Below, one piece after another: positions 1 through 64,000 of a stretch of 64,000 bases of DNA. How positions within the stretch are numbered: position 1 is the first letter of the stretch; the number at the start of each line of letters is the position of its first letter. This DNA is from Chloroflexia bacterium. GTDB taxonomy: Bacteria; Chloroflexota; Chloroflexia; DTKN01. The stretch spans positions 15,072 to 79,071 of the forward strand of contig DAOTVY010000045.1 of the NCBI GenBank assembly GCA_034436115.1, read 5' to 3'. The notes below the pieces were generated by a model. That model was not told the origin of the DNA and made no database searches. It saw nothing but the letters and a program-made list of their open reading frames with translations. A program made the translations under genes and the position numbers.

Positions 1-470
1 CGAAGAGCGGTACTAGGGTGATCACGCGCGCCCGGGGAAAGAAGAGGAAATAAGCGGCCAACACGCCGCTGATCGCCCCACTCGCGCCAACGGTGGGCAC
101 GTTGGACGAAGCGTTGAAGGCCACGTGTACCGCTGCCGCTCCGGTGCCGCACAAGAGGTAAAAGACCAGGTACCGCCCTGAACCCATCCGATCCTCGACG
201 TTGTCGCCAAAGATGTACAGCGCGAGCATATTGCTGATCAGATGCGCCCAACCGGCGTGCAGGAACATCGAGGTGAATAGGGTGGGCCAAAGGGTGAGCG
301 GATGGCGTAGCAGGCGGGCCGGCGCCAGGGCCAGGACATTGACCCAGGCTTTTTGTGCTCCCGGACCGAGGAAAAGCAATCCCAGAAAGACCGCCACATT
401 CGCCAGGATGAGAGTCCAGTTAACCACGGGGAAGGAACGGGAGCGGATTGTATCCTGTAACGGGATCATG
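1..470 (-). CDS. Rhomboid-family intramembrane serine protease; the 3' end runs off the window start, so it is not in the ORF track
   Basis: Own translation of the minus strand from the ATG at 470: MIPLQDTIRSRSFPVVNWTLILANVAVFLG...HAGWAHLISNMLALYIFGDNVEDRMG...GASGAISGVLAAYFLFFP. The GASGAISG (GxSG) serine motif and multiple TM helices are typical of rhomboid proteases. Confidence 0.6.
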
Positions 471-831
471 GCTATATCCTGTTCTCACGCTTTGCACACC
501 TGACCGGATCGACCCCGGGCCAACGCCATTGTAGCCCGGTGCGCAGGCTCCGTCAAGAGCCCCGCGAGGATCGGGAACGCATACCGGGTTTTGACCTCAG
601 GGTAATCCATCGAAAGGCCGAGGCCTTGGAGGGCCGCGTTGCACGGCAACCGGTTGCTCTAGCCGGACGGTGTGCGCGTGGCCGGCTCTACCGCCTCCCG
701 CTCTGTGTTGGGGAAAACCGGCTATCTAAGGTGACGATCTCTTGCTCCATCGCACGGTTGCGCCCCAGCCCGCCGTCGGGTATAATGGGCCCGCCCTGGG
801 GGCTGGATGCCCCAGGCAGGAGGCTTTCGCG

Positions 832-1944
832 ATGACGAAATCCCGTGTAGCCGTCCTCCGTACCCGCCCCGAAACCGTGCTGGACGACTATGTACGGTTG
901 TTCGAACTGGCCGGCGGGCGTGAGGCGCTCGCTCCCGGAGTAACGACCATCCTCAAGGACAACATCTCCTGGCACTTCCCCATGCCGAGCGCGAACACCA
1001 CCCCCTGGCAATTGGAGGGAGCCATCCTCGCTCTGCGTCGGGCCGGCTTCAGCGACCTGGTCGCGGTGCAGAACGACACGCCGGTCATCAACGCCTTTAA
1101 GGGACAGGACCTGAACGGGTATGTCCCGATCTTTCGCCATTACGGGATCCGCGTCCTCTTTAACTTCCGCAGTGAGGACATGCAATGGATCCCTTACCAG
1201 CCGCGCTCGCCCATGCTGGCTTTGGACCACATTTTCCCCGAGGGGATCCGCATCCCCGACTATTTCTTGGGTAAGAACATTGTCCATCTTCCTACCTGCA
1301 AGACGCACATCTACACCACCACCACCGGGGCGATGAAGAACGCCTTCGGAGGCTTGCTGGCCAGGCATCGTCACTATACCCATACCTGGATCCACGAGAC
1401 CCTGGTGGACCTCCTGACCATCCAGAAAGAGATCCACCCAGGGATCTTTGCCTTTATGGACGGCACCACCGCCGGGAACGGCCAGGGCCCGCGCACCATG
1501 ATGCCTGTGGTGAAAAACGTAATCCTGGCCTCTGCTGACCAGGTCGCGATCGATGCGGTCGCCGCGCGCCTGATGGGTTTCGACCCGCTGCAGATCCGCT
1601 ACATCCGCCTGGCGCACGAACGGGGCCTGGGGATCGGGGATGTGCGGGAGATCGAGGTGGTCGGGGACGACATCTCCGGCGAGAACTGGGGGTTCCGCGT
1701 CGGATGGAACCTCCACCGCTTCCTGGCCTGGATGGGCTGGTACGGGCCGACGCGTTTCCTGCAAAAGTTGATCTTCCGCACGCGCTTTGTGGCGATCCCG
1801 GTCTTTATCTCCGAGTTCAACCACGATTGCATCCAATGGCCGCTGCGCTTCCGGCGCATCTACGAGCGCTGGCGCGCCGAAACGCCCTGGGGACAGCTCT
1901 TCCAGCGCTACCAGCGCGAGGGGCACCTGGGATCCGCTTCCTAG
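832..1944 (+). CDS. DUF362 domain-containing protein
   Basis: 371 aa from MTKSRVAVLRTRPE. The sequence resembles the DUF362 family by eye. The ORF-track ORF begins upstream at 742; the ATG at 832 is chosen as start. Confidence 0.55.
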   Translation: MTKSRVAVLRTRPETVLDDYVRLFELAGGREALAPGVTTILKDNISWHFPMPSANTTPWQLEGAILALRRAGFSDLVAVQNDTPVINAFKGQDLNGYVPIFRHYGIRVLFNFRSEDMQWIPYQPRSPMLALDHIFPEGIRIPDYFLGKNIVHLPTCKTHIYTTTTGAMKNAFGGLLARHRHYTHTWIHETLVDLLTIQKEIHPGIFAFMDGTTAGNGQGPRTMMPVVKNVILASADQVAIDAVAARLMGFDPLQIRYIRLAHERGLGIGDVREIEVVGDDISGENWGFRVGWNLHRFLAWMGWYGPTRFLQKLIFRTRFVAIPVFISEFNHDCIQWPLRFRRIYERWRAETPWGQLFQRYQREGHLGSAS

Positions 1945-1968
1945 CGTGCTGCGGCAAGGACAAACGGG

Positions 1969-2574
1969 ATGGACCTGGAAGCTTTGGTCGAGCGATCTTT
2001 CCGCGAAAGCACCGCCCTGAAGGCCCGGGTCGTGGAGGAACAGGCTGAGGCCATCGCGGCGATGGCGCGCGCGCTTGCGGAAGCCCTGGGCCGCGGCGGA
2101 AAGGTGCTTCTGTGCGGCAATGGCGGAAGCGCGGCGGATGCCCAGCACCTGGCGGCCGAGCTGGTGAACCGCTTCCAGCGCGAACGGCCGGCCCTGCCGG
2201 CGATCGCCTTGACCACCGATACCTCCGTGCTCACCGCCACCGCCAACGACCGCGCCTTCGACCAGGTCTTTTCCCGACAGGTGGAGGCGCTTGGCCGGCC
2301 GGGCGACGTCCTCCTCCTCCTGAGCACCTCGGGCCGTTCCCCCAACCTGCACCGCGCTGCACGGGCGGCGCGCGATCGCGGCCTGACCGTGCTGGGACTG
2401 TTGGGCGGAGATGGGGGCGGACTGGATGCCTGCTGCGACCTGGCCCTGGTCGTCCCTTCCAGTAACCCGCCCCGCGTCCAGGAAGTGCACATCCTGATCG
2501 GGCATATCCTCTGCGAGGCAGTAGAAGCGTCCCTTTTCGGCGATGGTAGCCCGGATTACGGCACCAGCACCTGA
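1969..2574 (+). CDS. gmhA: D-sedoheptulose-7-phosphate isomerase (phosphoheptose isomerase, SIS domain)
   Basis: 201 aa. GKVLLCGNGGSAADAQHLAAEL and LLLLSTSGRSPN motifs closely match GmhA. Confidence 0.75.
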   Translation: MDLEALVERSFRESTALKARVVEEQAEAIAAMARALAEALGRGGKVLLCGNGGSAADAQHLAAELVNRFQRERPALPAIALTTDTSVLTATANDRAFDQVFSRQVEALGRPGDVLLLLSTSGRSPNLHRAARAARDRGLTVLGLLGGDGGGLDACCDLALVVPSSNPPRVQEVHILIGHILCEAVEASLFGDGSPDYGTST

Positions 2575-2599
2575 AGTGTTCCAAAATGATCTCGGATCC

Positions 2600-2628
2600 T
2601 TGCCGCCCGGAAGGAATTGTGATAGAAT
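2600..2628 (+). promoter_or_regulatory. Sigma-70-like promoter TTGCCG-N17-TAGAAT upstream of the small ORF and CODH/ACS cluster
   Basis: Hexamers read directly with 17-nt spacing, about 50 nt upstream of the 2681 start. Confidence 0.35.
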
Positions 2629-2680
2629 GCACACCGCAACCGAACCGTCCAGCCACAGTTTGACCTAAGGAGGCTGCTCG

Positions 2681-3013
2681 ATGGAGAAGGTGTCCTTCCC
2701 CGTGCCGCGGATGTACGCAGACCATCATGTCCTGCGCGTCCGCGAGATCCTCTCCCAGATCCCAGGGATTGGCGAGATCTTTGCCAGTTCTGCCCTGAAA
2801 CGGGTCTTCCTCACCTACGACCCGGCCGCTACCTCGCTGGAAGCGATCCAGCAGGCGCTCAAGGCTGCCGGGTATGGACCGGACGATCCCCTCGAACTCC
2901 CGAACCTGACGCCGGCGAAAGATGACGGTTCCTTCTGGCACACGCTTCGCCCGCGGGTGACCCGCACGAACCGCCTGGACATCGAGATGTCGGGCGACTT
3001 CCGGAAGTACTGA
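2681..3013 (+). CDS. Hypothetical 110-aa protein leading the CODH/ACS gene cluster
   Basis: AGGAGG RBS 7 nt upstream of the ATG. The protein has no Cys. Family not recognised. Confidence 0.5.
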   Translation: MEKVSFPVPRMYADHHVLRVREILSQIPGIGEIFASSALKRVFLTYDPAATSLEAIQQALKAAGYGPDDPLELPNLTPAKDDGSFWHTLRPRVTRTNRLDIEMSGDFRKY

Positions 3014-3099
3014 TGCGTTGCCGGCCAGGAATCCTTTTCGGTGCACGGCCGCGCGAGTGGCCGGAACGGGCCGGCCGTTGAGCATGCTGAGGTGAGACG

Positions 3100-5088
3100 A
3101 TGGCAATCAAGAGTAGGGATCCTGCGGTAATGGCGATGCTGGAGCGTGCCGAGCAGGAAGGGCTCAGCACCGCTTTCAGCCGCGCGGAAGCGCTCAAGCC
3201 CTGCCCGATCGGGCACATCGGCCAGTGCTGCAAGGTGTGCCATATGGGCCCCTGCCGCCTGACCAAACCGGGACAGACCGGGATCTGTGGTGCCACCCTG
3301 GAGACGGTGACCGCGCGCAACCTGGCGCGCATCGTGGCCGGCGGGGCAGCTGCCCACTCCGACCACTGCCGGGATCTTGCCTTTACCTTGCTGGCCGTCG
3401 CCGAGGGCGAAGCCCCTGACTATTTTATCCGCGATACCGGCAAATTGCGCGAGGTGGCCACCTTCCTGGGCGTCCCGGTGGAAAAGCGGGAGACGCTGGA
3501 GATCGCCCACGACGTGGCTGTAAAGATGATCGGGGAATTCGGGAAACAGCGAGGCGAGCTGATTTACCTGCAGCGCGCGCCCCAGCCCCGCCAGGAGATC
3601 TGGCGCCGGCTCGACATCGCGCCCCGCGGGATCGACCGCGAGGTGGTGGACATCCTCCACCGCACCCACGTGGGGGACGATCAGGATTACGAGCACATCC
3701 TCCTGGCCACCCTGCGCTGTGCCCTTTCCGACGGCTGGGGCGGCTCCATGATGGCGACCGACCTGACCGATATCCTATTTGGGACCCCAACCCCGCTCGA
3801 AACTCAGGCAAACCTGGGCATCCTCAGCCCCGACAGCGTGAACATCGTCGTGCACGGGCACGAACCCACCCTCTCCGAGATGATCGCCTTCGTCTGCAAC
3901 GACCCGGAGATGATCGCCTACGCGCAGAGCAAGGGGGCCAAGGGGATCAACCTCGCCGGGATCTGCTGCACGGCCAACGAGGTGCTGATGCGCTTGGGTG
4001 TGGGGTCGGTCGGGAACTTCCTGAGCCAGGAACTGGCGATGATGACCGGCGCCGTAGAGCTGATGGTTGTGGACGTGCAGTGCATCATGGAGGCGCTTGC
4101 CCCGCTGTCCAAGCGCTACCACACCAAGCTGGTCACTACCTCCCCGAAGGTCAAGATCCACGGCGCGATCCATATCGAGTTCGACGAGCACCGTGCCCGA
4201 GAGATCGCCAAAGAGATCGTGCGCATGGCGATCGACAACTTTCCTAACCGGGGGCCGACCTACATCCCGGATTTCAAGAGCCGCCTGATTGCGGGCTTTT
4301 CCCACGAGTATGTGAACTATGCCCTGGGCGGCTATTACCGGGGCTCGTTCCGGCCGCTGAACGACGCCATCATGCAGGGGCGCCTCCGCGGCGTGGCCGG
4401 CGTGGTGGGCTGCAACAACCCGCGCACCTGCGAACAGGATGCCTACCACCAGTACCTGGTGCGCGAGTTCATCCGCAACGATGTCCTGGTGGTCCAGACG
4501 GGCTGCGGGGCCCTTTCCTCCGCCAAGTACGGCCTGCTCACCCCCGAAAAGGCGTTTGAGGAAGCCGGACCTGGGCTGCGTGAGATCTGCGAGGCGGTGG
4601 GAATCCCACCCGTCCTCCACCTCGGCTCGTGTGTGGACAACAGCCGCATCCTGACGATCCTCACCCAGATGGCGACCGAAGGAGGACTGGGCACCGACAT
4701 CAGCGACATCCCGGGCGTCGGGATCGCCCCAGAGTGGATGAGCGAGAAGGCCGTATCGATCGGTTGCTACTTCGTCGCCTCCGGCGTCTATACGATTTTT
4801 GGCGGCACCAGCCCGGTGGCGGGAAGCGAGGTGGTCAGCCGCCACATCAGCCAGGGCTGGGAAGAGCAGGTCGGCGGCAAGCTCGAGTTCATCGAGGATC
4901 CCGACGAGATCCTTGCCCGTTCTTTCGCCCATATCGACGCCAAGCGTCAGGCCCTGGGCCTGCCGGAGTATGACCCGAGCCGCTACGGCACAAGTGGCGA
5001 TGCCCTCATGATGCGCTATCTGAAGGCGCTCGAGATGGGCCTGCCCGTTAGCCCCTACAGCACCAAGGGGCTGGAGCAAGTCGGTTAG
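3100..5088 (+). CDS. cooS: Anaerobic Ni-dependent carbon-monoxide dehydrogenase catalytic subunit (CooS/AcsA)
   Basis: 662 aa. N-terminal CPIGHIGQCCKVCHMGPCRL cysteine cluster is characteristic of Ni-CODH. Sits immediately upstream of acsB. Confidence 0.9.
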   Translation: MAIKSRDPAVMAMLERAEQEGLSTAFSRAEALKPCPIGHIGQCCKVCHMGPCRLTKPGQTGICGATLETVTARNLARIVAGGAAAHSDHCRDLAFTLLAVAEGEAPDYFIRDTGKLREVATFLGVPVEKRETLEIAHDVAVKMIGEFGKQRGELIYLQRAPQPRQEIWRRLDIAPRGIDREVVDILHRTHVGDDQDYEHILLATLRCALSDGWGGSMMATDLTDILFGTPTPLETQANLGILSPDSVNIVVHGHEPTLSEMIAFVCNDPEMIAYAQSKGAKGINLAGICCTANEVLMRLGVGSVGNFLSQELAMMTGAVELMVVDVQCIMEALAPLSKRYHTKLVTTSPKVKIHGAIHIEFDEHRAREIAKEIVRMAIDNFPNRGPTYIPDFKSRLIAGFSHEYVNYALGGYYRGSFRPLNDAIMQGRLRGVAGVVGCNNPRTCEQDAYHQYLVREFIRNDVLVVQTGCGALSSAKYGLLTPEKAFEEAGPGLREICEAVGIPPVLHLGSCVDNSRILTILTQMATEGGLGTDISDIPGVGIAPEWMSEKAVSIGCYFVASGVYTIFGGTSPVAGSEVVSRHISQGWEEQVGGKLEFIEDPDEILARSFAHIDAKRQALGLPEYDPSRYGTSGDALMMRYLKALEMGLPVSPYSTKGLEQVG

Positions 5089-5103
5089 GAGAAGGAGGAC
5101 GCG

Positions 5104-7383
5104 ATGTCGCGGTATATCGCAACGGCTGCGATCCGGGGGGCCAACGCCATCGTCCAAGAGGCCGAGGACATGTTGGCCAAGGCGATTGCCGAACTGGGGC
5201 CGGAAACCCCGGTCGCTTTCACAAACACCGCCTACTACCTCCCCGTGATCTACGGGTTTACGGGCATCGAGGTCACCAAACTCGGCGATCTGGTCCCGGT
5301 GCTCCAGCACGCCCGCTCCCTGCTCCACCCCGTCCCGGCAGACGAAAACTGGCTCCCCTACCTGGGCGAGGCGCTGGACTGTGGGGTCGCGACCCTGCTG
5401 GCCGAAGAGGCGATCATGGGGATCCGCTTCGCCCGCGGGGAGCAGCCCGAGCGCATCCCGGGATTGGTACTCACGGGTACTTCCTTCACCAGCCCCGACG
5501 CCGAAACCGGGGAGGCTGGCGGCTACGCCAACGGGCCGATCGACGACATCCAGCTCCGTGCCTGGGGTATCCAGCTCGTGGACGGCCGTATGCCAGGGTT
5601 CGCCGCCATCGTCGGCGCCGCCAAATCCAACGAGGTGGCGGTAGAAATCGTGCGGCAACTCCAGCAGCGCAACATCCTGGTGTTCCTTTCCGGGAACGTC
5701 AACGGCCGCAGCATCATCCACCAGCTGATGGAAGAAGGGGTAGAGCTGGGCTACGACACCTATACCGTCCCCTTCGGCACGGATACGATCTCGGCGATCT
5801 ATGCCCTGGGCTTTGCCACCCGCTCGGCGCTCACGTTCGGCGGCAAGAAGGGTGGGCAGGCGCGCGAGATCCTGCTGTACAACAAGTACCGCGTCTTTGC
5901 CTTCGTCCTGGCCCTGGGAGAGGTGGATGACCTGAAGTACGCCACCGCCGCCGGCGCCATCTCCTACGGCTTTCCCACCATCGCTGACACGATTATCCCC
6001 CAGATCCTGCCCACGGGCGTCACCCAATACGAGCACGTGATCTCCATGCCCTTTGATGACATCCCCGGTGAAAACGACATCGAGCGCGCCAAGAAGCTCG
6101 TGCAAAAGTGCATCGAGGTGCGCGGCGTCAAGGTCAAGATCGCCGAGGTGCCTATCCCCGTCCCCTACGGCTCGGCCTTCGAGGGGGAGCGCGTACGGCG
6201 CGAGGACATGCGCATCGAGTTCGGTGGCAAGCATGCCCGCTGCTTCGAGTATCTGCGTATGGTCGACCTCAACGAGTGCGAAGACGGCAAGGTCACCGTC
6301 GTTGGGCCGGGGATCGAGAGCGTGCCCGAGGGCGGGGCGATGGATATGGGGATCGTCGTCGAAGTGGCCGGCCGCAAGATGCAGCTCGACTTCGAACCCG
6401 TGCTCGAGCGCCAGATCCACTACTTCATCAACGGCGCCTCCGGCATCCAGCATATCGGCCAGCGCGATATCGCCTGGATTCGCATCTCCAAGGCGGCCTT
6501 CGAGAAGGGCTTTCGCCTGGAGCATTTTGGCAAGATCCTCCACGCGCGCTTCCACGCCGACTTTGGCGCCATCGTGGACAAGGTCCAGGTCACGATCTAC
6601 ACCGACAAAGCCGAGATCGAGAAATGGCTCGCGCGGGCGCGCGAGGCCTACAACTACCGCAACCAGCGCCTGGCCGACCTGGTGGACGAGGCGGTGGAGG
6701 AATTCTACTCCTGCACGCTGTGCCAGTCGTTTGCCCCCAACCACGTGTGCATCGTCTCGCCAGAGCGCCTGGGGCTGTGCGGCGCCTACAACTGGCTCGA
6801 CTGCAAGGCCTCGTTCCAGATTAACCCCACGGGCCCCAACCAGCCGGTCCCCAAGGGGCGCTGCCTGGACCCGGTCAAGGGCTACTTCGACAAGGTGAAC
6901 GAGTTCGTCTACAAGACCTCCCACGGCACCGTGGAACAGGTCAGCATGTACTCGATCGTCGAGAACCCGATGACCGCCTGCGGCTGCTTCGAGTGCATCG
7001 CGATGGTGATCCCCGAGGCCAACGGCATCATGGTCGTCTCCCGCGAGGACCCCAGCATGACGCCAGCCGGCATGACCTTCTCCACCCTGGCCGGCATGGC
7101 GGGAGGCGGCCTGCAGACCCCCGGCGTCATGGGCGTGGGCAAGTACTACCTGCTCAGCAAAAAGTTCATCTCCGCGGATGGCGGCTTTAAGCGGGTCGTC
7201 TGGCTCTCATCCATCCTCAAGCAGACGATGGCCGAGGAGCTGAAGCAGGTGGCGATCCGCGAGGGGGACCCCGACCTGATCGACAAGATCGCCGACGAAC
7301 GGGTGGCGACCTCCGTGGACGAGCTCCTGGCCTACCTGGAGGAAAAGGGCCACCCGGCGCTGACGATGCCGCCGCTTTTCTAG
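5104..7383 (+). CDS. acsB: CO-methylating acetyl-CoA synthase (A-cluster subunit AcsB)
   Basis: 759 aa. ACGCFEC motif (Cys-Gly-Cys A-cluster bridging cysteines). GGAGG RBS. Confidence 0.9.
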   Translation: MSRYIATAAIRGANAIVQEAEDMLAKAIAELGPETPVAFTNTAYYLPVIYGFTGIEVTKLGDLVPVLQHARSLLHPVPADENWLPYLGEALDCGVATLLAEEAIMGIRFARGEQPERIPGLVLTGTSFTSPDAETGEAGGYANGPIDDIQLRAWGIQLVDGRMPGFAAIVGAAKSNEVAVEIVRQLQQRNILVFLSGNVNGRSIIHQLMEEGVELGYDTYTVPFGTDTISAIYALGFATRSALTFGGKKGGQAREILLYNKYRVFAFVLALGEVDDLKYATAAGAISYGFPTIADTIIPQILPTGVTQYEHVISMPFDDIPGENDIERAKKLVQKCIEVRGVKVKIAEVPIPVPYGSAFEGERVRREDMRIEFGGKHARCFEYLRMVDLNECEDGKVTVVGPGIESVPEGGAMDMGIVVEVAGRKMQLDFEPVLERQIHYFINGASGIQHIGQRDIAWIRISKAAFEKGFRLEHFGKILHARFHADFGAIVDKVQVTIYTDKAEIEKWLARAREAYNYRNQRLADLVDEAVEEFYSCTLCQSFAPNHVCIVSPERLGLCGAYNWLDCKASFQINPTGPNQPVPKGRCLDPVKGYFDKVNEFVYKTSHGTVEQVSMYSIVENPMTACGCFECIAMVIPEANGIMVVSREDPSMTPAGMTFSTLAGMAGGGLQTPGVMGVGKYYLLSKKFISADGGFKRVVWLSSILKQTMAEELKQVAIREGDPDLIDKIADERVATSVDELLAYLEEKGHPALTMPPLF

Positions 7384-7406
7384 CGGTGCTCGTGCAAGGC
7401 TCCGAT

Positions 7407-7439
7407 CGATGCCGCAGCCAGCCCTCGGCTGCGGCATCG
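7407..7439 (+). terminator. Perfect 13-bp GC-rich inverted repeat (CGATGCCGCAGCC / GGCTGCGGCATCG, 7-nt loop) just after the acsB stop
   Basis: Read directly. No U-tract follows, so it may be an intrinsic terminator or attenuator variant, or an RNA processing site. Confidence 0.3.
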
Positions 7440-7458
7440 CGCTGAACGGGAAAAGCAG

Positions 7459-7487
7459 TTGCGCGGCCCCAACCCCTGTAGTACAAT
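7459..7487 (+). promoter_or_regulatory. Candidate internal promoter TTGCGC-N17-TACAAT ahead of the CBS-acsD-acsC genes
   Basis: Hexamers with 17-nt spacing, 70 nt upstream of the GTG start at 7558. Confidence 0.3.
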
Positions 7488-7557
7488 ATGGGCCGGCCAG
7501 CTGGAGGCGCCCTGGCATAGAGGTGGTTTACGATCAGGACGGATCAGGAGGTAGGCC

Positions 7558-7983
7558 GTGCCGGACTATTTGCAAAAAACCGCGGTACGCGAGGTGATGC
7601 ATCGGGGCGTCATTACCTGCACCCCCGAAACTGCCTTGAAAGAGGTAGCTCGGATCATGAACGCTACCGACGTTCACGCCCTCATCGTGGTCAACGAGCG
7701 TAACGAGGTCCAGGGGATCGTCTCCCACATGGATATGCTCCGGGCTTTTGGCCAGGACCTCTACGCGCTCAAAGCCCAGGATGTGATGACGAAAGAGGTG
7801 CTGAGCATCGAACCCGATGCACCGCTCGCGGAAGCGGTCCGGATGATGCTCGACCACCGCGTACACCGCCTGCTCGTCGCCCGCATCGAGGGCGGGGCGA
7901 AGATCCCGGTCGGCGTGATCTCCACCACCGATGTGATCGACGCCATGTGGGGCCGGCCGTGGCTATGGGAGCGGCCAGCGTAA
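7558..7983 (+). CDS. Stand-alone CBS-pair domain protein
   Basis: 141 aa with two CBS motifs (VMHRGVITCTPETALKEVARIM...; VMTKEVLSIEPDAPLAEAV...HRLLV). GTG start with GGAGG RBS. Confidence 0.7.
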   Translation: MPDYLQKTAVREVMHRGVITCTPETALKEVARIMNATDVHALIVVNERNEVQGIVSHMDMLRAFGQDLYALKAQDVMTKEVLSIEPDAPLAEAVRMMLDHRVHRLLVARIEGGAKIPVGVISTTDVIDAMWGRPWLWERPA

Positions 7984-8026
7984 GGTCGCACGGGATCGAG
8001 GAAGAACCCCGAAAAAGGAGGACCCT

Positions 8027-8998
8027 ATGCCTGTCGAGATCCCCAAGGAGAACTGGACGAGCCAGGTGCTTGAGGTCACGCTTGGAGCAACGCCGGAACA
8101 GGGAGGGACCCGCGGCCGCACCGTCACCGTCGGGGGCGAAAGCACCCTGCCCTTCCTGCACTATGAGGGGGAAATGCCCCACCGTCCGGTCGTTGCGGTC
8201 GAGGTGCTCGACCGCTACCCCGACGACTGGTCCCCGCTTCTCCTCGAGGCGTGGGGCGAAGCCGCCCACGATCCGGTCGCCTGGGCGGCCCAGGGAGTGG
8301 CCAACGGTGCGGACCTCGTCTGCCTGCGCCTGGAAGGAGCCCATCCGGACCGCGACGGCCGCTCGCCGGCCGAGGCGGCACAAACCGTCAAAAGCGTCCT
8401 CAAGGGTGTTGAGGTTCCCCTGATCGTGTTGGGGCCTGGCCAGCCGGAAGCCGATAACGAGGTGCTCGTCGCGGTGGCCGAGGCGACCAGCGGGGAACGC
8501 CTCGCTTTGGGCCTCTGCGAGGACAAGAACTACCGTACCATCGTGGCGGCGGCGCTCGCCCATCAGCATCTGGTCATCGCCAGTTCTCCGATCGATGTGA
8601 ACCTGGCCAAGCAGCTGAACATCCTGATCAGCGATATGGGGCTGCCTCTGGAGCGCATCCTCATCGACCCGACGACCGGGGCCCTGGGCTATGGGCTAGA
8701 GTACACCTACTCGGTGATGGAGCGGCTCCGCATCGCCGCGCTGAGCGGAGACCGATTGACCCAGCTCCCCTTCTTCTGTACCGCGGGGCTGGAATCGTGG
8801 CGGCAGAAAGAGTCCAAGGTTGGAGAGGGTGTCCCGGCCTCCTGGGGCGATTTTCGGGAACGCGCCATCGCCTGGGAGGTGATGACGGCGACCGCGCTCC
8901 TCATGGCCGGCGCGGACATCCTCGTGCTCCGCCATCCGGAGAGCATTCGGCGAGTGGTGCGGATCATCGATCGCCTGATGGGGACCAAGGAGGCGTAA
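8027..8998 (+). CDS. acsD: Corrinoid iron-sulfur protein small subunit (AcsD/CdhD)
   Basis: 323 aa, similar to CFeSP delta subunits. AGGAGG RBS. Lies between acsB and acsC. Confidence 0.8.
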   Translation: MPVEIPKENWTSQVLEVTLGATPEQGGTRGRTVTVGGESTLPFLHYEGEMPHRPVVAVEVLDRYPDDWSPLLLEAWGEAAHDPVAWAAQGVANGADLVCLRLEGAHPDRDGRSPAEAAQTVKSVLKGVEVPLIVLGPGQPEADNEVLVAVAEATSGERLALGLCEDKNYRTIVAAALAHQHLVIASSPIDVNLAKQLNILISDMGLPLERILIDPTTGALGYGLEYTYSVMERLRIAALSGDRLTQLPFFCTAGLESWRQKESKVGEGVPASWGDFRERAIAWEVMTATALLMAGADILVLRHPESIRRVVRIIDRLMGTKEA

Positions 8999-9001
8999 AC
9001 C

Positions 9002-10351
9002 ATGGCGCTCAGCGGACTGGAAATGTACAAGCTGCTTCCCAAAACAAACTGCAAGGAATGCGGTTTCCCCACCTGCCTCGCTTTCGCCATGAAGCTGGCC
9101 GCCAAACAGGCCGAACTGAGCGCCTGCCCATACGTCTCCGAAGAGGCGCGTCAGGCGCTGGCCGCGGCTGCCGCACCCCCGATCCGCCTCGTCTCCATCG
9201 GGACCGACCCGCACAAGGTTGAGGTCGGCAACGAAACCGTGCTCTTCCGCCACGAGAAGACCTTTTACCACGAACCGGGCATCTTTTTGCGGGTTCGGGA
9301 CACCCAGGAGCCGGCAACGATAGAAACCGCCGTGCGGGAGGCGCTGAGCTACAGCGTGGAACGGGTCGGCCTGGCCCTCGGCCTGAACGGCGTGGCCATT
9401 GAGAATGCCTCCGGTGACCCCGAAGCCTTCGCCCGGACGGTCCAGCAGGTACGGGCGCTCACCCAGAAGCCGTTCATCCTGATGGCGGAGGATCCGGCTG
9501 CGCTCAAAGCCGCGCTGGCCGTCGAGGGGGGCAAGCGGCCGCTGCTCTACGCCGCAACGAGCGCGAACTGGCAGGGGATGGCCGCGCTGGCCAAGGAGGC
9601 CGGCCTTCCCCTCGCGGTGCGCGACGGCGACCTCTCGACTCTCGCCGACCTGACCGAGAAGATCAAGGCCGCGGGCGTGGAAGACCTGGTGCTCGATCCG
9701 GGCACGCGAGGCATCCTGGAGAGCCTGCACGCCCTGACCGCTCTCCGCCGGCTGGCGCTGAAGAAGAACTTCCGTCCCCTCGGCTACCCGATCATTACCT
9801 TCCCGGGGGAGGGGGCCGAGGATCCGCTGGACGAGGCGGTCATCGCCGCCGAGCACGTGGCCAAGTACGCCGGCCTGATCGTGCTCGACCACTTCTCCCC
9901 TGCCCTCGTTTACCCGCTGCTCACGCTGCGCCTGAACATCTACACCGACCCGCAGAAGCCGATCCAGGTCTCCCCGGGCCTCTATGAGATCGGCTCGCCT
10001 GGGCCGCAGTCGCCGCTCATGATCACGACCAACTTCTCCCTGACCTACTTTACCGTGGCCGGCGAGGTGGAGGGAAGCGGCGTTCCCAGCTGGTTGCTCA
10101 TCGCCGACTCGGAGGGCATGAGCGTGCTCACCGCCTGGGCAGCGGGCAAGTTCGACGCCGAAAAGATCGCCAAGACGGTCAAGCAGTTCGATGCCGCAAG
10201 CAAAATCTCCCACCGCAAGTTGATCCTGCCCGGTTATGTTTCCTCCCTTCTGGGCGAGGTGGAAGACGAGCTTCAGGGCTGGGAGATCCTGGTCGGGCCG
10301 CGCGAGGCAGTCGACATCCCGAACTACCTGAAGAACGTGTGGCGACCGTGA
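9002..10351 (+). CDS. acsC: Corrinoid iron-sulfur protein large subunit (AcsC/CdhE) with N-terminal 4Fe-4S motif
   Basis: 449 aa. N-terminal CKECGFPTCLAFAMKL...CPY cysteine cluster. Family resemblance to CFeSP gamma subunits. Confidence 0.85.
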   Translation: MALSGLEMYKLLPKTNCKECGFPTCLAFAMKLAAKQAELSACPYVSEEARQALAAAAAPPIRLVSIGTDPHKVEVGNETVLFRHEKTFYHEPGIFLRVRDTQEPATIETAVREALSYSVERVGLALGLNGVAIENASGDPEAFARTVQQVRALTQKPFILMAEDPAALKAALAVEGGKRPLLYAATSANWQGMAALAKEAGLPLAVRDGDLSTLADLTEKIKAAGVEDLVLDPGTRGILESLHALTALRRLALKKNFRPLGYPIITFPGEGAEDPLDEAVIAAEHVAKYAGLIVLDHFSPALVYPLLTLRLNIYTDPQKPIQVSPGLYEIGSPGPQSPLMITTNFSLTYFTVAGEVEGSGVPSWLLIADSEGMSVLTAWAAGKFDAEKIAKTVKQFDAASKISHRKLILPGYVSSLLGEVEDELQGWEILVGPREAVDIPNYLKNVWRP

Positions 10352-10415
10352 CGTTTTCCGGGCGCGATGCGGGCGGCCCTTGGCCGCCCGCATCGGCTAC
10401 CGGGGGAGGAAGACG

Positions 10416-10619
10416 ATGGAGACACGGAGGCTGTACCGGTCGCGGAACGACCGCATGATCGCCGGTGTGTGCGGTGGACTGGCGCGCTACCTGGGCACGG
10501 ATCCCACCCTGGTGCGCGTCGTCTTTGCCCTGGCCAGCCTCTTCTTCCTGGGCATCGGCGGTGTGCTGGCCTACCTGGTGCTGTGGGCGATCGTGCCCGA
10601 AGAGCCGGCCGGCTTTTGA
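10416..10619 (+). CDS. pspC: PspC-domain membrane protein
   Basis: METRRLYRSRNDRMIAGVCGGLARYLGTDPTLVRVVFAL... matches the PspC N-terminal consensus (RS..D.mi.GVCGGlA.Y). Confidence 0.6.
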   Translation: METRRLYRSRNDRMIAGVCGGLARYLGTDPTLVRVVFALASLFFLGIGGVLAYLVLWAIVPEEPAGF

Positions 10620-10635
10620 GCGGCCGGAGGGCCCC

Positions 10636-11646
10636 GTGCCCTGCTCTATCCCTTTGGACGACCCCGCAGAGCAGCAGCAGGCCGCCCCCGCGCTCGATGT
10701 GATCGTCGTGTCCTGGAACGTGCGCGACTGGCTGGCTCTCTGTCTCCGTTCCCTGCGTCAGGCGCTCGAGAACCTCCCGGTGCGCGCACGCCTGCTGGTG
10801 GTGGACAATGCTTCCACGGACGGGAGCGTCGAGCTAGTTCAGCGCGAGTTCCCAGAGGTCGGGCTCCTAGCCCTGCCCGAGAACCAGGGTTTTGCGACCG
10901 CTGTGAACCAGGGGTTGCGCGCACTGGGTATCGGGCGCGAGCCGGGTTCGGACGCCGGCCAGAAGTGGCTTCTGCTGCTGAACGCCGATACGGAGATCGT
11001 CGGCTCTGCCGTTGCCGATCTGCTGGCCTGCGGTGTTGCTCACCCCGAGGCGGGCGTGGTCGGCCCCCGCTTGATCTCACCTGACGGCACCGTCCAATCC
11101 TCGAGACGTCGTTTCCCGACCCCGGCCACCCTCTTTTGGGAAAGCACCGTCCTCGAGCAGTATTTTCCCCGCAACCGCTGGGCGCGCCGCTACCGTATGG
11201 AAGACCAGCCGGACGACATCTTGCAGGAGGTGGACTGGTTGGTCGGCGCCTGCCTGCTTGTCCGGGCAAGGGCGATCGCGGACGCCGGATGGCTCGATGA
11301 GGGGTATTTCCTCTACTTCGAGGAGCTCGAGTGGTGTCAACGGGTCCGTCGCGCGGGGTGGCGGGTGCTCTACCTTCCCACCGCTCGCGTGATCCACCAC
11401 GGGGGAAAGAGCAGCGAACAGGTCCCCCTGCAACAACACCTCCAGTTCCAGCGGAGCAAGGTGCGGTACACGCGCCACACGTTTGGCCCCGGCCTGGCCG
11501 AGTGCCTGCGCCTTTTCCTGCTCGCTATGTATGCGTGGAAATGGGCCACAGAAGCGGGCAAACTGGCGCTAGGGCACCGGCCCACGCTGCGGCGTGAGCG
11601 CATGGGCATCTACGCTGCGTTGCTGAAGGATGGGTTAAGGGCATAG
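10636..11646 (+). CDS. Family 2 glycosyltransferase
   Basis: VIVVSWNVRDWL...VVDNASTDGS...LLLNADTE motifs. The first in-frame start after pspC is the GTG at 10636, so the start is uncertain. Confidence 0.6.
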   Translation: MPCSIPLDDPAEQQQAAPALDVIVVSWNVRDWLALCLRSLRQALENLPVRARLLVVDNASTDGSVELVQREFPEVGLLALPENQGFATAVNQGLRALGIGREPGSDAGQKWLLLLNADTEIVGSAVADLLACGVAHPEAGVVGPRLISPDGTVQSSRRRFPTPATLFWESTVLEQYFPRNRWARRYRMEDQPDDILQEVDWLVGACLLVRARAIADAGWLDEGYFLYFEELEWCQRVRRAGWRVLYLPTARVIHHGGKSSEQVPLQQHLQFQRSKVRYTRHTFGPGLAECLRLFLLAMYAWKWATEAGKLALGHRPTLRRERMGIYAALLKDGLRA

Positions 11647-11656
11647 GGGCCGTGGC

Positions 11657-12439
11657 TCAGTCTGCGGAGACGGTGCGCTGCATCCGGATCAGGTGCCAAT
11701 AGGCGAGGCCGGTATAGTAGGCCATCGCCGCGCAGAGATACAGCCCCAACCAACCGTCCCGATAACCCTTCAGGCCCACATAGCGCCGCCAGAACTCGCG
11801 CACCGGTTGCCCCAGGAGGCTGCGCGGGCGGGCGCGGACGCCCTTGCCCAGGAGCGTCTCGGCCTCTAGACGCGCGTAGCGGCGTTGCTTGGCCCAGAAC
11901 TCCGCCAACCGGTCGACATTGTAGTGGAGCAGATGCGCCGAGAGACACCCGGCCCGGCCTCGGAGGTGCACCACCTCGTGCACGCGCTGCACCTCCGGGT
12001 AATGGGCCCTTGCCTTCCAGAGCAGGCGCAACTGGTAGTCGGGATACCATCCGGCGTGGCGCACCGGCCGGCCGAAGAAAAAGTTTTGCCGCGGAATCCA
12101 GTAGCCCACCACGGCATCCGGGTCTTCCTGAGAAGGTTCCTCCTGTACAGCACGGGCGATTTCGCCGCATAGCTCCGGCGTGGCACGCTCGTCCGCATCC
12201 AGGAAAAAGACCCATGGGTACTGGCAGAGCGAAAGCGCCTGGTTGCGCAGATGCGCGAAGGACACGAACGGGACCTCGATCAGCCGGGCCCCCAGGCTAC
12301 GGGCGATTTCCGCCGTACGATCCTGGCTCTGCGGATCGAGGATGACCAGGAGCTCGTCGGCCACTCCCTGGACGCTTTCCAGACACCCGCCCAGGTAGCG
12401 TTCTTCGTCGCGGGCCGGGACGGCCACCGATAGCGGCAT
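11657..12439 (-). CDS. Family 2 glycosyltransferase
   Basis: MPLSVAVPARDEERYL...FFLDADE. GGAGG RBS upstream of the ATG at 12439. The ORF-track ORF extends further upstream. Confidence 0.6.
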   Translation of the reverse strand: MPLSVAVPARDEERYLGGCLESVQGVADELLVILDPQSQDRTAEIARSLGARLIEVPFVSFAHLRNQALSLCQYPWVFFLDADERATPELCGEIARAVQEEPSQEDPDAVVGYWIPRQNFFFGRPVRHAGWYPDYQLRLLWKARAHYPEVQRVHEVVHLRGRAGCLSAHLLHYNVDRLAEFWAKQRRYARLEAETLLGKGVRARPRSLLGQPVREFWRRYVGLKGYRDGWLGLYLCAAMAYYTGLAYWHLIRMQRTVSAD

Positions 12440-12461
12440 CGGACTCCTCCGAAAACGGCGG

Positions 12462-13427
12462 CTAGCGCAACGCCGCCACCTCCGCGTATGCCTCCAGGCG
12501 ACGTTGCAGCTGCTCGGCCGTGAGTTCCCCCCTGCGGTATGCGCGGCGGTCGCGCCGCGCCCTCCACCACAGCCCCAGGCGGGTGATCCCGCGATGTGCC
12601 CAAAGGAAAACGGGCGGGTAGTAGCGGTGGAAGAAGCGGTAGCGGCTCCGGTGCAGTTCCACAAACATCCGCTCGGGCATCTGGCGCGTGCTCTGCCCGC
12701 CCAGGTGGACAACGCGCGCCGCAGGGACATGCCACACCTCCCAGCCGGCGCGCTTCAGACGGTAGCACAGGTCGACTTCCTCCACGTACATGAAATACCC
12801 CTCGTCCAGCAGCCCGACCTGGGCCAGCGCCTCTCCCCGCACCAGCAGGCAGGCACCGAGCGGGTGGTCGATCGGGAACGGCTGGTCGCCATACATCTGG
12901 GGGTAGCGGCCGTTCAGGCGCGAACGGTAGATGCGGCCGTGAAGCGGGAAAAAGTCCAGGAACGACATCGCCAACGTGGGGAAGGTGAACGCGTTCTCTT
13001 GGAGCGAGCCATCGGGGTTGAGGAGCCGCGGGCCGGCCGCCCCGGCGCGAGGATGCGCTTCCAGGAAGGACACCAGCGCTTCCACGGCACCGGGCTGCAC
13101 CACGGTATCCGCGTTGAGCAGAAGGAACAAGCCCTCCACACGCCCAGGCGCTCCCCCAAGAGGTGGGCAGAGGGCCTTGAGCCCGGCGTTGCAGGCCGCG
13201 GCAAAGCCCCGGTTGGCCGGACAGCGGATCAGCTGCACCTCGGGGAAGTCGTGCTCCACCACCGCGACCCCTTCCGGGGAAGGGGAAGCATTGTCGACCA
13301 CCACAACGGTGGAAGGAAGCGTACAGGACCGCAGGGAAGCCAGACACCCGCGCAGAAGGTCGGGCGTGTTGTAGTGCACCACGACGATGCCCAGCGCGCC
13401 AGCCATCCGTCCGGCTCCAGAAAGCAT
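12462..13427 (-). CDS. Family 2 glycosyltransferase
   Basis: IVVVHYNTPDLL...VVVDNASP...LLLNADTVV. Alternative start at 13406 (MAGALG). Confidence 0.6.
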   Translation of the reverse strand: MLSGAGRMAGALGIVVVHYNTPDLLRGCLASLRSCTLPSTVVVVDNASPSPEGVAVVEHDFPEVQLIRCPANRGFAAACNAGLKALCPPLGGAPGRVEGLFLLLNADTVVQPGAVEALVSFLEAHPRAGAAGPRLLNPDGSLQENAFTFPTLAMSFLDFFPLHGRIYRSRLNGRYPQMYGDQPFPIDHPLGACLLVRGEALAQVGLLDEGYFMYVEEVDLCYRLKRAGWEVWHVPAARVVHLGGQSTRQMPERMFVELHRSRYRFFHRYYPPVFLWAHRGITRLGLWWRARRDRRAYRRGELTAEQLQRRLEAYAEVAALR

Positions 13428-13798
13428 TTTCGCCTATAATAGCACAAGAGCACGTCCTTCGCACGCACGAGCCCGGGCCAAGGGGCGTTCCTTCTACGGA
13501 GGTCGACCGGGGCTGGCCCGGACAATGGCCTCCTACATCGGATCTGGGAGCCTTGCCAAACGACCGACAAGCAACGGCACGGTTCGATCCCGCTGACCTC
13601 AACCCATCCATAGGAAGACCCGGGACCGCAAGAAGGCACCCCAAGAACCCCGTACACCCAGCTTCCTCCGCCGTCTAGGGTAAGAGATGCTCCTATCGGC
13701 GCCGATCGCGCCGCCCATTTCTCCCCGCAATGCCGGGAAGAAACGCCTACCTCAGGAGGGAGCGGGTGGGTCGCTCCGAACATCGGATGCCGTACCGC

Positions 13799-14593
13799 TC
13801 ATCGGTGTGCCGCAAGGTACCGATCGAACAGACTCTCCTCCACGGTGCCCAAGGAATTGGCGAGGAGGCTTCGATCGGCGATATCAACCACAGAAGGGAG
13901 ATCTGCGGTAAGCATACCAGGGTGAGCGTCCTCAAAAGGGCCCGGCGCCCTTGTCACGGTGCTACAAGAACCCGAGAGAAAGAAGCAGGCTGTCCGATAG
14001 ACGGAGCGGTTGATTTCATAGGCCGGGGTCAGGGCACCCAGACACAGACAAACGATGAGAAACGCCCGAAGCCACCGGGAGGTCCCGAGGCACGATATGG
14101 CTTCACCCACCCAAACCATCAGATGGATCAGCGCAGGGATTGAAGCGCGCATCATAAAATCGAACCCCCGGCCAATCCGAATGAAAGGAAAGGCAAACAA
14201 AGCCAGGCCCGCGAGATACCAGGCCGGGTCCTTGCGCTGACGTCCGCCGAGGCACGCCCAGACCACGCCGCCCTCCAGCAAGATGACCGAAAGGGCCAGA
14301 ATCGGGTTCAGGCAGTGCCAACCTCGCACCTGGGCGCCGCGGTTCGCCGAGAAGAAAACAAGTGCGATCACTCCGACCAGGCCTCCCACGACGTGGAGCG
14401 GGCTTAAGGCGCGGGTGAAAGCCTTGCCAAGCGATCTTTCCTGCTCTCGCTGCCTCCACGTCTGCTTCGCAAACTCCAGCGCTACGAAAGGCAGCAAGCC
14501 GACTCCCGGAAGCGGGGCAAGAAAGAAGCACAACCCCCAAAGGAAAACGAGGTGGCTTCTCGGTGGCCGGTTGACCAACAGTGCGGTGCACAC
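13799..14593 (-). CDS. Polytopic membrane protein, C-terminal portion (Wzy/O-antigen-ligase-like?); this frame opens with GTG directly after a TGA
   Basis: Highly hydrophobic translation. It is continuous in sense, but not in frame, with the ORF immediately upstream. See the linked finding. Confidence 0.4.
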   Translation of the reverse strand: MCTALLVNRPPRSHLVFLWGLCFFLAPLPGVGLLPFVALEFAKQTWRQREQERSLGKAFTRALSPLHVVGGLVGVIALVFFSANRGAQVRGWHCLNPILALSVILLEGGVVWACLGGRQRKDPAWYLAGLALFAFPFIRIGRGFDFMMRASIPALIHLMVWVGEAISCLGTSRWLRAFLIVCLCLGALTPAYEINRSVYRTACFFLSGSCSTVTRAPGPFEDAHPGMLTADLPSVVDIADRSLLANSLGTVEESLFDRYLAAHR

Positions 14594-15276
14594 TCAGGCC
14601 GGGACCGCCTGATTGTATACCCAGAAGAGCTGCGTCGTGAACGAGGAATACCGCGGCCCCATGGCCCACGCCTCCAAATGCTGGACCGGTGGCCAAAGCG
14701 AGGGGTACCTGCCCCGAACAAACAACAGGATTGCCAGGGATCCATGCTACTAAAGAAGATCCACAGCAAGGCTGCGTTCCATAGCGGCCAGCGCAGCCTC
14801 TGCCCCAGGAGCAACCCGGCCAGCACCACCCCCGCCCACGTCCACACAAAGAGGGCTGCGTTCGCAGCTTCCCACCCCAGCCATTTCCCCACCAGTGCCG
14901 CAGGCAGCCAGTGCCCGAAATAGTACACCAGCATCTGAGGTGAGCCGCCCACCGTTTCGCGGTACACCACGGGCCAGGAATAGTTCACCAGGTCCCGGAG
15001 CACCGCGTTGCGGCAATAGTGGTCGGAGTTCTGGAATGCGTAGCCCCCCACGCCGGAAAGCCAGGCCCAAAGGGCGAGAAGCAAGAGCCCGCCCAGGATC
15101 CCCCGGCGCTCTAACCGCGAGTCGCCTTGCCGCTCCCGCCACACCTGGATCAGCGCCAGGACGACCACCAGGGCGCAAATCAGCCCGAGCCAGAGACGCA
15201 GCCAGGTCAGGAGGAAAATCAGCACCGGAAGAGCCAGATACAGGAAACTCACCCGGTACAGCAAGCGGGAAGACAT
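14482..15276 (-). CDS. Polytopic membrane protein, N-terminal portion (Wzy/O-antigen-ligase-like?)
   Basis: ATG at 15276 with GGAGGG RBS. The first ~180 residues form about 6 TM helices. The remaining ~85 codons of this frame read as Arg/Gly/Ser-rich nonsense. Confidence 0.45.
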   Translation of the reverse strand: MSSRLLYRVSFLYLALPVLIFLLTWLRLWLGLICALVVVLALIQVWRERQGDSRLERRGILGGLLLLALWAWLSGVGGYAFQNSDHYCRNAVLRDLVNYSWPVVYRETVGGSPQMLVYYFGHWLPAALVGKWLGWEAANAALFVWTWAGVVLAGLLLGQRLRWPLWNAALLWIFFSSMDPWQSCCLFGAGTPRFGHRSSIWRRGPWGRGIPRSRRSSSGYTIRRSRPECAPHCWSTGHREATSFSFGGCASFLPRFRESACCLS

Positions 15277-15410
15277 GGTACCCTCCACCACGACAGGCCG
15301 GCTTGGCGAAGCACAGCCGTCCCACACCCGATCCCCAAAAGCGCTGGCCCTGTGCCCGACGTTCTGATAACTTCTGGCCCGGCGCTTGTCAATGGCACGA
15401 GCATTCCGGT

Positions 15411-15439
15411 TTGACAACCTCCCCTTTTTCCCCTATAAT
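15411..15439 (+). promoter_or_regulatory. Consensus sigma-70 promoter TTGACA-N17-TATAAT driving tRNA-Glu
   Basis: Perfect -35 and -10 hexamers with 17-nt spacer. The -10 ends 12 nt before tRNA position 1. Confidence 0.55.
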
Positions 15440-15451
15440 GCATTGCCAGAC

Positions 15452-15525
15452 GGCCCCATCGTCTAGTGGCCTAGGACGCAGCCCTCTCAAGGCTGAGATC
15501 GGGGGTTCGAATCCCCCTGGGGCTA
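15452..15525 (+). tRNA. tRNA-Glu (anticodon CUC)
   Basis: Cloverleaf folded by hand. Acceptor GGCCCCA/UGGGGCU with discriminator A. D-arm GTCT...; anticodon stem CAGCC/GGCTG with loop CUCUCAA (U33, anticodon CUC, A37). T-arm GGGGG-TTCGAAT-CCCCC. No encoded CCA. Followed by a short GC stem and a T-rich run. Confidence 0.85.
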
Positions 15526-15605
15526 CTTTCGCCGGGTGGGAAGCTGCCCGGTTTGCTATTCTCGTTGCCTCCCTACACCAGGGGCCGGAACGCCCTGAAG
15601 GAAAG

Positions 15606-15716
15606 AGGCCCCGCCACGTCCTGTTGAGCTTCTGTGCGGGATGTTATATAGTGCGCAGAACTCCGTGGCATGTAGGCGAGGCCCAGCCACGCCCTGTTGA
15701 GCTTCTGTGCGGGATG
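15606..15716 (+). repeat. Two copies of a 38-bp direct repeat (AGGCCCNGCCACGYCCTGTTGAGCTTCTGTGCGGGATG; 36 of 38 identical) separated by 35 bp, between tRNA-Glu and tal
   Basis: Copies at 15606-15643 and 15679-15716, read directly. The flanks diverge immediately outside the repeat. Confidence 0.6.
15624..15652 (+). promoter_or_regulatory. Promoter TTGAGC-N17-TATAGT whose -35 lies inside repeat copy 1; likely tal-glpX promoter
   Basis: Hexamers with 17-nt spacing. Copy 2 carries the same TTGAGC but no -10. Confidence 0.35.
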
Positions 15717-15819
15717 GGAAGCGACCGGCCCGGAACAGGTTGCGTTCACCCGTCGCCTCGTGTACAATGCAGGCCACCTTGCTAGGAAGTCGACCGCAGA
15801 GCGAAGTGGAGGTCGGCCG

Positions 15820-16563
15820 ATGGAGATCTACCTCGATACCGCAAACGTGGAGCAGATCCGGCATGCCGCCCGCCTGGGGATCATCAGCGGGGTGACCACC
15901 AACCCCTCGCTGATGGCCCGGGAGAAAGGGGCCGACTACCAGGCGACGGTCCAGGAGATCTGCCGCATCGTCCAGGGCCCGATCAGCGCCGAGGTGCTCA
16001 GCCTGGAGCCGGACGCCATCGTGGAAGAGGCGTTACACATCGCTACCTGGTCTCCCTACGTGGTGATCAAAGTCCCTATCCTTCCCCAGGGACTGGAGGC
16101 GATCTATCGGCTGAGCCAGACCTATGCGGATGCCAATCGCGTCTGCACCGGTTGCCCCCACCAGAAAGATTGCCCTACCGGCGTGGAGGCGGCGCGCGAA
16201 ATGGTGAGCAGCACGCCGATCAGCACCAACGCCACCCTCTGCTTTTCCACGAACCAGGGGTTGCTCGCCGCTACCGCTGGCGCAACCTACGTTTCCCCCT
16301 TTGTTGGGCGCCTGGACGACATCGGGCACAACGGCATGGAACTGGTGGCCAGCCTGGCCGAGATCTTTGACCGCTACGAGATCGCCACGCGGATCATCGC
16401 CGCCAGCATCCGCCACCCCTTGCACATCACCCAGGCGGCCCGTGCGGGAGCCCACATCGCCACGGTTCCCTATGACGTGCTCATGAAAGCCATCCACCAC
16501 CCGCTGACCGATATCGGAGTGGAACGCTTCCTGGCGGACTGGCAAAAGGCCAGAGGCGGCTAG
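15820..16563 (+). CDS. tal: Transaldolase / fructose-6-phosphate aldolase family enzyme with a ~33-aa Cys-containing insertion
   Basis: MEIYLDTANVEQIRHAARLGIISGVTTNPSL closely matches Fsa/TalC-type transaldolases. The insert TYADANRVCTGCPHQKDCPTGVEAAREMVSSTP is absent from canonical ~215-aa members. Confidence 0.8.
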   Translation: MEIYLDTANVEQIRHAARLGIISGVTTNPSLMAREKGADYQATVQEICRIVQGPISAEVLSLEPDAIVEEALHIATWSPYVVIKVPILPQGLEAIYRLSQTYADANRVCTGCPHQKDCPTGVEAAREMVSSTPISTNATLCFSTNQGLLAATAGATYVSPFVGRLDDIGHNGMELVASLAEIFDRYEIATRIIAASIRHPLHITQAARAGAHIATVPYDVLMKAIHHPLTDIGVERFLADWQKARGG

Positions 16564-16574
16564 CGGAGGATCCG

Positions 16575-17567
16575 ATGGCCCACATGGAGCGCAACCTGGG
16601 CTTCGAGCTCGTTCGGGCGACCGAGGCCGCGGCGCTGCAGGCCGCACGCTGGATGGGACGAGGCGATCGCGATGCCTGCGACCGGGCAGCGGTCAACGCG
16701 ATGCGCTTTGTGCTCAGCAGCATCGCCATGGACGGTACCGTGATCATCGGCGAAGGGGAAAAGGATCGGGCCCCGATGCTCTACTTTGGGGAGCGGCTGG
16801 GCACCGGCTCGCCCCCGGAAGTCGATATCGCCGTCGATCCGGTGGAAGGGACCTCGTTACTCGCACACGGTCTGCCCGGGGCGATCTCGGTGGTCGCAGT
16901 GGCGGACCGGGGCTCCCTTTTTGGCTGCCGGGAAATTGTCTATGCCGACAAGATCGCCGCGAGCGAGGAAGTTCGGGGGAAGGTCGACCTGAACGCATCC
17001 GTCGCCGAGAACATCCGCGCGGTGGCGAAAGCCAAAGGGATGGACATGGACGACCTGACGGTCGTCGTGCTGGATCGGCCGCGCCACGCGGAACTGATCC
17101 GCGAAATCCGGGCCACCGGTGCGCGGATCCGCCTGATTCCCCACGGAGATGTCGCCGCGGCAATCCAGGCCATGCTCCCAGATAGCGGTATCGACCTCCT
17201 GATGGGCATCGGAGGTGCACCGGAGGCGGTGCTGGCCGCCTGTGCCGCCCGCTGCCTGAACGGCGAGTTCCTGTGCCGCCTCTGGCCCCGGGACGAAAAG
17301 GAACGAGCGGCGGCCTGTGCGGCCGGTTTGGACCTGGAACGCGTGCTGACCGTGGACGACCTGGTACGGAGCGACGATGTGTTCTTCGCCGCAACCGGTA
17401 TCACGAGCGGAGAACTGCTGCAAGGGGTGCGCTTCTCGGGACGAGGCGCAACCACCCACTCGCTCGTGATGCGCTCCGCTTCGGGGACGATCCGCTATGT
17501 CCAGGCGACCCACCGTTGGGACAAGCTGATGCGCATCTCGGATCTCCCCTTCGACCGGAGCGTCTAG
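16575..17567 (+). CDS. glpX: Fructose-1,6-bisphosphatase class II
   Basis: 330 aa. VTEAAALAARWMGRGD...TVIIGEGEKDRAPMLYFGERLGTG matches GlpX closely. Confidence 0.85.
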   Translation: MAHMERNLGFELVRATEAAALQAARWMGRGDRDACDRAAVNAMRFVLSSIAMDGTVIIGEGEKDRAPMLYFGERLGTGSPPEVDIAVDPVEGTSLLAHGLPGAISVVAVADRGSLFGCREIVYADKIAASEEVRGKVDLNASVAENIRAVAKAKGMDMDDLTVVVLDRPRHAELIREIRATGARIRLIPHGDVAAAIQAMLPDSGIDLLMGIGGAPEAVLAACAARCLNGEFLCRLWPRDEKERAAACAAGLDLERVLTVDDLVRSDDVFFAATGITSGELLQGVRFSGRGATTHSLVMRSASGTIRYVQATHRWDKLMRISDLPFDRSV

Positions 17568-17579
17568 CGCGGTAAGGCT

Positions 17580-18401
17580 ATGGAGCGTTCGGGGATCATC
17601 ACCTTGACCACCGACTTTGGCCTCGCCGACGGGTACGCCGCGGTGCTACACGGCGTCATCTGGAGCATCTTCCCGCAGGCGCGCATCGTCGACCTCAGCC
17701 ATGAGGTTCGACCGCAACAGGTGCTCCAGGGCGCTTACCTTCTCGCCAGCGCCTGGCGCTACTTCCCCCAGGGGACCGTACATCTGGCGGTGGTGGACCC
17801 GGGCGTGGGGACGGCACGGGCCGCAGTGGCGGTAGAGACGCCTCACGCCTTGTTTGTCGCTCCCGATAACGGCCTGCTGAGCGGGGTCTGGGAGGAGCTC
17901 GATGCGGCCGAACGGGCCGCGAGTCGCGTGGTGGAGTTGAGCGAACCCCGTTACTGGCTGCCTCATCCTAGCTCCACGTTTCATGGTCGCGATATCTTCG
18001 CTCCGGTCGCTGCCCATCTGGCGGCCGGCCTGCCTGTAGAAGCCCTCGGGCGGCCACGCGAGGGGCTGTTCATTCTGCCGGAGATCCGGCCACAAATCCT
18101 CGAGGACGGCACGCTCCTCGGGCGCGTTGTGCATATCGACCGATTCGGCAACGTGGTCAGCAACATCGGCGCGGAGATGCTGATCCAGTTCTTCCCCGGA
18201 GGACGCGTCCGCTGCCAGCTGGCCGGCCGCGAACTTTCCGGTCCGGTGCGCACGTACGCGGAAGGCCCGTTCGACGAGCCGTTCTTCCTGATCGGGAGCC
18301 ACAACCGGGTGGAAATCGCCATCCGCGATGGGAACGCAGCGCGGGTGCTCAACGTTTCCATCGGGGACCCCATCCGGTTGTACCCTCGGGGACGTTTGTG
18401 A
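17580..18401 (+). CDS. SAM hydroxide adenosyltransferase / SAM hydrolase family protein (DUF62)
   Basis: 273 aa. IITLTTDFGLADGYAAVLHGVI...HLAVVDPGVGT...FHGRDIFAPVAA motifs typical of the SalL/fluorinase-like DUF62 family. Confidence 0.65.
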   Translation: MERSGIITLTTDFGLADGYAAVLHGVIWSIFPQARIVDLSHEVRPQQVLQGAYLLASAWRYFPQGTVHLAVVDPGVGTARAAVAVETPHALFVAPDNGLLSGVWEELDAAERAASRVVELSEPRYWLPHPSSTFHGRDIFAPVAAHLAAGLPVEALGRPREGLFILPEIRPQILEDGTLLGRVVHIDRFGNVVSNIGAEMLIQFFPGGRVRCQLAGRELSGPVRTYAEGPFDEPFFLIGSHNRVEIAIRDGNAARVLNVSIGDPIRLYPRGRL

Positions 18402-18415
18402 AGAAAGGGGCGAAC

Positions 18416-18444
18416 TTGCGAAAAGCGCGGGAAGACGTTATAAT
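18416..18444 (+). promoter_or_regulatory. Promoter TTGCGA-N17-TATAAT upstream of the FmdB-like zinc-ribbon gene
   Basis: Hexamers with 17-nt spacing, about 50 nt upstream of the 18497 start. Confidence 0.4.
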
Positions 18445-18496
18445 TAGGGGTTGCGCCGGCCGGGACCGGTAGAACGTTGGTGGGAGAGTTGAAGCG

Positions 18497-18748
18497 ATGC
18501 CGACCTATGTGTATCGTTGCCAGGAATGCCAACAACAGATCGAAGCGGTGCAGCGCTTCAGCGACCTGCCTTTGAGCGTGTGTCCGCACTGCGGGGGGAG
18601 CCTGCAGCGGATGCTCTTCCCGCCTGCCATCATCTTTAAAGGATCCGGTTGGTATTGCACCGACTACGGCAGATCCTCACCGGGCAACGGCTCTTCCGCC
18701 GAGGCGGTGACCAGTAAGCAGAGCGAGAAGAAGGAGAAGGAGGACTAG
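18497..18748 (+). CDS. FmdB-family zinc-ribbon protein
   Basis: MPTYVYRCQECQQ...CPHCGG; two CxxC pairs and the N-terminal YxYRC signature of the FmdB family. Confidence 0.6.
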   Translation: MPTYVYRCQECQQQIEAVQRFSDLPLSVCPHCGGSLQRMLFPPAIIFKGSGWYCTDYGRSSPGNGSSAEAVTSKQSEKKEKED

Positions 18749-18981
18749 GGGGACGCTTCTCCCGGACCTCCTGCGGCTCAAGAGGGTTGGTATGGACCTC
18801 GGGGAGCACCCCGTGGGTCGTCGGTGGGGACCGTCTCTTCCACGGGGACCTAGCCGATCGGGGTCGCAAGTCGCCGCCTGTGTGTGTCCGGGGGGACATC
18901 GGGCCTGAAGCAGGTATCTTCTGGCCTGGTGTCCCCTTCCTGTCGTGAGCTTCTTTCCTCAACCGGACACAGGAGGTATCC

Positions 18982-20457
18982 ATGCCCTTACGAATCTACA
19001 ATAGCCTGACCCGTCGCCTGGAGGAGTTTGTCCCCCTGCACGAAGGGATGGTCGGCATCTACGTATGCGGGCCGACGGTGTACGATGATCCACACATCGG
19101 ACACGCGAAAAGCTACATCTCCTTCGATGTCGTCGTACGGTACCTGCGCTACCTGGGATATCGTGTGCGTTACGTTCAGAACATCACGGATGTCGGTCAC
19201 CTGACCGACAACGCCGATGCGGGCGAGGACAAGATCCTGCGCAAGGCCGCGCTCACCCGCCTGGAGCCGATGGAGATCGTGGAAACGTACACCCGCAGCT
19301 ACTTCGAAGATATGGATGCGCTAAGGGTGGTGCGCCCGAGTATCTCTCCCCGCGCAAGTGGGCACATCATCGAGCAGATCGAGCTGACCCGCACGCTGCT
19401 GGAAAAAGGCCACGCGTACGAGGTGAACGGCTCGGTGTACTTCTCCGTGGAGACCTATCCCGAGTACGGGAAGCTCTCCGGGCGCCGGGTGGAGGAGCTC
19501 CTGGAGGCGGTGCGCATCGAACCCAACCCGGAGAAGCGGCATCCGGCGGACTTTGCCTTGTGGAAACGGGCCGAGCCAGGACACATCCTGCGCTGGCCGA
19601 GCCCGTGGGGATGGGGATTCCCCGGTTGGCATACCGAGTGCTCGGCCATGGCTATGAAGTACATCGGGGAAACGCTGGACATCCACGGCGGTGGTCTGGA
19701 GAACCAGTTCCCACACCACGAGAGCGAGATCGCCCAGTCGGAAGCCGCCACCGGCAAGCCGTTTGTGCGCTACTTCATGCACAACAACATGGTCACGGTC
19801 GACGGTGTCAAGATGGGCAAGTCGCTGGGGAACTTTATCACCCTCAAGCAGGCCTTCCGGGGAGAGCATCCGCGCCTCTCCCGCCCTTATTCTCCCCTGG
19901 CGATCCGCTTTTTTGTGCTCAGCAGCCATTACCGCAGCCCGCTGGATTTCAGCGATGCAGCGCTTCAGGCGGCCGAACGCGGCCTGGCACGGCTCCACGA
20001 CGCCGTGCGCCGGGTGCGGGAGCGGCTGCCCGGGGCCGAGGACGGAGCAGCGGATCCCGATGTCGAACAACGGCTCGCGGGCTACCGGGCCCGCTTCCTC
20101 GAGGCAATGGACGACGATTTCAACACCCCGGTTGCCCTTTCTGTTCTCTTTGACGTGGTCCGCGACAGCAACGCTTGCCTGGAGGCGGGTGCAGCCACGC
20201 AGGGGACGCTTCTGGCCTACGATGCGCTTTACCGGGAATTGGGGGATGGGATCCTGGGCCTGATCCCCGAGGACCTGGGAGGATCCGGGCCGGCCGGGCT
20301 GGCCGAAGAGCTGCTGCGCATCCTGATCGAGCTACGCGCTTCGTACCGGGCCCAGAAGGATTGGGAGCGCGCGGATGCCATCCGCAGCCGGCTGGCCCAG
20401 ATCGGCATCGCCCTGGAGGACGGCCCCGAGGGGACCCGATGGCGCCTGGCACGCTAG
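18982..20457 (+). CDS. cysS: Cysteinyl-tRNA synthetase
   Basis: 491 aa. Class I HIGH (PHIGHAKS) and KMSKS-like (KMGKSLGN) motifs. Overall CysS-like sequence with an AGGAGG RBS. Confidence 0.9.
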
Positions 20458-21251
20458 GGCAAACGCTCTATGGCCGCAATGCGGTACGCGAGGCGCTCCG
20501 CGCTGGCCGCCGTACCCTATACCGGCTACTCCTTGCGGAGGGGATTGGACGGGAGACGGTGATCCAGGAGCTTTGCCGATTGGCCCGCGAGCGTGGTTGC
20601 CCGGTGGAGGAACTTCCCCGTGAAACCGTTGCCCGAATGGCCCGCTCGCGCGAGCATCAGGGCGTAGCTCTGGAGGTTGGGCCTTATCCCTACGTGGAAT
20701 TCGAGGAAATCCTGGCCCGCGCGCAAAAGGCCGGAAACCAGGCGGTCGTGCTCGTCCTGGATCGGGTCCAGGATCCCCAGAACCTGGGGACGCTCCTTCG
20801 CACCGCTGAGGCGGTGGCCGTGCAGGGGGTGCTCCTCCCGGAACACGGGGCGGCTCAGGTCACGCCCGCTGTGGTCAAGGCTTCGGCCGGGGCCGTCGAG
20901 CACTTGGCCATCGCTCGCGTGACGAACCTGGCACGCGCCCTGGCGGCACTGCAGGAAGCTGGCCTTTGGGCGATCGGCCTGGAAGCGGATGCCGCTGCGC
21001 CCCTCTACACGGAACTAGATTGGGACCGCCCGGTCGCTTTGGTGGTGGGGAGCGAAGGGTTCGGCCTGCGCCGCCTCCTGCGCGGACGGTGCGACAGTCT
21101 GGCCCGGCTTCCGATGCGCGGGCGGCTCTCTTCCCTGAACGCTGCCGTGGCGGGCTCGGTGGTCCTTTACGAAATCTGGCGCTCCCGGGAGGCCGCATAC
21201 CGGTCCGGACAGGCGGCCGCGATGGAGCGAGCTCCTTGGAGGAACGATTGA
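20439..21251 (+). CDS. rlmB: SpoU/TrmH-family RNA 2'-O-methyltransferase (RlmB-like)
   Basis: [20 protein letters not shown]... N-terminal substrate-binding domain, then LDRVQDPQNLGTLLRTAEA and SLNAAVAGSVVLYE SPOUT motifs. The start overlaps the cysS stop by 19 nt. Confidence 0.7.
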   Translation: MAPGTLGQTLYGRNAVREALRAGRRTLYRLLLAEGIGRETVIQELCRLARERGCPVEELPRETVARMARSREHQGVALEVGPYPYVEFEEILARAQKAGNQAVVLVLDRVQDPQNLGTLLRTAEAVAVQGVLLPEHGAAQVTPAVVKASAGAVEHLAIARVTNLARALAALQEAGLWAIGLEADAAAPLYTELDWDRPVALVVGSEGFGLRRLLRGRCDSLARLPMRGRLSSLNAAVAGSVVLYEIWRSREAAYRSGQAAAMERAPWRND

Positions 21252-22330
21252 CGGTTCAGGGACGGAAACAGCGGTTTTCCCCCCTCCCCTGGCTACGCCG
21301 CACGAGCGAGACGGAGGAGGCGGAACGCGAATTGCTCAGGGAGCTCATCCTTTCCTCCCCTTGGGGGATCGCTCACGAAACGCTCATCCACTACTACATT
21401 TCTGCCAAAAGCTGGCCGGTCACCCTGCTGGTGGGAGCGCAGGCAGTGGACTGCCGCCGCTGTTTTGACTTCCTCGCCCGCGCCATCGCCGGCTGTTGCG
21501 AGGGACAGGTATGCGTGCTCTCCGCTCGCCCCTCCGGCGATGGCCGAATACGAAGCCTTCCCCCGGATGGAATCCGGGAGCGCTACTACCGCATGGGGCT
21601 GCTGGACCTATGGGCGGAGGCCAACACGCCCGGGAACGAGGGGCGTGCCTATCTGGTGTGTCTGGACGATGTCACCACGCCCGAGCTCCTGGCCTACCTG
21701 CACGCTTGGGGCCTCTTGCGCACGGAGGACTATGGGCCGCCGTGGCCGCCCAACCTCCTGTTGAGCGCGATCGTGCCCTCTGTGGAGCTGCCACAGGATA
21801 TCGCCCCCGGCTTGCTTGCGCGGTTGGGCGTCGTGGAAATCCCCGTTTCGCCCGGGCCGGCTGAGGACACCCGCTCCCCTCGCTGCCCTCCAGTAGGGTG
21901 GCAGCGCGCGATGCTGCGCACCATGGTGCGGGAGCCGGCGGCCGCCGCCCAGCGACTGGACAGCTTGCGCCTCCTTCCCGCCCTGAGGCGCCTGCTGAGC
22001 AGCACCCGCCCACTCTACTCCCTCGCAGAGGGGGACATCCTAGAAGCCGGGATCGTTGTTTACGCGGCGAATAGCTTTGCCGTCGACGGGCAGGGCCTGC
22101 TCGACCTTTCGCCCGAGGGGAACCTGCGCGAAGCGATCGACCTGCAGTTGGCTCAGCGTGTGCTGCCCTACCTGAAGATGCGGTGCCCGGGGGCGCTGGA
22201 TTGGGCGGAATGGGCAGAGCGCCTCGCCGGCCTCTTCCCGCGCGCTCGCACCCGGGCGTACCGGTTCCATCTCGAAGCCCTGCGAGCCGAACGCAGCGAG
22301 GCGTACGGGCCACCATCTGCCCACACGTAA
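21248..22330 (+). CDS. Hypothetical protein (~360 aa), family not recognised
   Basis: Long ORF in a gene-dense region. Candidate TTG start overlaps the rlmB stop (TTGA). No recognisable motifs. Confidence 0.35.
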   Translation: MTVQGRKQRFSPLPWLRRTSETEEAERELLRELILSSPWGIAHETLIHYYISAKSWPVTLLVGAQAVDCRRCFDFLARAIAGCCEGQVCVLSARPSGDGRIRSLPPDGIRERYYRMGLLDLWAEANTPGNEGRAYLVCLDDVTTPELLAYLHAWGLLRTEDYGPPWPPNLLLSAIVPSVELPQDIAPGLLARLGVVEIPVSPGPAEDTRSPRCPPVGWQRAMLRTMVREPAAAAQRLDSLRLLPALRRLLSSTRPLYSLAEGDILEAGIVVYAANSFAVDGQGLLDLSPEGNLREAIDLQLAQRVLPYLKMRCPGALDWAEWAERLAGLFPRARTRAYRFHLEALRAERSEAYGPPSAHT

Positions 22331-22341
22331 AGGAGAAGGCT

Positions 22342-23412
22342 ATGAAAGCGATCATCCTTTGTGCTGGACGCGGGACCCGATTGCGGCCGCTGACGTTCAG
22401 TAACGCCAAGCACCTGATCCCGATCGCGAACAAGCCGGTGATGCTCTACGGCCTGGAAGCGATCGTGGAGGCTGGAATCACGGAGATCGGCGTCATCGTT
22501 GGGGAAAACCGAAGCGATTTCGTCCGCGAACTAGGGGACGGCGAAAAGTGGGGGGTCCAGATCACCTACATCCTGCAGGAAGAACCCCGCGGCCTGGCCC
22601 ACGCAGCCAAGGTGGCCCAGCCCTTTGTACTGGACGAGCCGTTCCTCATGTACCTGGGGGACAACCTGTTCCAGCACGGCCTGAAGGAAGCGGTCAAGCT
22701 GTTCCAGCTCCACCGGCCCCAGGCCATGACGTTCCTGTGCGAAGTAGCCGACCCGCGCGCCTATGGAGTGGCGGAACTGGATGGGGACCGGGTTGTGCGT
22801 GTGGTGGAAAAACCGGAAGTCCCGCGAAGCCGGTGGGCGCTGGCCGGCGTCTACCTCTTTGAGCCGGTCGTGTTCGAGGTGATCGATCAGCTGAAGCCTT
22901 CCCGGCGCGGTGAGTACGAGATCACGGACGCCATCCAGGGGCTGATCGAGCGTGGCGCGAAAGTGCTCCCCTACTTCGTCCAGGGCTGGTGGGTGGATGC
23001 TGGGAACGCCGCGGATATGCTCCGCGCAAATCGGCTGATCCTCCGCGACATCGAGACGCGCATCGGAGAGCATACCTCCGTGGACTCGCGTTCGGAGATC
23101 GTGGGAGATGTGATCCTCGAGGACGGCGTGCACATTGTCAACAGCACCGTGCGCGGGCCGGCCATCATCGGGGCCAATAGCCAAATCTCCGACTCCTTCA
23201 TCGGCCCCTTTACCTCCGTTGGGCGCGATGTGCGGATCGAGCGCAGCGAGATCGAACACAGCATCATCATGGACGGGTGCACGATCTGCAACATCGAAGG
23301 CCGGATCGACGATAGCATCTTCGGGCGAAACATCACCCTCCTGCGGGCCGATAGCCATCCCAAGGTGCACAAGTTCCTCCTCGCCGACAACAGCCAGGTG
23401 CGCCTCGTCTAG
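22342..23412 (+). CDS. Sugar-phosphate nucleotidyltransferase, long-form glucose-1-phosphate thymidylyltransferase-like, with C-terminal left-handed beta-helix
   Basis: MKAIILCAGRGTRLRPLTFSNAKHLIPIANKPVMLY (G-x-G-x-R-L signature). C-terminal hexapeptide repeats. AAGGAGAAGG RBS. Confidence 0.75.
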   Translation: MKAIILCAGRGTRLRPLTFSNAKHLIPIANKPVMLYGLEAIVEAGITEIGVIVGENRSDFVRELGDGEKWGVQITYILQEEPRGLAHAAKVAQPFVLDEPFLMYLGDNLFQHGLKEAVKLFQLHRPQAMTFLCEVADPRAYGVAELDGDRVVRVVEKPEVPRSRWALAGVYLFEPVVFEVIDQLKPSRRGEYEITDAIQGLIERGAKVLPYFVQGWWVDAGNAADMLRANRLILRDIETRIGEHTSVDSRSEIVGDVILEDGVHIVNSTVRGPAIIGANSQISDSFIGPFTSVGRDVRIERSEIEHSIIMDGCTICNIEGRIDDSIFGRNITLLRADSHPKVHKFLLADNSQVRLV

Positions 23413-23426
23413 CGCCTGCCGGTGCC

Positions 23427-23456
23427 CTCCGGCCGCGCGCCCGTGCGCGGCCGGAG
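23427..23456 (+). terminator. Intrinsic terminator-like hairpin (12-bp perfect stem CTCCGGCCGCGC / GCGCGGCCGGAG, 6-nt loop) followed by a T-rich tract
   Basis: Read directly, 15 nt after the stop of the nucleotidyltransferase gene. Confidence 0.45.
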
Positions 23457-23576
23457 CGGCTGTTGTCTTCCCACATCCGAGCGTACTTTGTGACCTGCCT
23501 CACTTGACGGAAGGCCGCCCCAGGCCTAAAATAGCAACTTGCGTTGATATAAGCAGCCGTGACAGGAGGCCTATCC

Positions 23577-25043
23577 ATGCCGATCGTATCCATAGCGCTT
23601 CGTCTGCTGCAGGGCGGGCTGGGGAACCTGGCCGCTTACCTGGCTGCCCATGTCCTGCTCTGCCTGGTGCCAGCCTTCTTCATTGCCGGCGGACTAGCGG
23701 CGCTGATCCCACGGGAGGCGATCACCCGTTTCCTGGGCAAGGACGCGCCCAAGTACATCTCTTACCCGGCGGCGGCGCTGGCTGGCTCGGTGCTCGCCGT
23801 CTGCTCGTGTACGATCGTTCCCCTCTTCGCGGGCATCCGCAAGAAGGGCGCCGGGCTAGGGCCGGCGATCACCTTCCTCTTCTTTGCCCCGGCCTCCAAT
23901 GTCCTGGCCCTGGCCTACACTGGGGTGGTGATCGGGCTGGATCTGGCCATCGCGCGCCTCGTTCTCTCCCTGGCCTTTGGAATCGGCATCGGGATGATCA
24001 TGGCGCTCATCTTCTGGCGCTCGGAACGGCTGGAGGCAAATGGGAACAACGGTGGTTTCCTGGCCCAGGGGGCCAAAGTACCGCGGGCCCGGGTCGCTTT
24101 CCTGCTCCTGCTGGTCGCCCTGCTGCTTTCCGGAACTTTCAAGATTGGCCTGCTCACGAACCGCTATCTCGTGGTGGACCTGCCCATCGCCGGGCTGGAC
24201 CGCTTCCAGGCCTTCCTCGACCGCCTGGTGCCCTACGACCCCAGCAAGGGGGAGGAAGGCGTTACAGTACAGGGAGCGATGTTGATCGGACTGCTCGTGC
24301 TGATCGGGCTTGCGGCCTGGCCTGGACTGAACCAGGTGTACCTGGGGCGCAACCGGTGGACGGGAGTTACACTGGCCCTGGTTGTGCTCACTCTCCTCTT
24401 CGCCGCGCTCGGGTGGACCGTGCACCCCAACGGCGTACAACTCGCTCTGACGGGCAGGTTCTTTGGCGTAGTGCTCTTCACCGGGGCACTGACTTATGTT
24501 GGGCGCCGTTTCCTGAGCGGTGAAGAAATCGAGGAGTGGCTCTGGGAATCTTGGCGCTTTGTCAAGCAGATCTTCCCGCTGCTTCTCGTGGGTGTCTTCG
24601 TGGTCGGGGTCATCCGCGGCCTGATCCGCCCGGAGTGGATCGAGTACCTGGCCGGGAAAAACACCCTCCTGGGCAACCTGGCCGGTGTGGCTTTCGGCGT
24701 CTTCATGTACTTCCCCACGCTGGTGGAAGTCCCGATCGCGAATATGTTCCTGGGCCTGGGGATGCACCGCGGGCCGCTGCTCGCCTACCTGATGGCCGAT
24801 CCGGAGCTCAGTTTGCAGAGCATCCTGGTCGTTTCGCGGATCATCGGCCGGCTGAAGGCCTGGGTCTACGTGGGCTGGGTCGCCCTCTTTAGCACGCTTG
24901 CCGGGCTGCTCTACGGAGCCTGGATCGACGGCACGCCGATCGGTCTGATCGTGCTCTACCTGGCCGCGTTCTTGGCTTTGCTCGCTTTCGGGTTGTGGCG
25001 GGTGGACCGGCGCAAACAGCGGATCCTGGCAGGCACCCGCTGA
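23577..25043 (+). CDS. Predicted permease (COG0701/DUF318-type, YraQ-like)
   Basis: About 488 aa, polytopic membrane protein. Family call by resemblance only. AGGAGG RBS before MPIVSIAL. Confidence 0.55.
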   Translation: MPIVSIALRLLQGGLGNLAAYLAAHVLLCLVPAFFIAGGLAALIPREAITRFLGKDAPKYISYPAAALAGSVLAVCSCTIVPLFAGIRKKGAGLGPAITFLFFAPASNVLALAYTGVVIGLDLAIARLVLSLAFGIGIGMIMALIFWRSERLEANGNNGGFLAQGAKVPRARVAFLLLLVALLLSGTFKIGLLTNRYLVVDLPIAGLDRFQAFLDRLVPYDPSKGEEGVTVQGAMLIGLLVLIGLAAWPGLNQVYLGRNRWTGVTLALVVLTLLFAALGWTVHPNGVQLALTGRFFGVVLFTGALTYVGRRFLSGEEIEEWLWESWRFVKQIFPLLLVGVFVVGVIRGLIRPEWIEYLAGKNTLLGNLAGVAFGVFMYFPTLVEVPIANMFLGLGMHRGPLLAYLMADPELSLQSILVVSRIIGRLKAWVYVGWVALFSTLAGLLYGAWIDGTPIGLIVLYLAAFLALLAFGLWRVDRRKQRILAGTR

Positions 25044-25059
25044 CCGGGCTCCGCGCGTC

Positions 25060-25088
25060 TTGACGCTCACGCGCGCGGATGGTATATT
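25060..25088 (+). promoter_or_regulatory. Promoter TTGACG-N17-TATATT upstream of nadD, flanked by a GC-rich inverted repeat (CCGCGCG...CGCGCGG)
   Basis: Hexamers with 17-nt spacing. Inverted repeat arms at 25048-25054 and 25072-25078. Confidence 0.35.
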
Positions 25089-25141
25089 GGCTTCCGCGCG
25101 CGTGGGCTTTTCCGGCAATCGAGCGACGGAGCATCGCTGCC

Positions 25142-25753
25142 ATGGGAGCGCAGGTCGGCGTCCTGGGAGGTACCTTCGACCCCGTCCACTACGGGCACCT
25201 GGCCATCGCCGAAGAGGCGCGGGCCTGCGTCCCGCTGGACATCGTGCTCTTCGTACCGGCACGTGTCCAACCGCTTCGCCAGGGGGAGCGGATCTCAGCA
25301 CCTGAACACCGGGCCGCGATGCTGGAACGGGCGATCTTGGGAAATCCGGCCTTTCGTCTCAGCCGCGTCGAATTCGAACGCCCCGGTCCCTCCTATACCG
25401 TCGATACGATCGCCCGGCTCCGCGAGCAGTATCCCCGGGGCACCGAGTTTTACTTCATCGCCGGCAGCGATGCGTTCGCCGAGCTGCCCCGCTGGAAAGA
25501 CCCGGAAAGGCTCATCACCCTTTGCCGCTTCGTCGTGTTTCCTCGCCCCGGAGACCCACACGACGTCCGCGAGCTCTTCCTCCAATTCCCCGGGCTGCGG
25601 GAGCGCACGATCTTCCTGGAGGGCCCGCGCCTGGACATCTCTGGAAGCGACCTGCGCCGCCGCGTGCGCCAGGGACGCCCGATCCGCTACCAGCTCCCGG
25701 ATGCCGTGGAGGAGTATATCCGCTCCCACCGGCTCTACACCGGTTCCGACTGA
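25142..25753 (+). CDS. nadD: Nicotinate-nucleotide adenylyltransferase
   Basis: VGVLGGTFDPVHYGH (HxGH nucleotidyltransferase motif). About 203 aa. Confidence 0.8.
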   Translation: MGAQVGVLGGTFDPVHYGHLAIAEEARACVPLDIVLFVPARVQPLRQGERISAPEHRAAMLERAILGNPAFRLSRVEFERPGPSYTVDTIARLREQYPRGTEFYFIAGSDAFAELPRWKDPERLITLCRFVVFPRPGDPHDVRELFLQFPGLRERTIFLEGPRLDISGSDLRRRVRQGRPIRYQLPDAVEEYIRSHRLYTGSD

Positions 25754-26946
25754 GCGGCTGACTCCCGAATGCGTTCTCCGAACGCGCGGCCGAATGCCAC
25801 CGCACGGGCACGTTCCTCCATCGAAGGCCGCCAGGCAAAAGCCAGCCCTTCCTGTACCACCTCGATGCCCGCTTCCTGCAGCGCTTTCTCGATCAGCGGC
25901 ACCGCCCCACCTCCCCAACCATGCGAGCCAAAGGCCGCCCCGATCTTGCGCACTGGCTTGAGGCCGATCAGATCCTCCAGGAGCGCGCTCACGTTCAGCA
26001 GCGGACGACGGTTGTGCGTCGCTGAGCCGATCGCAATTCCCCGCGCCTCGAGCAGGTGGCCAACCACCGTTGTGTGGTCCGTCTGCGGCACGGCAAAGAG
26101 CTGCACCTCCACCCCGCTTTGCTGAATTCCCTCCGCGATGGCGTGGGCCATTCGGGCCGTGCTTCCCCACATCGTCTCGTAGACGACGATCGCCCGCGCG
26201 GGTGCCTCTCCCCGTGCCCAGCGCAGGTACTGCTCTACAATCTGCCCGGCTTCTTTCCGCCAAATCACCCCGTGGCTGGGAGCGATCGTCTCGATGGTCA
26301 ACCCGAGCCGTTGCACCTCCTCGATCTTGCGCACGATCAGCGCGCTGAAAGGCGTGAGGATGTTCGCGAAATAGTTCCGGGCTTCTTCCCAAAGGACGGC
26401 AGGTTCGACCTCGTCGGCGAACCGGCAGCTCGAGGCCAGGTGCTGTCCAAAGGCGTCGTTGGGGAGAAGCAACCGGTCTTCCGGGATGTAGGTGAACATG
26501 GAATCCGGCCAATGGAGCATCGGAGCCTCAAGAAAGGTCAGCGTCTTATGGCCCAGAGGGATCGTATCCCCGGTGCCCACCACGCGGTGCGGCCACCCGT
26601 CGCCCAGGTATTTTCCGAGCGATTCGCTCGCCCGCTTGCTGTGCACCAAGACGGCGTTCGGTGCACGAGCCAGCACCGCCGGAATCGCTCCGGAGTGGTC
26701 CAGTTCGCTGTGGTTCGCCACCACATAGTCGATGCGCGATGGATCCACTACCTCTGAGATCCGCGCGAACATTTCCTCCTCAAACCCCGGCAGCACGGTG
26801 TCCACGAGCGCCACCCGCTCGTCGACGATCAGGTAAGCGTTGTACGAGGTCCCCCGGTGCGTGTGGTAGGTGTAGCCGTGAAAGTGGCGCACCTCCCAGT
26901 CCACCGCGCCCACCCAATAGACGCCCTCAGCAATCGTTACCGCCAT
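25735..26946 (-). CDS. Flavodiiron protein (FprA-type; metallo-beta-lactamase-like domain plus flavodoxin domain)
   Basis: 404 aa from MAVTIAEGVYWVGAVDWEVRHFHGYTYHTHRGTSYNAYLI. HSELDHSG di-iron ligand motif. C-terminal flavodoxin-like domain. AAGGAGG RBS. Confidence 0.8.
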   Translation of the reverse strand: MAVTIAEGVYWVGAVDWEVRHFHGYTYHTHRGTSYNAYLIVDERVALVDTVLPGFEEEMFARISEVVDPSRIDYVVANHSELDHSGAIPAVLARAPNAVLVHSKRASESLGKYLGDGWPHRVVGTGDTIPLGHKTLTFLEAPMLHWPDSMFTYIPEDRLLLPNDAFGQHLASSCRFADEVEPAVLWEEARNYFANILTPFSALIVRKIEEVQRLGLTIETIAPSHGVIWRKEAGQIVEQYLRWARGEAPARAIVVYETMWGSTARMAHAIAEGIQQSGVEVQLFAVPQTDHTTVVGHLLEARGIAIGSATHNRRPLLNVSALLEDLIGLKPVRKIGAAFGSHGWGGGAVPLIEKALQEAGIEVVQEGLAFAWRPSMEERARAVAFGRAFGERIRESAAQSEPV

Positions 26947-27168
26947 GACAAGCCTCCTTTGGCGTGACAGCCCGATCCAAGGCCAACGCTCCCCCAGAGG
27001 TGGCCAAGTCCTCTCCTCCATCCCGGGCCTTTTCTGCCCTGAACGGACAACAGGGATTGCAGTTCGGCTAGCAAAGCTGCCGACAATCCCCATTCCGTGG
27101 CCTGAAGGCCCGGCACGCGAACGGTGTCCCCGCGGATCGGTTTCCCGGGCAGAAAGGGGGCCGGCCGT

Positions 27169-28467
27169 TTACTGGAGGTAGTCGAGCGGGTTGGTGTAGG
27201 CACCCTGGTAGAGGACTTCGAAGTGAAGGTGGGGGCCGGTGCACTTGCCGGTGCAACCGATGTAGCCGAGAAGCTGGCCCCGCTCCACCCACTGTCCCGC
27301 GCTGACATCGGGCTGCTGAGCCAGGTGCCCGTAACGGGTAACCCAGCCTTCCCCGTGGTCGATCTCGACCATGTAGCCCAACGTCCCCCGCCATCCCGCG
27401 TAGACGACCGTGCCAGCAGCCGCCGAGTAGATCGGCGTCCCCCACGATGTCGCGATGTCTACACCCGTGTGCCAACGGGAACCGGTCCAACCGAACCGCT
27501 CCGTGATCCGACCCACGACCGGCCAGGAAAAGCGCTCGCCGCCCGGGAGCGCGGCATAAGCAGGCGCGGTCAAACGCACGTAGGACGGTCGGCTTCGGGA
27601 AACGACCACGGGACGAGGGATCGGCTTAGAAGCTCCCGGGACAAAGATTTTCTGGCCGACTTCGAGGGTGTACGGCTCGCGCAGGTTGTTCGGCGCATAG
27701 GCGATCATGTTGCCCTTGCGCACGCCGTACTTCTCGGCGATGCTCTCCAACGTTTCCCCTTCCTTGACCTCGTGGATCAACCCATCTACGGGGGGAATCT
27801 TCAGCTCCTGACCTACTGTCAGCAGATCCGCGCTCTTCAGTTGGTTGAACCAATACAGCGTTTCCACGCTCAGGCCGAAACGGTCCGCGATCGCGCTCAG
27901 GCTGTCCCCTGACTGCACCTGGTAAACGATCACTTCCTGACGCGCGGAAGCAACCACCTGTTCATCGATGGTGATCGCTTGGCTTTCCGGTCGCACGCGC
28001 TGGATCAGCACGGGGACCGCCGGGACGCTCGCATAAGCGCTGGCCAATCCCTGGTCCTCTCCCCCTCGAATCTGCTGCCAGGCCAGGGCAATCCCCCCCT
28101 GGTTGTTCTCCACCGGTTGCGCGAAGGCCCCCCGGAACCCTCCCCCCACGAGCAACAGCAAGAGGAGCCCCAACAGGCCAAGATGTGCCGGAAAACGACG
28201 CCAGGAAGACAACCAACGGTTTGGAGGAACCGACCGGCGAAGCCAGATTCCCGTGAGGCGTAGGCCTGAAACGGTACGCCCAAGTCGCTCCGCAGCCGCC
28301 GCAAGCGTTGCCGGCCAACGGCGAGGGCGAATGGGCGCGCGTAGACCGCTGACTTGCTCGAGCGAAGACCGGGCTTCCCAGACAGCTTCTCGGAAACGAG
28401 CCCGGGCAGAAAAACGGAAAAGCACCCCTCTTTGGGAGCCGCTTTTCCACGGTAAAGGAGGCGACAT
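27169..28467 (-). CDS. LysM-domain M23 family metallopeptidase
   Basis: Two LysM repeats (YQVQSGDSLSAIADRFGLSVETL; HEVKEGETLESIAEKYGV) and an M23 catalytic domain (HTGVDIA...HLHFEV). Confidence 0.75.
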   Translation of the reverse strand: MSPPLPWKSGSQRGVLFRFSARARFREAVWEARSSLEQVSGLRAPIRPRRWPATLAAAAERLGRTVSGLRLTGIWLRRSVPPNRWLSSWRRFPAHLGLLGLLLLLLVGGGFRGAFAQPVENNQGGIALAWQQIRGGEDQGLASAYASVPAVPVLIQRVRPESQAITIDEQVVASARQEVIVYQVQSGDSLSAIADRFGLSVETLYWFNQLKSADLLTVGQELKIPPVDGLIHEVKEGETLESIAEKYGVRKGNMIAYAPNNLREPYTLEVGQKIFVPGASKPIPRPVVVSRSRPSYVRLTAPAYAALPGGERFSWPVVGRITERFGWTGSRWHTGVDIATSWGTPIYSAAAGTVVYAGWRGTLGYMVEIDHGEGWVTRYGHLAQQPDVSAGQWVERGQLLGYIGCTGKCTGPHLHFEVLYQGAYTNPLDYLQ

Positions 28468-28595
28468 CCACAGGCTCCTTACAGGGCCTTTGTTAATTCC
28501 AAGATACTACACTCGAACCCCTTTGTCAAGTCAGGCGGGGCTCCGCTTTACGGCAGCGGAACCCCGCCGAATCCCGGATATGCCCCTGACCGGAG

Positions 28596-30629
28596 CTAAG
28601 CAGAGGGAAGCGAAGCGGCCAGGATCTCGGACAGATCGTAGACGCAGACCTTTTCCTCCAGCCCCTTTACCTTTACCGCGTCGTCCAGCATACTCAGGCA
28701 ATAGGGGCAGGCGACGGCAACCGCACTGGCCTCAGCGGCCTCGAACTCGCGCAGCCGCACCTGGTTCACGCGCTTGTCCGGCTCTTCCTCCATCCACATC
28801 TTGCCCCCGCCTCCCCCGCAGCAGAGCGCTCGGCGACCGCGGTGAACCGCCTCCACCGGCACAAGGCCCGGAACACGCTCCAGCAGCTGCCTGGGCTCGG
28901 CCACCACGCCGTTGTAACGGGCCAGATAGCATGGGTCGTGGTATACCGTAGGCCCCTTGGTCCACGCTTCTTGGGGCTGCAGCCGGCCCGCCTCCACCAG
29001 ACGCAGCAGATACGTGCTGTGGTGCTCGACGGAGAAGGTGCCGCCAAACTGGGGGTACTCGTTTTTCAGCGTATTGTATCCGTGGGGGCAGGCAGTCACA
29101 ATCGTCCGGAAACGGTACGACTTCAATGTCTGGACGTTCGTCTGGGCCAGCGTCTGAAAGAGGTATTCCTCACCCGCGCGGCGCGCCCAGTCCCCACAAC
29201 ATTGCTCCTCGTCGCCCAGGGCGGCAAAGGTCACCCCCGCGCGCTGCAGCAGCTGGGCCACCGTCCGTACCACCTTCTGGTTCCGGGGGTCGTAAGCGCC
29301 CGCGCACCCGACCCACAGGAGCACCTCCGCCTCGCCCACGTCGGCCATGAGCGGCACACCCAGCCCCTCAGCCCACTGCATCCGCCCGCCGCGCTGGCCG
29401 TAAGGGTTCCCCGCGCGCTGCGTCCTGTCCAGCGCCGCGCGGAGCGATCCAGGGATCTGTCCGCTACAAAGCGACAGGTATCGGCGTAGCTCGACGATCG
29501 TGCCGATATGGTCGATCAGCACCGGGCAGCGTTCCATGCAGGCCATACACGTCGTGCAGGACCAGAGGCTTTCCTCAGCCACAACGCCGCCGGCAAGCTC
29601 CAGGTCCTCGCGTTCGAACTTCCTCCCGCGAGCGCCCACGAGGGGTACACGCCCGCGCTGGAGCATGAAGGCATCCAGATCCAGGATCACCTGGCGCGGG
29701 GAAAGCGGCTGACCGGCCAGGAAGGCCGGACAGACGTCCTGGCAACGCCCGCAACGGGTGCACGATTCATAGTCGAGCAGCCGCTTTCTGGGGAGGTGCG
29801 CCAGCTCCGCCGCGCCCAACACCTCGGCCTCCTCGAGGTTCGGGATCATCGGAAGCGCCGCCTGCGTCTCCAACGGCGCAAAAAAGGCGTTCAATGGGTT
29901 CGTCACTAGGTGGAAGAGGCGCGTATAGGGGATGAGGGCGATGAAGCCGAGCGCCATCACGGCGTGCACCCACCATAGGACACGGTGGGCGACCAGGGCG
30001 CCCGGGCCCGTTGCGCCAAGGGCGGAAATCAAGCTGGCCAAGGCATATCCGACGAAGGACGAGCTCCCCCAAGGCGGTTGCTGGACCGCAAGCCGCAGCC
30101 CCTCGAGCAGATAGCCACCGACCCCCAGGAAGAGGAGCAGCAGCAGGACCAGGAGGTCATCCGGGCGGTTCTCCAGGCGCGCCGGCCGGAGGAGGTAGCG
30201 CCGCACGATCGCCAGCACCACGCCCAGAAGGAAAACCAGGCCCATCAAGTCCAGGACGGCTTCCGTCCCCAGGTAGAACGAGCCCCGCATGTAGTGCAGA
30301 CGGAAGAGCGGCCCCACGACGTCGTCGTTGAAAAAGATGAGCACGGTGCCCACGAAAAGCAGCAGGAAACCGAAGAAAAGCGTCAGGTGCATCAGGCCAG
30401 GGAAAACCTCGTTGGCCACCTTGACCTGCCCCAGGGCATAGACCAGCAGGTTCCACAGCCGTCGACCGAAGCGGTCGCACCGCAGGTCGGGTTGTCCCTG
30501 TCTCCAAAGGGAGATCCGCCGGTACAAGCCGTAGCCGAAGAACCCCAGGGCCACGGCCAACCCGACATAGAGCAAGATCTGGGTCCAGGGCTGGGGCATG
30601 TTCCAAAACGATTCACGCACGGGTTCCAT
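28596..30629 (-). CDS. Membrane-bound FeS oxidoreductase (N-terminal NarI/HdrE-like TM domain, 2x[4Fe-4S] ferredoxin, 2xCCG domains), ETF-linked
   Basis: 677 aa. About 6 N-terminal TM helices. CTRCGRCQDVCP and CTTCMACMERCP ferredoxin motifs. CCG-type Cys clusters. Located directly downstream of etfA. Confidence 0.7.
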   Translation of the reverse strand: MEPVRESFWNMPQPWTQILLYVGLAVALGFFGYGLYRRISLWRQGQPDLRCDRFGRRLWNLLVYALGQVKVANEVFPGLMHLTLFFGFLLLFVGTVLIFFNDDVVGPLFRLHYMRGSFYLGTEAVLDLMGLVFLLGVVLAIVRRYLLRPARLENRPDDLLVLLLLLFLGVGGYLLEGLRLAVQQPPWGSSSFVGYALASLISALGATGPGALVAHRVLWWVHAVMALGFIALIPYTRLFHLVTNPLNAFFAPLETQAALPMIPNLEEAEVLGAAELAHLPRKRLLDYESCTRCGRCQDVCPAFLAGQPLSPRQVILDLDAFMLQRGRVPLVGARGRKFEREDLELAGGVVAEESLWSCTTCMACMERCPVLIDHIGTIVELRRYLSLCSGQIPGSLRAALDRTQRAGNPYGQRGGRMQWAEGLGVPLMADVGEAEVLLWVGCAGAYDPRNQKVVRTVAQLLQRAGVTFAALGDEEQCCGDWARRAGEEYLFQTLAQTNVQTLKSYRFRTIVTACPHGYNTLKNEYPQFGGTFSVEHHSTYLLRLVEAGRLQPQEAWTKGPTVYHDPCYLARYNGVVAEPRQLLERVPGLVPVEAVHRGRRALCCGGGGGKMWMEEEPDKRVNQVRLREFEAAEASAVAVACPYCLSMLDDAVKVKGLEEKVCVYDLSEILAASLPSA

Positions 30630-30660
30630 CGGGGTGTCCTCCTCGAAGCCCCAGCGGCCC

Positions 30661-31680
30661 CTACTTGCCCAACCTCTCCTTGAGCGCCTTGGTCAGCGCG
30701 GGGACAATCACCTTGAGGTCGCCCACGATCCCATAGTCGGCGAGCTGAAAGATCGGCGCCTCCGGGTCCTTGTTGATGGCCACGATGTAGCGCGAACCGC
30801 GCATGCCGGCCACATGCTGGATGGCCCCGGAAACGCCGCAGGCGATGTAGAGGTCCGGGCGCACGGTGACCCCGGTCTGCCCCACCTGATGTGGATATGA
30901 GATCCACCCCTGGTCGACAGCCGAGCGGGATGCCCCTACCGCGCCGCCGAGCAGATCAGCGAGTTCCTGTAGCGGGCGGAACCCCTCCGCGCTGCCCACG
31001 CCACGGCCCCCGGCGACGATCACCTTCGCCTCGGTCAAGTTGACACCCCCCTCCTCGCGCAGCACCTCCAACACGCGGGTGGGGATCGCCTCCTCGGGAA
31101 GGGCCGGCGGGACCGCGATCACCTCGCCCGTGCGCGAGGGGTCGGGCACTGCCGCTTCGTAAACGCGCGGCCGGACGGTCACGATCTGGGGCCTTTGGGT
31201 CGGGATGGCCACCGTCGCCAAGACGTTTCCGCCCATAGCCGGCCGCGTGGCCCGAAGCAGCCGGCCTTCTACGTCGAGCTCGAGCGAAGTGCAGTCCGCC
31301 GCCACGCCGGTCTCAAGCTCTGCAGCTGCCATCGCGGCCAAGTCCCGTCCGCGGGTGGTGGCGCCCAGGAGGACGATCTCCGGGCAGTGTTCCCGGATCA
31401 GGCGTACGAGGAGCGCTGCCGCCGCTTCCGCGCGGAAGGAAGCAAACGTCGGGTCATCGGCCACGTAGGCCACGTCTGCGCCGCGCGCCACGGCTTCCCG
31501 GGCGAGCGCTTCCACCCCGTCGCCCGCGACCACGGCGGCGAGCGGTACACCCAGGGCATCCGCAAAGCGCCGTCCCTGTCCCAGGAGCTCCCAGGAAACG
31601 GTGTGGGCCACGCCGCCTTCCTGCTCGACCCAGACCCAAACGCCACGCCAGTTCGTCGGATCGTGCGGTTGAAGGACCAT
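30661..31680 (-). CDS. etfA: Electron transfer flavoprotein alpha subunit
   Basis: 339 aa. C-terminal FAD-binding region (YIACGVSGAIQHVAGM...) typical of EtfA. Confidence 0.85.
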   Translation of the reverse strand: MVLQPHDPTNWRGVWVWVEQEGGVAHTVSWELLGQGRRFADALGVPLAAVVAGDGVEALAREAVARGADVAYVADDPTFASFRAEAAAALLVRLIREHCPEIVLLGATTRGRDLAAMAAAELETGVAADCTSLELDVEGRLLRATRPAMGGNVLATVAIPTQRPQIVTVRPRVYEAAVPDPSRTGEVIAVPPALPEEAIPTRVLEVLREEGGVNLTEAKVIVAGGRGVGSAEGFRPLQELADLLGGAVGASRSAVDQGWISYPHQVGQTGVTVRPDLYIACGVSGAIQHVAGMRGSRYIVAINKDPEAPIFQLADYGIVGDLKVIVPALTKALKERLGK

Positions 31681-31692
31681 GGGAGCCTCCTC

Positions 31693-32502
31693 TCAGAGGA
31701 TCTTGAGACCGAGCAGCCGATCGGCCAGAGCGGCCGCCTGTTCCTCGGGGGTTGCGCCGCCGATCAGCTCCACTTTCCCGGCGCGTGCCGGTGGGTACTC
31801 CACCCGAAGCACGCGGCTCGGGGAACCTTGCAGGCCGAATCCCGCCGGGTTCGCTCCCGCCGCGACCAGATCGGCCGCCGTCCAAACCGGAACCGGCATC
31901 TTGGACGCCTTTCGGATCCCTAGAAGCGTGGGATAGCGCGGCTGGTTGATGTCTTTGACCACGCTCACCGCCGCTGGGAGCGAGCTTTCCACCACCTCGC
32001 GCCGGCCCTCGAGCAGTCGCTCCACCACGATCTTGCGGCCCACGGGGTCGAGCGAGCGCACCTTGAAGACGAAGGTTAGCGCCGGAATCCCAAGGAAGCG
32101 GGCCACGGCCGGTGCCACCAGCCCGGTCGTCCCGTCCGTAGACTGCTTGCCGAAGAAGACCAGGTCAAAGTCGCCGATCTTGCGGATCGCCTGAGCCAGG
32201 GTATAGGCGGTAGACCAGGCATCCGCACCTTCGAACTGGGGATCGGACAAGAGGATGGCCTCGTCGACCCCCATGGCGAGCGCCTTCTTCAGCGCCTCGG
32301 TCGCTTCCGCGGGGCCCATGGACAGGGCGGTCACCTTGCCACCGAACTTTTCCCGCGCGAGCAGCGCCTCCTCGATGGCGTACTCGTCAAAGACATTCAC
32401 CATCGTCGGCATTCCGGCCAGCAAAAGCTCCCCGCGCGCTGTGTCGACCTTGACCGGGGCCTCCGTGTCCGGCACCTGCTTGATGCAGACGATCGCGTGC
32501 AA
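31693..32502 (-). CDS. etfB: Electron transfer flavoprotein beta subunit
   Basis: 269 aa. MHAIVCIKQVPDTE N-terminus typical of EtfB. Confidence 0.85.
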   Translation of the reverse strand: MHAIVCIKQVPDTEAPVKVDTARGELLLAGMPTMVNVFDEYAIEEALLAREKFGGKVTALSMGPAEATEALKKALAMGVDEAILLSDPQFEGADAWSTAYTLAQAIRKIGDFDLVFFGKQSTDGTTGLVAPAVARFLGIPALTFVFKVRSLDPVGRKIVVERLLEGRREVVESSLPAAVSVVKDINQPRYPTLLGIRKASKMPVPVWTAADLVAAGANPAGFGLQGSPSRVLRVEYPPARAGKVELIGGATPEEQAAALADRLLGLKIL

Positions 32503-32563
32503 TGGGACCTCCTTTCGGGGATCCCCTTCCCTCCCGCTTGCGGGGAGGGAAGGGGGAAAAGCC

Positions 32564-33787
32564 TTATAGTTGCTGAGCTCCCCAGCGGTAGGGGAGGTAA
32601 TCGTTGCCCAGGATCTCGCGGGCGATGATCAGCCGCATGATGTTCGTCGTGCCCTCCGCGCCGATGGAGTAGGAGCGCACGCCCCGGATGCCCATTTCGA
32701 TCGGGAACTCCTTGGAATAGCCGGCGGCCCCGAACCAATCCGCGACCTCGTTCATGGCCTGCCAGGCATAGATCGGCGCGCGCAGCTTGGCCATGGCGGC
32801 CGCCCGGGCGACGTCGAACGCCGTAGCCGATTTGTCCTGCCACATTTTGTCCATCAGCCAGGCGGCCTTGTAGGTGAGCAGCCGGGCCTCCTCGATGTTC
32901 GTGGCGTGCTCCGCCAGCGGGAACTGCACCCCTTCGAAGGCCGCGATCGGCCGGCCGAAGGCATAGCGCTGCTTGATGTAGTCGATGCCCATCTCCAGCA
33001 CCGCTTCGGCTGCGCCGACACAGGTGGCGCCGATGAGCACGCGCGCGGCGGAAAAGCCCTCCATCGCGTAGTAGAAGCCCCGACCCTCTTCGCCGATGCG
33101 GTTCTTGTCGGGCAGGAAAACGTCTTCCAGGGTAAAGCCCCCGGTCGAGATCCCAGCCCGACCCATGTCCTCGATGAGGGTGGTGGAGATTCCGGGGGTG
33201 TCCTTCAGCGGCACAGCAAAGAAGGTGAACCCACGGTGGCCGGCCTTCGGATCCGTGCGACAGAGCGTCATGTGGATGCCACCGAGCCGCTTCGACTCGG
33301 CGACGCCCGAGATGTACATCTTTTCCCCGTTGAGCACCCACCCGTCGCCCTTGCGCTCGGCCTTGGTCCGCGTAGCCCCCAGGATGTCCGAGCCGCCCGA
33401 GGGCTCGGTGGTGGCGATGCCCAGGAAAGCCTCCCCCCTGGTCACGCGCGGGAGGATCTCCTGCTTCAGTTCGGGGCTGGCGTAGTGGTCAAAGACGGAG
33501 CCCCAGGAAGCCATCACCAGGAAGAGGACCGGGATCGCCACGCTGATGTCCGCCCGGCCGAGTTCCTCGGCCGCGATGGCCGCCTCCATCCAGGAAGCGC
33601 CCATCCCGCCGTACTCCTCCGAGACGGTGCAGGCCAGCAGGCCCAGGTCCGCCATTCCCTTGATGACCTCATCTGGGATCTTGCCCTCTTCGTCCATCTT
33701 GCGCACGATCGGTTTGATCACGCTCTGGGCGAAATCCCGCACCGAGGCGCGCCACATCTCCTGTTCTTTGGTAAACGCGAAGTCCAT
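32564..33787 (-). CDS. Acyl-CoA dehydrogenase
   Basis: MDFAFTKEQEMWRASVRDFA... with overall ACAD similarity (GLL/GATEP-like motifs). AAGGAGAAGG RBS. The ORF-track ORF extends to 33838. Confidence 0.85.
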   Translation of the reverse strand: MDFAFTKEQEMWRASVRDFAQSVIKPIVRKMDEEGKIPDEVIKGMADLGLLACTVSEEYGGMGASWMEAAIAAEELGRADISVAIPVLFLVMASWGSVFDHYASPELKQEILPRVTRGEAFLGIATTEPSGGSDILGATRTKAERKGDGWVLNGEKMYISGVAESKRLGGIHMTLCRTDPKAGHRGFTFFAVPLKDTPGISTTLIEDMGRAGISTGGFTLEDVFLPDKNRIGEEGRGFYYAMEGFSAARVLIGATCVGAAEAVLEMGIDYIKQRYAFGRPIAAFEGVQFPLAEHATNIEEARLLTYKAAWLMDKMWQDKSATAFDVARAAAMAKLRAPIYAWQAMNEVADWFGAAGYSKEFPIEMGIRGVRSYSIGAEGTTNIMRLIIAREILGNDYLPYRWGAQQL

Positions 33788-33857
33788 GGCCTTCTCCTTT
33801 CTGGACTGCCAGCGTCCCCCCTCGGGGACTTCGAACACCTTCTTGCCAGGGCCCAGG

Positions 33858-35219
33858 TCACGTCGCGGAAACCGGCCCCACCGTGGCCTGGCCCAGTAGG
33901 GCCACGCCCGCCTCGAGGGCAGCCAGGTTTTCCCGGGCGACCTCGGCCTTTTGTCCCACTGTGATCGCTTCGCGCAGCGCCTCCAGCGGAAGCAGCCCGG
34001 TATCGCCTACCAGCGCCGCCAGCGCCATCATCGCCTGGTCCTTCTTCCCCACCGACGCCAGCGCAAGCGGCACCAGCTGTGCTTCGGTCTCCACCGGAAG
34101 GAGGTCGCTGCGGATGTAGAGGCGCGCCTGCGGCCCAAGGCGTTCGAGCGTCCGCCGCGCCACCTTCAGCCCCTCAGGCGCCAGCACGAGCATGAGATCG
34201 GGGGAGGGAATCCCCGTGTAATGGATCTCCTCGAGGCTGAGGATCACCTCGGAGACCGAATGGCCCGTTTGCACGGTCACCGGGTAGTCGTCCCGCTGGG
34301 TCGCCCAAAGTCCCGCGAGCACGGCCGCTCGACCCAGGATCGTTGCTGTCGAGCGGATCTTCTGGCCGGCCGCCCCGGCGATGACGATATGCGTCTTCTT
34401 GCGAACGCCGCTTTCGTACCGCGTCGGGAGAGGCTGAGGGGATAGCACGCGTTGGCCCGCCTGCGCGGCCACGAGCTCGCGATACGCGCGGCTATACTCA
34501 GCACGCTCCTCGCGGTGGACAATCCCTCGGCTCAAGCCACGTTCCGCCATCGCGGCCTCCAGGCCACGGCGCGTCAGCCGGTTGCTGGGGACAAAGTAAG
34601 CGGTGCACAGTTCCCAGATGTCAAAGAAAGCGAACCCTTCTCCCGCGATCGCCTCCGCGATCCAGTCGCTCAGCTCGGGGTCGAAGGCGGTCGCGCGAAC
34701 CACCAACCGGCCGCCGCTGGCGGCGACGATGCCGCATAGATCGAGCGGGTACTCGAGGTTGCCCAGGCGGGTAGTCGCCGTTGTGGCCCCATGCGGCGTG
34801 GTCACCGAGTGCTGGCCGCCGGTCATGCCAAAGTTAAAGTTGTTCAACAGGAGGACCGTGATCCCGATATTGCGGCGGGCCGCGTTGATCAAGTGATGGC
34901 CACCGATCCCTGCCCCGCCATCCCCCATGATGACCACCACTTTGAGGTCGGGGTTGGCCAGCTTGATCCCACTGGCGTAAGTGACGGAACGCCCGTGGAG
35001 CCCGTGGAAGGCATTGGTGATAAAGTACTGGTCGGACAACCCCGAACAGCCGATGTCGGAGACGATCACCACCTTGCGCGGATCGAGCTGGAGGCGCACT
35101 AGGGCTGCGTTCAGCCGGTCCAACACCAGGCCGTGGCTACAGCCCGGGCAAAACGGGTAGGGCAGGCGGGTGGGATCGAGGTAGGTCGGCCACCGGAGTT
35201 CGCTTTCCACAGCTTCCAT
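33858..35219 (-). CDS. 2-oxoacid:ferredoxin oxidoreductase TPP-binding beta subunit fused to a gamma-like C-terminal domain
   Basis: CPGCSHG...GDGG TPP-binding motifs, with a C-terminal domain resembling KOR/POR gamma. GGAGGAGG RBS before the ATG at 35219; a TTG at 35231 is an alternative start. Confidence 0.7.
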   Translation of the reverse strand: MEAVESELRWPTYLDPTRLPYPFCPGCSHGLVLDRLNAALVRLQLDPRKVVIVSDIGCSGLSDQYFITNAFHGLHGRSVTYASGIKLANPDLKVVVIMGDGGAGIGGHHLINAARRNIGITVLLLNNFNFGMTGGQHSVTTPHGATTATTRLGNLEYPLDLCGIVAASGGRLVVRATAFDPELSDWIAEAIAGEGFAFFDIWELCTAYFVPSNRLTRRGLEAAMAERGLSRGIVHREERAEYSRAYRELVAAQAGQRVLSPQPLPTRYESGVRKKTHIVIAGAAGQKIRSTATILGRAAVLAGLWATQRDDYPVTVQTGHSVSEVILSLEEIHYTGIPSPDLMLVLAPEGLKVARRTLERLGPQARLYIRSDLLPVETEAQLVPLALASVGKKDQAMMALAALVGDTGLLPLEALREAITVGQKAEVARENLAALEAGVALLGQATVGPVSAT

Positions 35220-35237
35220 CGCCTCCTCCAACGCCTC

Positions 35238-36356
35238 TCAGCGCAGGTGGGCCAGGATCTCCTGGGGCGTGATCAGCTCGCCATCCACCCGGTGCACCCC
35301 CACCACTTCGATCCCACGTGCGGCCGCCAACCGCTCGACCTCCAGGCGGTACTGGCCGAGGTTGAGCTCCGCTACGACGACTCGCTCGATCCCTTCGCAC
35401 GCCTCGAGGATGGCGCGCTCGGGTACCGGCCAAAGCGTCAGGACGGTAAGCGCCGAGACCTTTTGCCCATCCTTACGCGCCAGGGCGACCGCCTCGGCCA
35501 TCGCCCGAGCGGTGGTGCCGTAGCTCAGCAACAGTGTCCGTGCGCCCGGCTCCAGATCTGCCTTGACCATCGCGATCTCGTCGCGATAGGCATCGATCTT
35601 GGCGGCCAGGTGTCGGTTCAGCCGCTCTACCTTCGCGGGATCCTTGGTCAGATAGCCAAACTCGTCGTGGGTGGACGTGGTAAAGCGGACGATGTGTGGG
35701 CCCCCGATGGGAGAAAAGAGCGGCACATCCTCGAGGGCCGCGATCCGATAGGGGACAAACGCTGCATCGGGCGGAGCATACCGGCGCGAGGTCACCGGAA
35801 CTGGTTCGTAGGCCGCGACATCGACCGTCGCCCGGGTGAGCACCATTTCCTTATCGGTCGCCAAGAAGACCGGAGTGCGAAACCGCTCCGCAAGGTTAAA
35901 GGCGTGGATGGTGAGGCTGTAGCATTCGGGGATTGTGCTGGGGGCGAGGGCAATGATCGGGTAGCCTCCTGAGGTGCCCCAGCGGAGGAACTGCACGTCG
36001 CCCTGGGCCACTGTGGTGGCGCCCCCGGTGGCCGGCCCCATCCGCTGGCAATCGACGATCACCAGGGGGACCTCGCCCATGACCGCCAGACCGATGTTCT
36101 CGCTATAAAGGCTGATGCCTGGGCCAGAAGTCGCTGTCATCGCCTTGCGACCAGCCATCGCCGCCCCGATGCACAGCCCCAGGGAAGCGATCTCGTCCTC
36201 GGCCTGGATCGCGACCCCCCCAACCTTCGGGAGTTCCCGTAACATATGCACCAGGATACCGGAAGCAGGCGTGATCGGGTAGCCGGCGAAAAAGTCGCAA
36301 CCTGCCGCCAGCGCTCCCCGAGCAATCGCCTCGCTACCGTCGATAAACTCGCGCAT
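35238..36356 (-). CDS. 2-oxoacid:ferredoxin oxidoreductase alpha subunit
   Basis: MREFIDGSEAIARGALAAGCDFFAGYPITPAS is the typical KorA/PorA N-terminus. 373 aa. Confidence 0.75.
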   Translation of the reverse strand: MREFIDGSEAIARGALAAGCDFFAGYPITPASGILVHMLRELPKVGGVAIQAEDEIASLGLCIGAAMAGRKAMTATSGPGISLYSENIGLAVMGEVPLVIVDCQRMGPATGGATTVAQGDVQFLRWGTSGGYPIIALAPSTIPECYSLTIHAFNLAERFRTPVFLATDKEMVLTRATVDVAAYEPVPVTSRRYAPPDAAFVPYRIAALEDVPLFSPIGGPHIVRFTTSTHDEFGYLTKDPAKVERLNRHLAAKIDAYRDEIAMVKADLEPGARTLLLSYGTTARAMAEAVALARKDGQKVSALTVLTLWPVPERAILEACEGIERVVVAELNLGQYRLEVERLAAARGIEVVGVHRVDGELITPQEILAHLR

Positions 36357-36410
36357 GTTCCTCTCCGCTCCGGGATACACGCACCGGAACGCATTCGACG
36401 CAACCGTGGG

Positions 36411-37352
36411 CTAGCGACGCTGGAAGCGTGCTTCCCGCTTTTCCAGGAAAGCGGAGGTGCCCTCGTTCTTGTCCTCGGTGGCACAGATCAGGCCGAACTG
36501 CGCTGCTTCGAAGGCACAGGCTTTTTCGAGCGTGGTTTCCGCCCCGGTGCGTAGGCAACGCTTGGCCACCTCCACGGCGATGGGGCCGTTTCTGAGGATC
36601 TGTTCGGCCATCTCGCGTGCCGCGCTCAGCGCCGTGTTTGGGGCACCGGGGTTGCAGGTGTGGCAGTATCCCCATCGATCGAGCGGAGCGCCGCACTGCG
36701 CACAAACGGTCACCGGCTGTCCACAATTGGGACAGTGCGCACCGTGCTCGCAGGGCGTCCCCCGACAGGGGTTGCCCGGCATCTCCTGGCCGCACCGGTG
36801 GCACACGACCCGGTCGACAAGCCCGATGGACTTTGCCTCCAGGGCGGAGATTTGCTCCCCGGTGAGCACCAATCGCATGGCTTGGCCCATCCCCACGAGC
36901 CGGGGCAGGCGCTGTGACCCACCAAAGCCGGGGATCAGCCCGAGCTTGACCTCCGGCTGCCCCAGACGGGCGTTGTCCGAGGCGATGCGGATGTCGCCCG
37001 CCATAGCGAGCTCACACCCCCCACCCAGAGCGAAACCGTTCACCGCCATGAGCACCACGAGCCGCGAGTTCTCCATCTCGAAGAACAGCTGCTCCGCACG
37101 CCGGCACATCCATTCCCCCGTTTCGGGGGTGAGCAGCCTTAGCTCGTTGATGTCCGCACCGGCGACGAACGACTTGGGACCTGCTCCAGTCAGGATCAAT
37201 ACCCGAACCGACTCCTGGGCCTGGACCTCGTGGAAAGCCGAGATCAGCTCGCCGACCGTGGCGTGGTTGAGGGCATTGAGCACTTTGGGGCGATTGATCG
37301 TGATGACGGCCACCTCGCCGTCGACCTCGAGCGCGATGTTCTCGTAGACCAT
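36411..37352 (-). CDS. Enoyl-CoA hydratase/isomerase (crotonase) carrying a ~55-aa zinc-ribbon-like insertion with multiple CxxC pairs
   Basis: ITINRPKVLNALN...GGGCELAMAGD crotonase core. Insertion VCHRCGQEMPGNPCRGTPCEHGAHCPNCGQPVTVCAQCGAPLDRWGYCHTCNPGAP lies between the catalytic core and the C-terminal helices (approximately nt 36639-36803). Confidence 0.75.
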   Translation of the reverse strand: MVYENIALEVDGEVAVITINRPKVLNALNHATVGELISAFHEVQAQESVRVLILTGAGPKSFVAGADINELRLLTPETGEWMCRRAEQLFFEMENSRLVVLMAVNGFALGGGCELAMAGDIRIASDNARLGQPEVKLGLIPGFGGSQRLPRLVGMGQAMRLVLTGEQISALEAKSIGLVDRVVCHRCGQEMPGNPCRGTPCEHGAHCPNCGQPVTVCAQCGAPLDRWGYCHTCNPGAPNTALSAAREMAEQILRNGPIAVEVAKRCLRTGAETTLEKACAFEAAQFGLICATEDKNEGTSAFLEKREARFQRR

Positions 37353-37459
37353 CGCTTCCTCCTCCGTTGGCTGGGAGCACCTGCGCACCTGGCGGCCATT
37401 ATACCCGATTTCCGCCGTTTGGCAACTCTCTACGGCAGAACGTGAAGGATCACACAATA

Positions 37460-37488
37460 TTGACAGCGCCGCCCAAACGCGCTATAAT
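37460..37488 (+). promoter_or_regulatory. Consensus promoter TTGACA-N17-TATAAT for the gntR operon
   Basis: Perfect hexamers with a 17-nt spacer, read directly. Lies in the divergent intergenic region between the crotonase operon and gntR. Confidence 0.55.
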
Positions 37489-37494
37489 GTAAAT

Positions 37495-37520
37495 ATGATA
37501 TATCGTATACAGTATATCAT
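37495..37520 (+). promoter_or_regulatory. AT-rich palindromic operator candidate ATGATATA-tcGTATACag-TATATCAT at about +1 of the gntR promoter
   Basis: 8-bp perfect inverted-repeat arms flank a GTATAC core, matching the GntR/FadR-type GT-N-AC operator logic. A 26-bp AT-rich island in a 67% GC genome. Confidence 0.5.
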
Positions 37521-37547
37521 ATCTGAGCCCTCCGGAGGCGTCTCTCC

Positions 37548-38216
37548 ATGGCCGATGGGTTGCCCCGTCTCGAACAACCGCCCTCGCTGAAGGACCGTGC
37601 CTACGACACCATCAAGCAAGCCATCCTGACCTTGCAACTGAAACCGGGCCAGCCCCTGGTGGAACACGAGCTCGCCCGTCAGCTCGGAATCAGCAAGACC
37701 CCAGTGCGCGATGCCCTACAGGAACTGGAGCGCGAAGGGTTCGTCACCCGCGTCCTGTTCAAAGGGACCTATGTCACCGAAGTGACGATGAAGGACTTGC
37801 GGGAGATCTTTCAGCTGCGTGCCGTCCTGGAAGGGCTCGCCGCCCGGCTCGCTGCTCCCCGCTTTACCCCACAGGAGCTGGACGAACTGGAACATCACCT
37901 CGCCCTCTCCGAAGAGGCTCTGGCCGCGGGCGACCGCGCTCGCTGCTCCCGCTTGGGCCAGACCCTCCACAACGCGATCATCGAAAAGGCGGACAACACC
38001 CGCCTGACCTTGATCATCCGCAACCTGGATGACCACGTCCAGCGCTTCCGCGCCCTCTCGGACCAGATCAGCGGCCGACTGAACAAATCGGTGCGCGAGC
38101 ACCGCCGCATCCTGCAGGCGCTACGGCGTTGCGACCCGGATGCGGCTGAGCAGGCGGTCCGGGATCACCTGTTCAGCGTGTTGGACGACCTGAGCGCTTC
38201 TTCGGAGGAGGAGTAG
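37548..38216 (+). CDS. GntR-family transcriptional regulator, FadR subfamily (winged HTH plus FCD domain)
   Basis: LKPGQPLVEHELARQLGISKTPVRDALQELEREGFV is the GntR HTH; the C-terminal FCD domain is all-helical. Confidence 0.8.
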   Translation: MADGLPRLEQPPSLKDRAYDTIKQAILTLQLKPGQPLVEHELARQLGISKTPVRDALQELEREGFVTRVLFKGTYVTEVTMKDLREIFQLRAVLEGLAARLAAPRFTPQELDELEHHLALSEEALAAGDRARCSRLGQTLHNAIIEKADNTRLTLIIRNLDDHVQRFRALSDQISGRLNKSVREHRRILQALRRCDPDAAEQAVRDHLFSVLDDLSASSEEE

Positions 38217-38217
38217 C

Positions 38218-39945
38218 ATGCGACTGACGGGAGGGCAGGTGGTCGTCGAGATGCTGCGCGCCCACCAGGTGCGTTACCTTTTCGGCGTGCCCGGGGAGAC
38301 CAGCCTGGCCTTCTACGATGCCCTCTGTACGGGCCAGGATGCCCCGAAACATATCCTGGCTCGGGACGAACGCAGCGCCGCCTATATGGCCGATGTCTAC
38401 GCTCGTATCTCCTATCGTCCAGGGGTATGCGAAGCACCGAGCGGTGCTGGAGCAACCTACCTGGCCTCTGGCCTGGCCGAACCGCACGCCTCCTCGATCC
38501 CGGTGGTTGCCCTGACTTCCGATACCCCATTGGCGCAGGAAGAGCGCAACGTGCTGACCGCGTTGGATCAGCCAGGCCTCTTTGGGTCCATCAGCAAGTG
38601 GCGGGCGCTGGTCAAGGAGGCGAGCCGTATCCCGGATGCCATGCGCACGGCCTTTCGCCTGGCGACGAGCGGCCGGCCCGGCGCCACCGTGGTCATCCTG
38701 CCCTCGGATGTGCTGGCGGCCTCCTGCGAAGACCCGGGGCTGACCGGCGATACGCGCTGCGCCGTATATCCTGCCTACCCCGTGCGGCCCGATCCCGAGG
38801 CTGTGGAACAGGCTGCCCAGCAGCTCGTGCGTGCCGAGCGGCCGGTCATCGTGGCCGGAGGCGGCGCGGTGAGCGCGCGCGCCTGGGCGCAGCTCACCGC
38901 CCTGGCAGAAGCGCTCCAGGCACCTGTGGGGACTTCCATCTGCGGCAAAGGGGCCATCGCGGAGGATCACCCCCTCGCCCTGGGGGTCGTGGGCGGAAAC
39001 GGGGCTCGCCCCTACGCGAACAACTTGCTCCGGCAAGCCGACCTGATCCTTTTCGTCGGGTGCAAGACCGACTCGGTGACGACCCTGGGATGGACCCTTC
39101 CTGCACGGGGCTCTCCCCCCTCCCTGATCCACCTGGATGTCGATCCAGCCGAGATCGGGCGGAACTACCCGACCACGGTTGGCCTGGTGGGCGACGCCCG
39201 GTTGGGGCTGGCCGACCTCCTCGCGGCGTTACCGCGCCGCTTTCGCGGCCGGCGGGAGTGGCTGGCCGGCCTGGAGCAAGAACGGCAGCGCTTCTGGGCT
39301 GACTTTGCCGCCCGGGCAGCTTCCACGGAGCGGCCGATCCGGCCCCAGCGCGTCATCGAATGCCTGACCCGCCTGCTTCCCCGGGACGCCATCCTGGTTG
39401 CCGATGCCGGAACGCCCACCCCGTTCAGCGCGGCGTATTACCCCTCGCCGGCCGGCCGGCATGTCGTGATTCCCCGCGGCTATGGCGGCCTGGGCTACGC
39501 GATCCCCGGCGTGGTGGGAGCCAAACTCGCCCGCCCCGAAGCCACCGTGGTGGGGCTGATGGGGGACGGCAGCTTCGGCATGAGCGCCGGGGAGCTGGAG
39601 ACCGTAGCCCGCCTCGGGCTCCCCGTGCTCATCGTCCAGTTCAACAACGCCTGCTTCGGTTGGATCAAGATCTCGCAATGCCTGGAATACGGCGGGCGAG
39701 CCTTCGGGGTCGACTTTTCCGCCGAAACAGACTATGCGGCGATCGCTCGCGGATTCGGATTGGCCGGGTTCCGGGTGGAAGACCCGGAGGAACTAGAGAA
39801 GGCACTGCGCGAAGCCTTGACTTGCGGCCGGCCGGCGTTCGTGGACGTCGTGACCGCGTGCGAGACCGTCGAGGTGCCGCCGGTAGAAAAGTGGCAGCGT
39901 GCCTGGGCCGGGCAAGAACCGGCCGAGCGTCTGCAGGAGGGATGA
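38218..39945 (+). CDS. Thiamine-pyrophosphate-dependent enzyme (acetolactate-synthase-like fold; substrate unknown)
   Basis: 575 aa. N-terminal Pyr domain (YLFGVPGE) and C-terminal TPP-binding motif (GDGSFGM...N). Starts 2 nt after the gntR stop. Confidence 0.75.
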   Translation: MRLTGGQVVVEMLRAHQVRYLFGVPGETSLAFYDALCTGQDAPKHILARDERSAAYMADVYARISYRPGVCEAPSGAGATYLASGLAEPHASSIPVVALTSDTPLAQEERNVLTALDQPGLFGSISKWRALVKEASRIPDAMRTAFRLATSGRPGATVVILPSDVLAASCEDPGLTGDTRCAVYPAYPVRPDPEAVEQAAQQLVRAERPVIVAGGGAVSARAWAQLTALAEALQAPVGTSICGKGAIAEDHPLALGVVGGNGARPYANNLLRQADLILFVGCKTDSVTTLGWTLPARGSPPSLIHLDVDPAEIGRNYPTTVGLVGDARLGLADLLAALPRRFRGRREWLAGLEQERQRFWADFAARAASTERPIRPQRVIECLTRLLPRDAILVADAGTPTPFSAAYYPSPAGRHVVIPRGYGGLGYAIPGVVGAKLARPEATVVGLMGDGSFGMSAGELETVARLGLPVLIVQFNNACFGWIKISQCLEYGGRAFGVDFSAETDYAAIARGFGLAGFRVEDPEELEKALREALTCGRPAFVDVVTACETVEVPPVEKWQRAWAGQEPAERLQEG

Positions 39946-39946
39946 A

Positions 39947-41227
39947 ATGCCCAGGGTCGTTGTCGTTGGAGGCGGGTGGGCTGGCTGCGCTGCGGCATTG
40001 GCCGCCCGTAAAGCGGGCGCCGAGGTGATCCTGATCGAGCGTACCGATTGCCTGCTCGGCACAGGATTGGTCGGTGGGATCATGCGCAACAACGGCCGCT
40101 TCACGGCCGCGGAGGAGATGATCGCCATGGGCGGAGGCGATCTTTTCCTCCTGGCAGACCATGTGGCCCGACACACGAACGTCGAGTTCCCCGGCCATAA
40201 GCACGCCACGCTGTACGATGTTGCCCTCATGGAGCCTACTGTCCGTCGCTACCTGATCGAGCAGGGCGTGCAGCTATGGATGATGGCGCGCGCCACCAAC
40301 GTGGAAAAGGCCGATGGGCGGCTCCAAGCCGTGGTGCTGGAATCCGGCGAACGGGTAGAAGGCGACGTCTTTGTCGAGGCGACGGGGACCGCGGGGCCGC
40401 AGGGAAACTGCCGCCGCTACGGGAACGGCTGCGCCATGTGCATCCTGCGCTGTCCGAGCTGGGGAGGCCGCGTCAGCATCGCCGCCTGCGCGGGCGTCCA
40501 GGAGATGATGGGCCGCCGCGCCGATGGTTCGATCGGCTCGATGAGCGGCTCGTGCAAGCTGCACAAGGACTCTGTCCACCCCGATCTGGTGGCCGAACTG
40601 AACCGTACCGGGGTTGCTATCGTTCCCATCCCCAAGGAGCTGGTACACGCGGAAAAACTGTCCATCAAGGCTTGCCAACAGTATGCCTTGCCCGAGTTCG
40701 CCGAAAACCTGGTACTCCTGGACACCGGACACGTGAAACTGATGACCTCTTTTTACCCCCTGGAGGAGTTGCGCCGCATCCCCGGCATGGAAAACGCGCG
40801 CTACGAGGATCCTTATGCCGGAGGCAAGGGCAACTCGATCCGCTACCTTGCGCTTTCGCCCCGCGACGACACGTTGCGCGTACAGGGGCTGGAAAACCTC
40901 TTCTGCGCTGGGGAAAAGGCCGGCCTGCTGGTGGGGCATACGGAAGCGATTGGCACCGGCACGCTGGCCGGACACAACGCGGTGCGCTACGCTCTGGGCC
41001 TTCCCTTGCTCACCCTGCCCCGGAGCACCGCGGTCGGAGATGCCATCGCTTTCGTCCGCGAGGAGATGCAGACGCCCGAAGGGATGACACGCAAGTATAC
41101 CTTCTCCGGCGCGGTCTACTTCGAGCGCATGAAACAACTCGGGTTGTATACCACGGACGTCGCCGCAATCCGCCAGCGGGTCGAGGCCGCTGGCTGCGCC
41201 GGGATCTTCGCCCGCCGGTTGCCCTGA
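39947..41227 (+). CDS. FAD-dependent oxidoreductase with Cys-rich motif
   Basis: MPRVVVVGGGWAGCAAAL (GxGxxG dinucleotide-binding fold). Cys cluster CRRYGNGCAMCILRC. AGGAGGG RBS. Starts 2 nt after the TPP-enzyme stop. Confidence 0.6.
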   Translation: MPRVVVVGGGWAGCAAALAARKAGAEVILIERTDCLLGTGLVGGIMRNNGRFTAAEEMIAMGGGDLFLLADHVARHTNVEFPGHKHATLYDVALMEPTVRRYLIEQGVQLWMMARATNVEKADGRLQAVVLESGERVEGDVFVEATGTAGPQGNCRRYGNGCAMCILRCPSWGGRVSIAACAGVQEMMGRRADGSIGSMSGSCKLHKDSVHPDLVAELNRTGVAIVPIPKELVHAEKLSIKACQQYALPEFAENLVLLDTGHVKLMTSFYPLEELRRIPGMENARYEDPYAGGKGNSIRYLALSPRDDTLRVQGLENLFCAGEKAGLLVGHTEAIGTGTLAGHNAVRYALGLPLLTLPRSTAVGDAIAFVREEMQTPEGMTRKYTFSGAVYFERMKQLGLYTTDVAAIRQRVEAAGCAGIFARRLP

Positions 41228-41365
41228 GCGGCCGGCGGGCGTGGTCGTTTTGGGGTCCGGACTGCCCATCTGGGCGCTCAGAGAAGGAGGTGCCTATCGA
41301 GGTCGGGCGACAAGAGATCTACCCCATAGGATGGCCGCGCTGAAACCGACAAGGAGGAGAATCCC

Positions 41366-42757
41366 ATGGGTGAAGCCGTACAGCTGACTGCTGCCCACTG
41401 GGTCTATGCGGCTTTCGTGATCCTGATCTTTGTCACGCTGGCCTTGCGGCGTGACACGGCGCTCGTCTGCGTCATCGGGGCCTTCATCCTCGGATGGATC
41501 ATCATGGGCAGTCCCATCGGAGGGCTCCAGGCCATCTTTAACGGCATGGTGCAGGCCGGCTCGGTGCTCCTCCCGGTGGTCTTTATCATCTCCATCGTCG
41601 TCGCCCTGGCCAAGGGATTGGAGCCGATGGGGACCCTCTACCTGATGGTGCGCCCCGCGGCCAAGCTGATGCGCACCCCGGCTCTGGCATTCTGGATCAC
41701 CGGGATCGTCATGTACGTCGCGGCCCTGTTCATCTGGCCTTCCCCCGCAACTGCCCTCGTGGGCGCGCTGCTCTTCCCTGCAGGCCTCGCGGTCGGCCTG
41801 CCTGCGATCTCGAGCGCGATGGCAATGAACCTCTTCGGCCACGGCGCTTGCCTCTCCACCGACCTGGTCATCCAAGGAGCCCCCCGTCTGACGGCGGAGG
41901 CATCCGGCCTTTCGGTGGCCGAGGTGATCCAGGCCAGCATCCCACTGAATATCGTTGCCAGCGTCGTCGCGCTGGCCCTGGCCTGGTTCCTGACCGTACG
42001 CAAGGATATCAAGGCCCATACCGTGACCGAGACCGAGTACCTGAAGTTCGAAAAGGAGCGCTCCAAGGCCGAGCAGCGCGTCTACTCCACGCCGGCCCGC
42101 GTAGCCGCCTGGGTGGTCCCTCTGGTCTTCTTGGTTGAGGTGATCATCCTGATCGTGCTCAAGATCCGCGGCGGAGATGCCACGGCCGTGCTGGGCGGTA
42201 CCTGCCTGGTGCTCCTCTCGATCTTTTCCCTGTGGGAGTACAAGCAGGAGGGGCTCGGGAAGATCACCGATAGCCTGCGCGAGGGCTTCATGTTCGGGAT
42301 GAAGGTCTTCTCCCCTGTGTTCATCGTTGCCGGCTTCTACCTGATGGGGGTCCCCGAGCACTGCACCGCGATCTTTGGCGATAAGGGCCGGCCGCTGATC
42401 ATCGAACTGATCAAGGCGCTCTCGAACGTGATCCCGATGAGCAAGGTGGTCGTCGCCCCGATGCACACCATCCTCTCGGGCATCACCGGACTGGACGGCT
42501 CCGGCTTTAACGATCTGCCGCTCATGGGAGCCCTGGCCGCCTCCTGGGGCCAGGCCCTGAAGATCAAGACTGCCTACCTGGCAGCCTTGGGCCAGATCTC
42601 GATGATCTGGGTGGGCGGCGGCGTGATCATCCCGTGGGCAGTCCTGCCGGTCTCGGCCATCACCGGAGTTCCGGCTATTGAACTCTGCCGCAAGAACTTC
42701 TGGCCATGCATCGCCGGCCTGGCCGCAGCGACCATCCTGGCCATCCTGCTGATGTAG
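41366..42757 (+). CDS. Polytopic membrane transporter (putative ion/organic anion permease; family uncertain)
   Basis: 463 aa, 10 or more predicted TM helices. GGAGAA RBS. Confidence 0.5.
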   Translation: MGEAVQLTAAHWVYAAFVILIFVTLALRRDTALVCVIGAFILGWIIMGSPIGGLQAIFNGMVQAGSVLLPVVFIISIVVALAKGLEPMGTLYLMVRPAAKLMRTPALAFWITGIVMYVAALFIWPSPATALVGALLFPAGLAVGLPAISSAMAMNLFGHGACLSTDLVIQGAPRLTAEASGLSVAEVIQASIPLNIVASVVALALAWFLTVRKDIKAHTVTETEYLKFEKERSKAEQRVYSTPARVAAWVVPLVFLVEVIILIVLKIRGGDATAVLGGTCLVLLSIFSLWEYKQEGLGKITDSLREGFMFGMKVFSPVFIVAGFYLMGVPEHCTAIFGDKGRPLIIELIKALSNVIPMSKVVVAPMHTILSGITGLDGSGFNDLPLMGALAASWGQALKIKTAYLAALGQISMIWVGGGVIIPWAVLPVSAITGVPAIELCRKNFWPCIAGLAAATILAILLM

Positions 42758-42825
42758 CGAGAAGAGGGTGGCCTGGCCCCTGGTTCAGGGGCCAGGCCAC
42801 CCTCAGATGGAGACGGGAGGGCACC

Positions 42826-43008
42826 ATGCCCCTGTTTGGGAAAAAGCGCAAAGAGCCCGAAAAGCCCCCCTCCGAAGAAGAGGCCTATGTGATCTGCCCT
42901 CACTGCTACCTCGACTTTACCGTGCGCCAGGTGCAGGAGGCCGGAGGCCAGTGCCCCTCCTGCAAGGGCAAGATCGACCTGGAGCGCGCGCCCAGGGCCA
43001 GGCTGTGA
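42826..43008 (+). CDS. Small zinc-ribbon protein (60 aa)
   Basis: CPHC...CPSC pairs. GGAGGG RBS. Its stop overlaps the GTG start of the downstream MFS gene (GTGA). Confidence 0.4.
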   Translation: MPLFGKKRKEPEKPPSEEEAYVICPHCYLDFTVRQVQEAGGQCPSCKGKIDLERAPRARL

Positions 43009-44429
43009 GGCGCATTCGGTTGCCCATACCGCACCCGAATCCCCCTGCGCCGGCATCGGGGCCGGTCCGCTCCGTTCACTGGGCCCCGCTGGCCGCAGTG
43101 CTGCTAGGAACGTTCCTGGGAACCGTTGCCAACAGCTCTTCGAACGTAGCCTTGCCGTCCGTGGCGGCACAGCTGGGAGAACCGCTCGAGCGGAGCGTTT
43201 GGGTGGTCTCCCTGTACCCGCTCACCTTTGCTGTCCTCCTCCCACTGGGCGGTTATCTGGTGGATCGGGTCGGCATCCGTTGCACGTACCTCCTGAGCGT
43301 GGGGCTGCTCACGCTGGGAGCTCTGGGCTGTTCCCTGGCCCCCTCGCTTCCCTGGCTACTCGCCTTCCGCATCCTTCAGGGAATCGGCGCCGCCCCGATC
43401 GTGCCTGTGGTCATGGCCGTGGCCGGGCGGTACATCCCGCGGGACTACCGCGGCCGCGCGACCGGCTACTGGGCGCTGGCCAACAGCGTGGGACACGCGG
43501 CCGGGCCACCCCTGAGCGGCGTCCTTACCCAATATGCGGGCTGGCGCGCCGTTTTCTTCCTGGGCGTCCCGTTGGGGATAGTGAGCATCTTCCTGGCGTG
43601 GCGCAAGCTTCCTCACGATGCTCCCGGACATCCCCGGCCTTTCGACCCGGCTGGATCCCTGGCCCTGATGGTCCTGGCGCTGGCGGGCCTGCTCGCCCTG
43701 CAGACGGGCGTGCGCGCCGGCGGCACGTCACCCGATACGCTCACCTACCTCGCCCTGGCAGCCACGGCTGCGGTCGTACTGGCGCTCGCCGAGCGGCGGG
43801 CCGCCTCGCCCGTCTTGGGCCGACATCTCCTTTCGAACATCCCCTTCGTGGCCTCGATGGCGGTGCTGGCCGCCCAATTCTTCTGCCTCTTCGGGCTTCA
43901 ATTGACGCTCCCTGTCTACCTCATCCAGGGAAGGGGCTGGGCAGCAAGCACCGCTGGCGCCTTGATCCTGCTCCTGCCACTGGCTACCGCGGTGGTTTCC
44001 CCGGCCGCCGGCCGCCTGGCCGACCGCTGGGGCGTCCGGCCGGTGTGTACTTGCGGCGTACTGCTTGCCAGCGCGTCCGTCTGCCTGTTCTTGTTCTGGC
44101 AAGGGTCTACCGCTTGGTGGACGTTCGGACTGGGGCTGATCGCTTTGGGTGCCGGTATGGGCCTGGCCCAGTCGCCCGCGGCCTCTAGTGTGGCCCTACT
44201 TGTCCCTCCCGAGGAACTGGGAGTCGCTACCGCCATCTTTCACATGGCGCGTTTCTTGAGCGGGAGCATCGGCAGCACTCTCTTCGGCCTCTGGATGGCC
44301 CGGGCCCCGACCCCTTCCACCGGCCTCCACCGCAGCGCCCTGGCCGCCCTCATCGTCTTCGGCGCCGCTTTCCTGGCTGCCCTCCAGACGCCCCGTCGGC
44401 CCCGAGGAAGCATAGACCCGCCGGTGTGA
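43005..44429 (+). CDS. MFS transporter
   Basis: 12-TM topology. LGGYLVDRVGIR and GRLADRWGVRP MFS loop motifs. The GTG start is inferred. Confidence 0.7.
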   Translation: MRRIRLPIPHPNPPAPASGPVRSVHWAPLAAVLLGTFLGTVANSSSNVALPSVAAQLGEPLERSVWVVSLYPLTFAVLLPLGGYLVDRVGIRCTYLLSVGLLTLGALGCSLAPSLPWLLAFRILQGIGAAPIVPVVMAVAGRYIPRDYRGRATGYWALANSVGHAAGPPLSGVLTQYAGWRAVFFLGVPLGIVSIFLAWRKLPHDAPGHPRPFDPAGSLALMVLALAGLLALQTGVRAGGTSPDTLTYLALAATAAVVLALAERRAASPVLGRHLLSNIPFVASMAVLAAQFFCLFGLQLTLPVYLIQGRGWAASTAGALILLLPLATAVVSPAAGRLADRWGVRPVCTCGVLLASASVCLFLFWQGSTAWWTFGLGLIALGAGMGLAQSPAASSVALLVPPEELGVATAIFHMARFLSGSIGSTLFGLWMARAPTPSTGLHRSALAALIVFGAAFLAALQTPRRPRGSIDPPV

Positions 44430-44526
44430 TATAATGGTTTTGTCTTCCGCCGGCGTGCGCCCTCAGCACTTGCGGACGCGTCACAACATCATCTTCCGGT
44501 CCGGTACCACACCAGGAGGTAAACGG

Positions 44527-45657
44527 ATGACTTCCCCAGGACGAAAGGACCAGGCAACCGCTCCGCCACCGCCCGCGCTGCCTCCCGACCCGGCCCACTG
44601 GTCGCTCGGTGACGAAGCGCAACGGGAAGCTCTCCTGCCCCTGCTGCTCCAGGAACTTGCTTCTTCCGTTCCCTCGCGTCGCGCCCGAGCAGCGGAACTC
44701 CTCGCCGAGGCCGGAGCGGATGAGGCCGTCCCGGCGCTGTACGAACTGCTGCGACGCGAGCGCGACCTGAGCGTCCGCTGCCAGGCACTCCGGGCGTTGC
44801 ACCATCTGGCTGGAACAGCGGAGGCGATCGAGGGCCCCTCTGCCGAGGAACTCGCTGCCTGGAAAGACGAGCTGCTTGCGGGCCTGGTGGAGCAACTGCA
44901 GAGCATCGCTCCGGCCCAGCGTTGGAGCGCGGCCGAAGGGCTTGGCCGCCTGGGCGACCCGCGCGCGGTCCCTGCCCTCGTGGGAGCCCTGCGTGATCCC
45001 CACGCCTTCGTGCGTTGGACGGCTATCCAGGCCCTGGGGGAAATTGGCGCCCCCGAGACGGTGGCCCTCCTCCTGCCGTTGCTGGAGGAACCAGACCCGC
45101 TCATCCGTCGAAGCGCGGTCGATGCGTTGGGCCGCTTCGATACGCCGGAATCCCGGGAGGCATTGCGCCGTGCTCTGCGCGACCCCGATCCCACAGTACG
45201 CCGCAACGCGATCGACGCCGTCGCCCGCCTCCAGGATACCGCGGCGGTCGATGCCCTCGTCCTGGCCCTCGACCCGCGAAACGGACTGTGGCTTCGCTAC
45301 AGCGCGGCGGAGGCCCTGGGCGTTGTGGGCAATCACCGGGCCGTCGCTCCGCTGATCGAGGCCGCCCAGGACCCCCAGGTGCTCATCCGCCGCGTCGCCG
45401 TGCGCTCTCTGGGCCTCCTGCACGACAGCCGGGCCATCCCAACCCTTGTCCGCGCACTCCGGGATCCCGATCCTCAGGTGCGCCTGCACGCGGCGGAGGG
45501 GTTGGGCCACATTGGGCACGAGGGGGTCGTCCCGCAGCTCAAGCAGCGGACAAACGACCGGAGCACTGTGTTCGGCCGGCGGGTCGGTGACGCCGCGCGC
45601 GAGGCCATCCTGTCCATCCGCGCACGCACCGCTTCCCAGAGCGAACCTGGGACCTGA
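44527..45657 (+). CDS. HEAT/PBS-lyase-type repeat protein
   Basis: About 10 tandem 31-aa repeats of the pattern R..A..ALG.IG...AVPALI..L.D.D..VR. AGGAGG RBS. Confidence 0.65.
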   Translation: MTSPGRKDQATAPPPPALPPDPAHWSLGDEAQREALLPLLLQELASSVPSRRARAAELLAEAGADEAVPALYELLRRERDLSVRCQALRALHHLAGTAEAIEGPSAEELAAWKDELLAGLVEQLQSIAPAQRWSAAEGLGRLGDPRAVPALVGALRDPHAFVRWTAIQALGEIGAPETVALLLPLLEEPDPLIRRSAVDALGRFDTPESREALRRALRDPDPTVRRNAIDAVARLQDTAAVDALVLALDPRNGLWLRYSAAEALGVVGNHRAVAPLIEAAQDPQVLIRRVAVRSLGLLHDSRAIPTLVRALRDPDPQVRLHAAEGLGHIGHEGVVPQLKQRTNDRSTVFGRRVGDAAREAILSIRARTASQSEPGT

Positions 45658-45768
45658 GGACACCGCTTCAGGTCGGAAGCCCTTCCCCCAAAAAGGCACC
45701 CAAGAAGGGGATACCGCTTGACAGCCCTTCCCCCAGGCCTGGGAAGGTGGCCCCAACCGCACACGCGC

Positions 45769-47460
45769 CTAGGGTTGCTCCCCCGGACGATAAGGCTCAA
45801 TCGGCCGGCTTCGCCCCAAGATGACCTTCTGGGTCTTGATGTACCAGAAAGCGATCGTGCGGAAGCGGTCCCCCAGGTCGTTGAGCGGGGTCAATTCGAT
45901 CCCCCGCACCCGAGAACTGACCAGATAGACGAACTCGGGGTAGTAGAGCGGAATCGCCGGCACCTCACGTTGGAACAGTTCTTGGAACTCCCAATAGGCC
46001 CGCGTGCGCTCGTCCCGGTCCAGGACCGTCCGTCCCTCTTCCAGCAGCCGGTCCGCCTCAGCGTTCTGAAAGCCCGATACGTTGAATCCTCCGGGGCCTG
46101 CCTGACTGGAATGCCACAGGGCAAAGCCATCCGGATCCCGGCCCAGCTGGCCCCAGCCATACAGCAGGAGGTCATAGTCGCGTGCTTCCAGCCGTTCCCG
46201 GAAAACAGTGGGGTCCTCTTCGATGACGACGCGGACCGCGATACCCAGCATCGCGAGCTGTTCCTTGATCCGGCGCGCGACCACCTGCCGCTCGGGAGGG
46301 ATGTCCCGGGTCAGCAGGGTCAACTCCAGCGATCGCACGTCCCGATCCCGGACGCCGTCCCCGTTCTGATCGTGCCAGCCGCTCTCCTCGAGCAGCCGGC
46401 TGGCAGCGTCCACGTCGTGCTGAAGAGGAGGCAGGTCCGTTTTGTAGGCCCAGGAAATGGGAGAGATCGGCCCATTCGCCGGGAAGACCGGCTCCCCCAG
46501 CTCGTTCAACAGAGCCGGCAGGTCGAGGCCATAAGAAATCGCCTGCCGAACGCGGCGGTCGGCCAGCAGCGGCGACTGCGTGTTCAGAAAGAGGATCGTG
46601 CAGGCCTGCACATAAGTACGATAGAGCACCAGGTCGGAGCGGCTGCCCGCCCGCGATAGCGCGACACTGGAAAGGCCAAAGGCGCCGTCCACCTCCTGCC
46701 CCAGCAGGGCTTCGACCAATTCCTCCTCGCTGGGATAGAAACGGAAACGCACCGTCTCCAGATAGGGTAGGCGCCCATAGAAGTAGGGGTTCGCCTCTAG
46801 GTCCAGGACGGATAGGCCCTTGCTTCCTTCTTGCATCCCGGCCACGCGAAACGGCCCCGTCCCTACCGGATGCCGGTTGAAATCGCTCTGGAGAAGCGCG
46901 GCGGGCTCCACGTCGCGCAGCAAGTGGGACGGGAGGATCGCCAGGGTGGTATAACTCAGGAACGGGGCATAAGGCCGTTCGAGCACAAAACGCACCCGTC
47001 GGTCGTCCAGGGCCTCCACCTCTACTCGCTTCCAAAGTTCGGCCAGCCCGTTCGGATCCGGGAAATCGGGGGAACGCACCAGAGCCACCGTGTAGAGGAT
47101 ATCCGCACTGGTTAGCGGCGCGCCGTCGTGCCAGCGGACCCCGCTGCGCAAGGTGCAGGTATACACCGTGCCCGCAGGGGAGACCTCCCATCGCTCCGCG
47201 AGCGCCGGGGTGACGGAACCGTCAGGTTCTAGCCGAGAGAGCCCCTCAAAAAGCAGCCGTACGATTGCCCGTTCGGCATCGTTGCTCGCCAGAAGCGGAT
47301 TGAGCGTCTGCACCGTCCCCACTATGCCTTCGACGTAACTCCCGCCGCGTACGGGCAGCACCACCGCCTGACGGGTCAGCGAGAGCTGCGCAAGCAAGCC
47401 CCCCACGGCAAGGATGCCGAGGACCGCGAGCAACGCCTGCCATCGCACCAAGCGGGCCAT
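45769..47460 (-). CDS. ABC transporter substrate-binding protein, family 5 (peptide/nickel type), solo
   Basis: 563 aa with signal peptide; resembles DppA/OppA-type SBPs. No permease or ATPase genes adjacent. Confidence 0.7.
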   Translation of the reverse strand: MARLVRWQALLAVLGILAVGGLLAQLSLTRQAVVLPVRGGSYVEGIVGTVQTLNPLLASNDAERAIVRLLFEGLSRLEPDGSVTPALAERWEVSPAGTVYTCTLRSGVRWHDGAPLTSADILYTVALVRSPDFPDPNGLAELWKRVEVEALDDRRVRFVLERPYAPFLSYTTLAILPSHLLRDVEPAALLQSDFNRHPVGTGPFRVAGMQEGSKGLSVLDLEANPYFYGRLPYLETVRFRFYPSEEELVEALLGQEVDGAFGLSSVALSRAGSRSDLVLYRTYVQACTILFLNTQSPLLADRRVRQAISYGLDLPALLNELGEPVFPANGPISPISWAYKTDLPPLQHDVDAASRLLEESGWHDQNGDGVRDRDVRSLELTLLTRDIPPERQVVARRIKEQLAMLGIAVRVVIEEDPTVFRERLEARDYDLLLYGWGQLGRDPDGFALWHSSQAGPGGFNVSGFQNAEADRLLEEGRTVLDRDERTRAYWEFQELFQREVPAIPLYYPEFVYLVSSRVRGIELTPLNDLGDRFRTIAFWYIKTQKVILGRSRPIEPYRPGEQP

Positions 47461-47467
47461 CGCAGGA

Positions 47468-47695
47468 TCAAGGGAGCAGGCTGCTGATCAGGGAGAGGAG
47501 GAGAAAGACGACTACCAGCCCAATGGTCATCTGGAAAAGTGTTTTCTCCAGGCCCCGACGGGTGTGCAAGGGGGAGAGCATATCTCGCCCACCGAAGATT
47601 CCGCCAAAGCCGGAACCCTTCGACTGCAGAATAATCACCGTTACCAGGGTGGCGCTAATCAGGATCTCGATCAGGTTCAGGGCGTTCCGCAACAC
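47468..47695 (-). CDS. secG: Preprotein translocase subunit SecG
   Basis: 75 aa, two TM helices. ILISATLVTVIILQSKGSGFGGIFGG matches the SecG consensus. Confidence 0.75.
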   Translation of the reverse strand: MLRNALNLIEILISATLVTVIILQSKGSGFGGIFGGRDMLSPLHTRRGLEKTLFQMTIGLVVVFLLLSLISSLLP

Positions 47696-47757
47696 CGGTC
47701 ACGACCTCCAGAAGGCATCCATATCCGCCGCTTCGACAACGGCAAACAACGTTTGAT

Positions 47758-47786
47758 ATTATAGCACCGCTTGTCCCATTTGACAA
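47758..47786 (-). promoter_or_regulatory. Minus-strand promoter TTGTCA-N17-TATAAT for secG
   Basis: Reverse-complement hexamers with 17-nt spacing, about 60 nt upstream of secG. Confidence 0.4.
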
Positions 47787-47804
47787 ACACCCCCAAGAAA
47801 GTGC

Positions 47805-47833
47805 TTGACAGGCGATGGGCTCTGTGCTATGGT
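47805..47833 (+). promoter_or_regulatory. Promoter TTGACA-N17-TATGGT for the FAH-family gene
   Basis: Hexamers with 17-nt spacing, 60 nt upstream of the ATG at 47893. Confidence 0.35.
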
Positions 47834-47892
47834 CGGCCTGGACCGAAGGCACCGTTTTTCCACTGTCCAAGCCGTTACTGGAGGAGTATGAG

Positions 47893-48663
47893 ATGCGGCT
47901 CATTCGCTGCTTCTACCGCGGAACCGTGTGGAGCGGCATCCTCCACGAGGACACGATCTACCGCTTGAGGGGCACCGTCGAAAACCCCGAGCTCGGGGAA
48001 CCGGTTGCCTCGTTGGACCAAGTACAGCTGCTGCCTCCCTGCGTGCCGACCAAAGTGCTTGCCGTCGGACGGAATTACGCGGCCCACGCCGCCGAATTCG
48101 ACAACCCTCTTCCCAGCGAACCTCTCCTCTTCCTCAAGCCACCCAGCTCGGTCATCGGGCCGGGGGAAGCGATCGTGCGGCCGCGCCTCTCCGCACGGGT
48201 GGATCACGAAGCCGAACTGGCCGTGGTCATCGCACATCGTTGCCGACGCGTACCGCCCGAACGCGCGCTCGAGTACGTCTTGGGCTATACCTGCGCCAAC
48301 GACGTCACCGCGCGGGACCTCCAGGAACGAGACGGGCAGTGGGCCCGCGCCAAGGGCTTCGACACCTTCTGTCCCCTGGGCCCCTGGATCGTGCCCGGGC
48401 TCGATCCTGGGGCTCTCGAGGTCGTCGGACGGGTGAACGGGCAGGTGCGACAGTACGGGAACACCCGCGACCTCATCTTCCCGGTACCCAAGCTGATCGC
48501 TTACATCTCCGCGGTCATGACGCTCGAGCCCGGCGACGTCATCCTGACCGGGACCCCCGCAGGGGTCGGCCCACTGCAACCGGGCGACCTGGTGGAAGTC
48601 GAGATCTCGGGCATCGGGACGCTCGCGAACCCGGTGGTGGACGAACAGCCAACCTCACGGTAG
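47893..48663 (+). CDS. Fumarylacetoacetate hydrolase (FAH) family protein
   Basis: 256 aa. Matches the FAH-fold family by resemblance. GGAGGAG RBS. Confidence 0.75.
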   Translation: MRLIRCFYRGTVWSGILHEDTIYRLRGTVENPELGEPVASLDQVQLLPPCVPTKVLAVGRNYAAHAAEFDNPLPSEPLLFLKPPSSVIGPGEAIVRPRLSARVDHEAELAVVIAHRCRRVPPERALEYVLGYTCANDVTARDLQERDGQWARAKGFDTFCPLGPWIVPGLDPGALEVVGRVNGQVRQYGNTRDLIFPVPKLIAYISAVMTLEPGDVILTGTPAGVGPLQPGDLVEVEISGIGTLANPVVDEQPTSR

Positions 48664-49872
48664 CGTCCGCGCGGGCCGTTTGCCCGTACGAGGACGCCGA
48701 CGAGGCTGCGCGGGGACAGGAAGGATCGCTTCCTCTTCTGCCCCCGCCTTCAGCTCTGGGAAGGGCGCCCGATCCAGGATCTTGTTGTAGGCATACAAGG
48801 CGAGCACCTTGAGCGAGGCCAGGATCGGCCCGGAAAGATACGCCCCCACCAGGCCGGCCGACGTCACCCCGACAACTACCCCCACCAACACCACCAGCGG
48901 CGGCAGGTCGATGCTCCCTCCAACGATCCGGGGACAAAGGAAGTTGTTCTCCACCTGCTGAAGGAGCACGTACGCACCCACAACGATCACTGCCACCCAG
49001 AAGTTCGGCAACGGGATCCACATCGATCCCTGCACGAGGGCCACCAGTACCGCCGGCACAAGTGCCAGGAACGGCCCCAGGTTCGGGACGACCTCCATCA
49101 GGCCCGCCAGGAGCGCGAGCGGGATCGCCCCGGGGATCCCCAAAGCGACCAACAAGACAAAGGTGATCGCCGCCATCACCAGGCACAGCACAAGCTGTCC
49201 CCGGAAGAAAGCACTCCACACCAGGGCCAGACGCCGCCGCAGCTCACGAAACTCTTCCCGGTATGCTTCCGGAACAAGGGGGTCCAGCGCAGCTTGCCAA
49301 CGTGGGGCATCTTTCACCATATAGAACGAGTAGAGTATCGTTAGGAAGAAAGCCACCAAGGCCGAGGTCACCGTCGAGGCAAACCCGCTCAGCCACTTGC
49401 TCAGCTTCGGAAGCCAGGTCCCGGGCGGCGGGATCACGGGGGCTGACCCGGCTTCCCCCAGGGCGTCCAGTGCCGGATCGATCACCGGCCTCAGGTCCAC
49501 CTTCGCCCCCGCGATCGAGGCCGTGCGCCAGCGCTCCAGCAGCGTGCGGAGCCACTCCCGCGCTCTTTCCCCCAGTTCCACAAAGTTCAGATCCAACGAG
49601 CGCACCTGGTGCAGGAGGTACGGACCCAGAAGCACCGGGATCGCGGCCAGTGCCAGCAAAAGGAGCAGGTACACGGTCACCGTGGCCAGCGTATGGGGGA
49701 ACCGCAAACGACGGTGTAGAAAGGTGACGATCGGGTACAGCGCATACGCCACCACCGCAGCCATCAGCACCATGGGCAGCACGGGACGGGCCAGGTAAAG
49801 GAGCACGAATCCCACGACCACGCCCACCACCGCCACGATCCGCTTCGTCGTCTCTGTCCAATGGGCTTCCAC
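48655..49872 (-). CDS. AI-2E family transporter (PerM/YhhT, UPF0118)
   Basis: 405 aa, about 8 TM helices. Family call by resemblance only. Confidence 0.7.
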   Translation of the reverse strand: MEAHWTETTKRIVAVVGVVVGFVLLYLARPVLPMVLMAAVVAYALYPIVTFLHRRLRFPHTLATVTVYLLLLLALAAIPVLLGPYLLHQVRSLDLNFVELGERAREWLRTLLERWRTASIAGAKVDLRPVIDPALDALGEAGSAPVIPPPGTWLPKLSKWLSGFASTVTSALVAFFLTILYSFYMVKDAPRWQAALDPLVPEAYREEFRELRRRLALVWSAFFRGQLVLCLVMAAITFVLLVALGIPGAIPLALLAGLMEVVPNLGPFLALVPAVLVALVQGSMWIPLPNFWVAVIVVGAYVLLQQVENNFLCPRIVGGSIDLPPLVVLVGVVVGVTSAGLVGAYLSGPILASLKVLALYAYNKILDRAPFPELKAGAEEEAILPVPAQPRRRPRTGKRPARTLP

Positions 49873-50236
49873 TGAACCCCCTCCGCATGGGCATTGCCTT
49901 TTTCTATTCTACAACACCGAGCCCGCCTGGGCAACCGGTTCCCACTGGGGTTCGGACAAAAAGAACCGATCGCCCCTTGTCCCAACTCCTGTTGAACTTC
50001 AGGTTCCCAAACTTTGGCTGCCCTTCTGCCAACTCAGGATGCGCGAAACATCCCCTCCCTTCAGGACGTCTTGCTACTGATGCGTGCGCCTCGCGACGGG
50101 TTCCCACCGGATTTGTAGGGAAACAGTGGGCAAGCCGCCTTGACGGGTCCCCCTCCGGCCGCTATCATGAAAATCGCCCGTCGGGCAACTTGCGCGGGGC
50201 CGATCGGTGCGCGGGCAAAGAAAGGAGGAGAAAACG

Positions 50237-53200
50237 ATGCGCGTGCCGAAAGCCGTTTCCATCCTTTCCCTCCTCGTATTCCTGGCAACGCTGATCCCGG
50301 GCGTGACTTCTGCCCGCACCCCCCCACCGCCCGAGACACCCATCCCAACTTCCCCCGGTCCCCCTCCAGAAGTTGACCCGCAGATCCTCACGGAGATGGA
50401 CCTTTCTGCGAACGGCACCACCGGATTCTTCGTCCGATTCCGGGGTCGCGCAGACCTCTCTGCTGCCGCCCAGATCCCCGATTGGAAGCTCCGGGGCCGT
50501 TCCGTCTATGAAGCGCTGCGCGCGGTCGCCGAGCGCTCCCAGAAGCGCGTGCGTGCCTTCCTGGACGCCCGGGGCATCCCCTACCGCGTGTTTCTCACGA
50601 CGAACTCGATCTTCGTGACCGGGGACAAGGAACTGCTCCGCGAACTGGCGGCTTTCCCCGAGGTCGAAGCTTTCCGCGCCAACTATACCCACCCGCTGGA
50701 ACCGATCGAGCGCGGGGCTGAAGTCAACGCGCCCGTCGGCCCCTCCTGGAACATCGTGCTGGTCGGCGCGGACCGCGTTTGGAGGGACTTTGGCGTCCGT
50801 GGCGACGGCATCACCGTGGCCAACATCGATACCGGCGTCGAGTATACCCACCCGGCGCTCTTCCCGAACTACAAATGCGGCAGCGGCCCCCACGACGATT
50901 GCTGGTACGATCCCTCCGCGATCTGTCCTCCGGGGCAGCCGTGCGACAACGTCGGGCACGGGACACATACGATGGGCACGATGGTGGGCGACGACGACCC
51001 GACCCTTTCCTATAACGTCGGAATGGCCCCCAACGCGCAGTGGATTGCATGCAAGGGATGCGAAGACTGGTCCTGTTCCGACTTCGCCCTGAACGCCTGC
51101 GCCGATTGGATCCTTGCCCCCAACGGCAACCCCGATCATCGCCCTAACGTCGTGAACAACTCCTGGGGTGGAGGTGGATGTCAGGACTGGTACCGCACCG
51201 CGGTCGAGGCCTGGCGGGCTGCGGGCATCTTTCCCGCTTTTTCCGCCGGAAACAGTGGTCCAGGGTGCGGAAGCCTTGGTTCCCCTGGGGATTACCCGGA
51301 ATCTTTTGCCTCGGGAGCAAGCGACGCGGATGACCAAATCGCCGGCTTTTCCAGCCGTGGCCCCTCCTGCTGGGGCGAGATCAAGCCTGAGGTGGCCGCG
51401 CCCGGCGTGGACGTCTGCTCGACCGTCCCTGGAGGAGGCTTCGAGTGCACCGGCTGGTCGGGCACCTCCATGGCTAGCCCGCACTCGGCTGGCCTGGTGG
51501 CGCTTCTGTGGAGCGCGAACCTCTCCTTGATCGGGAACATCGAAACCACCGAGCGCCTGATCACCTCCACCGCCGTCTGCCGAACGGACCTTTCCTGCGG
51601 CGGCGAGGAGTGCCACAACAATGTCTACGGCTGGGGACGCATCGACGCTTATGCCGCAGTCCAACTGGTCGTCTCTCAGGGATATCTCGAGGGATACGTC
51701 CGCGATGAAAGCGGAACCCCCTTGGGCGGTGCCACCATCCTCGCCCGGCGCCGGACCACCACGATCACCGGCTATACCGATCCCACGGGCTACTATACGA
51801 TGTCCCTGCCGGCCGGCACGTATACCGTTACCGCCGCGCTCTACGGCTACGCCCCACAGACCGTGACCGGAGTCGAGATCATCACCGATACAACGACGAC
51901 CCAGAACTTTACGCTGACCGCCGTTCCCTTCTACCAGGTATCGGGTACAGTCATAGACGCCGGGGGCGGCTGGCCGCTCTACGCCCAGATCGCCATCCAG
52001 GGCGACCCCATCTCTCCCCCGCCCCCCTACGATGCGATATGGACCAACCCTCTGGATGGCTCCTACAGCATTACCTTGGCCGCAGGCATCACCTACACGT
52101 TCCACGTGCGGCCCTGGTCCAAGGGCTACCTGGAGGAAAGGCGACCAGTCGGCCCGTTGACCGGCAACGAAGTCCAGAACTTTGCCCTCCAGGTCGATGC
52201 CGAAGCCTGCATTGCACCGGGCTATCGCCCCAATTTTGCCTACTACGAGGATTTCGAGGCGAGTGACGGGGACTTTAAAACGCTCGGCTCGACCTCCTGG
52301 GCCTGGGGGACACCGACGAGCGGTCCCGGAAGCGCCCACTCTGGCCTGAACGCCTGGGGAACGAACCTGAGCGGGAATTACAACAACGCCGAGGACGGCT
52401 ACCTGGTTTCCCCACCTATCGACCTGAGCGCCTATGCCGGCCAGGGGTTGTATCTATCCTGGTGGCAATGGTTGCAGACCGAGTGGTGCTGCGACTTTGC
52501 TTCCGTCGAGGTGAGCAACGACGGGGGACAGACCTGGCGGCTCATCTATGGCCAGGCCGCCGGCAACGTTGATTTGGTCTGGACGAGACACTGGGCCTTC
52601 CTCGACCCCTCGTATGCGGTCGCAGACTTTCGACTGCGCTTCCGCCTCTATACGGACTGGTCCGTCACCTACCCGGGGTTCTACATCGACGATGTCGGCA
52701 TCCTTCCACTGCCCCTCACGACCGTCTACAGCGAGGACTTTGAAGCAAGCAACGGCGGCTACACCACCCGTGGGAATACTTCGTGGGAATGGGGCACCCC
52801 GACCAGCGGCCCAGGCAGCGCTCACTCCGGCAGCAACGTCTGGGCGACCAACCTGGAGGGCAATTACGGGCCAAACGAGAACGGCTATTTGGAGTCGCCC
52901 GAAATCGACCTGAGCGCCTACGCCGGCCAGGACCTCTACCTCCTATGGTGGCAATGGCTCCAGACGGAGTACCTCTTCGACTACGGGAGTGTCGAGGTGA
53001 GCGCGGACGGCGGCGCGACCTGGCAGCGCGTGTACGGCGAAACAAGTGGCAACGTCGACCTGGCCTGGAGGCAGCGCGGCGCCGTGCTCGACCCCTGGTT
53101 CGCCACGGAACATTTCCGGCTGCGCTTCCGGCTGCGCTCCGATCGCTCGGTCCACTTCCCGGGCTACTACGTAGATGACGTAGCCATCGCCGTTTCCCCA

Positions 53201-56200
53201 CCGGTGGTGCTCGCCTGCAACGCGCAGCAGGGAGGCCTAGTGCTCGGCAACGTCTACGACCTGAACAACGGGACACCGCTGGCGGGTGCCTGGGTGGTGA
53301 ACGACAGCCGACAGATGGACCTCGCACGCTACACCCCCGACCCGGCCGAAGACGATGCCTTCTATCTCCTCTTCTCGCCTTCCGGGTTCCACTTCTTTAC
53401 CGCCACCATGGCTGGCGGGTATCGTCCCGATGTCGAGCTGGTCGAGGTCCCCTTGGGCGGTGTGGTGCGACAGGACTTTCAGTTGGCCGCCGGGCGGCTG
53501 GAGGCTTCTCCCCACGGGCTTGCCGTCACGCTCGATATGGGACTCTCCACCACCCTCCCCTTGACGCTCCACAACACCGGCTCGGCGGCGGCCCAGTTCG
53601 CCGCGCGCGAAAGCGACCGGGGCTTTGTCCCGGCCATCACGAGCCTCCCACCGAGCGGAGAGCCGTTCAGCGCTCCGGCACCGGTCGGGCCGCTTTCTGT
53701 GCGGAGCGCCGAAGGACGTGCGGCCCTCTCCGGGATGGCCCACCCACTCGCCTGGAACGGCGCCAGCCCGGTGCCCGGTGGGGTGGTCCGCTACGCGCAT
53801 GCTCAATGCCCGGGCGAGAAGGATTCCTTCTACGTGATCTCGGGAGTGGACGGTTCCTTTCGCGTGACGGCCAACACGTGGCGTTATGATGCCCAGACGG
53901 ACACCTGGACGCCGCTCGCTCCCCTCCCCGCTCCCCAGGAGGGGCCGATCGCGGTTTGCGACGAGGGCCGCATCTACGTCATGGGCGGAGGCGGAACGAA
54001 CCAGTTCTACATCTACGATATCGCCTCCGATACCTGGAGCGCCGGCCCCGCCCTACCACGCAATGTCTGGGGCGCTGCCGCCGGCGTATGGAACGGCCGC
54101 ATCTACCTGATCGGCGGGGACGACGACTTCTGGTTCGGTGGCACTTCAGACCGGGTGGACATTTACGACATCGCCTCCGGACAGTGGATCGGCACCGGAC
54201 CATCGATGCCCTATCCCGCGTTCGCCATGGGCTTTGTCCAGGCCGGCCCTTACCTCTACATCGTCGGCGGCTGGAACGACAACTACCCGCAGAACTTGGA
54301 CAAGACCCAACGGTTCAACATGGAAAACGGCACCTGGGAAATCGGCCCTACCTTCACCAGCGCGCGCGCGGACATGGCCCTGGCCATCACGAGCCAGTAC
54401 CTCTACGCCATCGGAGGCGATGCCAACGGGGGCAGCCCCTTCGACCCCTCGGCCACCGTGGAGCGGCTCGATTGGACCGCCTGGCCAGGGGGGACCTGGA
54501 GCGAAGTGGGTGAACCTCTGCCTCGCGCCTATACCTCCAACAACGCGGGCTATTGCACGGAGGCTCGGAGCGGGGGCGAGGTATGGAGCGTCGGCGGCTA
54601 CGACGGAGGCGCCATCGTCGGGGACACCTGGTACCGGCCGTCCGAACCCTGCTTCAGCCTGGATGTACCCTGGCTTTCCGTTGTGCCGATCTCCGGTACT
54701 GTGGATGTGGCCGGAAGCCTGGTGCTGACGGTCACGTTCGACGCCGGCGTGCCCGAGGTCGATCAGCCCGGGAACTACTACGCCACTCTCTCCTTCGCCA
54801 ACGATACCCCGTACGGCTCGGTCGCTGTCCCGGTGACCCTCACTGTGCCGGCGCCGGCTTCCTGGGGAAGGCTCTCGGGCACCGTCTATAGCCTGGGCTA
54901 CTGCGATGCCCATACGGCTACCCTGGCCGCTCAGATCCTGATCGAGAGCTCGTCCGGTCAGACTTGGACCGTGCGGACGCGCCAGGATGGGACCTACGTT
55001 CGCTGGCTGGAAGCCGGGACGTACACGGTGACCGTGTCTGCCCCGGGGCACCTGCCCCAGACGGATGTGCTCGCTCTGGAGGCCGGGCAGTCGGTGGTCC
55101 ATGACGTCTCCCTGCGCCTGAACCAGCCCTGCGCGATCCTCGAACCGGCCGCGATCGAGATCTCCCTCCCATACGGCACCGGGACCTACACCCACCCGAC
55201 CGGCCTGACGCTCTTCAACCGAGGGGCCCAGGAGCTGACCTTCGCCTTCCGCGAGTTCAGCGGTTCCCTGGGCCTCGCCGGGGGGACCGTCGAGTACCTC
55301 CCCGAGCCCCACGCCGGTAATCCCACCGCGCTGCTGCATAACGGTCCCATCCAGGGATCCCTCTCCCGCCGGCCGTACGTCTACCATGTGCCCGGGGTCC
55401 AGCAGTTCAACATCATCGCCTACGCCGACGACGACCAGCACGTTCCCACCGCGGTCGAGCTCGCCCTGCAGGGCCTCGGACTTCCCTATACCTTCTACGG
55501 CTATGACCCTTACGGAGACAACCTTGGGCGCTTCCGCGATGCAGTGGAACAGGGCGGCTGGGACCTGGTCATCCTGGCGGCGGAGACCTGGTCGTTCGTC
55601 GATGCGAGCGAGTACACAGCAGTGCAGCACCATCTGGAGTTGGGTGGGCTGGCCATCGTCCAGTCCTGGGCGGTGGGTGTAGATCCGGCCCACCAGGACC
55701 ACCCGCTCTGGGCGCTCTTGGGCGGGCAGTATGCGGGCTGGCTGAACACGCCTGCCCCCCTCTACTGGTGGGATGACGGCCATCCGCTATTCAACGTCCC
55801 GGAGCAGGTGCCCGAATTCACCGATCTGAACGACTTGGGGTACTGGGCCTACGGCGCACGGATGACCCTGCTCGGTGGACCGGAAACCGGGTTGGGCGGC
55901 TTCACCGAACAGCCTGCAGAGGGCCAGGCCGGCGTCATCCTGCGCGAGGACTGGACGGCGATCTACAAGGGCCTGACAGACAACCTGAACTCGGCCGACC
56001 GGGACGCCGATGGCAAGTGGGATGCGAGCGAATGGTGGACGAACGCCGTGCAGTTTCTCCTCTATCCACCGAGCGAGGTACCCTGGCTGTGGGTTGACCC
56101 GATCAGCGGCACCGTACAGGCCGATAGCAGCGTTCATGTGGACCTCTATGTCACCGGTGTCCTGACCGAGCCTCTGCCCGTTGGCACTTACACGGCAACG

Positions 56201-56314
56201 CTGCTCCTTTCCTCTAACGACCGCATGGCCGGCTCCATCCGTGTCCCCGTCGTCCTGCGCATCTATCGCTATCGGATCTACCTCCCGCTCATCTACCGGG
56301 GACAGGCGCCCTAG
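50237..56314 (+). CDS. Secreted multidomain subtilase (peptidase S8), 2025 aa: signal peptide, I9-like propeptide, S8 catalytic domain, CarboxypepD_reg-like domains, two tandem MAM-like (choice-of-anchor J-like) domains, a 6-blade Kelch propeller, Ig-like domains, an unknown ~450-aa region, and a C-terminal RIYLPLIYR tail
   Basis: Catalytic triad motifs IDTGVEYTHP (Asp), HGTHTMGT (His), GTSMASPHSAG (Ser). Signal peptide MRVPKAVSILSLLVFLATLIPGVTSA. Kelch repeats (YVMGGGG, YLIGGDDD, YIVGGWN, YAIGGDAN, WSVGGYDG). AAAGGAGGAG RBS. Confidence 0.85.
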   Translation: MRVPKAVSILSLLVFLATLIPGVTSARTPPPPETPIPTSPGPPPEVDPQILTEMDLSANGTTGFFVRFRGRADLSAAAQIPDWKLRGRSVYEALRAVAERSQKRVRAFLDARGIPYRVFLTTNSIFVTGDKELLRELAAFPEVEAFRANYTHPLEPIERGAEVNAPVGPSWNIVLVGADRVWRDFGVRGDGITVANIDTGVEYTHPALFPNYKCGSGPHDDCWYDPSAICPPGQPCDNVGHGTHTMGTMVGDDDPTLSYNVGMAPNAQWIACKGCEDWSCSDFALNACADWILAPNGNPDHRPNVVNNSWGGGGCQDWYRTAVEAWRAAGIFPAFSAGNSGPGCGSLGSPGDYPESFASGASDADDQIAGFSSRGPSCWGEIKPEVAAPGVDVCSTVPGGGFECTGWSGTSMASPHSAGLVALLWSANLSLIGNIETTERLITSTAVCRTDLSCGGEECHNNVYGWGRIDAYAAVQLVVSQGYLEGYVRDESGTPLGGATILARRRTTTITGYTDPTGYYTMSLPAGTYTVTAALYGYAPQTVTGVEIITDTTTTQNFTLTAVPFYQVSGTVIDAGGGWPLYAQIAIQGDPISPPPPYDAIWTNPLDGSYSITLAAGITYTFHVRPWSKGYLEERRPVGPLTGNEVQNFALQVDAEACIAPGYRPNFAYYEDFEASDGDFKTLGSTSWAWGTPTSGPGSAHSGLNAWGTNLSGNYNNAEDGYLVSPPIDLSAYAGQGLYLSWWQWLQTEWCCDFASVEVSNDGGQTWRLIYGQAAGNVDLVWTRHWAFLDPSYAVADFRLRFRLYTDWSVTYPGFYIDDVGILPLPLTTVYSEDFEASNGGYTTRGNTSWEWGTPTSGPGSAHSGSNVWATNLEGNYGPNENGYLESPEIDLSAYAGQDLYLLWWQWLQTEYLFDYGSVEVSADGGATWQRVYGETSGNVDLAWRQRGAVLDPWFATEHFRLRFRLRSDRSVHFPGYYVDDVAIAVSPPVVLACNAQQGGLVLGNVYDLNNGTPLAGAWVVNDSRQMDLARYTPDPAEDDAFYLLFSPSGFHFFTATMAGGYRPDVELVEVPLGGVVRQDFQLAAGRLEASPHGLAVTLDMGLSTTLPLTLHNTGSAAAQFAARESDRGFVPAITSLPPSGEPFSAPAPVGPLSVRSAEGRAALSGMAHPLAWNGASPVPGGVVRYAHAQCPGEKDSFYVISGVDGSFRVTANTWRYDAQTDTWTPLAPLPAPQEGPIAVCDEGRIYVMGGGGTNQFYIYDIASDTWSAGPALPRNVWGAAAGVWNGRIYLIGGDDDFWFGGTSDRVDIYDIASGQWIGTGPSMPYPAFAMGFVQAGPYLYIVGGWNDNYPQNLDKTQRFNMENGTWEIGPTFTSARADMALAITSQYLYAIGGDANGGSPFDPSATVERLDWTAWPGGTWSEVGEPLPRAYTSNNAGYCTEARSGGEVWSVGGYDGGAIVGDTWYRPSEPCFSLDVPWLSVVPISGTVDVAGSLVLTVTFDAGVPEVDQPGNYYATLSFANDTPYGSVAVPVTLTVPAPASWGRLSGTVYSLGYCDAHTATLAAQILIESSSGQTWTVRTRQDGTYVRWLEAGTYTVTVSAPGHLPQTDVLALEAGQSVVHDVSLRLNQPCAILEPAAIEISLPYGTGTYTHPTGLTLFNRGAQELTFAFREFSGSLGLAGGTVEYLPEPHAGNPTALLHNGPIQGSLSRRPYVYHVPGVQQFNIIAYADDDQHVPTAVELALQGLGLPYTFYGYDPYGDNLGRFRDAVEQGGWDLVILAAETWSFVDASEYTAVQHHLELGGLAIVQSWAVGVDPAHQDHPLWALLGGQYAGWLNTPAPLYWWDDGHPLFNVPEQVPEFTDLNDLGYWAYGARMTLLGGPETGLGGFTEQPAEGQAGVILREDWTAIYKGLTDNLNSADRDADGKWDASEWWTNAVQFLLYPPSEVPWLWVDPISGTVQADSSVHVDLYVTGVLTEPLPVGTYTATLLLSSNDRMAGSIRVPVVLRIYRYRIYLPLIYRGQAP

Positions 56315-56472
56315 CGGGTGAGCAACAGACGGGAAAGCGCGCGGGGGTGGGCAACGCTCACCCCCGCGCACCCTTCCCGGGGTTGACCCTCCCGCCCGGG
56401 TGTAGTAGAATGTTCGGGCGAGAACAGCGCGTGCTTACGGGAGGGACCCCGCTTTCAGGGTCGGGCAACCAG

Positions 56473-57255
56473 ATGGATGCACCGGTAAGTGGATACCAGG
56501 TCGATCTGGGCATCTTCCAGGGCCCGCTAGACCTCCTCCTGCGCCTGATCGAGAAGGAGGAACTGGACATTACCCGGATTGCCCTGGCACGGGTGACCGA
56601 TCAATACCTGGCCTATGTGGCCCGGATGGCGCGCCGCGACCCTGCCGAGCTTTCCGCCTTTATCGTCGTGGCCGTCAAGCTGCTTTGGATCAAAGCCCAG
56701 GCACTTCTACCACAGCCCCCCCGTAGCGTGCCCGAAGAGGAAGACGAAGGGGAAATGCTCATCCGGCAGCTCCAGGAATACCGCCGCTACAAGGAAGCCG
56801 CGCGGCAGTTGCACGTCTGGCTGGAGGAAGGCCGGCAGGAGTTCGGCCGGCTCGCTCCGCCCCTCGTTCCCCCGCAGCCGGTTGTCATAGACGGTGCCAC
56901 CCAGGAAGCATTGATCCAGGCGCTGCGTCGACGCCTCGAGGAGTTGGGCGAGCAGGATCGGGCGCTGCCCCTGCCAGTCGTGCGCCAGGTCACCCTTGCC
57001 GAGCAGGCACGGCGCATCCACGCGCTCCTTCGCGAACAGGAGCGTGTGCCGTTCCAGGCATTGCTTCAGGCTGCACCGACACGGGAAGAAGTTGTGGTCA
57101 CGCTCTGGGCCGTGCTGGAGCTGTTCAAACGAGGCTGGGTCCTATTCGAACAGGAGGAACTCTTTGGACCGATCTTCCTCTCGCGTCGAAGCGACACCGC
57201 CCCCGAGTGGGACCAGAGAGACGCCTGGTGGGCCGAGCTGGAAGAACTGGGTTGA
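56473..57255 (+). CDS. scpA: Segregation and condensation protein A
   Basis: YQVDLGIFQGPLDLLLRLIEKEELDITRIALARVTDQYL is the ScpA signature. An alternative ATG lies at 56410. Confidence 0.75.
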   Translation: MDAPVSGYQVDLGIFQGPLDLLLRLIEKEELDITRIALARVTDQYLAYVARMARRDPAELSAFIVVAVKLLWIKAQALLPQPPRSVPEEEDEGEMLIRQLQEYRRYKEAARQLHVWLEEGRQEFGRLAPPLVPPQPVVIDGATQEALIQALRRRLEELGEQDRALPLPVVRQVTLAEQARRIHALLREQERVPFQALLQAAPTREEVVVTLWAVLELFKRGWVLFEQEELFGPIFLSRRSDTAPEWDQRDAWWAELEELG

Positions 57256-57757
57256 GGCGCTGCTCTTCGTCGCTCCCGGCCCGGTCACCGTGCGCGACCT
57301 GGCGCGTGCGCTGGAGCGGGAGGAGGAGGAGGTCGAAGCGGCCCTTGCGGAGTGGGCAGCGGCCCACGCCGAAGCAGGGGTGCGCTTGTTACGCCTGGAC
57401 GACCGAGTGCAGCTGGTGACGGCGCCCGAGGCGGCGCCCTATATCCGGCGTTTCCTGGGCCTGGAGCGCACCACACGCCTTTCTCCAGCCGCGCTGGAAA
57501 CGCTCGCCATCGTAGCCTATCGCCAGCCGATCACCCGCCCGGCGATCGAGGCGCTCCGGGGGGTAGATTGCGGAGGCGTGTTACAAACCCTGCTCCACCT
57601 GGGGCTGATCGAGGAACGGGGGCGGGCTTCGAGCCCCGGCCGGCCCATCCTGTATGGGACAACCCCGGACTTTCTGCGGCATTTTGGCTTGCGGAGCCTG
57701 GAAGAGCTTCCGCCTCTGGAGCTTCCAGAGAGCACGTCGGAGGCAAGACCGGGATGA
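57164..57757 (+). CDS. scpB: Segregation and condensation protein B
   Basis: VEALLFVAPGPVTVRDLARAL...LETLAIVAYRQPITRPAIEALRGV matches the ScpB winged-helix repeats. No ATG or GTG near the ScpA stop; inferred TTG at 57164 with AGGAGGA RBS, giving a 92-nt overlap. Confidence 0.6.
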   Translation: MDRSSSRVEATPPPSGTRETPGGPSWKNWVEALLFVAPGPVTVRDLARALEREEEEVEAALAEWAAAHAEAGVRLLRLDDRVQLVTAPEAAPYIRRFLGLERTTRLSPAALETLAIVAYRQPITRPAIEALRGVDCGGVLQTLLHLGLIEERGRASSPGRPILYGTTPDFLRHFGLRSLEELPPLELPESTSEARPG

Positions 57758-58094
57758 GCCGTGCGGCCACACCCCGGGTCCCTTCCGCAAGGCCGATACG
57801 GCCACCGGGACGGACGCACGGTCGTCCCAGGCAGGGATGCGCTTGCCTGGAGGACGAGGAGGGGCAGTCCCATGGGGCCTTCCTCAGGGAACAGCTCCGA
57901 TCACGGACACGTACGACCCAGGTGGCCTGGCTTGCGCCCGCTCGTTCGTCCAGTCACGCCGGGGGTAGCCGCCTACCAGGCAGCTTCCTTGCCCAGGGCC
58001 CCGAGGGATGCTATACTACACGGCGCCGGACAGAGCTGGCCAGCCAGAGGGACCAGGCCTGGATGAAGCGGCCAGGGCCAGAAGGAGGCCTACC

Positions 58095-58550
58095 TTGATC
58101 CACGGTGTGGAAGTGAAACCGCTGATCAAGCGCGCAGACGACCGCGGTTACCTGATGGAAATCCTTCGTGCGGACGAGCCGATCTTCCAGCAGTTCGGGC
58201 AGGTTTACGTCGCGCTGAATTACCCAGGAGTCATCCGCGCCTGGCATTGGCACGAGCACCAGGACGACTATTTCTGCGCGATCCAGGGGATGATCCAGGT
58301 ACCCCTTTACGACCTCCGAGAAGACTCGCCTACCTACGGCGAGCTGAACGAGTTCTTCTTGGGTGAGCACAACCCGATCCTGCTCAAGATCCCTGCTGGA
58401 GTTGCCCACGGGTACAAGACGCTGGGCGTCACGCCCTCCCTGTTGCTGAACTTCCCCACGCGCCCCTACAACCGCGAGCACCCGGACGAACAGCGCCTGC
58501 CCTGGAATACCGAGCGTATCCCCTACTCCTGGGAGACGCGCTTTCGCTAA
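58095..58550 (+). CDS. dTDP-4-dehydrorhamnose 3,5-epimerase-like cupin
   Basis: KPLIKRADDRGYLMEIL...IRAWHWHEHQDDYFCAIQGMIQVPLYDLR matches RmlC-family cupins. TTG start 7 nt after a GGAGG. Confidence 0.6.
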   Translation: MIHGVEVKPLIKRADDRGYLMEILRADEPIFQQFGQVYVALNYPGVIRAWHWHEHQDDYFCAIQGMIQVPLYDLREDSPTYGELNEFFLGEHNPILLKIPAGVAHGYKTLGVTPSLLLNFPTRPYNREHPDEQRLPWNTERIPYSWETRFR

Positions 58551-58575
58551 GCGGCCCGCGGCTACGCACCGCAGG

Positions 58576-60441
58576 ATGGGCACGATGGCCTCCAGAGAGG
58601 ATCTGCCATACCGACGGTCGATCTCGGGGGACCTCGCGGCCGCAACGGAAAAGCGGACCGCGCGCAGGCGCCTGCGGCGCACCACTCGCCGGGGGCACGG
58701 TTGGGTCTTTGCGCTCATCCCGCTGCTCCTGGCACTGGCGGTGTGGCTGGGCCTGCTGGGTGCGGAACGCCACTACCGTGGACGGATCCTGCCCAATGTC
58801 TATGTGGCCGGGGTGCCCTTGGGCGGCATGACCCCCGCGGAAGCCGAAGCCGCTCTGCGCCAGCGTTTCCAATCCTTCCAGGAGCGACCCCTGACTCTGA
58901 CCTTCGAGGGACGGGCCTGGTACCCAAGGGGGGATCAATTGGGCATCCAGGTGGCCTGGGACCAAGCGATCCAGGATGCTATGGCCGCGGGTCGGGAAGG
59001 GTCGCTCCTCGCACGCTGGTGGCAGCGCCGAAACCCCAACGCGCGATACGATCTCCTGCTGCCGGTTGTTTTCGACAGGAACGTGCTTTCGAGTTATCTG
59101 CAGGAGATGGCCCAGGAGCTCGACCTCCCCCCGCTGAACGCAGCGCTGACCGTGGAGGGCACAGAGGTGCGGGTCCGCCCCAGCCATCCCGGCCGCTCGC
59201 TACGGGTCGTTCCCACGATGGAGGCCATCGAGGTTGCGCTCCGGCAGCTCTCTTCGGAGCCGGTACCTCTGGTCGTGGAGAGCTTGCCCCCGGAAATCGA
59301 TGAACGGGCGGTCCAGGACGCGGTGGAGACTGCCCACAGGATGCTCGCCGGCCCCCTCCAGATCCGCGTGCGTGACAGGGAATGGCAACTCACGCCGGAG
59401 GAGATCGGACGCATGCTCCGCGTAGAGGCGCGCCAGGAAGGGTCGCGGAGGACGCTTGCGGTGGTGCTCGATCAGGAAGCCCTGCGCACCTATATGGCCC
59501 AGATCGCCGGGCAAGTGCTCGTATATCCCCGGAATGCGCATTTCCGCTTTGTGAACGACCATCTGGAGGTCGTCGACCCGGGCGCCTCGGGCTGGATGCT
59601 TCCCCTGGATGCGGCGATCGATCAGGTGAACGCCGCGGTTGTCTCTCCGAATCGGGAGGTTCGCCTCGAGCTCGTGGAAGTGCTCCCGGAAATCCGCCCC
59701 GAGGTGCTCGACCAGCTGGGCATTCGGGAACTGGTTGCTGTGGGGGAAAGCCACTTCGCTGGGTCGCGGCCCTACCGGGAACACAACATCGTCATCGGGG
59801 CGCGCATCCTGGATGGCACGCTCATCCCTCCTGGCGGGACGTTCTCCTTCCTTCAGGCGATCGGCCCGATCGACGAGAGCCAGGGCTTTGTCGAAGGCTA
59901 CTCGATCATCGCTGAGCGCACCGTGCGCAACGTCGGCGGGGGGATCTGCCAGGTCTCGACGACGGTGTTTCGCGCCGCGCTGCTGGCAGGCCTCCCGATC
60001 CTGGAGCGCCACCCGCATGCCTACCGCATCGGCTTTTACGAGCAGGGGTCCATCGCCGGCCTGGATGCGACGATTTTTGTGGGCACCGGGACCGACCTGA
60101 AGTTCGTGAACGACACGCCCGGCTACCTCCTGATGCAGTTCGAGGTGTACACGGACACCGATACGCTGTTGGTCTACCTCTACGGCACCAAACCCAACCG
60201 CGAGGTGCGCATCGAGGGCCCGGAGATGTCCAACTGGACTCCAGCCCCGACCACACCGGTGTGCGTGGAGAATCCCAACCTGGAGGAGGGAGTGGTGCGC
60301 CAGACGGACTGGGCCGTCGATGGGGTCGACGTGCGTGTTTACCGCACCATCCTGGTTAATGGAGAAGTGGTGTCACGCGAGGTCTTCTTCAGCCCCTACG
60401 CGGCCTGGCCGAACATCTACGAGAAGCGCAGTTGCCCATGA
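58576..60441 (+). CDS. VanW-family protein
   Basis: N-terminal TM anchor. C-terminal VanW domain (GICQVSTTVFRAALLAGL...YEQG...DATIF). Confidence 0.7.
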   Translation: MGTMASREDLPYRRSISGDLAAATEKRTARRRLRRTTRRGHGWVFALIPLLLALAVWLGLLGAERHYRGRILPNVYVAGVPLGGMTPAEAEAALRQRFQSFQERPLTLTFEGRAWYPRGDQLGIQVAWDQAIQDAMAAGREGSLLARWWQRRNPNARYDLLLPVVFDRNVLSSYLQEMAQELDLPPLNAALTVEGTEVRVRPSHPGRSLRVVPTMEAIEVALRQLSSEPVPLVVESLPPEIDERAVQDAVETAHRMLAGPLQIRVRDREWQLTPEEIGRMLRVEARQEGSRRTLAVVLDQEALRTYMAQIAGQVLVYPRNAHFRFVNDHLEVVDPGASGWMLPLDAAIDQVNAAVVSPNREVRLELVEVLPEIRPEVLDQLGIRELVAVGESHFAGSRPYREHNIVIGARILDGTLIPPGGTFSFLQAIGPIDESQGFVEGYSIIAERTVRNVGGGICQVSTTVFRAALLAGLPILERHPHAYRIGFYEQGSIAGLDATIFVGTGTDLKFVNDTPGYLLMQFEVYTDTDTLLVYLYGTKPNREVRIEGPEMSNWTPAPTTPVCVENPNLEEGVVRQTDWAVDGVDVRVYRTILVNGEVVSREVFFSPYAAWPNIYEKRSCP

Positions 60442-60531
60442 GTTGACGAAAGTCTGCCCTTATGCTATCATTCTCTGCGTAGGGTCGATCCCTACGCGGG
60501 TTGCGGCAGAGCATGGCACAAGGAGGAAACG

Positions 60532-61044
60532 ATCAGCGAGAGGCTGCGCATTAACACACGGATCAGGGCGCGGGAGGTACTGCTCATCGGAGCAGACGGC
60601 CGGCGCATCGGGGTCAAGCCGCTGCAGGAAGCCCTGAGCATCGCCGCCGCAGAAGGGATGGACCTGGTGGAGGTAGATCCCGTCGCCGAACCGCCGGTTT
60701 GCCGCCTGCTGGACTATGGAAAGTTCCGCTACGAGCAGGCCAAGAAAGAGCGGGCGGCGCGGAAGCGACAGCGAACGGTCGACATCAAAGAGGTGCGGCT
60801 CCGTCCCAAGATCGGCGAGCACGACCTGCAGATCAAAGTCCGGGCAGCGCGCCGCTTCTTGGAAGAAGGCAACCGGGTTAAGGTGACGCTGCGCTTCCGG
60901 GGGCGCGAATCGGCCCATACCGATATCGCAGAAGAGCTGCTCAAGCAGGTCGCCACGATGTTGGAGGACATCGCCGAGATCGAGGAGAGCCCTGCTTCCA
61001 CCGGGCGGGACATGACGATCCTCTTGACGCCGCGCAAGAAGTAG
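60532..61044 (+). CDS. infC: Translation initiation factor IF-3 with inferred non-canonical AUC start
   Basis: RINTRIRAREVLLIGADGRRIGVKPLQEALSIAAAEGMDLVEV...CRLLDYGKF...RFRGRE matches IF3 closely. The reading frame is open upstream of the first ATG, and AAGGAGG precedes an in-frame ATC by 5 nt. Confidence 0.8.
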   Translation: MSERLRINTRIRAREVLLIGADGRRIGVKPLQEALSIAAAEGMDLVEVDPVAEPPVCRLLDYGKFRYEQAKKERAARKRQRTVDIKEVRLRPKIGEHDLQIKVRAARRFLEEGNRVKVTLRFRGRESAHTDIAEELLKQVATMLEDIAEIEESPASTGRDMTILLTPRKK

Positions 61045-61148
61045 CACAGTCTCTCTGCACCGTCGCAAAGCACCGGACGATCCCGCTCCGCCGAGCCCCC
61101 GGAGCGGGCCAGGTCCGGCGAATTGGTGTGTGTTGAAGGAGGTTTCGG

Positions 61149-61508
61149 TTGCCAAGGGTCAAGCGGGGAATGATGGTCCGCCGGCGCCATGACAAGGTCC
61201 GCGAACAGGCGAAAGGCTTTCGCGGAGGCCGGCATCGTACCTTCAAGACGGCGCACGAAGCGGTGATGCGCTCGCATGCGCACGCCTATCGGGACCGCCG
61301 GAGGCGGAAAAGGGATCTGCGCCGCCTCTGGATCCTGCGGATCAACGCGGCAGCACGCCAGTTGGGCCTGACTTACGGTCGCCTGATCCACGGCCTGCGC
61401 CTGGCGGGGATCGATCTGGACCGAAAGGTCCTAGCCGACCTGGCAGTGAAGGATCCGGCAGCCTTTGCCCAGATCGCGGAGAAGGCCCAGGCCGCCGTCT
61501 CGGGTTAG
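61149..61508 (+). CDS. rplT: 50S ribosomal protein L20
   Basis: (M)[16 protein letters not shown]...[23 protein letters not shown] is unmistakable L20. TTG start with GGAGG RBS. Confidence 0.9.
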
Positions 61509-61510
61509 GG

Positions 61511-62326
61511 ATGCCTGCCGCGATCACCAGTCTGGAAAACCCAAAGGTGCGCCTTCTCCGCTCGCTGCACCGCCGACGCAGGCGGTACAGCGAGCGGCTT
61601 TTTCTCCTGGAGGGGGTACGCCTGGTGGAAGAGGCGTTCCGGGCCGGGGTCGTTCCGACGCTTGCCCTGTACCTGCCGGAACGGCTCGAACAGACCCCAC
61701 GGGGTCGAGCGCTCCTGGAACGCCTTTCCGCGTTGGAGATGGCCTTTCCCACCACCCCGGCAATCCTGGACGCGATTGCCGACACCGTTACGCCCCAAGG
61801 AGTGGTTGCGGCCGCACCGCTTCCCGAGCCGCCCCCTCGCCCTGACGGGTTGATCCTGATCCTCGACCAGGTGCGGGACCCCGGAAACTGCGGGACGATC
61901 CTGCGCACTGCCGAAGCCGCCGGGGCGCAGCGGGTTCTTTGCGCTCCCGGAACCGTCGACCCGTTCGAGCCCAAGGCGGTACGAGCGGGCATGGGTGCCC
62001 ACTTCCACCTCCCCATTCGCCTGGCGTCCTGGGACGAGATCGTGGCCGCCTGCCAGGGCCTCCAGGTACTGCTGGCCGAGGTGCAAGGGGGTTGCCCCTA
62101 CGACCAGGTCGACTGGCGCCTTCCGACGGCCCTGATCGTCGGCGGAGAAGCCGAAGGGGCAAGCCATGAGGCAAAGCGTCTGGCGAGCGCCCTTGTATCC
62201 ATCCCGATGGCCGGTTCTGCCGACTCACTGAACGTCACTGTGGCTACCGGGATCCTCCTCTTCGAGGCGCTACGCCAGCGCCGCGCTGCATATCCACAAG
62301 TGCCCGGAACAACCCGGGACGGCTAG
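61511..62326 (+). CDS. TrmH/SpoU-family RNA methyltransferase
   Basis: LILDQVRDPGNCGTILRTAEAAG and SLNVTVATGILLFE SPOUT motifs. Starts 2 nt after the rplT stop. Confidence 0.7.
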   Translation: MPAAITSLENPKVRLLRSLHRRRRRYSERLFLLEGVRLVEEAFRAGVVPTLALYLPERLEQTPRGRALLERLSALEMAFPTTPAILDAIADTVTPQGVVAAAPLPEPPPRPDGLILILDQVRDPGNCGTILRTAEAAGAQRVLCAPGTVDPFEPKAVRAGMGAHFHLPIRLASWDEIVAACQGLQVLLAEVQGGCPYDQVDWRLPTALIVGGEAEGASHEAKRLASALVSIPMAGSADSLNVTVATGILLFEALRQRRAAYPQVPGTTRDG

Positions 62327-62515
62327 GCTTCCCCAGCCCTGGCGCCTACCCCGCATCGATCCCTCGGCCTTATGCCAAGCGGCTCGAGGCAAGCCCGCTG
62401 CCGGAAGTACGCCATTTTTCCCGCGTTTCGAGCGGGGAAAACCAGCGACACGCCGAATGGTCCGGAGCTCTCCCGGCGGTGCGAGAGCGCTTTCGCACCA
62501 GCCCCTCATCCAGGG

Positions 62516-64000
62516 TCAAGGACTCGTCCGTCGGATCAGCGGCAGGTAGACGCGGTGCGGGACGGAGCACCAGACGCTCACGCTGCCCGAGAAGGTGTCC
62601 TGCTGAGCGGGTACGCAGTTGCTCACCGTTAGGGTGAAGGGATAATTGCCGGGCCAGCCAAACTCGACCGTCGGGGTCGGCTCCGTCCGGACCCCGAGAG
62701 GCCCCAGATCCCACGTATAGGAAAAAGGCGGCGTTCCCGACAGTCGCGCGGTAAAGGTGACCGTGCACCCGCTGGTGGCCGTCACCACATCGAGGATCTG
62801 CACCGGCTCACACCCCGCGATGTGGAAAAAGACCGCCGTGAAGGGACCCCAGTAGCCATCCTGGGAGCGGCCATGCACCAACAAGTAGTGGACCCCTGGT
62901 GTGAGCCCCTCGGTATCCACCGTGGCCTGGACCGGTTCTACGATCTCGTCAAAGGCGCCGTCCAGCGGGGCCAGCGGCAGGCCCGTTCCATCCGCTCCCG
63001 GGGCATCGATAAAGTATTCCGCCGCGGCCACGGGTCGCTCGGGCACCGAGCAGTCGGAGTTCTGGATGCGATGGTCCTCCAGGGTAGCGGAAAGCAGGAA
63101 CGGCTCGCCTGCGGGCACCGGGTCCGGGGAAACAGAGAGGGTATGGGCATCCGGCCCGTAGACGGTGGTATAGGGGTCCGGAGCAACGATCTTGGCGGCG
63201 TGCACGAAGGCAGGCAGGTTCTCCTCCCAGATATCCCAGGGGAATTCGTTCCCCCAGCAGGCCTGGAAGAAATCTTCCCCCATCTCGAAGGTGAACGAGG
63301 CCACGCCCCGATCGCCGTAGAACCAGTCGTCGGTCGTGCCGTTGGGGTTGTACCAAAGCACCTCCCCTGGCCGGCCGACCTCGTAGCCATTGTAGGTCGC
63401 CCATTTGCACCCGATCGCGCGCAGTGCCGCATCGTCCGGTGCCGGTTCTGGGGCATTGTAACTCCAGGGGATCAGGATCGCGTTCCAGTAACTGTGCAAC
63501 GTCAGCATCATCCCCGTCGTGTCCGCCGGCTCCGGGAACAGCTGTGTTCCGAGCGACTGGATGGCCTGCGTTTCGGGCTCGGATGCCGCAGCGACGCCGC
63601 GATACCCCTGAGCGCAGGGGTCCGAGGTGGAGCCACTGTTGTCGTAGGCCCACATGTAGGCATAGTTGCGGTTGATGTCCACCCCGTAGTGGTTGTACGC
63701 CGTTGGCGGCCAGGCACAGCCGGGGTTCACGCTATCGTTGGTGTTCTTCCGCCACCACCAGCCTGAAGGCTCCACCATCTTCCGGCCGTCGGGGTTGACC
63801 AGGGGAACCACCCATACCTCGCGGTGATCGACCAGCCAAGTCACATCTGGGTCGACGCCATACCCACCGGCACCCCGGAAACCACCGGTGAGGTAATCGA
63901 TGAAAAAGTCGGCCACCTCGGGCACGACCATTTCCCGGGCATGGTGCTCCGAGACGATCAGTAGGGTGGGTTTGGGCCCGGGAATCGCTTCGTTGGTGAT
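62516..64000 (-). CDS. M14-family zinc carboxypeptidase (partial; the N-terminus lies beyond the window end) with C-terminal PKD-like domain and RVYLPLIRR tail
   Basis: SEHHAREMV (HxxE zinc motif) at the window edge; M14 core; C-terminal beta-rich domain; ends ...VPHRVYLPLIRRTSP. Confidence 0.75.
   Translation of the reverse strand: MTNEAIPGPKPTLLIVSEHHAREMVVPEVADFFIDYLTGGFRGAGGYGVDPDVTWLVDHREVWVVPLVNPDGRKMVEPSGWWWRKNTNDSVNPGCAWPPTAYNHYGVDINRNYAYMWAYDNSGSTSDPCAQGYRGVAAASEPETQAIQSLGTQLFPEPADTTGMMLTLHSYWNAILIPWSYNAPEPAPDDAALRAIGCKWATYNGYEVGRPGEVLWYNPNGTTDDWFYGDRGVASFTFEMGEDFFQACWGNEFPWDIWEENLPAFVHAAKIVAPDPYTTVYGPDAHTLSVSPDPVPAGEPFLLSATLEDHRIQNSDCSVPERPVAAAEYFIDAPGADGTGLPLAPLDGAFDEIVEPVQATVDTEGLTPGVHYLLVHGRSQDGYWGPFTAVFFHIAGCEPVQILDVVTATSGCTVTFTARLSGTPPFSYTWDLGPLGVRTEPTPTVEFGWPGNYPFTLTVSNCVPAQQDTFSGSVSVWCSVPHRVYLPLIRRTSP

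Follow-up and report, generated by a model that had tools for sequence, protein, structure and literature searches.

An ordinary Wood-Ljungdahl carbonyl-branch core in an uncultivated Chloroflexota bacterium, and the HMA-like protein encoded ahead of its CO dehydrogenase

The six-gene cluster described here raises the question of whether a compact CODH/ACS locus that carries neither acsE nor cooC is the mark of an unusual pathway, or the core of a common operon whose companion genes lie elsewhere. CODH/ACS stands at the center of the Wood-Ljungdahl pathway, and is also a target for CO2/CO biocatalysis. The window, i.e., the whole 64-kb stretch of DNA that was analyzed, was found to contain a genuine but fairly ordinary CODH/ACS gene cluster of an uncultivated Chloroflexota bacterium. 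We consider it likely (probability about 75%) that the region represents the conserved, two-module core of a Wood-Ljungdahl carbonyl-branch operon of a high-GC, Anaerolineae-like Chloroflexota bacterium, with the missing genes relocated. The novel part of the cluster, and the new lead, comes from its first gene, whose undescribed product resembles copper chaperones but has histidines where cysteines are expected.

The core genes and their products

All six genes are intact open reading frames on the forward strand, each with a ribosome-binding site; the coordinates, identities, and order assigned to them in an earlier note on this DNA were confirmed by Pfam and NCBIfam searches, in which curated cut-offs were passed. 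Misassignment of acsB, acsC, or acsD by HMM, which the note had named as a possible objection, was excluded, as all three scored above the curated cut-offs (NF040764, NF003195, and NF003376).

CooS/AcsA, the Ni-CODH catalytic subunit (662 aa; 3100-5088), starts with an ATG at 3100, preceded by the ribosome-binding site GAGGTG, and matched the anaerobic CODH catalytic subunit model TIGR01702 with 614 bits (cut-off 478). Alignment with the solved CODH 6t7j revealed identical HGH, CCT, QC, GCNN, TGC, and GSC motifs, which we take to be the C-cluster ligand motifs. The closest solved CODHs were 6t7j, C. autoethanogenum CODH/ACS (6ytt/9fzy), and Desulfovibrio 6b6v (616-635 bits), compared with about 500 bits for the Moorella beta subunit; thus, CooS belongs to the C. 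autoethanogenum branch and not to the Moorella type. At its C terminus, CooS has about 40 additional residues that are kept across relatives and are not present in the solved CODHs. In two relatives, L063 and L082, CooS itself ends in a His-rich tail.

AcsB, the acetyl-CoA synthase subunit (759 aa; 5104-7383), matched the bacterial ACS alpha/beta model NF040764 with 985 bits (cut-off 800), and all three of its domains were recognized (PF18537, PF03598, and PF19436). Scores against the solved ACS structures 1oao/1mjg and 7zkj were 689-697 bits, with 697 bits for 7zkj_B, and the CxxC...C...C and CGC motifs are conserved; the A-cluster cysteine motifs "CTLCQSFAPNHVCIVSPERLGLCGA" and "TACGCFE" aligned to the same motifs in 7zkj_B. 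The corrinoid iron-sulfur protein (CFeSP) is represented by its small subunit AcsD (323 aa; 8027-8998; NF003376, 409 bits, cut-off 280) and its large subunit AcsC (449 aa; 9002-10351; NF003195, 592 bits, cut-off 306), which also matched PF03599 and retains the N-terminal 4Fe-4S motif (PF04060).

CooS interconverts CO2 and CO, and AcsB joins CO, CoA, and the methyl group carried on the cobalt of AcsCD to form acetyl-CoA, or catalyzes the reverse. The cluster encodes a bacterial-type CODH/ACS (CooS and AcsB) together with its CFeSP (AcsC and AcsD). The same four structural proteins, in the same order of CODH, ACS, and CFeSP, are encoded in the acs operon of Moorella thermoacetica and Carboxydothermus hydrogenoformans. 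Compared with the acetogen acs operon, which comprises CODH/ACS, CFeSP, AcsE, and CooC/AcsF, the window places AcsD before AcsC, carries two additional genes (HMA-like and CBS), and is without AcsE, CooC/AcsF, and RACo within about 81.5 kb, a region made up of the 64-kb window with 9.2 kb of upstream and 8.3 kb of downstream sequence (approximately 17.5 kb of extra flank).

The CBS gene (7558-7983) starts with GTG behind the ribosome-binding site AGGAGG, and encodes a stand-alone CBS-pair protein of 141 aa. Two stretches matched PF00571 (E = 1.3e-28), corresponding to two tandem CBS motifs. Its closest solved relatives are archaeal, MJ1225 (the best, with 76 bits), ST2348, and PH0107. The two motifs and the length of about 140 aa are shared with the stand-alone CBS-pair proteins MJ1225, MJ0100, and ST2348; unlike the genes for these, the window's gene belongs to an acs operon, where relatives have between 0 and 3 copies of it. 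The protein may act as a ligand-sensing modulator.

Gene order in relatives and the whereabouts of the absent genes

Synteny was compared across 80 related genome loci, with the identities of the neighbors verified. The usual order was FchA-FolD-FTHFS-HMA-CooS-AcsB-(0-3 CBS)-AcsD-AcsC-RACo-(CooC)-AcsE. Some loci depart from it: L069, L072, and L075 have the order CooC-HMA-CooS-AcsB...RACo-CooC-AcsE, L056 and L057 lack a CFeSP gene within 10 kb of their HMA-CooS-AcsB genes, and stand-alone CooC-AcsE contigs exist (e.g., L107 and L097). A scattering of modules is thus seen in other relatives as well. The extended Wood-Ljungdahl cluster of Chloroflexota and Actinomycetota MAGs (e.g., L012, L020, L069, and L072) has an identical core, again with a hairpin past acsB; there, the core has FchA-FolD-FTHFS ahead of it and RACo-(CooC)-AcsE behind it, whereas the core in the window is flanked by DUF362-SIS and PspC-GT2. 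These flanks are shared only with L006 and L009, and the downstream one consists of a PspC-like ORF and three GT2 glycosyltransferases (Pfam), as had been claimed.

The description of the cluster as non-canonical in composition was overstated. The small ORF occurs immediately 5′ of cooS in 63 of 67 related loci, and the CBS gene, described as an insertion between acsB and acsD, has a counterpart at the same position in 28 of 68 (no copy in 40 loci, one in 24, two in 3, and three in 1). Both accessory genes are clade-typical rather than inserted. The only lineage-specific trait, limited to the window, L006, and L009, is that neither the RACo-CooC-AcsE module nor the folate genes adjoin the core; among the 80 loci, only these three have a bare core between unrelated genes. 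L006 and L009 are the nearest relatives, with AcsB identities of 88% and 83%, respectively, and AcsC/AcsD identities of 75-81% (99-100% across samples).

The absence of acsE, cooC, and acsF from the cluster was borne out by Pfam and tblastn. Pfam searches of the whole 64-kb window detected no AcsE, CooC, RACo, FTHFS, FolD, or MetF, and tblastn with the relatives' proteins found no AcsE, CooC/AcsF, RACo/AcsV, FTHFS, FolD, or MetF in the 81.5 kb. For AcsE, there was no PF00809, NF005719, or tblastn match within this region, nor was there a match to the CooC/AcsF ATPase or the RACo/AcsV activator, both of which most relatives have nearby. The discovery of acsE or cooC just beyond the analyzed region, named beforehand as a refutation, did not occur in the added flank of 17.5 kb. 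A metagenome scan yielded only one AcsE contig from the window's own sample (L119), which was 99.9% identical to L020; since this contig belongs to a different species, relocation is a matter of what we infer from the relatives. The scan matches only 8-residue patterns shared with one query, and its AcsE result is drawn from the 80 loci listed, so a miss means little. Because the bare core is limited to the window, L006, and L009, while the full arrangement is the norm, AcsE, RACo/AcsV, CooC, and the folate-branch genes most likely sit elsewhere in the genome, moved rather than lost.

A truly reduced pathway would explain the same arrangement by loss of AcsE, RACo, CooC, and the folate-branch genes, with CODH/ACS and CFeSP being used in a non-standard way, for example with a different methyltransferase or for acetyl-CoA cleavage only. 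It would resemble the incomplete pathway described in Dehalococcoides, and it is consistent with the empty 81.5 kb around the cluster, with the bare arrangement common to the two nearest relatives, and with the lack of an AcsE contig assignable to the organism among the loci listed from the metagenome scan. The narrow scope of that scan weakens the last point, the missing genes are present in every relative with enough flank, and intact, conserved AcsC and AcsD are hard to reconcile with a CFeSP that is never methylated or reactivated, making loss improbable. Scarcely credible is a decaying remnant or recently transferred fragment without function, as might be suspected of a short cluster amid unrelated cell-envelope genes: none of the six ORFs is disrupted or without a ribosome-binding site, the catalytic motifs are conserved, and the GC content of 0.64-0.66 matches that of the remaining window. 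The arrangement with its flanks is also kept in L006 and L009, where protein identities are 56-88%, indicating long vertical maintenance. Relocation of the missing genes from an otherwise conserved core remains our preferred reading; the cluster's protein sequences were found again at 99-100% identity, with ORFs intact, on contigs of at least four metagenome samples.

Hairpins and promoter-like sites

A perfect GC-rich hairpin (T1; 7407-7439, forward strand) with a 13-bp stem and a 7-nt loop lies 24 nt past the acsB stop codon. The strong hairpin noticed earlier at this position was upheld as one of seven perfect hairpins with stems of at least 10 bp in the 64-kb window, all of them intergenic and six of them 7-25 nt past a stop codon; five simulated sequences contained 0, 3, 0, 0, and 0. 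Hairpins of -25 kcal/mol or lower follow acsB in 52% of relatives, compared with 3-11% at other internal junctions. A second perfect GC-rich hairpin (T2; 10365-10395, forward strand; 14-bp stem, 3-nt loop) lies 14 nt past the acsC stop codon and has the same base as T1 (CGATGC...GCATCG); a strong hairpin is found 3′ of AcsC in 35% of relatives. T1 and T2 have the GC-rich stem-loop past a stop codon that is expected of a Rho-independent terminator, but no U-tract follows either stem (tails CGCTGAACGGGA and GCTACCGGGGGA), and both were absent from the output of a generic terminator scan. Taken as a whole, the acsB-CBS spacer is no more stably folded than its shuffled counterparts (z = -0.40).

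Two promoter-like sites were recognized on the forward strand. P1 (TTGCCG-17 nt-TAGAAT; 2600-2628), with a TG 5′ of the -10 element, lies 53 nt ahead of the first gene; it was picked up by a generic promoter scan and, as a consensus match, is a putative promoter. Similar sites with a 17-nt spacer precede the homologous first gene in 15 of 64 relatives. P2 (TTGCGC-17 nt-TACAAT; 7459-7487) lies 70 nt ahead of the CBS gene; its -35 hexamer agrees with the consensus at 3 of 6 positions, and the site fell under the threshold of the generic scan. Equivalents (TTGnnn-17-TAnnnT) are found at the matching intergenic position in L006, L009, and 13 more relatives, always with a 17-nt spacer, a comparison that renders the proposed internal promoter between acsB and CBS plausible. 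The recurrence of a hairpin after acsB, followed by a promoter-like site, suggests that the cluster is transcribed as two modules. The first would run from P1 through the HMA-like gene, cooS, and acsB to an end at T1, and the second from P2 through CBS, acsD, and acsC to T2, with both hairpins being U-tract-less stems of the kind found past stop codons elsewhere in the window.

The HMA-like protein encoded upstream of cooS

The first gene (2681-3013, forward strand; ribosome-binding site AAGGAGG) had been listed as encoding an uncharacterised 110-aa protein; the length was correct, whereas the product can be recognized as having an HMA fold in which the metal-binding loop has been remodelled. 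Its match to PF00403 is marginal (26 bits, cut-off 24.8), and the Pfam and NCBIfam matches, all weak, were to HMA, MerP, and CopZ models only. In the AlphaFold2 model the N-terminal domain has a pLDDT of about 90 and the C-terminal tail is of low confidence; Foldseek returned MerP and CopZ as the top matches (rmsd 1.0 Å, probability 1.00), so that the predicted structure has the HMA fold. The protein shares the beta-alpha-beta-beta-alpha fold of CopZ, MerP, and Atx1 (PF00403; rmsd 1.0 Å for the predicted model), and differs from them in an additional tail of about 45 aa, ending in the conserved sequence MSGDFRKY, and in its genomic context, which is CODH/ACS rather than copper or mercury handling.

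Inspection of the loop revealed that the GMxCxxC metal-binding motif is absent. The CxxC loop position reads M-Y-A-D-H-H, and there is no cysteine in the whole protein. Relative to classical HMA domains, the first cysteine is replaced by Ala/Gly and the second by His, with an invariant Asp-His in between; D14, H15, and H16, at this loop site, are invariant in the family alignment. The replacement is shared by about 168 of the 213 family members that were collected, and the database label "copper chaperone CopZ" is unacceptable for a family so altered, and is probably wrong. A family profile retrieved 3172 protein clusters at E ≤ 1e-8, the weakest of which may include classical HMA proteins. 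In some members, a helix-turn-helix domain of the MerR/excisionase type is fused to the HMA-like one. Independent look-ups seeded on the HMA-like protein itself found the gene immediately 5′ of CooS in 4 of 4 cases. We know of no HMA-like gene upstream of the CODH operons of the C. autoethanogenum/6t7j/Desulfovibrio branch, and our literature search found no publication on the D-H-H HMA-like protein.

We propose, as a hypothesis, that CODH/ACS receives a metal, possibly nickel, from this protein as a chaperone, or is assembled with its help. An Atx1-like domain and histidine-based nickel handling are features of the nickel chaperone UreE. CooC, CooT, and CooJ of Rhodospirillum rubrum are small nickel-handling proteins encoded beside cooS (PMC13056359). 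The putative role of the HMA-like protein, nickel handling, is the same as that of these four proteins; it has no sequence match to them in Pfam and NCBIfam, libraries that may lack CooT and CooJ models, and its fold is unlike those of CooT and CooC. A chaperone docking through MSGDFRKY would parallel CooT and CooJ, which the clade does not show.

Several roles were weighed. A metal-chaperone fold with a His/Asp loop, together with the absence of cooC near the window's cluster, might suggest that the protein substitutes for CooC/AcsF by ATPase-free nickel insertion. At least 23 relatives (e.g., L069, L072, and L075), however, have the HMA-like gene and a CooC-type ATPase in one cluster, so the two are partners or independent, not alternatives, and substitution is very improbable. 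The protein could otherwise be a metal or small-molecule regulatory sensor of the operon, or a stoichiometric small subunit of CODH/ACS. This would fit the fusion of the same domain, with an SGDFRRY tail, to a MerR/excisionase helix-turn-helix directly 5′ of cooS (P0365/L175, P0334, and P0083), the conserved and apparently disordered C-terminal tail, suited to partner docking, and a gene that is always first and predicted to be co-transcribed with cooS. Most members lack the DNA-binding domain, however, the invariant residues fall exactly at the HMA metal-binding site, and the His-rich CooS tails of L063 and L082 tie the region to metal handling; a sensor or subunit role is, on balance, rather doubtful. 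It is possible, and we put it forward tentatively, that the D-H-H HMA-fold protein is an unrecognised, widespread CODH/ACS maturation factor, i.e., a chaperone for nickel or another divalent metal that docks through its MSGDFRKY tail and would be a partner of CooC rather than a substitute for it.

The compactness of the cluster says little by itself, and advises caution in inferring pathway incompleteness from one contig. The assembly of the nickel clusters of CODH/ACS is partially understood, via CooC, CooT, CooJ, and AcsF. The HMA-like gene lies directly 5′ of cooS in nearly every Chloroflexota and Actinomycetota acs operon examined; its chaperone fold, invariant Asp-His-His, and linkage to cooS make its product a concrete candidate for a missing maturation or regulatory component, which may matter for heterologous expression of CODH/ACS.

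Composition of the cluster and its relatives

The six open reading frames of the cluster were recovered at the positions reported in an earlier note, in the order HMA-like (2681-3013), CooS (3100-5088), AcsB (5104-7383), CBS (7558-7983), AcsD (8027-8998), and AcsC (9002-10351), and the identities of the last five passed curated cut-offs. CooS scored 614 bits against TIGR01702 (cut-off 478), AcsB 985 bits against NF040764 (cut-off 800), AcsD 409 bits against NF003376 (cut-off 280), and AcsC, which also carries the PF04060 FeS motif, 592 bits against NF003195 (cut-off 306); the CBS pair matched PF00571 in two stretches. Alignment with solved CODHs, the closest being 6t7j and next the C. autoethanogenum CODH/ACS, revealed that CooS keeps all conserved Cys/His motifs. 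AcsB aligned end-to-end with the solved ACS 7zkj_B (697 bits), and its CxxC...C...C and CGC cysteine motifs are kept. AcsC and AcsD are intact, with 75-81% identity to the versions in the related loci L006 and L009 and 99-100% identity between samples. Ribosome-binding sites were found upstream of ATG 2681, ATG 3100, and GTG 7558. The GC content is uniform across the window and the cluster (~0.65), so that the cluster is not marked as foreign. The cluster is a genuine CODH/ACS-CFeSP core that looks functional, and cores of this type are widespread in Chloroflexota.

When a genome collection was scanned with AcsB as the query, 80 loci of 75-93% identity were returned, nearly all from Chloroflexota MAGs (labelled Anaerolineae, Chloroflexia, Caldilineae, Ardenticatenia, or Thermoflexia) and a few from Actinomycetota. 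Mapping of the window proteins and of recurrent neighbours onto these loci gave a dominant order of FchA-FolD-FTHFS-[HMA-like-CooS-AcsB-(0-3 CBS)-AcsD-AcsC]-(membrane hydrolase-PAP2)-RACo-(CooC)-AcsE, frequently with MetF, HdrA/MvhD, or FolD nearby. The identities of the neighbours were checked by NCBIfam for AcsE (NF005719, above cut-off), AcsV, FTHFS, FolD, and FchA, and the closest solved relative of the ATPase was CooC1 (3kje). The composition had previously been described as non-canonical; by synteny, the six-gene core HMA-like-CooS-AcsB-(CBS)-AcsD-AcsC is instead the norm of the clade. Only the window, L006, and L009 (AcsB 88% and 83% identical to that of the window, respectively) have the core without both flanking modules, between DUF362-SIS and PspC-GT2 genes; a further locus, L005, is too short.

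Upstream of the operon lie DUF362 and SIS_2 genes (832-2574); L006 has both on this side too, and L009 has the SIS gene there. A 648-aa open reading frame on the minus strand (688-2634) has no family match and was rejected as an antisense shadow of these two genes. In many relatives, the AcsC-RACo interval contains a membrane protein whose C-terminal half is hydrolase-like and which has no family match, as well as a PAP2-type undecaprenyl-diphosphatase homologue. About a dozen loci have a DUF166 (DfsP-like) protein ahead of FTHFS or the HMA-like gene; judging by its sequence, this protein seems to carry an N-terminal receiver-like region. Examples of the AcsC-RACo and DUF166 genes are L020 14907-15986, L027 16570-17148, and L062 2473-3588.

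Genes absent from the neighbourhood

The absence of acsE, cooC, and acsF from the cluster, as originally described, extends to the window and its flanks (~81.5 kb, Pfam and tblastn). Pfam searches of all called genes in the 64 kb window detected no AcsE, CooC/AcsF, RACo/AcsV, FTHFS, FolD, FchA, or MetF. Exact-protein look-ups found the same locus on JGI, ENA, and Logan metagenome contigs, adding 9.2 kb upstream and 8.3 kb downstream, and tblastn with the counterparts of the seven missing proteins from relatives gave no match in the combined ~81.5 kb. The downstream flank likewise agrees with the earlier note, and consists of a PspC-like open reading frame (ATG 10417) followed by three GT2 glycosyltransferases. 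A metagenome scan with a relative's AcsE yielded a single contig from the window's own sample (L119). This contig matches L020, a locus from a species distinct from the window's and with a full cluster of its own, at 99.9% identity, and was discounted as evidence both for and against relocation. Among the 120 matches listed, of 7714 in an AcsE protein search, none was traceable to the nearest MAGs.

The simplest reading is that the missing genes have been relocated and not lost. Relocation is favoured because gene modules are also dispersed in other relatives, including free-standing CooC-AcsE contigs (L097 and L107), and because intact, conserved CFeSP genes would be odd if the protein were neither methylated nor reactivated. 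The compactness of the cluster is a lineage-specific rearrangement, the metabolic meaning of which is beyond what one contig can show. An upstream contig of the same organism (L170) encodes a 788-aa pyruvate formate-lyase-like glycyl-radical enzyme (299-2665, ~6.5-8.9 kb before the window begins), which might produce or consume formate and acetyl-CoA. Elsewhere in the window, a 2025-aa secreted-type protein (50237-56314) combines S8 subtilase, CarboxypepD_reg, InhA-like MAM, and Kelch beta-propeller domains.

Hairpins, promoter-like sites, and the CBS gene

The hairpin noted earlier after acsB (7407-7439) was borne out as a perfect 13-bp stem with a 7-nt loop. Only seven perfect hairpins with stems of at least 10 bp are present in the 64 kb, compared with 0-3 in simulated sequences; all seven are intergenic, and six sit 7-25 nt 3′ of a stop codon. 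The hairpin 3′ of acsC (10365-10395) has a CGATGC...GCATCG base in common with that after acsB, and four further GC-rich perfect hairpins (23427-23456, 32523-32555, 42764-42804, and 56339-56369) have stems of 11-19 bp and also follow stop codons by 7-25 nt. None of these hairpins has a U-tract, and such tail-less stems look like the usual 3′-end structures of this genome. The longest hairpin of the window (19-bp stem) follows a 463-aa open reading frame (41366-42757) with a strong coding signal and no Pfam match at E <= 1e-5. An AT-rich perfect palindrome, ATATGATATATCGTATACAGTATATCATAT (37493-37522), is located 26 nt upstream of the gene for a GntR/FCD regulator (37548-38216), with a divergent enoyl-CoA hydratase / 2-oxoacid:ferredoxin oxidoreductase / acyl-CoA dehydrogenase / ETF cluster on its far side, and looks like an operator.

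A generic terminator and promoter scan flagged neither of the two cluster hairpins, because they have no T-tract, nor the promoter-like site before the CBS gene (7459-7487), because its -35 element is weak. Taken as a whole, the acsB-CBS spacer did not fold significantly better than its shuffled versions (z = -0.40). The case for these elements thus rests on the perfect-hairpin count and on comparison with relatives. Hairpins of -25 kcal/mol or lower follow acsB in 52% and acsC in 35% of the related loci, compared with 3-11% at the HMA|CooS, CooS|AcsB, and AcsD|AcsC junctions. Since the sequences differ between loci, it is the position of the post-acsB hairpin that is conserved. A TTGnnn-17-TAnnnT site, with a spacer of always 17 nt, lies between this hairpin and the next gene in the window, L006, L009, and 13 more loci, and a comparable site, this one with an extended -10, is found ahead of the first gene (2600-2628). 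In the related loci L056 and L057 (AcsB at 2937-5219 and 10001-12283, respectively), HMA-like-CooS-AcsB is present and the 10 kb downstream contain no CFeSP gene (AcsD/AcsC); in other lineages as well, then, the break in the operon seems to fall at the post-acsB hairpin. The arrangement suggests two expression modules, HMA-CooS-AcsB and CBS-AcsD-AcsC, in which the post-acsB hairpin may act as a partial terminator or a 3′-end stabiliser, and would set differing levels for the two halves. Rfam searches at gathering and permissive thresholds revealed no riboswitch or other known RNA in the cluster; the sole match in the window is a tRNA gene (15452-15525).

The CBS gene encodes a plain two-motif CBS pair, the closest solved relatives of which are archaeal stand-alone CBS proteins. 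It had been taken for an insertion, a view that comparison does not sustain: zero, one, two, and three copies occur between acsB and acsD in 40, 24, 3, and 1 related loci, respectively, and because copy counts vary at this same position, the gene is better described as a recurrent, dispensable accessory than as a genome-specific insertion. Other CBS pairs sense adenosyl-type ligands, and by analogy this protein probably does as well. A literature search found no paper tying a CBS protein to acs genes.

The HMA-like first gene

The 110-aa product of the first gene contains no cysteine and has a marginal HMA score (26 bits; cut-off 24.8). AlphaFold2 modelling from a 36-sequence alignment predicted a beta-alpha-beta-beta-alpha domain (residues 1-66, pLDDT ~90) followed by a low-confidence tail, and Foldseek superimposed the domain model on MerP and CopZ with an rmsd of 1.0 Å. 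Profile alignments revealed that the M-x-C-x-x-C metal loop of classical HMA domains is replaced by M-Y-A-D-H-H, in which D14, H15, and H16 are invariant in 49 diverse family members. Most members end in MSGDFR[KR][YW], and a second group in RPLWPCPG.... For this family, 384 representatives were retrieved at E <= 1e-10 in an exhaustive profile search and 3172 clusters at E <= 1e-8 in a word-indexed search, although classical HMA proteins may be among the weakest of the latter. The gene lies directly 5′ of CooS in 63 of 67 AcsB-seeded loci (median gap 88 nt); look-ups seeded on the HMA-like protein found CooS immediately 3′ in four of four cases, with AcsB next in the three that had enough sequence.

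Databases label the family “copper chaperone CopZ” or “heavy-metal-associated domain-containing protein”, and the former label is unsafe because the CxxC is missing. A literature search found no paper linking an HMA/CopZ-type protein to CODH/ACS. CooC, CooT, and CooJ are the only maturases named in a CODH gene-neighbourhood study from 2026, and neither this study nor a Chloroflexi survey mentions the HMA-like or CBS genes.

As a working hypothesis, the HMA-like protein is a His/Asp-based metal chaperone or CODH/ACS assembly factor, possibly for nickel. A metal-handling role gains circumstantial support from CooS itself, which in this clade carries a conserved C-terminal extension (YDPxRFGxSGD...LYS; window 4966-5088, residues ~622-662) that is absent from solved CODHs, and which at two related loci, L063 and L082, ends in a His-rich tail. 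An SGD core is common to this extension and to the MSGDFRKY tail of the first-gene product. Alternatively, the HMA-like protein may be a sensor/regulator or a small subunit, given that its conserved tail resembles a docking peptide and that some members are fused to a MerR/excisionase helix-turn-helix, as in P0365, which is encoded directly upstream of CooS (L175 895-1425). N-terminal fusions of Asp-His-His HMA proteins to such helix-turn-helix or to Cys-rich domains were found in P0365, P0334, P0083, P0156, and P0196, and in P0075, P0095, and P0096. The gene just before the L175 fusion resembles, from a reading of its translation, a hydrogenase maturation protease. Substitution for CooC was rejected, because at least 23 loci have the HMA-like protein and a CooC-type ATPase encoded in one cluster. 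The lasting value of this locus lies in the conserved, unstudied Asp-His-His HMA-fold gene that heads the operon and, to a smaller extent, in its two-module layout and variable CBS genes.

Follow-up and report, generated by a model that had tools for sequence, protein, structure and literature searches.

An operon joining 2-oxoacid:ferredoxin oxidoreductase, acyl-CoA oxidation and EtfD-type genes in an uncultured Chloroflexia bacterium

Results

A seven-gene operon and its transcription signals

In the 64-kb stretch of DNA analysed here (the window), from an uncultured Chloroflexia bacterium, seven minus-strand genes at 28596-37352 form an operon that reads, 5' to 3', crotonase, the alpha subunit of a 2-oxoacid:ferredoxin oxidoreductase (OFOR), an OFOR beta-gamma fusion, acyl-CoA dehydrogenase (ACAD), EtfB, EtfA and a membrane FeS protein (Table 1). 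The genes belong to known protein families and are recovered alike by Pfam, by NCBIfam and in the gene call made independently for the identical contig in a public dataset (JGI 3300009503 Ga0123519_10000565); none was assigned by HMM to an unrelated pathway. The intergenic gaps, in operon order, are 54, 18, 70, 61, 12 and 31 nt, becoming the 6-70 nt of the initial annotation when the longest ORFs are used, and a GGAGG-type ribosome-binding site (Shine-Dalgarno) precedes all seven starts. A promoter-like site lies about 40 nt 5' of the crotonase ATG, the region holding four such sites where 0.8 would be expected. The terminator-like hairpin behind the operon has a z of -5.24, with none of 200 shuffles folding equally well; beyond it comes a promoter-like site belonging to the following gene. 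Together these gene and domain calls, ribosome-binding sites, promoter and hairpin bear out the initially annotated operon and its domain content.

Table 1. Features of the operon and of the divergent gntR region (window coordinates)
Feature	Coordinates	Strand	Description
Terminator-like GC-rich hairpin	28527..28576	-	after last gene's stop codon; -35.2 kcal/mol
EtfD/EMO-type membrane ETF:menaquinone oxidoreductase	28596..30629	-	677 aa, last gene; NarI-like membrane part, 2x[4Fe-4S], 2 CCG
EtfA (ETF large subunit, FixB-like)	30661..31680	-	339 aa; ETF and ETF_alpha domains
EtfB (ETF small subunit, FixA-like)	31693..32502	-	269 aa; bifurcating-type ancestry by PDB scores
ACAD	32564..33787	-	407 aa; all three ACAD domains
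OFOR beta (domain VI) fused to gamma (domain III)	33858..35219	-	453 aa; TPP_enzyme_C and POR
OFOR alpha (domains I and II)	35238..36356	-	372 aa; POR_N 1.6e-54, PFOR_II
Crotonase (short-chain enoyl-CoA hydratase)	36411..37352	-	313 aa, first operon gene; ECH_1 6.8e-64
Crotonase insert (residues 184-237)	36642..36803	-	54 residues, 10 Cys; Pfam and PDB matches split at a single point
Operon promoter-like site TTGCCA-16-TATAAT	37398..37425	-	sigma-70-like; 11/12 consensus matches
gntR promoter-like site TTGACA-17-TATAAT	37460..37488	+	12/12 consensus matches
AT-rich palindrome ATATGATATATCGTA/TACAGTATATCATAT	37493..37522		central GTATAC; just after gntR -10 box
GntR/FCD (FadR-subfamily) regulator	37548..38216	+	GntR 1.1e-17, FCD 9.5e-30; divergent from operon
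ALS-like TPP enzyme	38218-39945	+	directly 3' of gntR

The divergent regulator carries both domains of the FadR/FCD type to which it had been ascribed, and it opens its own transcription unit, with 1 nt between its stop codon and the ATG that starts the ALS-like gene. The palindrome initially placed at the +1 of gntR is likewise real, with 15-nt arms that are 87% complementary; it occurs once in the window, where no chance matches are expected, and is the sole 30-mer of the 64 kb with at least 80% A+T, making it a candidate GntR operator. A search of the crotonase side for a second operator half-site found none, and no GntR gene adjoins the orthologous clusters in any of those examined, which leaves divergent adjacency as the argument for the claimed regulation of the operon.

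The crotonase and its Cys-rich insert

The crotonase retains catalytic Glu residues E114 and E134, invariant among 42 aligned homologues. Its top NCBIfam match is the short-chain-enoyl-CoA hydratase profile (279 bits, cut-off 394), and its nearest solved relative, by sequence and by fold (TMt 0.95), is the Clostridium acetobutylicum enzyme 5Z7R. The Cys-rich insert had been overlooked initially. Its weak DZR match (E 0.001) and AlphaFold pLDDT of 78-94 accompany a clade-specific sequence resembling a double zinc ribbon. The insert is confined to about 27 crotonase protein clusters sharing at least 63% identity, and in two of them it spans only about 25-30 residues; ordinary 260-aa crotonases lack it, and none of the solved crotonase structures carries one.

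The OFOR pair, the ACAD and their substrates

OFOR alpha bears a YPITP motif at residue 26, and OFOR beta is fused to a gamma-like domain, as initially described, with no ferredoxin (delta) domain. The fusion contains the motifs CPGC (24), GCSG (57), GDGG (99), NN (126-127) and ELCT (203), with C24, C27, C58, C205 and G99-D100-G101 invariant among 21 homologues, and its architecture recurs in 5653 proteins and in at least 598 matching stretches, from many phyla, of a one-genome-per-species collection. The top PDB matches of OFOR alpha are 1YD7 and the KGOR 8YS5, and the nearest solved OFOR relatives are 2-oxoglutarate enzymes. StOFOR requires Lys49b for 2-oxoglutarate use; here the aligned residue is Leu, a state shared by at least 90% of the family, whereas the nearest solved KGOR has Arg. 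A short or branched, non-dicarboxylate 2-oxoacid is weakly favoured as substrate.

The ACAD has an AEGT motif at residue 377 that may mark the catalytic Glu, a position read from the motif alone. Its top PDB matches are 1UKW, SBCAD 2JIF, 5LNX, 3MPI and SCAD. The orthologue group is widespread in metagenomes (63-74% identity), its neighbours including LarA-like 2-hydroxyacid racemases (10 proteins), DAO, acyl-CoA synthetases and thiolases. Classification by HMM, of the ACAD as IVD, BCAD or SCAD and of the OFOR as Vor, Ior or Kor, gave no assignment: the highest ACAD scores in NCBIfam were for AcrC (262, cut-off 640), non-decarboxylating glutaryl-CoA dehydrogenase (250, cut-off 470) and cyclohexanecarboxyl-CoA dehydrogenase (242, cut-off 575), and every OFOR score, that of the alpha subunit against NF006412 included (410.2 bits, cut-off 411), was under its curated cut-off. 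The 'branched-chain or short-chain' substrate of the initial annotation therefore stays a guess with weak hints.

Linkage of the cluster in relatives

The genes for crotonase (ECH), OFOR (KorA, KorBG), ACAD, EtfB and EtfA are linked in relatives at 67-90% identity, even where their order is shuffled, as in L087 (KorA-KorBG-ECH-ACAD-EtfB-EtfA-EtfD), and in a sister lineage the set is precisely ECH-ACAD-EtfB-EtfA. Clostridial genes for butyryl-CoA synthesis run in the order crt-bcd-etfB-etfA, and this order is the conserved core; most relatives have gained the OFOR pair as well, two lineages EtfD and this one alone GntR. Elsewhere, independent clusters bring together genes of acyl-CoA oxidation and either this type of OFOR or this type of ACAD: L005 has thiolase, ACAD, a 3-hydroxyacyl-CoA dehydrogenase (putative, read from the N-terminal sequence only), ECH, CoA-transferase, KorA, KorBG and ACAD; L074 has DAO, aldehyde dehydrogenase, KorA, KorBG, EtfB, EtfA and ETF-QO; and L103 has 2-hydroxyacid dehydrogenase, ACAD, EtfB, EtfA and OFOR alpha and beta.

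This linkage bears on whether the genes share a pathway at all. The OFOR could be a 2-oxoglutarate or pyruvate:ferredoxin oxidoreductase of central metabolism, co-transcribed by chance with a beta-oxidation unit, and its 2-oxoglutarate-using nearest solved relatives would suit such a role. So would the observation that, at most of 80 loci from many phyla, the alpha and beta-gamma genes stand by themselves as a self-contained pair, with mixed and partly TCA-like neighbours (isocitrate dehydrogenase at four loci, succinyl-CoA ligase at three). However, the pair stays with ECH, ACAD and ETF through rearrangement inside the clade, is inserted between crt and bcd instead of at the edge, recurs in the similar pairings just described and has Leu where 2-oxoglutarate-using relatives have Lys or Arg, and we consider a chance association improbable.

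The membrane protein EtfD

The membrane FeS protein has the CCG/HdrD-like nature initially ascribed to it, matching M. smegmatis EtfD (9OJN) over its full length (E 1.3e-98), membrane and soluble parts both covered. Five hydrophobic segments predict five membrane helices, and every haem and cluster ligand is kept: 120 homologues all share His81 and His240 of the haem and the full set of Cys/His ligands of clusters D2-D4, with a clade-specific ligand swap (C478/G517) at cluster D1. EtfD-family proteins are reported to carry beta-oxidation electrons from ETF to menaquinone. EtfD adjoins the cluster in only two related lineages, standing within the operon here and in L087; it is absent beside the cluster in L085, L093/L099 and L096, and EtfD homologues of the clade are often stand-alone genes.

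A bifurcating-type ETF with an altered site

The ETF scores about twice as high against bifurcating as against canonical ETFs. EtfB gives 144-190 bits versus 71-96, and EtfA 338 against 7KOE_B, 328 against CarE, 287 against 4KPU and 265 against 5OL2, versus 171 for human ETF. The EtfA motif RPAMGG still has the Arg found in RPxFGG, the group-2 motif. Of 48 EtfB positions invariant in five solved bifurcating ETFs and the three nearest relatives, the five clade members all retain 34, and all five are changed at eight (R28, V31, P37, K50, R88, D125, Q128 and T229). The latter include the RxGV Arg and SPT Thr, which sit at the Bf-FAD in T. maritima, while most named residues of that site are retained (D94, T98, P228, V231 and the EtfA Arg). 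Judging from these alignments, the ETF descends from bifurcating ETFs, with a key site altered across the clade, and the changes are consistent with NADH-linked bifurcation having been lost or altered and with a shift toward plain electron carriage to EtfD. The EtfD/EMO/DUF224 proteins of mycobacteria and Syntrophomonas, in contrast, have canonical ETFs as partners. The EtfD homologue upholds one part of the initially proposed ETF:quinone transfer, and because the ETF is bifurcating-like and not of the canonical type, simple transfer is something we infer and do not take as given.

This ancestry makes a ferredoxin-coupled Bcd-EtfAB mechanism a serious rival to the menaquinone reading. The ACAD would form a bifurcation-type complex with the ETF, the OFOR would have been recruited through the common ferredoxin, and electrons could optionally leave through EtfD as a second outlet. 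Run reductively, enoyl-CoA, 2 NADH and oxidised ferredoxin would give acyl-CoA and reduced ferredoxin, the latter either feeding CODH/ACS or powering 2-oxoacid synthesis by the OFOR; in oxidative confurcation, acyl-CoA, OFOR-made reduced ferredoxin (1:1) and 2 NAD+ would give enoyl-CoA and 2 NADH, resembling the confurcation described for the lactate dehydrogenase-Etf complex. Such a mechanism would accord with the proximity of the ETF to solved bifurcating ETFs (7KOE, 6FAH, 4KPU, 5OL2, 7QH2), the clostridial order crt-(kor)-bcd-etfB-etfA, the C. acetobutylicum-like crotonase, the lineages missing EtfD beside the cluster and the ferredoxin-dependent CODH/ACS of the host. Furthermore, the L103 ETF relatives (57-61% identity), which adjoin OFOR, carry an N-terminal 2x[4Fe-4S] domain also found in the 396-418-aa CarE and LctC chains. 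Against it, the eight EtfB positions are altered in every clade member, the ACAD shows no special closeness to the Bcd of bifurcating complexes (160-190 bits, where ordinary SCAD, SBCAD and MCAD reach 198-223 bits), oxidative confurcation to NAD+ is by our estimate strongly uphill with an acyl-CoA couple of E0' -10 mV, and EtfD lies within two of the operons. On this balance we hold the mechanism to be possible, if rather unlikely.

Alternatively, EtfAB-EtfD could be a counterpart of EtfABCX/FixABCX, in which NADH would be oxidised at the bifurcating flavin, one electron would pass to menaquinone via EtfD and the other to ferredoxin, and ferredoxin would drive a carboxylating OFOR, with ACAD and crotonase using the ETF only incidentally. 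Among PDB entries EtfA indeed matches the large subunit of T. maritima EtfABCX best (4.6e-100), EtfD offers an EtfX/EtfC-like path through FeS clusters to menaquinone, and the OFOR encoded in the operon carries no ferredoxin domain itself. We regard this as very improbable, given that EtfC and EtfX genes are absent, that the core in relatives is ECH-ACAD-EtfBA and not EtfBA-EtfD, that the Bf site of EtfB is changed and that EtfD often stands alone in the clade, as expected for a general ETF acceptor.

Discussion

We propose that the operon is an anaerobic catabolic module leading from a 2-oxoacid through acyl-CoA and enoyl-CoA to 3-hydroxyacyl-CoA, with electrons passing to ferredoxin and menaquinone, a reading to which we give about an even chance. 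The two-subunit OFOR, with one [4Fe-4S] cluster, would decarboxylate the 2-oxoacid oxidatively and, having no built-in ferredoxin domain, reduce free ferredoxin. Its acyl-CoA product would be the substrate of the ACAD, which would oxidise it to 2-enoyl-CoA and pass electrons to the ETF; the ETF, despite its bifurcating type, would dock on EtfD, whose CCG clusters, two cubane clusters and haem b would lead to the menaquinone pool. The crotonase would then hydrate the enoyl-CoA. Neither 3-hydroxyacyl-CoA dehydrogenase nor thiolase is among the window genes scanned, which speaks against this reading. The CODH/ACS genes of the window (3100-10351) and its flavodiiron protein support an anaerobic setting.

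Against the proposed pathway we count the bifurcating-like ETF, the adjacency of EtfD in two lineages only and the TCA-like OFOR neighbours; succinyl-CoA, the product from 2-oxoglutarate, would not be an ACAD substrate. Furthermore, electrons passing from acyl-CoA to menaquinone would run uphill at standard potentials (-10 mV versus -74 mV), so a pull or an energy input is needed for the oxidative direction that we favour. The history of the cluster may finally be read as that of a clostridial-type crt-bcd-etfB-etfA unit that would have gained the OFOR pair and, in some lineages, EtfD.

Gene organization of the operon

The initial annotation had described an operon of seven minus-strand genes at 28596-37352, and this description proved correct in every particular; Pfam and NCBIfam give the same gene set, as does the gene calling of an identical contig from a public metagenome (JGI 3300009503). 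The genes encode a crotonase (ECH), the alpha subunit (KorA) and a beta-gamma fusion (KorBG) of a 2-oxoacid:ferredoxin oxidoreductase (OFOR), an acyl-CoA dehydrogenase (ACAD), the two subunits of an electron transfer flavoprotein (ETF) and a membrane FeS protein, EtfD. Intergenic gaps are, in operon order, 54, 18, 70, 61, 12 and 31 nt, and a GGAGG-type ribosome-binding site stands before each start codon. A promoter-like site (TTGCCA-16-TATAAT, 11 of 12 matches) lies about 40 nt 5' of the first ATG, a hairpin (-35 kcal/mol, z = -5.2) follows the last stop codon, and the next gene has its own separate promoter-like site. An Rfam scan identified no RNA element in or near the operon; the single tRNA gene listed in the table is the only Rfam match in the window.

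Positions of the operon genes and surrounding features in the window
Feature	Position	Strand	Remarks
Crotonase	36411-37352	minus	313 aa
Cys-rich insert of crotonase	36642-36803	minus	54 residues, 10 Cys in CxxC-type pairs; double zinc-ribbon-like, at a single point
OFOR alpha (POR_N + PFOR_II)	35238-36356	minus	372 aa
OFOR beta + gamma fusion (TPP_enzyme_C + POR)	33858-35219	minus	453 aa
Acyl-CoA dehydrogenase	32564-33787	minus	407 aa
EtfB (small ETF subunit)	31693-32502	minus	269 aa
EtfA (large ETF subunit)	30661-31680	minus	339 aa
FeS membrane protein (EtfD)	28596-30629	minus	677 aa
Cluster D1 ligand swap, EtfD residues 478 and 517	29079-29198	minus	120-homologue alignment
Flavodiiron protein (metallo-beta-lactamase/ODP + flavodoxin)	25735-26946	minus	two genes 3' of operon
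AT-rich palindrome	37493-37522		30 bp
gntR	37548-38216	plus	GntR/FCD regulator
Genes 3' of gntR	38218-44429	plus	look like one unit
ALS-like TPP enzyme	38218-39945	plus	starts 1 nt after gntR stop; no equivalog reached
GIDA/FAD_oxidored-like protein	39998-41227	plus
463-aa protein	41366-42757	plus	no Pfam or NCBIfam match
Zinc-ribbon-like ORF	42826-43008	plus	60 aa
DHA2-type MFS exporter	43161-44429	plus
HEAT/PBS-lyase-repeat protein	44527-45657	plus	376 aa
Very long ORF	50207-56314	plus	2035 aa
DUF362 protein	742-1944		just 5' of CODH/ACS cluster
SIS protein	1969-2574		just 5' of CODH/ACS cluster
CODH/ACS (Wood-Ljungdahl) cluster	3100-10351	plus
Prismane/CooS-like protein	3100-5088	plus
ACS with CdhC	5104-7383	plus
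Small ORF in CODH/ACS cluster	7558-7983	plus
Two corrinoid FeS protein subunits	8027-10351	plus
CdhD-like protein	8027-8998	plus
CdhD + FeS protein	9002-10351	plus
tRNA gene	15452-15525	plus

The membrane FeS protein is an EtfD with an altered cluster D1

The product of the last gene matches the cryo-EM structure of Mycobacterium smegmatis EtfD (9OJN; E 1.3e-98) in two stretches, residues 40-325 and 344-675, that take in both the membrane and the soluble parts of the protein. Its Pfam domains (Nitrate_red_gam, Fer4 and two CCG) describe a membrane domain followed, in a single chain, by a soluble domain of HdrC-like and HdrB-like (2 x CCG) parts, and its five hydrophobic segments agree with the five helices of EtfD. 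The HdrD-like, CCG-containing FeS protein of the initial annotation is therefore borne out.

Published EtfD ligands were mapped onto an alignment of 120 homologues. The haem b ligands of M. smegmatis EtfD are His78 and His241, and the haem b histidines of the window protein, H81 and H240, are invariant (120/120). All eight Cys of cubane clusters D3 and D4, and all six Cys/His ligand positions of noncubane cluster D2, are likewise conserved in the window EtfD and in every homologue, such that each D2-D4 and haem ligand residue is shared with the mycobacterial protein. Cluster D1 differs. Of its mycobacterial ligands (Cys503, Cys538, Cys581, Cys584 and Thr539) the window protein keeps three cysteines, as C442, C477 and C514, with Gly517 at the position of Cys584 and Cys478 at that of Thr539. 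This C478/G517 swap occurs in 18/18 members of the clade formed by the closest relatives of the window operon, whereas Cys584 is kept in 101 of the 102 non-clade homologues and a Cys at the 539 position is found in only five of them. From the alignment, the fourth ligand seems to have shifted back, in compensation, to the Hdr-type 'CC' position. Because D1 also varies in FadF and DgcB, accepted family members that are without the D1 Cys ligands, we regard the change as a variant and not as grounds for exclusion from the EtfD family.

Beyond the ligands, the window and mycobacterial proteins share a one-chain layout in which five membrane helices are combined with two CCG domains and two cubane [4Fe-4S] sites, although the mycobacterial EtfD (1042 aa; Rv0338c in M. 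tuberculosis) carries a disordered C-terminal tail of about 30 kDa that the window protein is without. Homologues or proposed equivalents cited by the authors of the EtfD work are the Syntrophomonas wolfei DUF224 protein Swol_0698, Bacillus subtilis FadF, Pseudomonas aeruginosa DgcB and the protein of Agne et al. 2021. The etfD gene lies directly 3' of etfB-etfA, as it does in Syntrophomonas, and this adjacency is the evidence for a putative transfer of electrons from reduced ETF to menaquinone by the window EtfD.

An ETF of bifurcating descent with changed flavin-site residues

The type of ETF is of interest since, in the characterised systems, EtfD-type proteins are partnered by canonical ETFs: that of mycobacteria is a homologue of mammalian ETF, and the S. 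wolfei ETF beside DUF224 has been reported as nearer group I. The window EtfD, in contrast, adjoins an ETF of bifurcating ancestry. Against demonstrated bifurcating or confurcating ETFs (Thermotoga maritima EtfABCX, CarDE, A. fermentans, C. difficile and LctBC) the scores of both subunits are roughly double those against canonical ETFs, EtfA at 230-338 against 109-171 bits and EtfB at 144-190 against 71-96 bits, a placement made through PDB scores and published motifs and not through a phylogeny against the five published groups.

The small subunit was aligned for five clade members, the three nearest non-clade relatives (loci L103, L154 and L162; 55-57% identity) and five solved bifurcating ETFs. 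The eight non-clade sequences share 48 invariant positions, of which 34 are kept in all five clade members and eight are changed in all five: R28 to L/T, V31 to M/L, P37 to V/A, K50 to R, R88 to P/E, D125 to T/S, Q128 to L/S/I and T229 to S. By comparison, of 54 PDB-invariant positions just two differ in every one of the three relatives. The literature defines the bifurcating FAD site by the motifs RxGV and GxxSPTxV in the small subunit and RPxFGG in the large, together with the R. palustris small-subunit residues D93, T94, T97 and V232, which we aligned with the window ETF by motif. Here R28 is the Arg of RxGV and T229 falls within the GxxSPTxV loop; in T. maritima this Arg and the Thr of the loop are described as contacting or wrapping the bifurcating FAD. 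Thus the RxGV Arg is Leu or Thr across the five clade members, its Val is Met or Leu, and the SPT Thr is Ser; the position aligned with R. palustris T94 is Ala in all five, and is Val in LctB. The Pro of NPxD (V/A), the Arg of SDR (P/E) and the DGDTxQ motif, now DG(T/S)xx(L/S/I), are also changed in all five; for the remaining changed positions we found no flavin-site assignment in the sources consulted. Other residues of the bifurcating FAD site are kept, namely D94, T98, P228, V231 and the Arg of RPAMGG. On the strength of the scores, the clade-specific changes and the residues kept, this ETF appears to derive from bifurcating ETFs and to have had part of its bifurcating site changed in exactly the lineage of the operon.

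The best structural relative of the large subunit is the T. maritima EtfABCX/FixABCX complex (7KOE), and both systems are linked to a membrane-associated menaquinone reductase via FeS clusters. One could therefore read EtfAB and EtfD as an EtfABCX-like NADH:menaquinone/ferredoxin system. We consider this highly improbable; the quinone reductase of the window is EtfD, HdrD-like and with haem b, in place of the flavoprotein and ferredoxin EtfC/EtfX, and unlike EtfABCX the window co-encodes an ACAD and an OFOR and has the RxGV Arg of its ETF replaced.

A crotonase with a Cys-rich insert

By both sequence and fold the crotonase is closest to Clostridium acetobutylicum Crt (TMt 0.95 to 5Z7R), and its catalytic glutamates, E114 and E134, are invariant. 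Its NCBIfam score of 279 falls below the cut-off of 394, which we attribute to the insert splitting the match. AlphaFold predicts the insert confidently (pLDDT 78-94). It gives a weak 'double zinc ribbon' match, the Pfam zinc-ribbon matches being sub-threshold only. The insert is restricted to about 27 protein clusters at 63% identity or more, all of one Chloroflexia clade, with a shorter six-Cys insert of about 25-30 residues in two sister sequences; ordinary 260-aa crotonases are without it, and it is found in none of the solved crotonases. A 62-residue insert query against 1.84 billion representative proteins returned four matches, the two inspected being repetitive low-complexity translations, and showed no real relatives.

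The oxidoreductase and the acyl-CoA dehydrogenase

The OFOR alpha subunit has the YPITP motif; the beta part has the thiamine-diphosphate motif GDG...NN and four invariant Cys to ligate one [4Fe-4S] cluster. These features are shared with Sulfolobus tokodaii StOFOR (5B46-5B48), Magnetococcus marinus OGOR (6N2N) and the KGOR 8YS5, all of which, like the window enzyme, have no domain V. As this ferredoxin domain is absent, a free, external ferredoxin is the expected acceptor; a search across the window for a separate ferredoxin gene (CxxCxxCxxxCP motif) found none. Domain III, the gamma part, is present at the C-terminus of beta, whereas in StOFOR-type two-subunit enzymes it forms the N-terminus of alpha. 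The beta-gamma fusion is found in 5653 proteins, and a collection limited to one genome per species has at least 598 matching stretches, spread over Chloroflexota, Planctomycetota, Acidimicrobiia, Gemmatimonadota, Acidobacteriota, Desulfobacterota and others. In the papers searched we found no description or characterised example of the alpha plus beta-gamma arrangement, an apparently unstudied architecture that is very common in genomes.

HMM typing of the OFOR and the ACAD, put forward with the initial annotation as a check, reached no curated cut-off, and no substrate was assignable. For the OFOR no NCBIfam substrate class (KOR, VOR, POR or IOR) was reached, alpha scoring 410.2 against 411 for the generic NF006412, 314 against 579 for KorA and 239 against 399 for VorB, and beta 174 against 364 for KorB. 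The residue aligned with Lys49b of StOFOR is Leu in the window enzyme and in at least 90% of the family, compared with Arg in the nearest solved KGOR, 8YS5. Since mutation of Lys49b to Ile in StOFOR abolishes the use of 2-oxoglutarate, the Leu is a weak hint that the substrate may not be a dicarboxylate.

The ACAD contains all three Pfam domains of the family and an AEGT motif, at residue 377, from which a candidate catalytic Glu is proposed. Every NCBIfam subfamily tested (SCAD/Bcd, SBCAD, IVD, IBD, GCDH and cyclohexanecarboxyl-CoA dehydrogenase) scored well below cut-off, and the PDB matches, at 160-223 bits, are divided among MCAD-like, SBCAD, SCAD, non-decarboxylating GDH and Bcd enzymes, so that the window ACAD, unlike the clostridial bcd product, is not specifically Bcd-like. 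Its orthologue group is large and tightly conserved: it has at least 595 matches in metagenomes, and the best 80 of them lie at 63-90% identity. Neighbours of the orthologues include LarA-like 2-hydroxyacid racemases, DAO-type flavoproteins, acyl-CoA synthetases, thiolases and other ACADs, with LarA-like proteins (Lar_N/LarA_C) the most frequent (10 of 92 ORFs, loci L100-L173 from sediment metagenomes). Such neighbours are suggestive of, without being decisive for, 2-hydroxy/2-oxoacid metabolism.

In the OFOR-family neighbourhoods (35 loci, 132 neighbouring ORFs) no partner dominates, and TCA-like and acyl-CoA genes are only scattered; outside the clade the OFOR pair mostly stands by itself as a two-gene unit, and its neighbours are mixed. 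The operon could also be read as a central-metabolism OFOR that is merely co-transcribed with a beta-oxidation unit, a distinctly unlikely reading to our minds; within the clade the linkage of the pair to the acyl-CoA genes is conserved.

Related clusters and the origin of the operon

The window lineage has the order ECH-KorA-KorBG-ACAD-EtfB-EtfA-EtfD, with the divergent GntR gene. These first six genes also occur in L085, L093/L099 and L096, where EtfD is not alongside and there is no GntR gene, and L001 and L094 follow the window order as far as their short contigs extend. In L087 the order is KorA-KorBG-ECH-ACAD-EtfB-EtfA-EtfD, and the sister lineage with the short crotonase insert has only ECH-ACAD-EtfB-EtfA. 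Clade EtfD homologues are also found as stand-alone genes.

The clostridial unit for butyryl-CoA synthesis has the order crt-bcd-etfB-etfA(-hbd), and the bifurcating Bcd-EtfAB complex is known from 5OL2 and 4KPU. Crotonase, ACAD, etfB and etfA stand in matching order in the window, and the sister lineage consists of exactly these four; the window crotonase is also closest to C. acetobutylicum Crt, and the ETF to bifurcating ETFs. Unlike the clostridial unit, the window operon is without hbd, has the OFOR pair between crt and bcd, and has EtfD appended; relative to bifurcating Bcd-EtfAB systems the eight invariant ETF positions are changed and the crotonase carries its insert. The arrangements across lineages, the four-gene sister unit included, point to the clostridial order crt-bcd-etfB-etfA as the ancestral unit, into which the OFOR pair was recruited and then kept through a rearrangement, with EtfD joining in two lineages and the regulator in the window's lineage only.

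Related OFOR/ACAD/ETF pairings recur independently outside the clade. L005 encodes a thiolase, an ACAD, a putative 3-hydroxyacyl-CoA dehydrogenase (N-terminal sequence only), ECH, a CoA-transferase, KorA, KorBG and an ACAD. The deltaproteobacterial L074 (5720-15144) encodes a DAO flavoprotein, an aldehyde dehydrogenase, KorA, KorBG, EtfB, EtfA and ETF-QO, a quinone reductase non-homologous to EtfD; it is an independent pairing of a beta-gamma-fusion OFOR with an ETF-to-quinone route. L103 (6453-17189) combines a D-2-hydroxyacid dehydrogenase, an orthologue of the window ACAD, EtfB, an EtfA with an N-terminal 2x[4Fe-4S] domain, separate OFOR alpha and beta subunits, a DUF362/Fer4 protein and a GntR-type gene; a PD-(D/E)XK nuclease gene is inserted between its etf genes. 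Finally, L101 (1-8549) has an ACAD orthologue (73% identity), a soluble HdrD-like CCG protein, EtfB and EtfA, then a 655-aa FAD/FeS protein that is HdrA-like by Pfam scan and a small ORF judged MvhD-like from its sequence, which suggests a soluble ETF-Hdr-type electron module beside the window's type of ACAD.

These comparisons bear on the main rival to an oxidative, quinone-linked operon, namely a ferredoxin-coupled complex like Bcd-EtfAB for which the OFOR was recruited as maker or user of a shared ferredoxin. It is favoured by the bifurcating ancestry of the ETF, by the crt-bcd-etfBA order, by locus L103, where a ferredoxin-domain ETF adjoins an OFOR, and by the lack of EtfD in most orthologous clusters; the invariant ETF positions lost specifically in the clade, and EtfD lying within the window operon, speak against it. 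We consider it unlikely while giving it more weight than any other rival.

The divergent regulator

The initial annotation had assigned the divergent regulator to the FadR subfamily, and Pfam confirms both an N-terminal GntR winged helix-turn-helix (1.1e-17) and a C-terminal FCD domain (9.5e-30); the protein reaches no NCBIfam equivalog. Its gene has a perfect TTGACA-17-TATAAT promoter, and directly 3' of the -10 box lies a 30-bp AT-rich palindrome that is unique in the window and is its sole 30-mer of at least 80% A+T. The GTATAC centre is one that we presume to fit GntR-family operators, and from its position the palindrome is a candidate operator placed to repress gntR itself and the gene of the ALS-like TPP enzyme. 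The genes 3' of gntR look like one unit.

The palindrome lies about 100 nt 5' of the predicted operon start. A repeat of its half-site on the crotonase side, which the initial annotation had singled out as worth seeking, was found neither there nor in the rest of the 64 kb, and a single palindrome gives no evidence for a shared operator. GntR control of the seven operon genes is possible but unsupported, because the regulator is missing from all orthologous clusters and there is no second half-site; the regulator as an integral conserved part of the system was rejected on its absence from the orthologous clusters examined.

Host and surroundings

Proteins identical or near-identical to those of the window come from MAGs labelled 'Chloroflexia bacterium', and our view of this genome is that of one contig. 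A CODH/ACS (Wood-Ljungdahl) cluster in the window is notable in a MAG so labelled. Together with the flavodiiron protein, this context backs the anaerobic character that the initial annotation gave the operon. The EtfD family alone is no sign of an anaerobic host, because it also works in aerobes such as mycobacteria; an aerobic, mycobacterium-like reading from EtfD was dropped given the CODH/ACS cluster. The very long ORF listed in the table is gene-like in its GC content by codon position (GC3 0.81).

A model for the operon and its implications

We propose an oxidative model that uses every gene of the operon, and regard it as the simplest and most likely reading, held with moderate confidence. 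It builds on the gene set, operon signals, cofactor ligands and conserved linkage that we observe. The OFOR would convert a 2-oxoacid and CoA to acyl-CoA and CO2 with reduction of ferredoxin, and its product would be the substrate of the ACAD. The ACAD would then oxidise the acyl-CoA to enoyl-CoA, passing electrons to the ETF which, docking on EtfD, would deliver them through the EtfD clusters and haem b to menaquinone, while the crotonase would hydrate the enoyl-CoA. The oxidative direction itself is a supposition of the model. With potentials of -10 mV for acyl-CoA (older value -125 mV) and -74 mV for menaquinone, transfer from acyl-CoA to menaquinone is not downhill under standard conditions, and a pull or a push would thus be needed.

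All of the part families are already known, and ETF-linked operons for acyl-CoA oxidation that include a membrane FeS oxidoreductase are not a new concept either. Four features are new: a single operon that brings together an OFOR, EtfD and an ETF of bifurcating descent; the replacement, systematic across the window clade, of positions that bifurcating ETFs hold invariant; the EtfD cluster D1 ligand swap; and the zinc-ribbon-like insert of the crotonase. Mycobacterial EtfD was recently seen to contain an unusual linear [3Fe-4S] cluster; the D1 Cys swap, with its Hdr-like CC position instead of CxHC, bears on it.

How electrons released by acyl-CoA oxidation (about -10 mV) get to menaquinone (-74 mV), or to still lower acceptors, is a long-standing question for syntrophic and fermentative metabolism. 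Here one transcription unit encodes three electron-handling devices: an OFOR that reduces ferredoxin, an ETF descended from the bifurcating kind, and a quinone reductase of the EtfD type. The host also has a Wood-Ljungdahl enzyme. If the plain oxidative reading is right, this is an ordinary though nicely complete catabolic operon; its value would be much higher if the ETF couples ferredoxin, NAD(H) and menaquinone. Such a redox hub, of a kind not described so far, would be a bifurcation-type ETF fed by the ACAD and, via ferredoxin, by the OFOR, with outputs to NAD+ by confurcation or through EtfD to menaquinone. We think this rather unlikely. Were it true, low-potential ferredoxin would help to drive the uphill step from acyl-CoA to menaquinone, an alternative to reverse electron flow driven by proton-motive force in anaerobic fatty-acid oxidisers; EtfAB-EtfD would join EtfABCX/FixABCX as a third type of quinone-linked bifurcating ETF system, and the crotonase's Cys-rich insert might serve the assembly in docking or in binding metal. 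Furthermore, L103, L154 and L162, which keep the full invariant set, and the window clade, in which eight of its positions are replaced, make up a natural variant series against which one could test directly which residues cause an ETF to bifurcate and whether a bifurcating one can be converted to a plain carrier for EtfD.

Follow-up and report, generated by a model that had tools for sequence, protein, structure and literature searches.

The DNA between positions 37460 and 41227 of the 64-kb window (the whole stretch that was analysed) is a real operon of an anaerobic, CODH/ACS-containing Chloroflexota bacterium, and we infer that a repressor controls it. A promoter and a palindrome are followed by genes for a GntR/FCD regulator, a 575-aa ThDP-dependent enzyme and a 426-aa GIDA-fold FAD protein, the last being an uncharacterised flavoprotein with a predicted iron-sulfur cluster (Table 1). 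The best explanation, to which we assign a probability of roughly 55%, is a substrate-inducible, autorepressed module for the catabolism of an amino, hydroxy or oxo acid taken up by the cell.

Table 1. Features of the operon and its surroundings in window coordinates.
Feature	Position	Strand	Evidence or remark
Divergent 2-oxoacid / acyl-CoA operon	28596-37352	-	
Membrane Fe-S (CCG/HdrD-like) oxidoreductase	28596-30629	-	
EtfA	30661-31680	-	
EtfB	31693-32502	-	
Acyl-CoA dehydrogenase (ACAD)	32564-33838	-	
2-Oxoacid:ferredoxin oxidoreductase (OFOR) beta+gamma	33858-35231	-	
2-Oxoacid:ferredoxin oxidoreductase (OFOR) alpha	35238-36380	-	
Enoyl-CoA hydratase	36411-37352	-	
Divergent promoter-like site, TTGCCA-16-TATAAT	37398-37425	-	11/12; for the minus-strand operon
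Perfect sigma-70-type promoter, TTGACA-17-TATAAT	37460-37488	+	12/12 consensus positions
Operator-like 30-nt palindrome, ATATGATATATCGTA/TACAGTATATCATAT	37493-37522	.	AT-rich, over predicted start site
GntR-family regulator, FCD (FadR-type) effector domain, 222 aa	37548-38216	+	Pfam GntR 1.1e-17, FCD 9.5e-30
ThDP-dependent enzyme, acetolactate-synthase / pyruvate-oxidase superfamily, 575 aa	38218-39945	+	TPP_enzyme N, M and C domains
GIDA-fold FAD protein, predicted Fe-S site, 426 aa	39947-41227	+	Pfam GIDA E = 2e-36
G+C-rich hairpin over FAD stop codon	41209-41241	+	14 pairs, -37.7 kcal/mol, weak T tail
Membrane protein, predicted elevator-type carboxylate carrier fold, 463 aa	41366-42757	+	AF2 model pLDDT 83
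19-bp perfect hairpin just past carrier gene	42764-42804	+	-52.8 kcal/mol, z = -7.4
MFS (DHA2-like) transporter	42768-44429	+	Coordinates of longest ORF
Conserved 60-aa zinc-ribbon-like ORF (CPHC...CPSC)	42826-43008	+	

Promoter, operator-like palindrome and regulator

The promoter is perfect, as had been described from the sequence, with a -35 box at 37460-37465 and a -10 box at 37483-37488. When at most one mismatch is allowed, its pattern occurs three times in the window compared to none in 100 shuffles, and two of the three copies have no mismatch. Besides the operon promoter, this applies to the copy at 15411-15439, which lies 13 nt upstream of a tRNA-Glu gene (15452-15526) and thus serves as a positive control that the organism uses such promoters. 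The -35 boxes of the operon promoter and of the divergent promoter-like site are separated by 34 nt.

The palindrome begins 5 nt past the -10 box and has two 15-nt arms, 87% complementary and with no gap between them; alternatively, it can be parsed as the three hexamers GATATA/GTATAC/GTATAT. Around it the GC content drops to 0.44, compared to 0.65 for the window, and ATGATAT is confined within the window to the two arms. AT-rich initial transcribed regions are common, and the palindrome could be mere promoter-proximal DNA of this kind, with the operon being constitutive or controlled elsewhere; on its own, the number of 7-mers in the window lacks significance (at least two matches in 40 of 100 shuffles), and the closest relative, L005 (FAD protein 95% identical), carries GGTATAC repeats in place of the ATGATAT arms, so that the exact definition of the operator is only provisional. 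We nevertheless find this explanation unlikely, as both 7-mers are laid out as a 30-nt dyad that is kept in relatives: in eight related Chloroflexota loci an exact TTGACA, a spacer of 16-17 nt and a TAnAnT box are directly followed by GTATA/GATAT dyads or repeats, despite diverged flanking intergenic sequence. Furthermore, the 9-mer GTATATCAT is present in a single copy, at this position only, in five loci (the window, L001, L009, L031 and L085; 17-64 kb each), and related motifs are found in L005, L011, L017 and L086. Finally, the first gene past the palindrome encodes a GntR/FCD regulator, and one member of this repressor class, NanR of Escherichia coli, binds (GGTATA)3 (PMC8012715). The promoter and the operator-like element are thus conserved in relatives, and the recurrence of the motif at the same place agrees, at the sequence level, with the autoregulated GntR layout of the preliminary description, in which the GntR/FCD protein would repress its own operon.

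The regulator reaches no NCBIfam cut-off, its best score being that for PhnR (129 bits vs 271), with NanR at 78 vs 260, LldR at 65 vs 311 and PdhR at 62 vs 330, and the best solved structures related to it are those of uncharacterised GntR/FCD proteins. It shares with the FadR-subfamily repressors NanR, PdhR, LldR and GlcC, which sense small carboxylates, a winged-helix GntR domain joined to an FCD domain, a gene heading the operon that it probably controls, and a predicted operator overlapping the start site of the promoter; it differs in falling below every equivalog cut-off. The GTATA-type repeats resemble the NanR operator (PMC8012715), although the candidate operator here is a dyad rather than three direct repeats and its binding is a prediction only. 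The palindrome lies approximately 68 nt from the -35 box of the divergent promoter, and no second operator-like site was found in the window; control of the divergent OFOR operon by the regulator is therefore not supported.

The junction of gntR with the ThDP gene reads TAG-c-ATG (38214-38220) and that of the ThDP gene with the FAD gene TGA-a-ATG (39943-39949). The tight coupling reported earlier thus stands, with both spacers being 1 nt and not 2 nt. A GGAGG-type ribosome-binding site lies ahead of each start, and the operon genes of the relatives L001, L085 and L086 are likewise separated by small gaps or overlap. The FAD gene was taken to start at the ATG at 39947 because its homologues are 426 aa long and begin with MPRVVV.

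ThDP enzyme and predicted iron-sulfur flavoprotein

With its three TPP_enzyme domains, the ThDP enzyme has the acetolactate-synthase-like fold assigned to it beforehand. It resembles the clade of acetolactate synthase, pyruvate oxidase and glyoxylate carboligase in its N/Pyr, middle and C/PP domains and its length, matches AHAS, Gcl and POX structures with E-values of 1e-72 to 1e-59 (best PDB matches BbmA and AHAS, ~1e-72), and in its translation the ThDP motif GDG...NN can be read, along with a Glu apparently equivalent to the catalytic Glu of AHAS. The enzyme could accordingly be taken for an ordinary biosynthetic IlvB-type acetolactate synthase in a cluster for branched-chain amino-acid synthesis: its best NCBIfam matches are acetolactate-synthase models (PRK06112, 419.6 bits; TIGR00118, 411.8 bits), AHAS structures are among its top PDB matches (~1e-71), and its homologues bear the JGI label 'acetolactate synthase large subunit'. 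We give this reading next to no credence, as the enzyme reaches no NCBIfam cut-off, the IlvB model included (673 for PRK06112, 538.35 for TIGR00118), and neither ilvN nor ilvC turned up in the window ORFs that were scanned with Pfam. Moreover, the ThDP gene has no accompanying gene for a small regulatory subunit; it lies among genes for transporters and catabolic enzymes, and in many genomes it is translationally coupled to the genes for the GntR/FCD regulator and the Fe-S flavoprotein. That the enzyme is not IlvB is thereby supported, and the earlier view that the enzyme pair belongs to no standard named pathway is upheld. Orthologues with 65-88% identity are common in Chloroflexota. AruI (5-guanidino-2-oxopentanoate decarboxylase), which decarboxylates a 2-oxoacid derived from an amino acid, offers an analogy only (296 bits vs a cut-off of 500).

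The FAD protein combines an N-terminal GxGxxG FAD fold with a C-terminal GIDA FAD motif region (residues ~260-390), an arrangement also found in its best fold matches GidA/MnmG and TrmFO, and its length is similar to that of TrmFO. The Cys motif given previously as C-x4-C-x2-C-x3-C was found to be C155-x6-C162-x2-C165-x3-C169-P, and this motif suggests an Fe-S cluster. Seven Cys are invariant, comprising this CxxCxxxCP-containing motif and three further residues. The family is compact, with 164 matches at E <= 1e-30 among 1.84 billion representatives, and highly conserved, with 59-95% identity across at least five phyla and 125 of the 426 residues at least 97% conserved; the predicted structural model is poor (pLDDT 59.5). 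Such cross-phylum conservation is typical of translation-related proteins and, together with the Pfam GIDA match and with GidA/MnmG and TrmFO as the best solved relatives by both sequence and fold, could point to an RNA-modifying enzyme like TrmFO or MnmG whose position in the operon is incidental. This is highly unlikely, since the protein scores 10-fold below the equivalog cut-offs (TrmFO, 42 bits vs 428.65; MnmG, 39 vs 524.85) and aligns with these enzymes only in the C-terminal FAD-motif region, outside of which the invariant Cys are found. The context of the gene is also catabolic rather than translational, as it lies within catabolic clusters under GntR or PucR regulators, adjoins the gene of a carboxylate-type carrier in 36 of 80 genomes, and is present in two copies in some genomes (L013; Heliobacterium chlorum, L060 and L063).

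Carrier and conserved neighbourhood

The transporter reported 138 nt downstream of the FAD gene is indeed found at that distance and is a membrane protein. It gave no Pfam, NCBIfam or PDB sequence match, and some homologues show a weak Pfam match to DctM (PF06808). The predicted all-helical fold resembles elevator carriers of the ion-transporter superfamily, with Foldseek matches to MleN (NhaC/MleN), INDY/DASS, TRAP-DctM and AbgT (TM-scores up to 0.66, E-values 6e-6 to 1e-3). As the partner genes DctQ and DctP were not observed, the protein would be a stand-alone secondary carrier, unlike TRAP DctM. As the hairpin over the FAD stop codon is terminator-like, the transcript could end before the carrier gene, making co-transcription only possible; the hairpin may be a partial terminator or a processing/stability element. 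Further downstream comes the zinc-ribbon-like ORF, with which the equivalently placed ORFs of L001 and L086 share 63-68% identity; an MFS gene also occupies the same position in other Chloroflexota loci. The MFS_1 match begins at residue 111 of the longest ORF, and translation probably starts at about 43.0-43.1 kb.

Conservation of the neighbourhood was assessed in 80 species-level genome loci encoding the FAD protein. The carrier gene is present in 42 of these and adjoins the FAD gene in 36, from several phyla, compared to seven with a ThDP gene, directly adjacent in only three. The core is thus the Fe-S flavoprotein and the carrier, often with a GntR/FCD regulator, and the ThDP-FAD enzyme pair proposed in the preliminary description is not a conserved unit. 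Some close Anaerolineae relatives have a gntR-FAD-carrier arrangement with the ThDP gene missing. The ThDP enzyme is a lineage-restricted accessory, common in Chloroflexota and found once in a Desulfobacterota-like MAG; its linkage to the FAD gene takes three architectures in two phyla (L001, L005, L011, L015, L017, L020, L031, L034, L085 and L086). Among the top 120 ThDP and FAD homologue clusters, approximately 20 were judged by eye to share the length of their longest contig, which is a proxy for co-location only.

The recurrent neighbours are related to 2-oxoacids. Chloroflexota loci other than the window likewise have PFOR or OFOR genes beside the module, and three architectures of this phylum show this arrangement. 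A divergent PFOR was seen in seven loci and OFOR-alpha in five, the window included. In four loci an enzyme of the molybdenum aldehyde-oxidase / xanthine-dehydrogenase family, in which no FAD-binding domain was detected, is encoded between the ThDP and FAD genes, and these versions of the cluster also have a DHDPS-family gene. In Lachnospiraceae, genes for an aminotransferase, a D-2-hydroxyacid dehydrogenase and a racemase-like protein precede the FAD gene. Bacillota loci encode RidA, a PLP enzyme and a B12 aminomutase-like protein, and in some a gene read from its sequence as PyrK-like, with no Pfam match, adjoins the FAD gene.

Proposed function

The proposal of a catabolic module builds on gene order and coupling, domain identities, the FAD-carrier pairing and the recurrent neighbours, and from these we infer the substrate class, the reaction order and the direction of the redox step. 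Because functions are known for no member of the FAD family, the carrier family or this ThDP subfamily, the substrate and reactions are guesses. The GntR/FCD protein would bind the GTATA/GATAT-type palindrome at approximately +1 to +28 of its own promoter and repress gntR, the ThDP gene and the FAD gene; with read-through of the hairpin, repression would perhaps extend to the carrier, the zinc-ribbon ORF and the MFS gene. A small carboxylate at the FCD domain would release the regulator. The carrier would bring in an organic acid, with amino acids and 2-hydroxy acids being the likeliest candidates. The flavoprotein would oxidise this acid to a 2-oxoacid, or run the reverse reduction, and would exchange electrons, in one direction or the other, with a ferredoxin-level carrier through its predicted Cys4 cluster. 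Next, the 2-oxoacid would undergo decarboxylation or carboligation by the ThDP enzyme. Alternatively, OFOR of the divergent operon would turn it into an acyl-CoA, to be processed by ACAD/ETF and enoyl-CoA hydratase. The 2-oxoacid link of the preliminary description thus remains plausible; the absence of the ThDP gene from most FAD-carrier loci means that the two enzymes need not act on consecutive intermediates.

It is conceivable, if doubtful, that the flavoprotein is instead a ferredoxin-dependent reductase of the imported carboxylate, using reduced ferredoxin made by OFOR/PFOR and an enoate, oxo acid or dicarboxylate as electron sink, with the ThDP enzyme acting in parallel on pyruvate or another 2-oxoacid. 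The PFOR/OFOR genes beside the module, the anaerobic, CODH/ACS-containing host, the PyrK-like gene and the transport of di- and tricarboxylates by fold relatives of the carrier are in line with this, whereas many FAD-carrier loci have no ferredoxin-reducing enzyme nearby. None of the evidence distinguishes the redox direction, and the reductase is a variant of the catabolic module rather than a separate mechanism. In the catabolic module, the iron-sulfur flavoprotein is the conserved hub, and it is paired with the carrier in clusters for the breakdown of amino acids and 2-oxoacids that span at least five phyla.

Gene layout and window neighbours

The preliminary description had outlined a tightly coupled operon of a FadR-type GntR regulator, a ThDP enzyme and an FAD oxidoreductase, followed by a transporter gene, here called the carrier gene. 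The operon genes are separated by spacers of 1 nt (junctions TAG-c-ATG for gntR/ThDP and TGA-a-ATG for ThDP/FAD) instead of the 2-nt gaps first given, with a GGAGG-type ribosome-binding site before each start, and the 138-nt gap between the FAD gene and the carrier gene was confirmed. Two very stable, G+C-rich hairpins, neither with a clear T tract, flank the carrier gene; they could serve as terminators, as elements for processing or stability, or simply be repeat elements. Rfam detected neither riboswitches nor other RNA families at the locus.

Features of the locus and of related loci (window positions unless a locus is named)
Feature	Position	Strand	Description
CODH/ACS genes (Wood-Ljungdahl)	3100-10351	+	Prismane/CODH catalytic subunit, ACS beta, two CdhD-type corrinoid Fe-S subunits
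Second perfect promoter copy	15411-15439		TTGACA-17-TATAAT, 13 nt 5' of tRNA-Glu
tRNA-Glu(CTC) with perfect promoter	15411-15526	+	useful internal reference for how promoters are used in this Chloroflexota genome
Membrane protein, 677 aa	28596-30629	-	nitrate-reductase-gamma-like, 4Fe-4S dicluster and CCG (HdrD-like) domains; after the ACAD-EtfBA genes
Divergent operon	28596-37352	-	enoyl-CoA hydratase, OFOR alpha, OFOR beta+gamma, acyl-CoA dehydrogenase, EtfB, EtfA, CCG/HdrD-like membrane Fe-S protein
Operon promoter	37460-37488		TTGACA-17-TATAAT, perfect consensus
Dyad (candidate operator)	37493-37522		30 nt, 15 + 15 nt arms, 87% complementary
gntR	37548-38216		GntR and FCD domains
ThDP enzyme gene	38218-39945		575 aa
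FAD protein gene	39947-41227		426 aa, GIDA-fold
Hairpin over the FAD stop codon	41209-41241	+	G+C-rich, 14 pairs, -37.7 kcal/mol
Carrier gene	41366-42757		463-aa membrane protein
Hairpin directly 3' of the carrier gene	42764-42804	+	19 perfect pairs, -52.8 kcal/mol, z = -7.4
Zinc-ribbon ORF	42826-43008	+	60 aa, two CxxC pairs (CPHC...CPSC), between carrier and MFS genes
HEAT/PBS-lyase-repeat protein gene	44434-45657	+	407 aa, directly 3' of the MFS gene
FAD protein paralogues, L013	3692-4969, 10225-11418		two copies in one genome
Mo protein, L011	6139-8949		930 aa, fused [2Fe-2S] and molybdopterin domains, xanthine-dehydrogenase/aldehyde-oxidase family, between ThDP and FAD genes
Bacillota cluster, L054	1874-10453		example of the B12/PLP gene cluster

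Downstream of the carrier gene, the zinc-ribbon ORF has counterparts with 63–68% identity in the same position in two related loci (L001 and L086). The longest MFS ORF (553 aa, from 42768) overlaps this conserved small ORF in another frame with its 5' part and was therefore rejected as real over its full length; the MFS start probably lies further downstream. The 407-aa protein encoded next carries repeats similar to those in NblB and CpcE, and its counterpart in L005, the closest relative, is 78% identical.

A second, oppositely oriented promoter (11/12 consensus positions) leads into the divergent operon, which encodes a 2-oxoacid:ferredoxin oxidoreductase (OFOR) together with acyl-CoA-processing and electron-transfer proteins. 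The 677-aa membrane protein at its end is presumably akin to the ETF-oxidising Fe-S oxidoreductases found in the membranes of syntrophs. The CODH/ACS genes elsewhere in the window indicate that the organism is an anaerobe with the carbonyl branch.

Domain identities of the regulator, enzymes and carrier

The regulator comprises a GntR winged helix-turn-helix domain (PF00392, 63.9 bits against a cut-off of 27, residues 15–76) and an all-helical FCD effector domain (PF07729, 104 bits against 24.3, residues 86–208), in line with the FadR-type assignment made earlier, and solved FCD regulators align with it over its full length. It is a plain FCD-type GntR protein without an equivalog assignment.

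The acetolactate-synthase-like fold ascribed to the ThDP enzyme is upheld by the presence, in order, of the TPP_enzyme_N, TPP_enzyme_M and TPP_enzyme_C domains (106.9, 133.4 and 131.6 bits, all above cut-offs) and by its best solved relatives, BbmA and AHAS (both ~1e-72). Sub-family assignment by HMM, proposed at the outset, was carried out against NCBIfam, and no model passed its cut-off. The best matches were PRK06112 (419.6 bits against 673) and TIGR00118 IlvB (411.8 against 538.35); the glyoxylate carboligase, pyruvate oxidase, AlsS and AruI models scored lower still, the AruI-type model reaching 296 against a cut-off of 500, and the remaining ALS equivalogs also stayed below threshold. 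Xsc, OXC/HACL, BFD and IolD were absent from the top NCBIfam matches. No ilvN/ilvH or ilvC gene turned up in the window ORFs that were scanned, and the neighbours of the ThDP gene are gntR and the FAD gene. That the enzyme is a biosynthetic one of the IlvB type, with the orthology and ilvN/ilvC company this would entail, is thus hardly credible given both the sub-cut-off scores and the genomic context. The enzyme is a member of the large POX/ALS-like superfamily that reaches the cut-off of no curated sub-family.

The carrier gave no sequence match in Pfam, NCBIfam or the PDB, and some of its homologues have only weak precomputed matches to DctM (PF06808). Its AF2 model (pLDDT 83.4) retrieved by Foldseek, as top matches, exclusively elevator-type carriers of the ion-transporter superfamily, including a model of the MleN malate/lactate antiporter, the INDY/NaDC/VcINDY di-/tricarboxylate symporters, the TRAP proteins SiaQM/IseQM, and AbgT. 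The predicted fold is thus the elevator type common to DctM, DASS, NhaC and AbgT, and these matches support the uptake of an organic anion by the carrier, without indicating which one.

The FAD protein contains a GIDA-type FAD domain (PF01134, 126.1 bits against 22.1, 2e-36). Its cysteine motif, originally given with a C-x4 spacing, reads C-x6-C-x2-C-x3-C-P. In an alignment of 77 sequences, seven cysteines, candidate ligands of an Fe-S cluster, are 99–100% invariant (C155, C162, C165 and C169, forming the CxxCxxxCP-like motif, as well as C203, C243 and C320), and conservation reaches at least 97% at 125 of the 426 positions. A model built from a 15-sequence alignment reached a pLDDT of only 59.5, with the cysteine-motif region below 50; the best PDB fold matches of this low-confidence model were GidA/MnmG and TrmFO (Foldseek, TM ~0.45–0.5), which would place the protein in the GidA/TrmFO superfamily and no further. 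A role in RNA modification, like that of TrmFO or MnmG, would agree with the FAD domain and with these structural matches. Its equivalog scores are, however, about 10-fold under the cut-offs (TrmFO 42.3 against 428.65, MnmG 39.2 against 524.85), the alignment to both is confined to the C-terminal FAD-motif region (residues ~290–390), and the cysteine cluster and genomic context also speak against such a role, as do duplicate gene copies, making it very unlikely. Two FAD protein paralogues per genome were observed in L013, within a single locus, and in Heliobacterium chlorum, at two loci (L060, L063); such duplication speaks against one housekeeping function only.

More than 7,600 clusters at 90% identity match the FAD protein at E <= 1e-10, and the top 120 are 72–100% identical to it. 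Among species-representative genomes the identity is 59–95%, the closest being L005 (95%), a 'Chloroflexia bacterium' MAG. The taxa cover Chloroflexota, Bacillota (including Sporomusa, Clostridium, Heliobacterium and Lachnospiraceae), Desulfobacterota-like MAGs, one Ignavibacteriales MAG and one Treponema MAG, with about 60–70% identity among those phyla. A search of 1.84 billion representatives at 50% identity gave 164 matches at E <= 1e-30, many of them fragmentary, and look-up of cluster members for the distant representatives returned no informative names. The family is thus compact and clearly apart from TrmFO and MnmG, and the protein ranks among the most conserved unannotated enzymes of anaerobes. 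The curated family libraries, the PDB and the literature searched yielded no characterized member, and nothing relevant turned up in that literature on GidA-like proteins with 4Fe-4S or on BbmA with CsmA. Curated models and solved structures are lacking for the FAD protein family and the carrier family alike.

Gene neighbourhoods in other genomes

The window proteins were mapped onto 80 genome loci, the best 80 of roughly 590 genome hits for the FAD family. The carrier was present in 42 of these 80 loci, 36 of which have it within 600 nt of the FAD gene, and the ThDP enzyme in seven, adjacent in three. The ThDP and FAD proteins are thus ruled out as an obligate pair, and the pairing that the preliminary description had put forward as the unit gives way to the FAD–carrier linkage (36 adjacent against 3 in the best 80 loci). 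Together with the gene orders described below, these counts identify the FAD protein and the carrier, often with a GntR/FCD regulator, as the conserved unit. The ThDP enzyme is an accessory confined to certain lineages; in Chloroflexota it is common and tightly coupled: the ThDP and FAD genes overlap by 8 nt in L001 and are 4 nt apart in L086. Compared by eye, the longest contigs had the same length in about 20 of the top-120 ThDP and FAD clusters, which is a proxy for co-location.

De novo clustering of neighbouring ORFs, combined with contig look-ups, resolved five architectures. The first (a), gntR-ThDP-FAD-carrier-(60-aa ORF)-MFS, is that of the window, L001, L005 and L086. The second (b) lacks the ThDP gene and consists of a divergent pyruvate:ferredoxin oxidoreductase (PFOR) and gntR-FAD-carrier, usually followed by an MFS and a P-type ATPase gene (L002-4, L008-10, L012, L016, L023). 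In the third (c), the order is gntR-ThDP-[Mo protein]-FAD-SBP_bac_5 ABC system-Usp-DHDPS family-MFS-DUF6917-OFOR alpha (L011, L015, L017, L031); L085 has this order minus the Mo protein. The fourth (d), from Bacillota, is DUF6917-RidA-PLP enzyme (SelA/DgaE-like)-FAD-[carrier]-GntR-[small ORF]-610-aa B12 protein-KamB-type reactivase. The fifth (e), from Lachnospiraceae, combines a PucR regulator, an Asp/Glu-racemase-like protein, a D-2-hydroxyacid dehydrogenase and a class I/II aminotransferase with the FAD protein and the carrier. One Desulfobacterota-like MAG (L034) encodes ThDP-FAD-carrier, with a ThDP enzyme 44% identical to that of the window. In all five architectures, the FAD protein is found among enzymes making or consuming amino acids, 2-hydroxy acids or 2-oxoacids.

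The Mo protein of architecture (c) also lies between the ThDP and FAD genes in L015, L017 and L031; Pfam detects no FAD-binding domain in it. The putative Fe-S flavoprotein with the GIDA fold may supply the flavin module that the Mo protein lacks; alternatively, the Mo protein may oxidise an aldehyde made by the ThDP enzyme.

The Bacillota cluster was found in L013, L019, L022, L027, L028, L038, L042, L046-L049, L054-L057, L063, L069, L074 and L075. Its PLP enzyme (488 aa) is of fold-type I and weakly SelA/DgaE-like, its reactivase matches the KamB-type model NF052386 (236 bits against a cut-off of 210), and its 610-aa protein has an N-terminal B12-binding domain similar to that of the lysine 5,6-aminomutase beta subunit, with the C-terminal 480 aa unassigned. 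The cluster, conserved around the FAD protein and apparently uncharacterised, looks like a novel B12/PLP aminomutase pathway; the literature searched contained nothing relevant on DUF6917, on KamB with a reactivase, or on an aminomutase with RidA, an FAD-dependent oxidoreductase and GntR.

Promoter, candidate operator and proposed pathway

The consensus promoter and AT-rich palindrome reported for the operon were both corroborated. Allowing at most one mismatch, the promoter pattern has three matches in the 64-kb window and none in 100 shuffles. Besides the operon promoter, one further match is perfect and lies upstream of tRNA-Glu, and the organism therefore does employ such promoters for strong transcription. 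The dyad starts 5 nt past the -10 box, the local G+C falls to 0.44 (65% in the window), and ATGATAT is found in the 64-kb window solely in the two dyad arms.

All eight Chloroflexota loci starting with gntR have an exact TTGACA, a 16–17-nt spacer and TAnAnT, directly followed by GTATA/GATAT-type dyads or repeats. The site reads ATGATATATCGTATACAGTATATCAT in the window, AGTATAC-N5-ATGATATgcgGTATATCAT in L001, GTGTATATCATATATCATATACAC in L031, TGTATACGATATATGATATACA in L085 and GGTATACCGTATACGATGTACAGTATACC in L005. The window (64 kb), L001, L009, L031 and L085 each contain the 9-mer GTATATCAT (or its complement) as a single copy, which invariably lies past the -10 box and ahead of the gntR start. 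Far from being absent in relatives, the candidate operator is thus conserved in position and core sequence, with its exact architecture drifting, and this conservation makes it unlikely that the palindrome is non-functional. A precedent for GTATA-type sites among FCD-type GntR regulators is the E. coli repressor NanR, which binds a (GGTATA)3 operator (PMC8012715). No second copy of the operator was found in the 64 kb, including upstream of the carrier gene and of the divergent operon, and nothing therefore points to a site of their own for either.

Taken together, we favour, at a probability of roughly 0.55, an autorepressed module in which a substrate is imported and processed by Fe-S flavoprotein redox chemistry and a ThDP step; any particular substrate would merit much lower confidence. 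The regulator, sitting on the dyad at about +1 to +28 relative to a start site predicted near 37495, would keep its own operon repressed until released by a carboxylate effector, and the carrier would import the substrate. The Fe-S flavoprotein could then convert between a 2-oxoacid and an amino or hydroxy acid, or reduce an unsaturated or oxo acid, its electrons travelling via the predicted Cys4 cluster, and the ThDP enzyme would decarboxylate or ligate the 2-oxoacid. In architecture (c), oxidation of the resulting aldehyde might subsequently fall to the neighbouring Mo enzyme, and the divergent OFOR-ACAD-ETF-ECH operon may provide a CoA-dependent route. A directional variant, in which the flavoprotein acts as a ferredoxin-dependent reductase or electron sink, is a lesser possibility that the data fit equally well.

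The regulatory design of this module is ordinary, and its textbook layout offers a convenient handle: one palindrome and one regulator could give a route to the inducer and thence to the substrate. The unusual part is the ultra-conserved GIDA-fold hub with its Fe-S-type motif and orphan carrier partner, a pair embedded in at least five distinct catabolic cluster designs, and the reason for interest has accordingly moved from the ThDP and FAD pair to this flavoprotein–carrier core. With somewhat less than even confidence, we propose that the GIDA-fold protein founds a new class of metabolic Fe-S flavoenzymes and forms, with the orphan carrier, the invariant core of a widespread, unrecognised anaerobic amino/oxo-acid pathway with lineage-specific completions. 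If so, the GIDA fold, otherwise known from tRNA/rRNA modification, would have been redeployed for small-molecule redox chemistry. In Chloroflexota, the pathway would be completed by the ThDP enzyme, alone or alongside a molybdenum aldehyde oxidoreductase. RidA, DUF6917, a PLP enzyme and a KamB-type reactivase would join a novel fused B12 aminomutase-like protein for this purpose in Bacillota, and Lachnospiraceae would draw on an aminotransferase plus a D-2-hydroxyacid dehydrogenase. Once assigned, the reaction of the FAD protein would annotate thousands of genomes together and could expose a missing step in the anaerobic turnover of amino acids and organic acids in digesters, sediments and guts.
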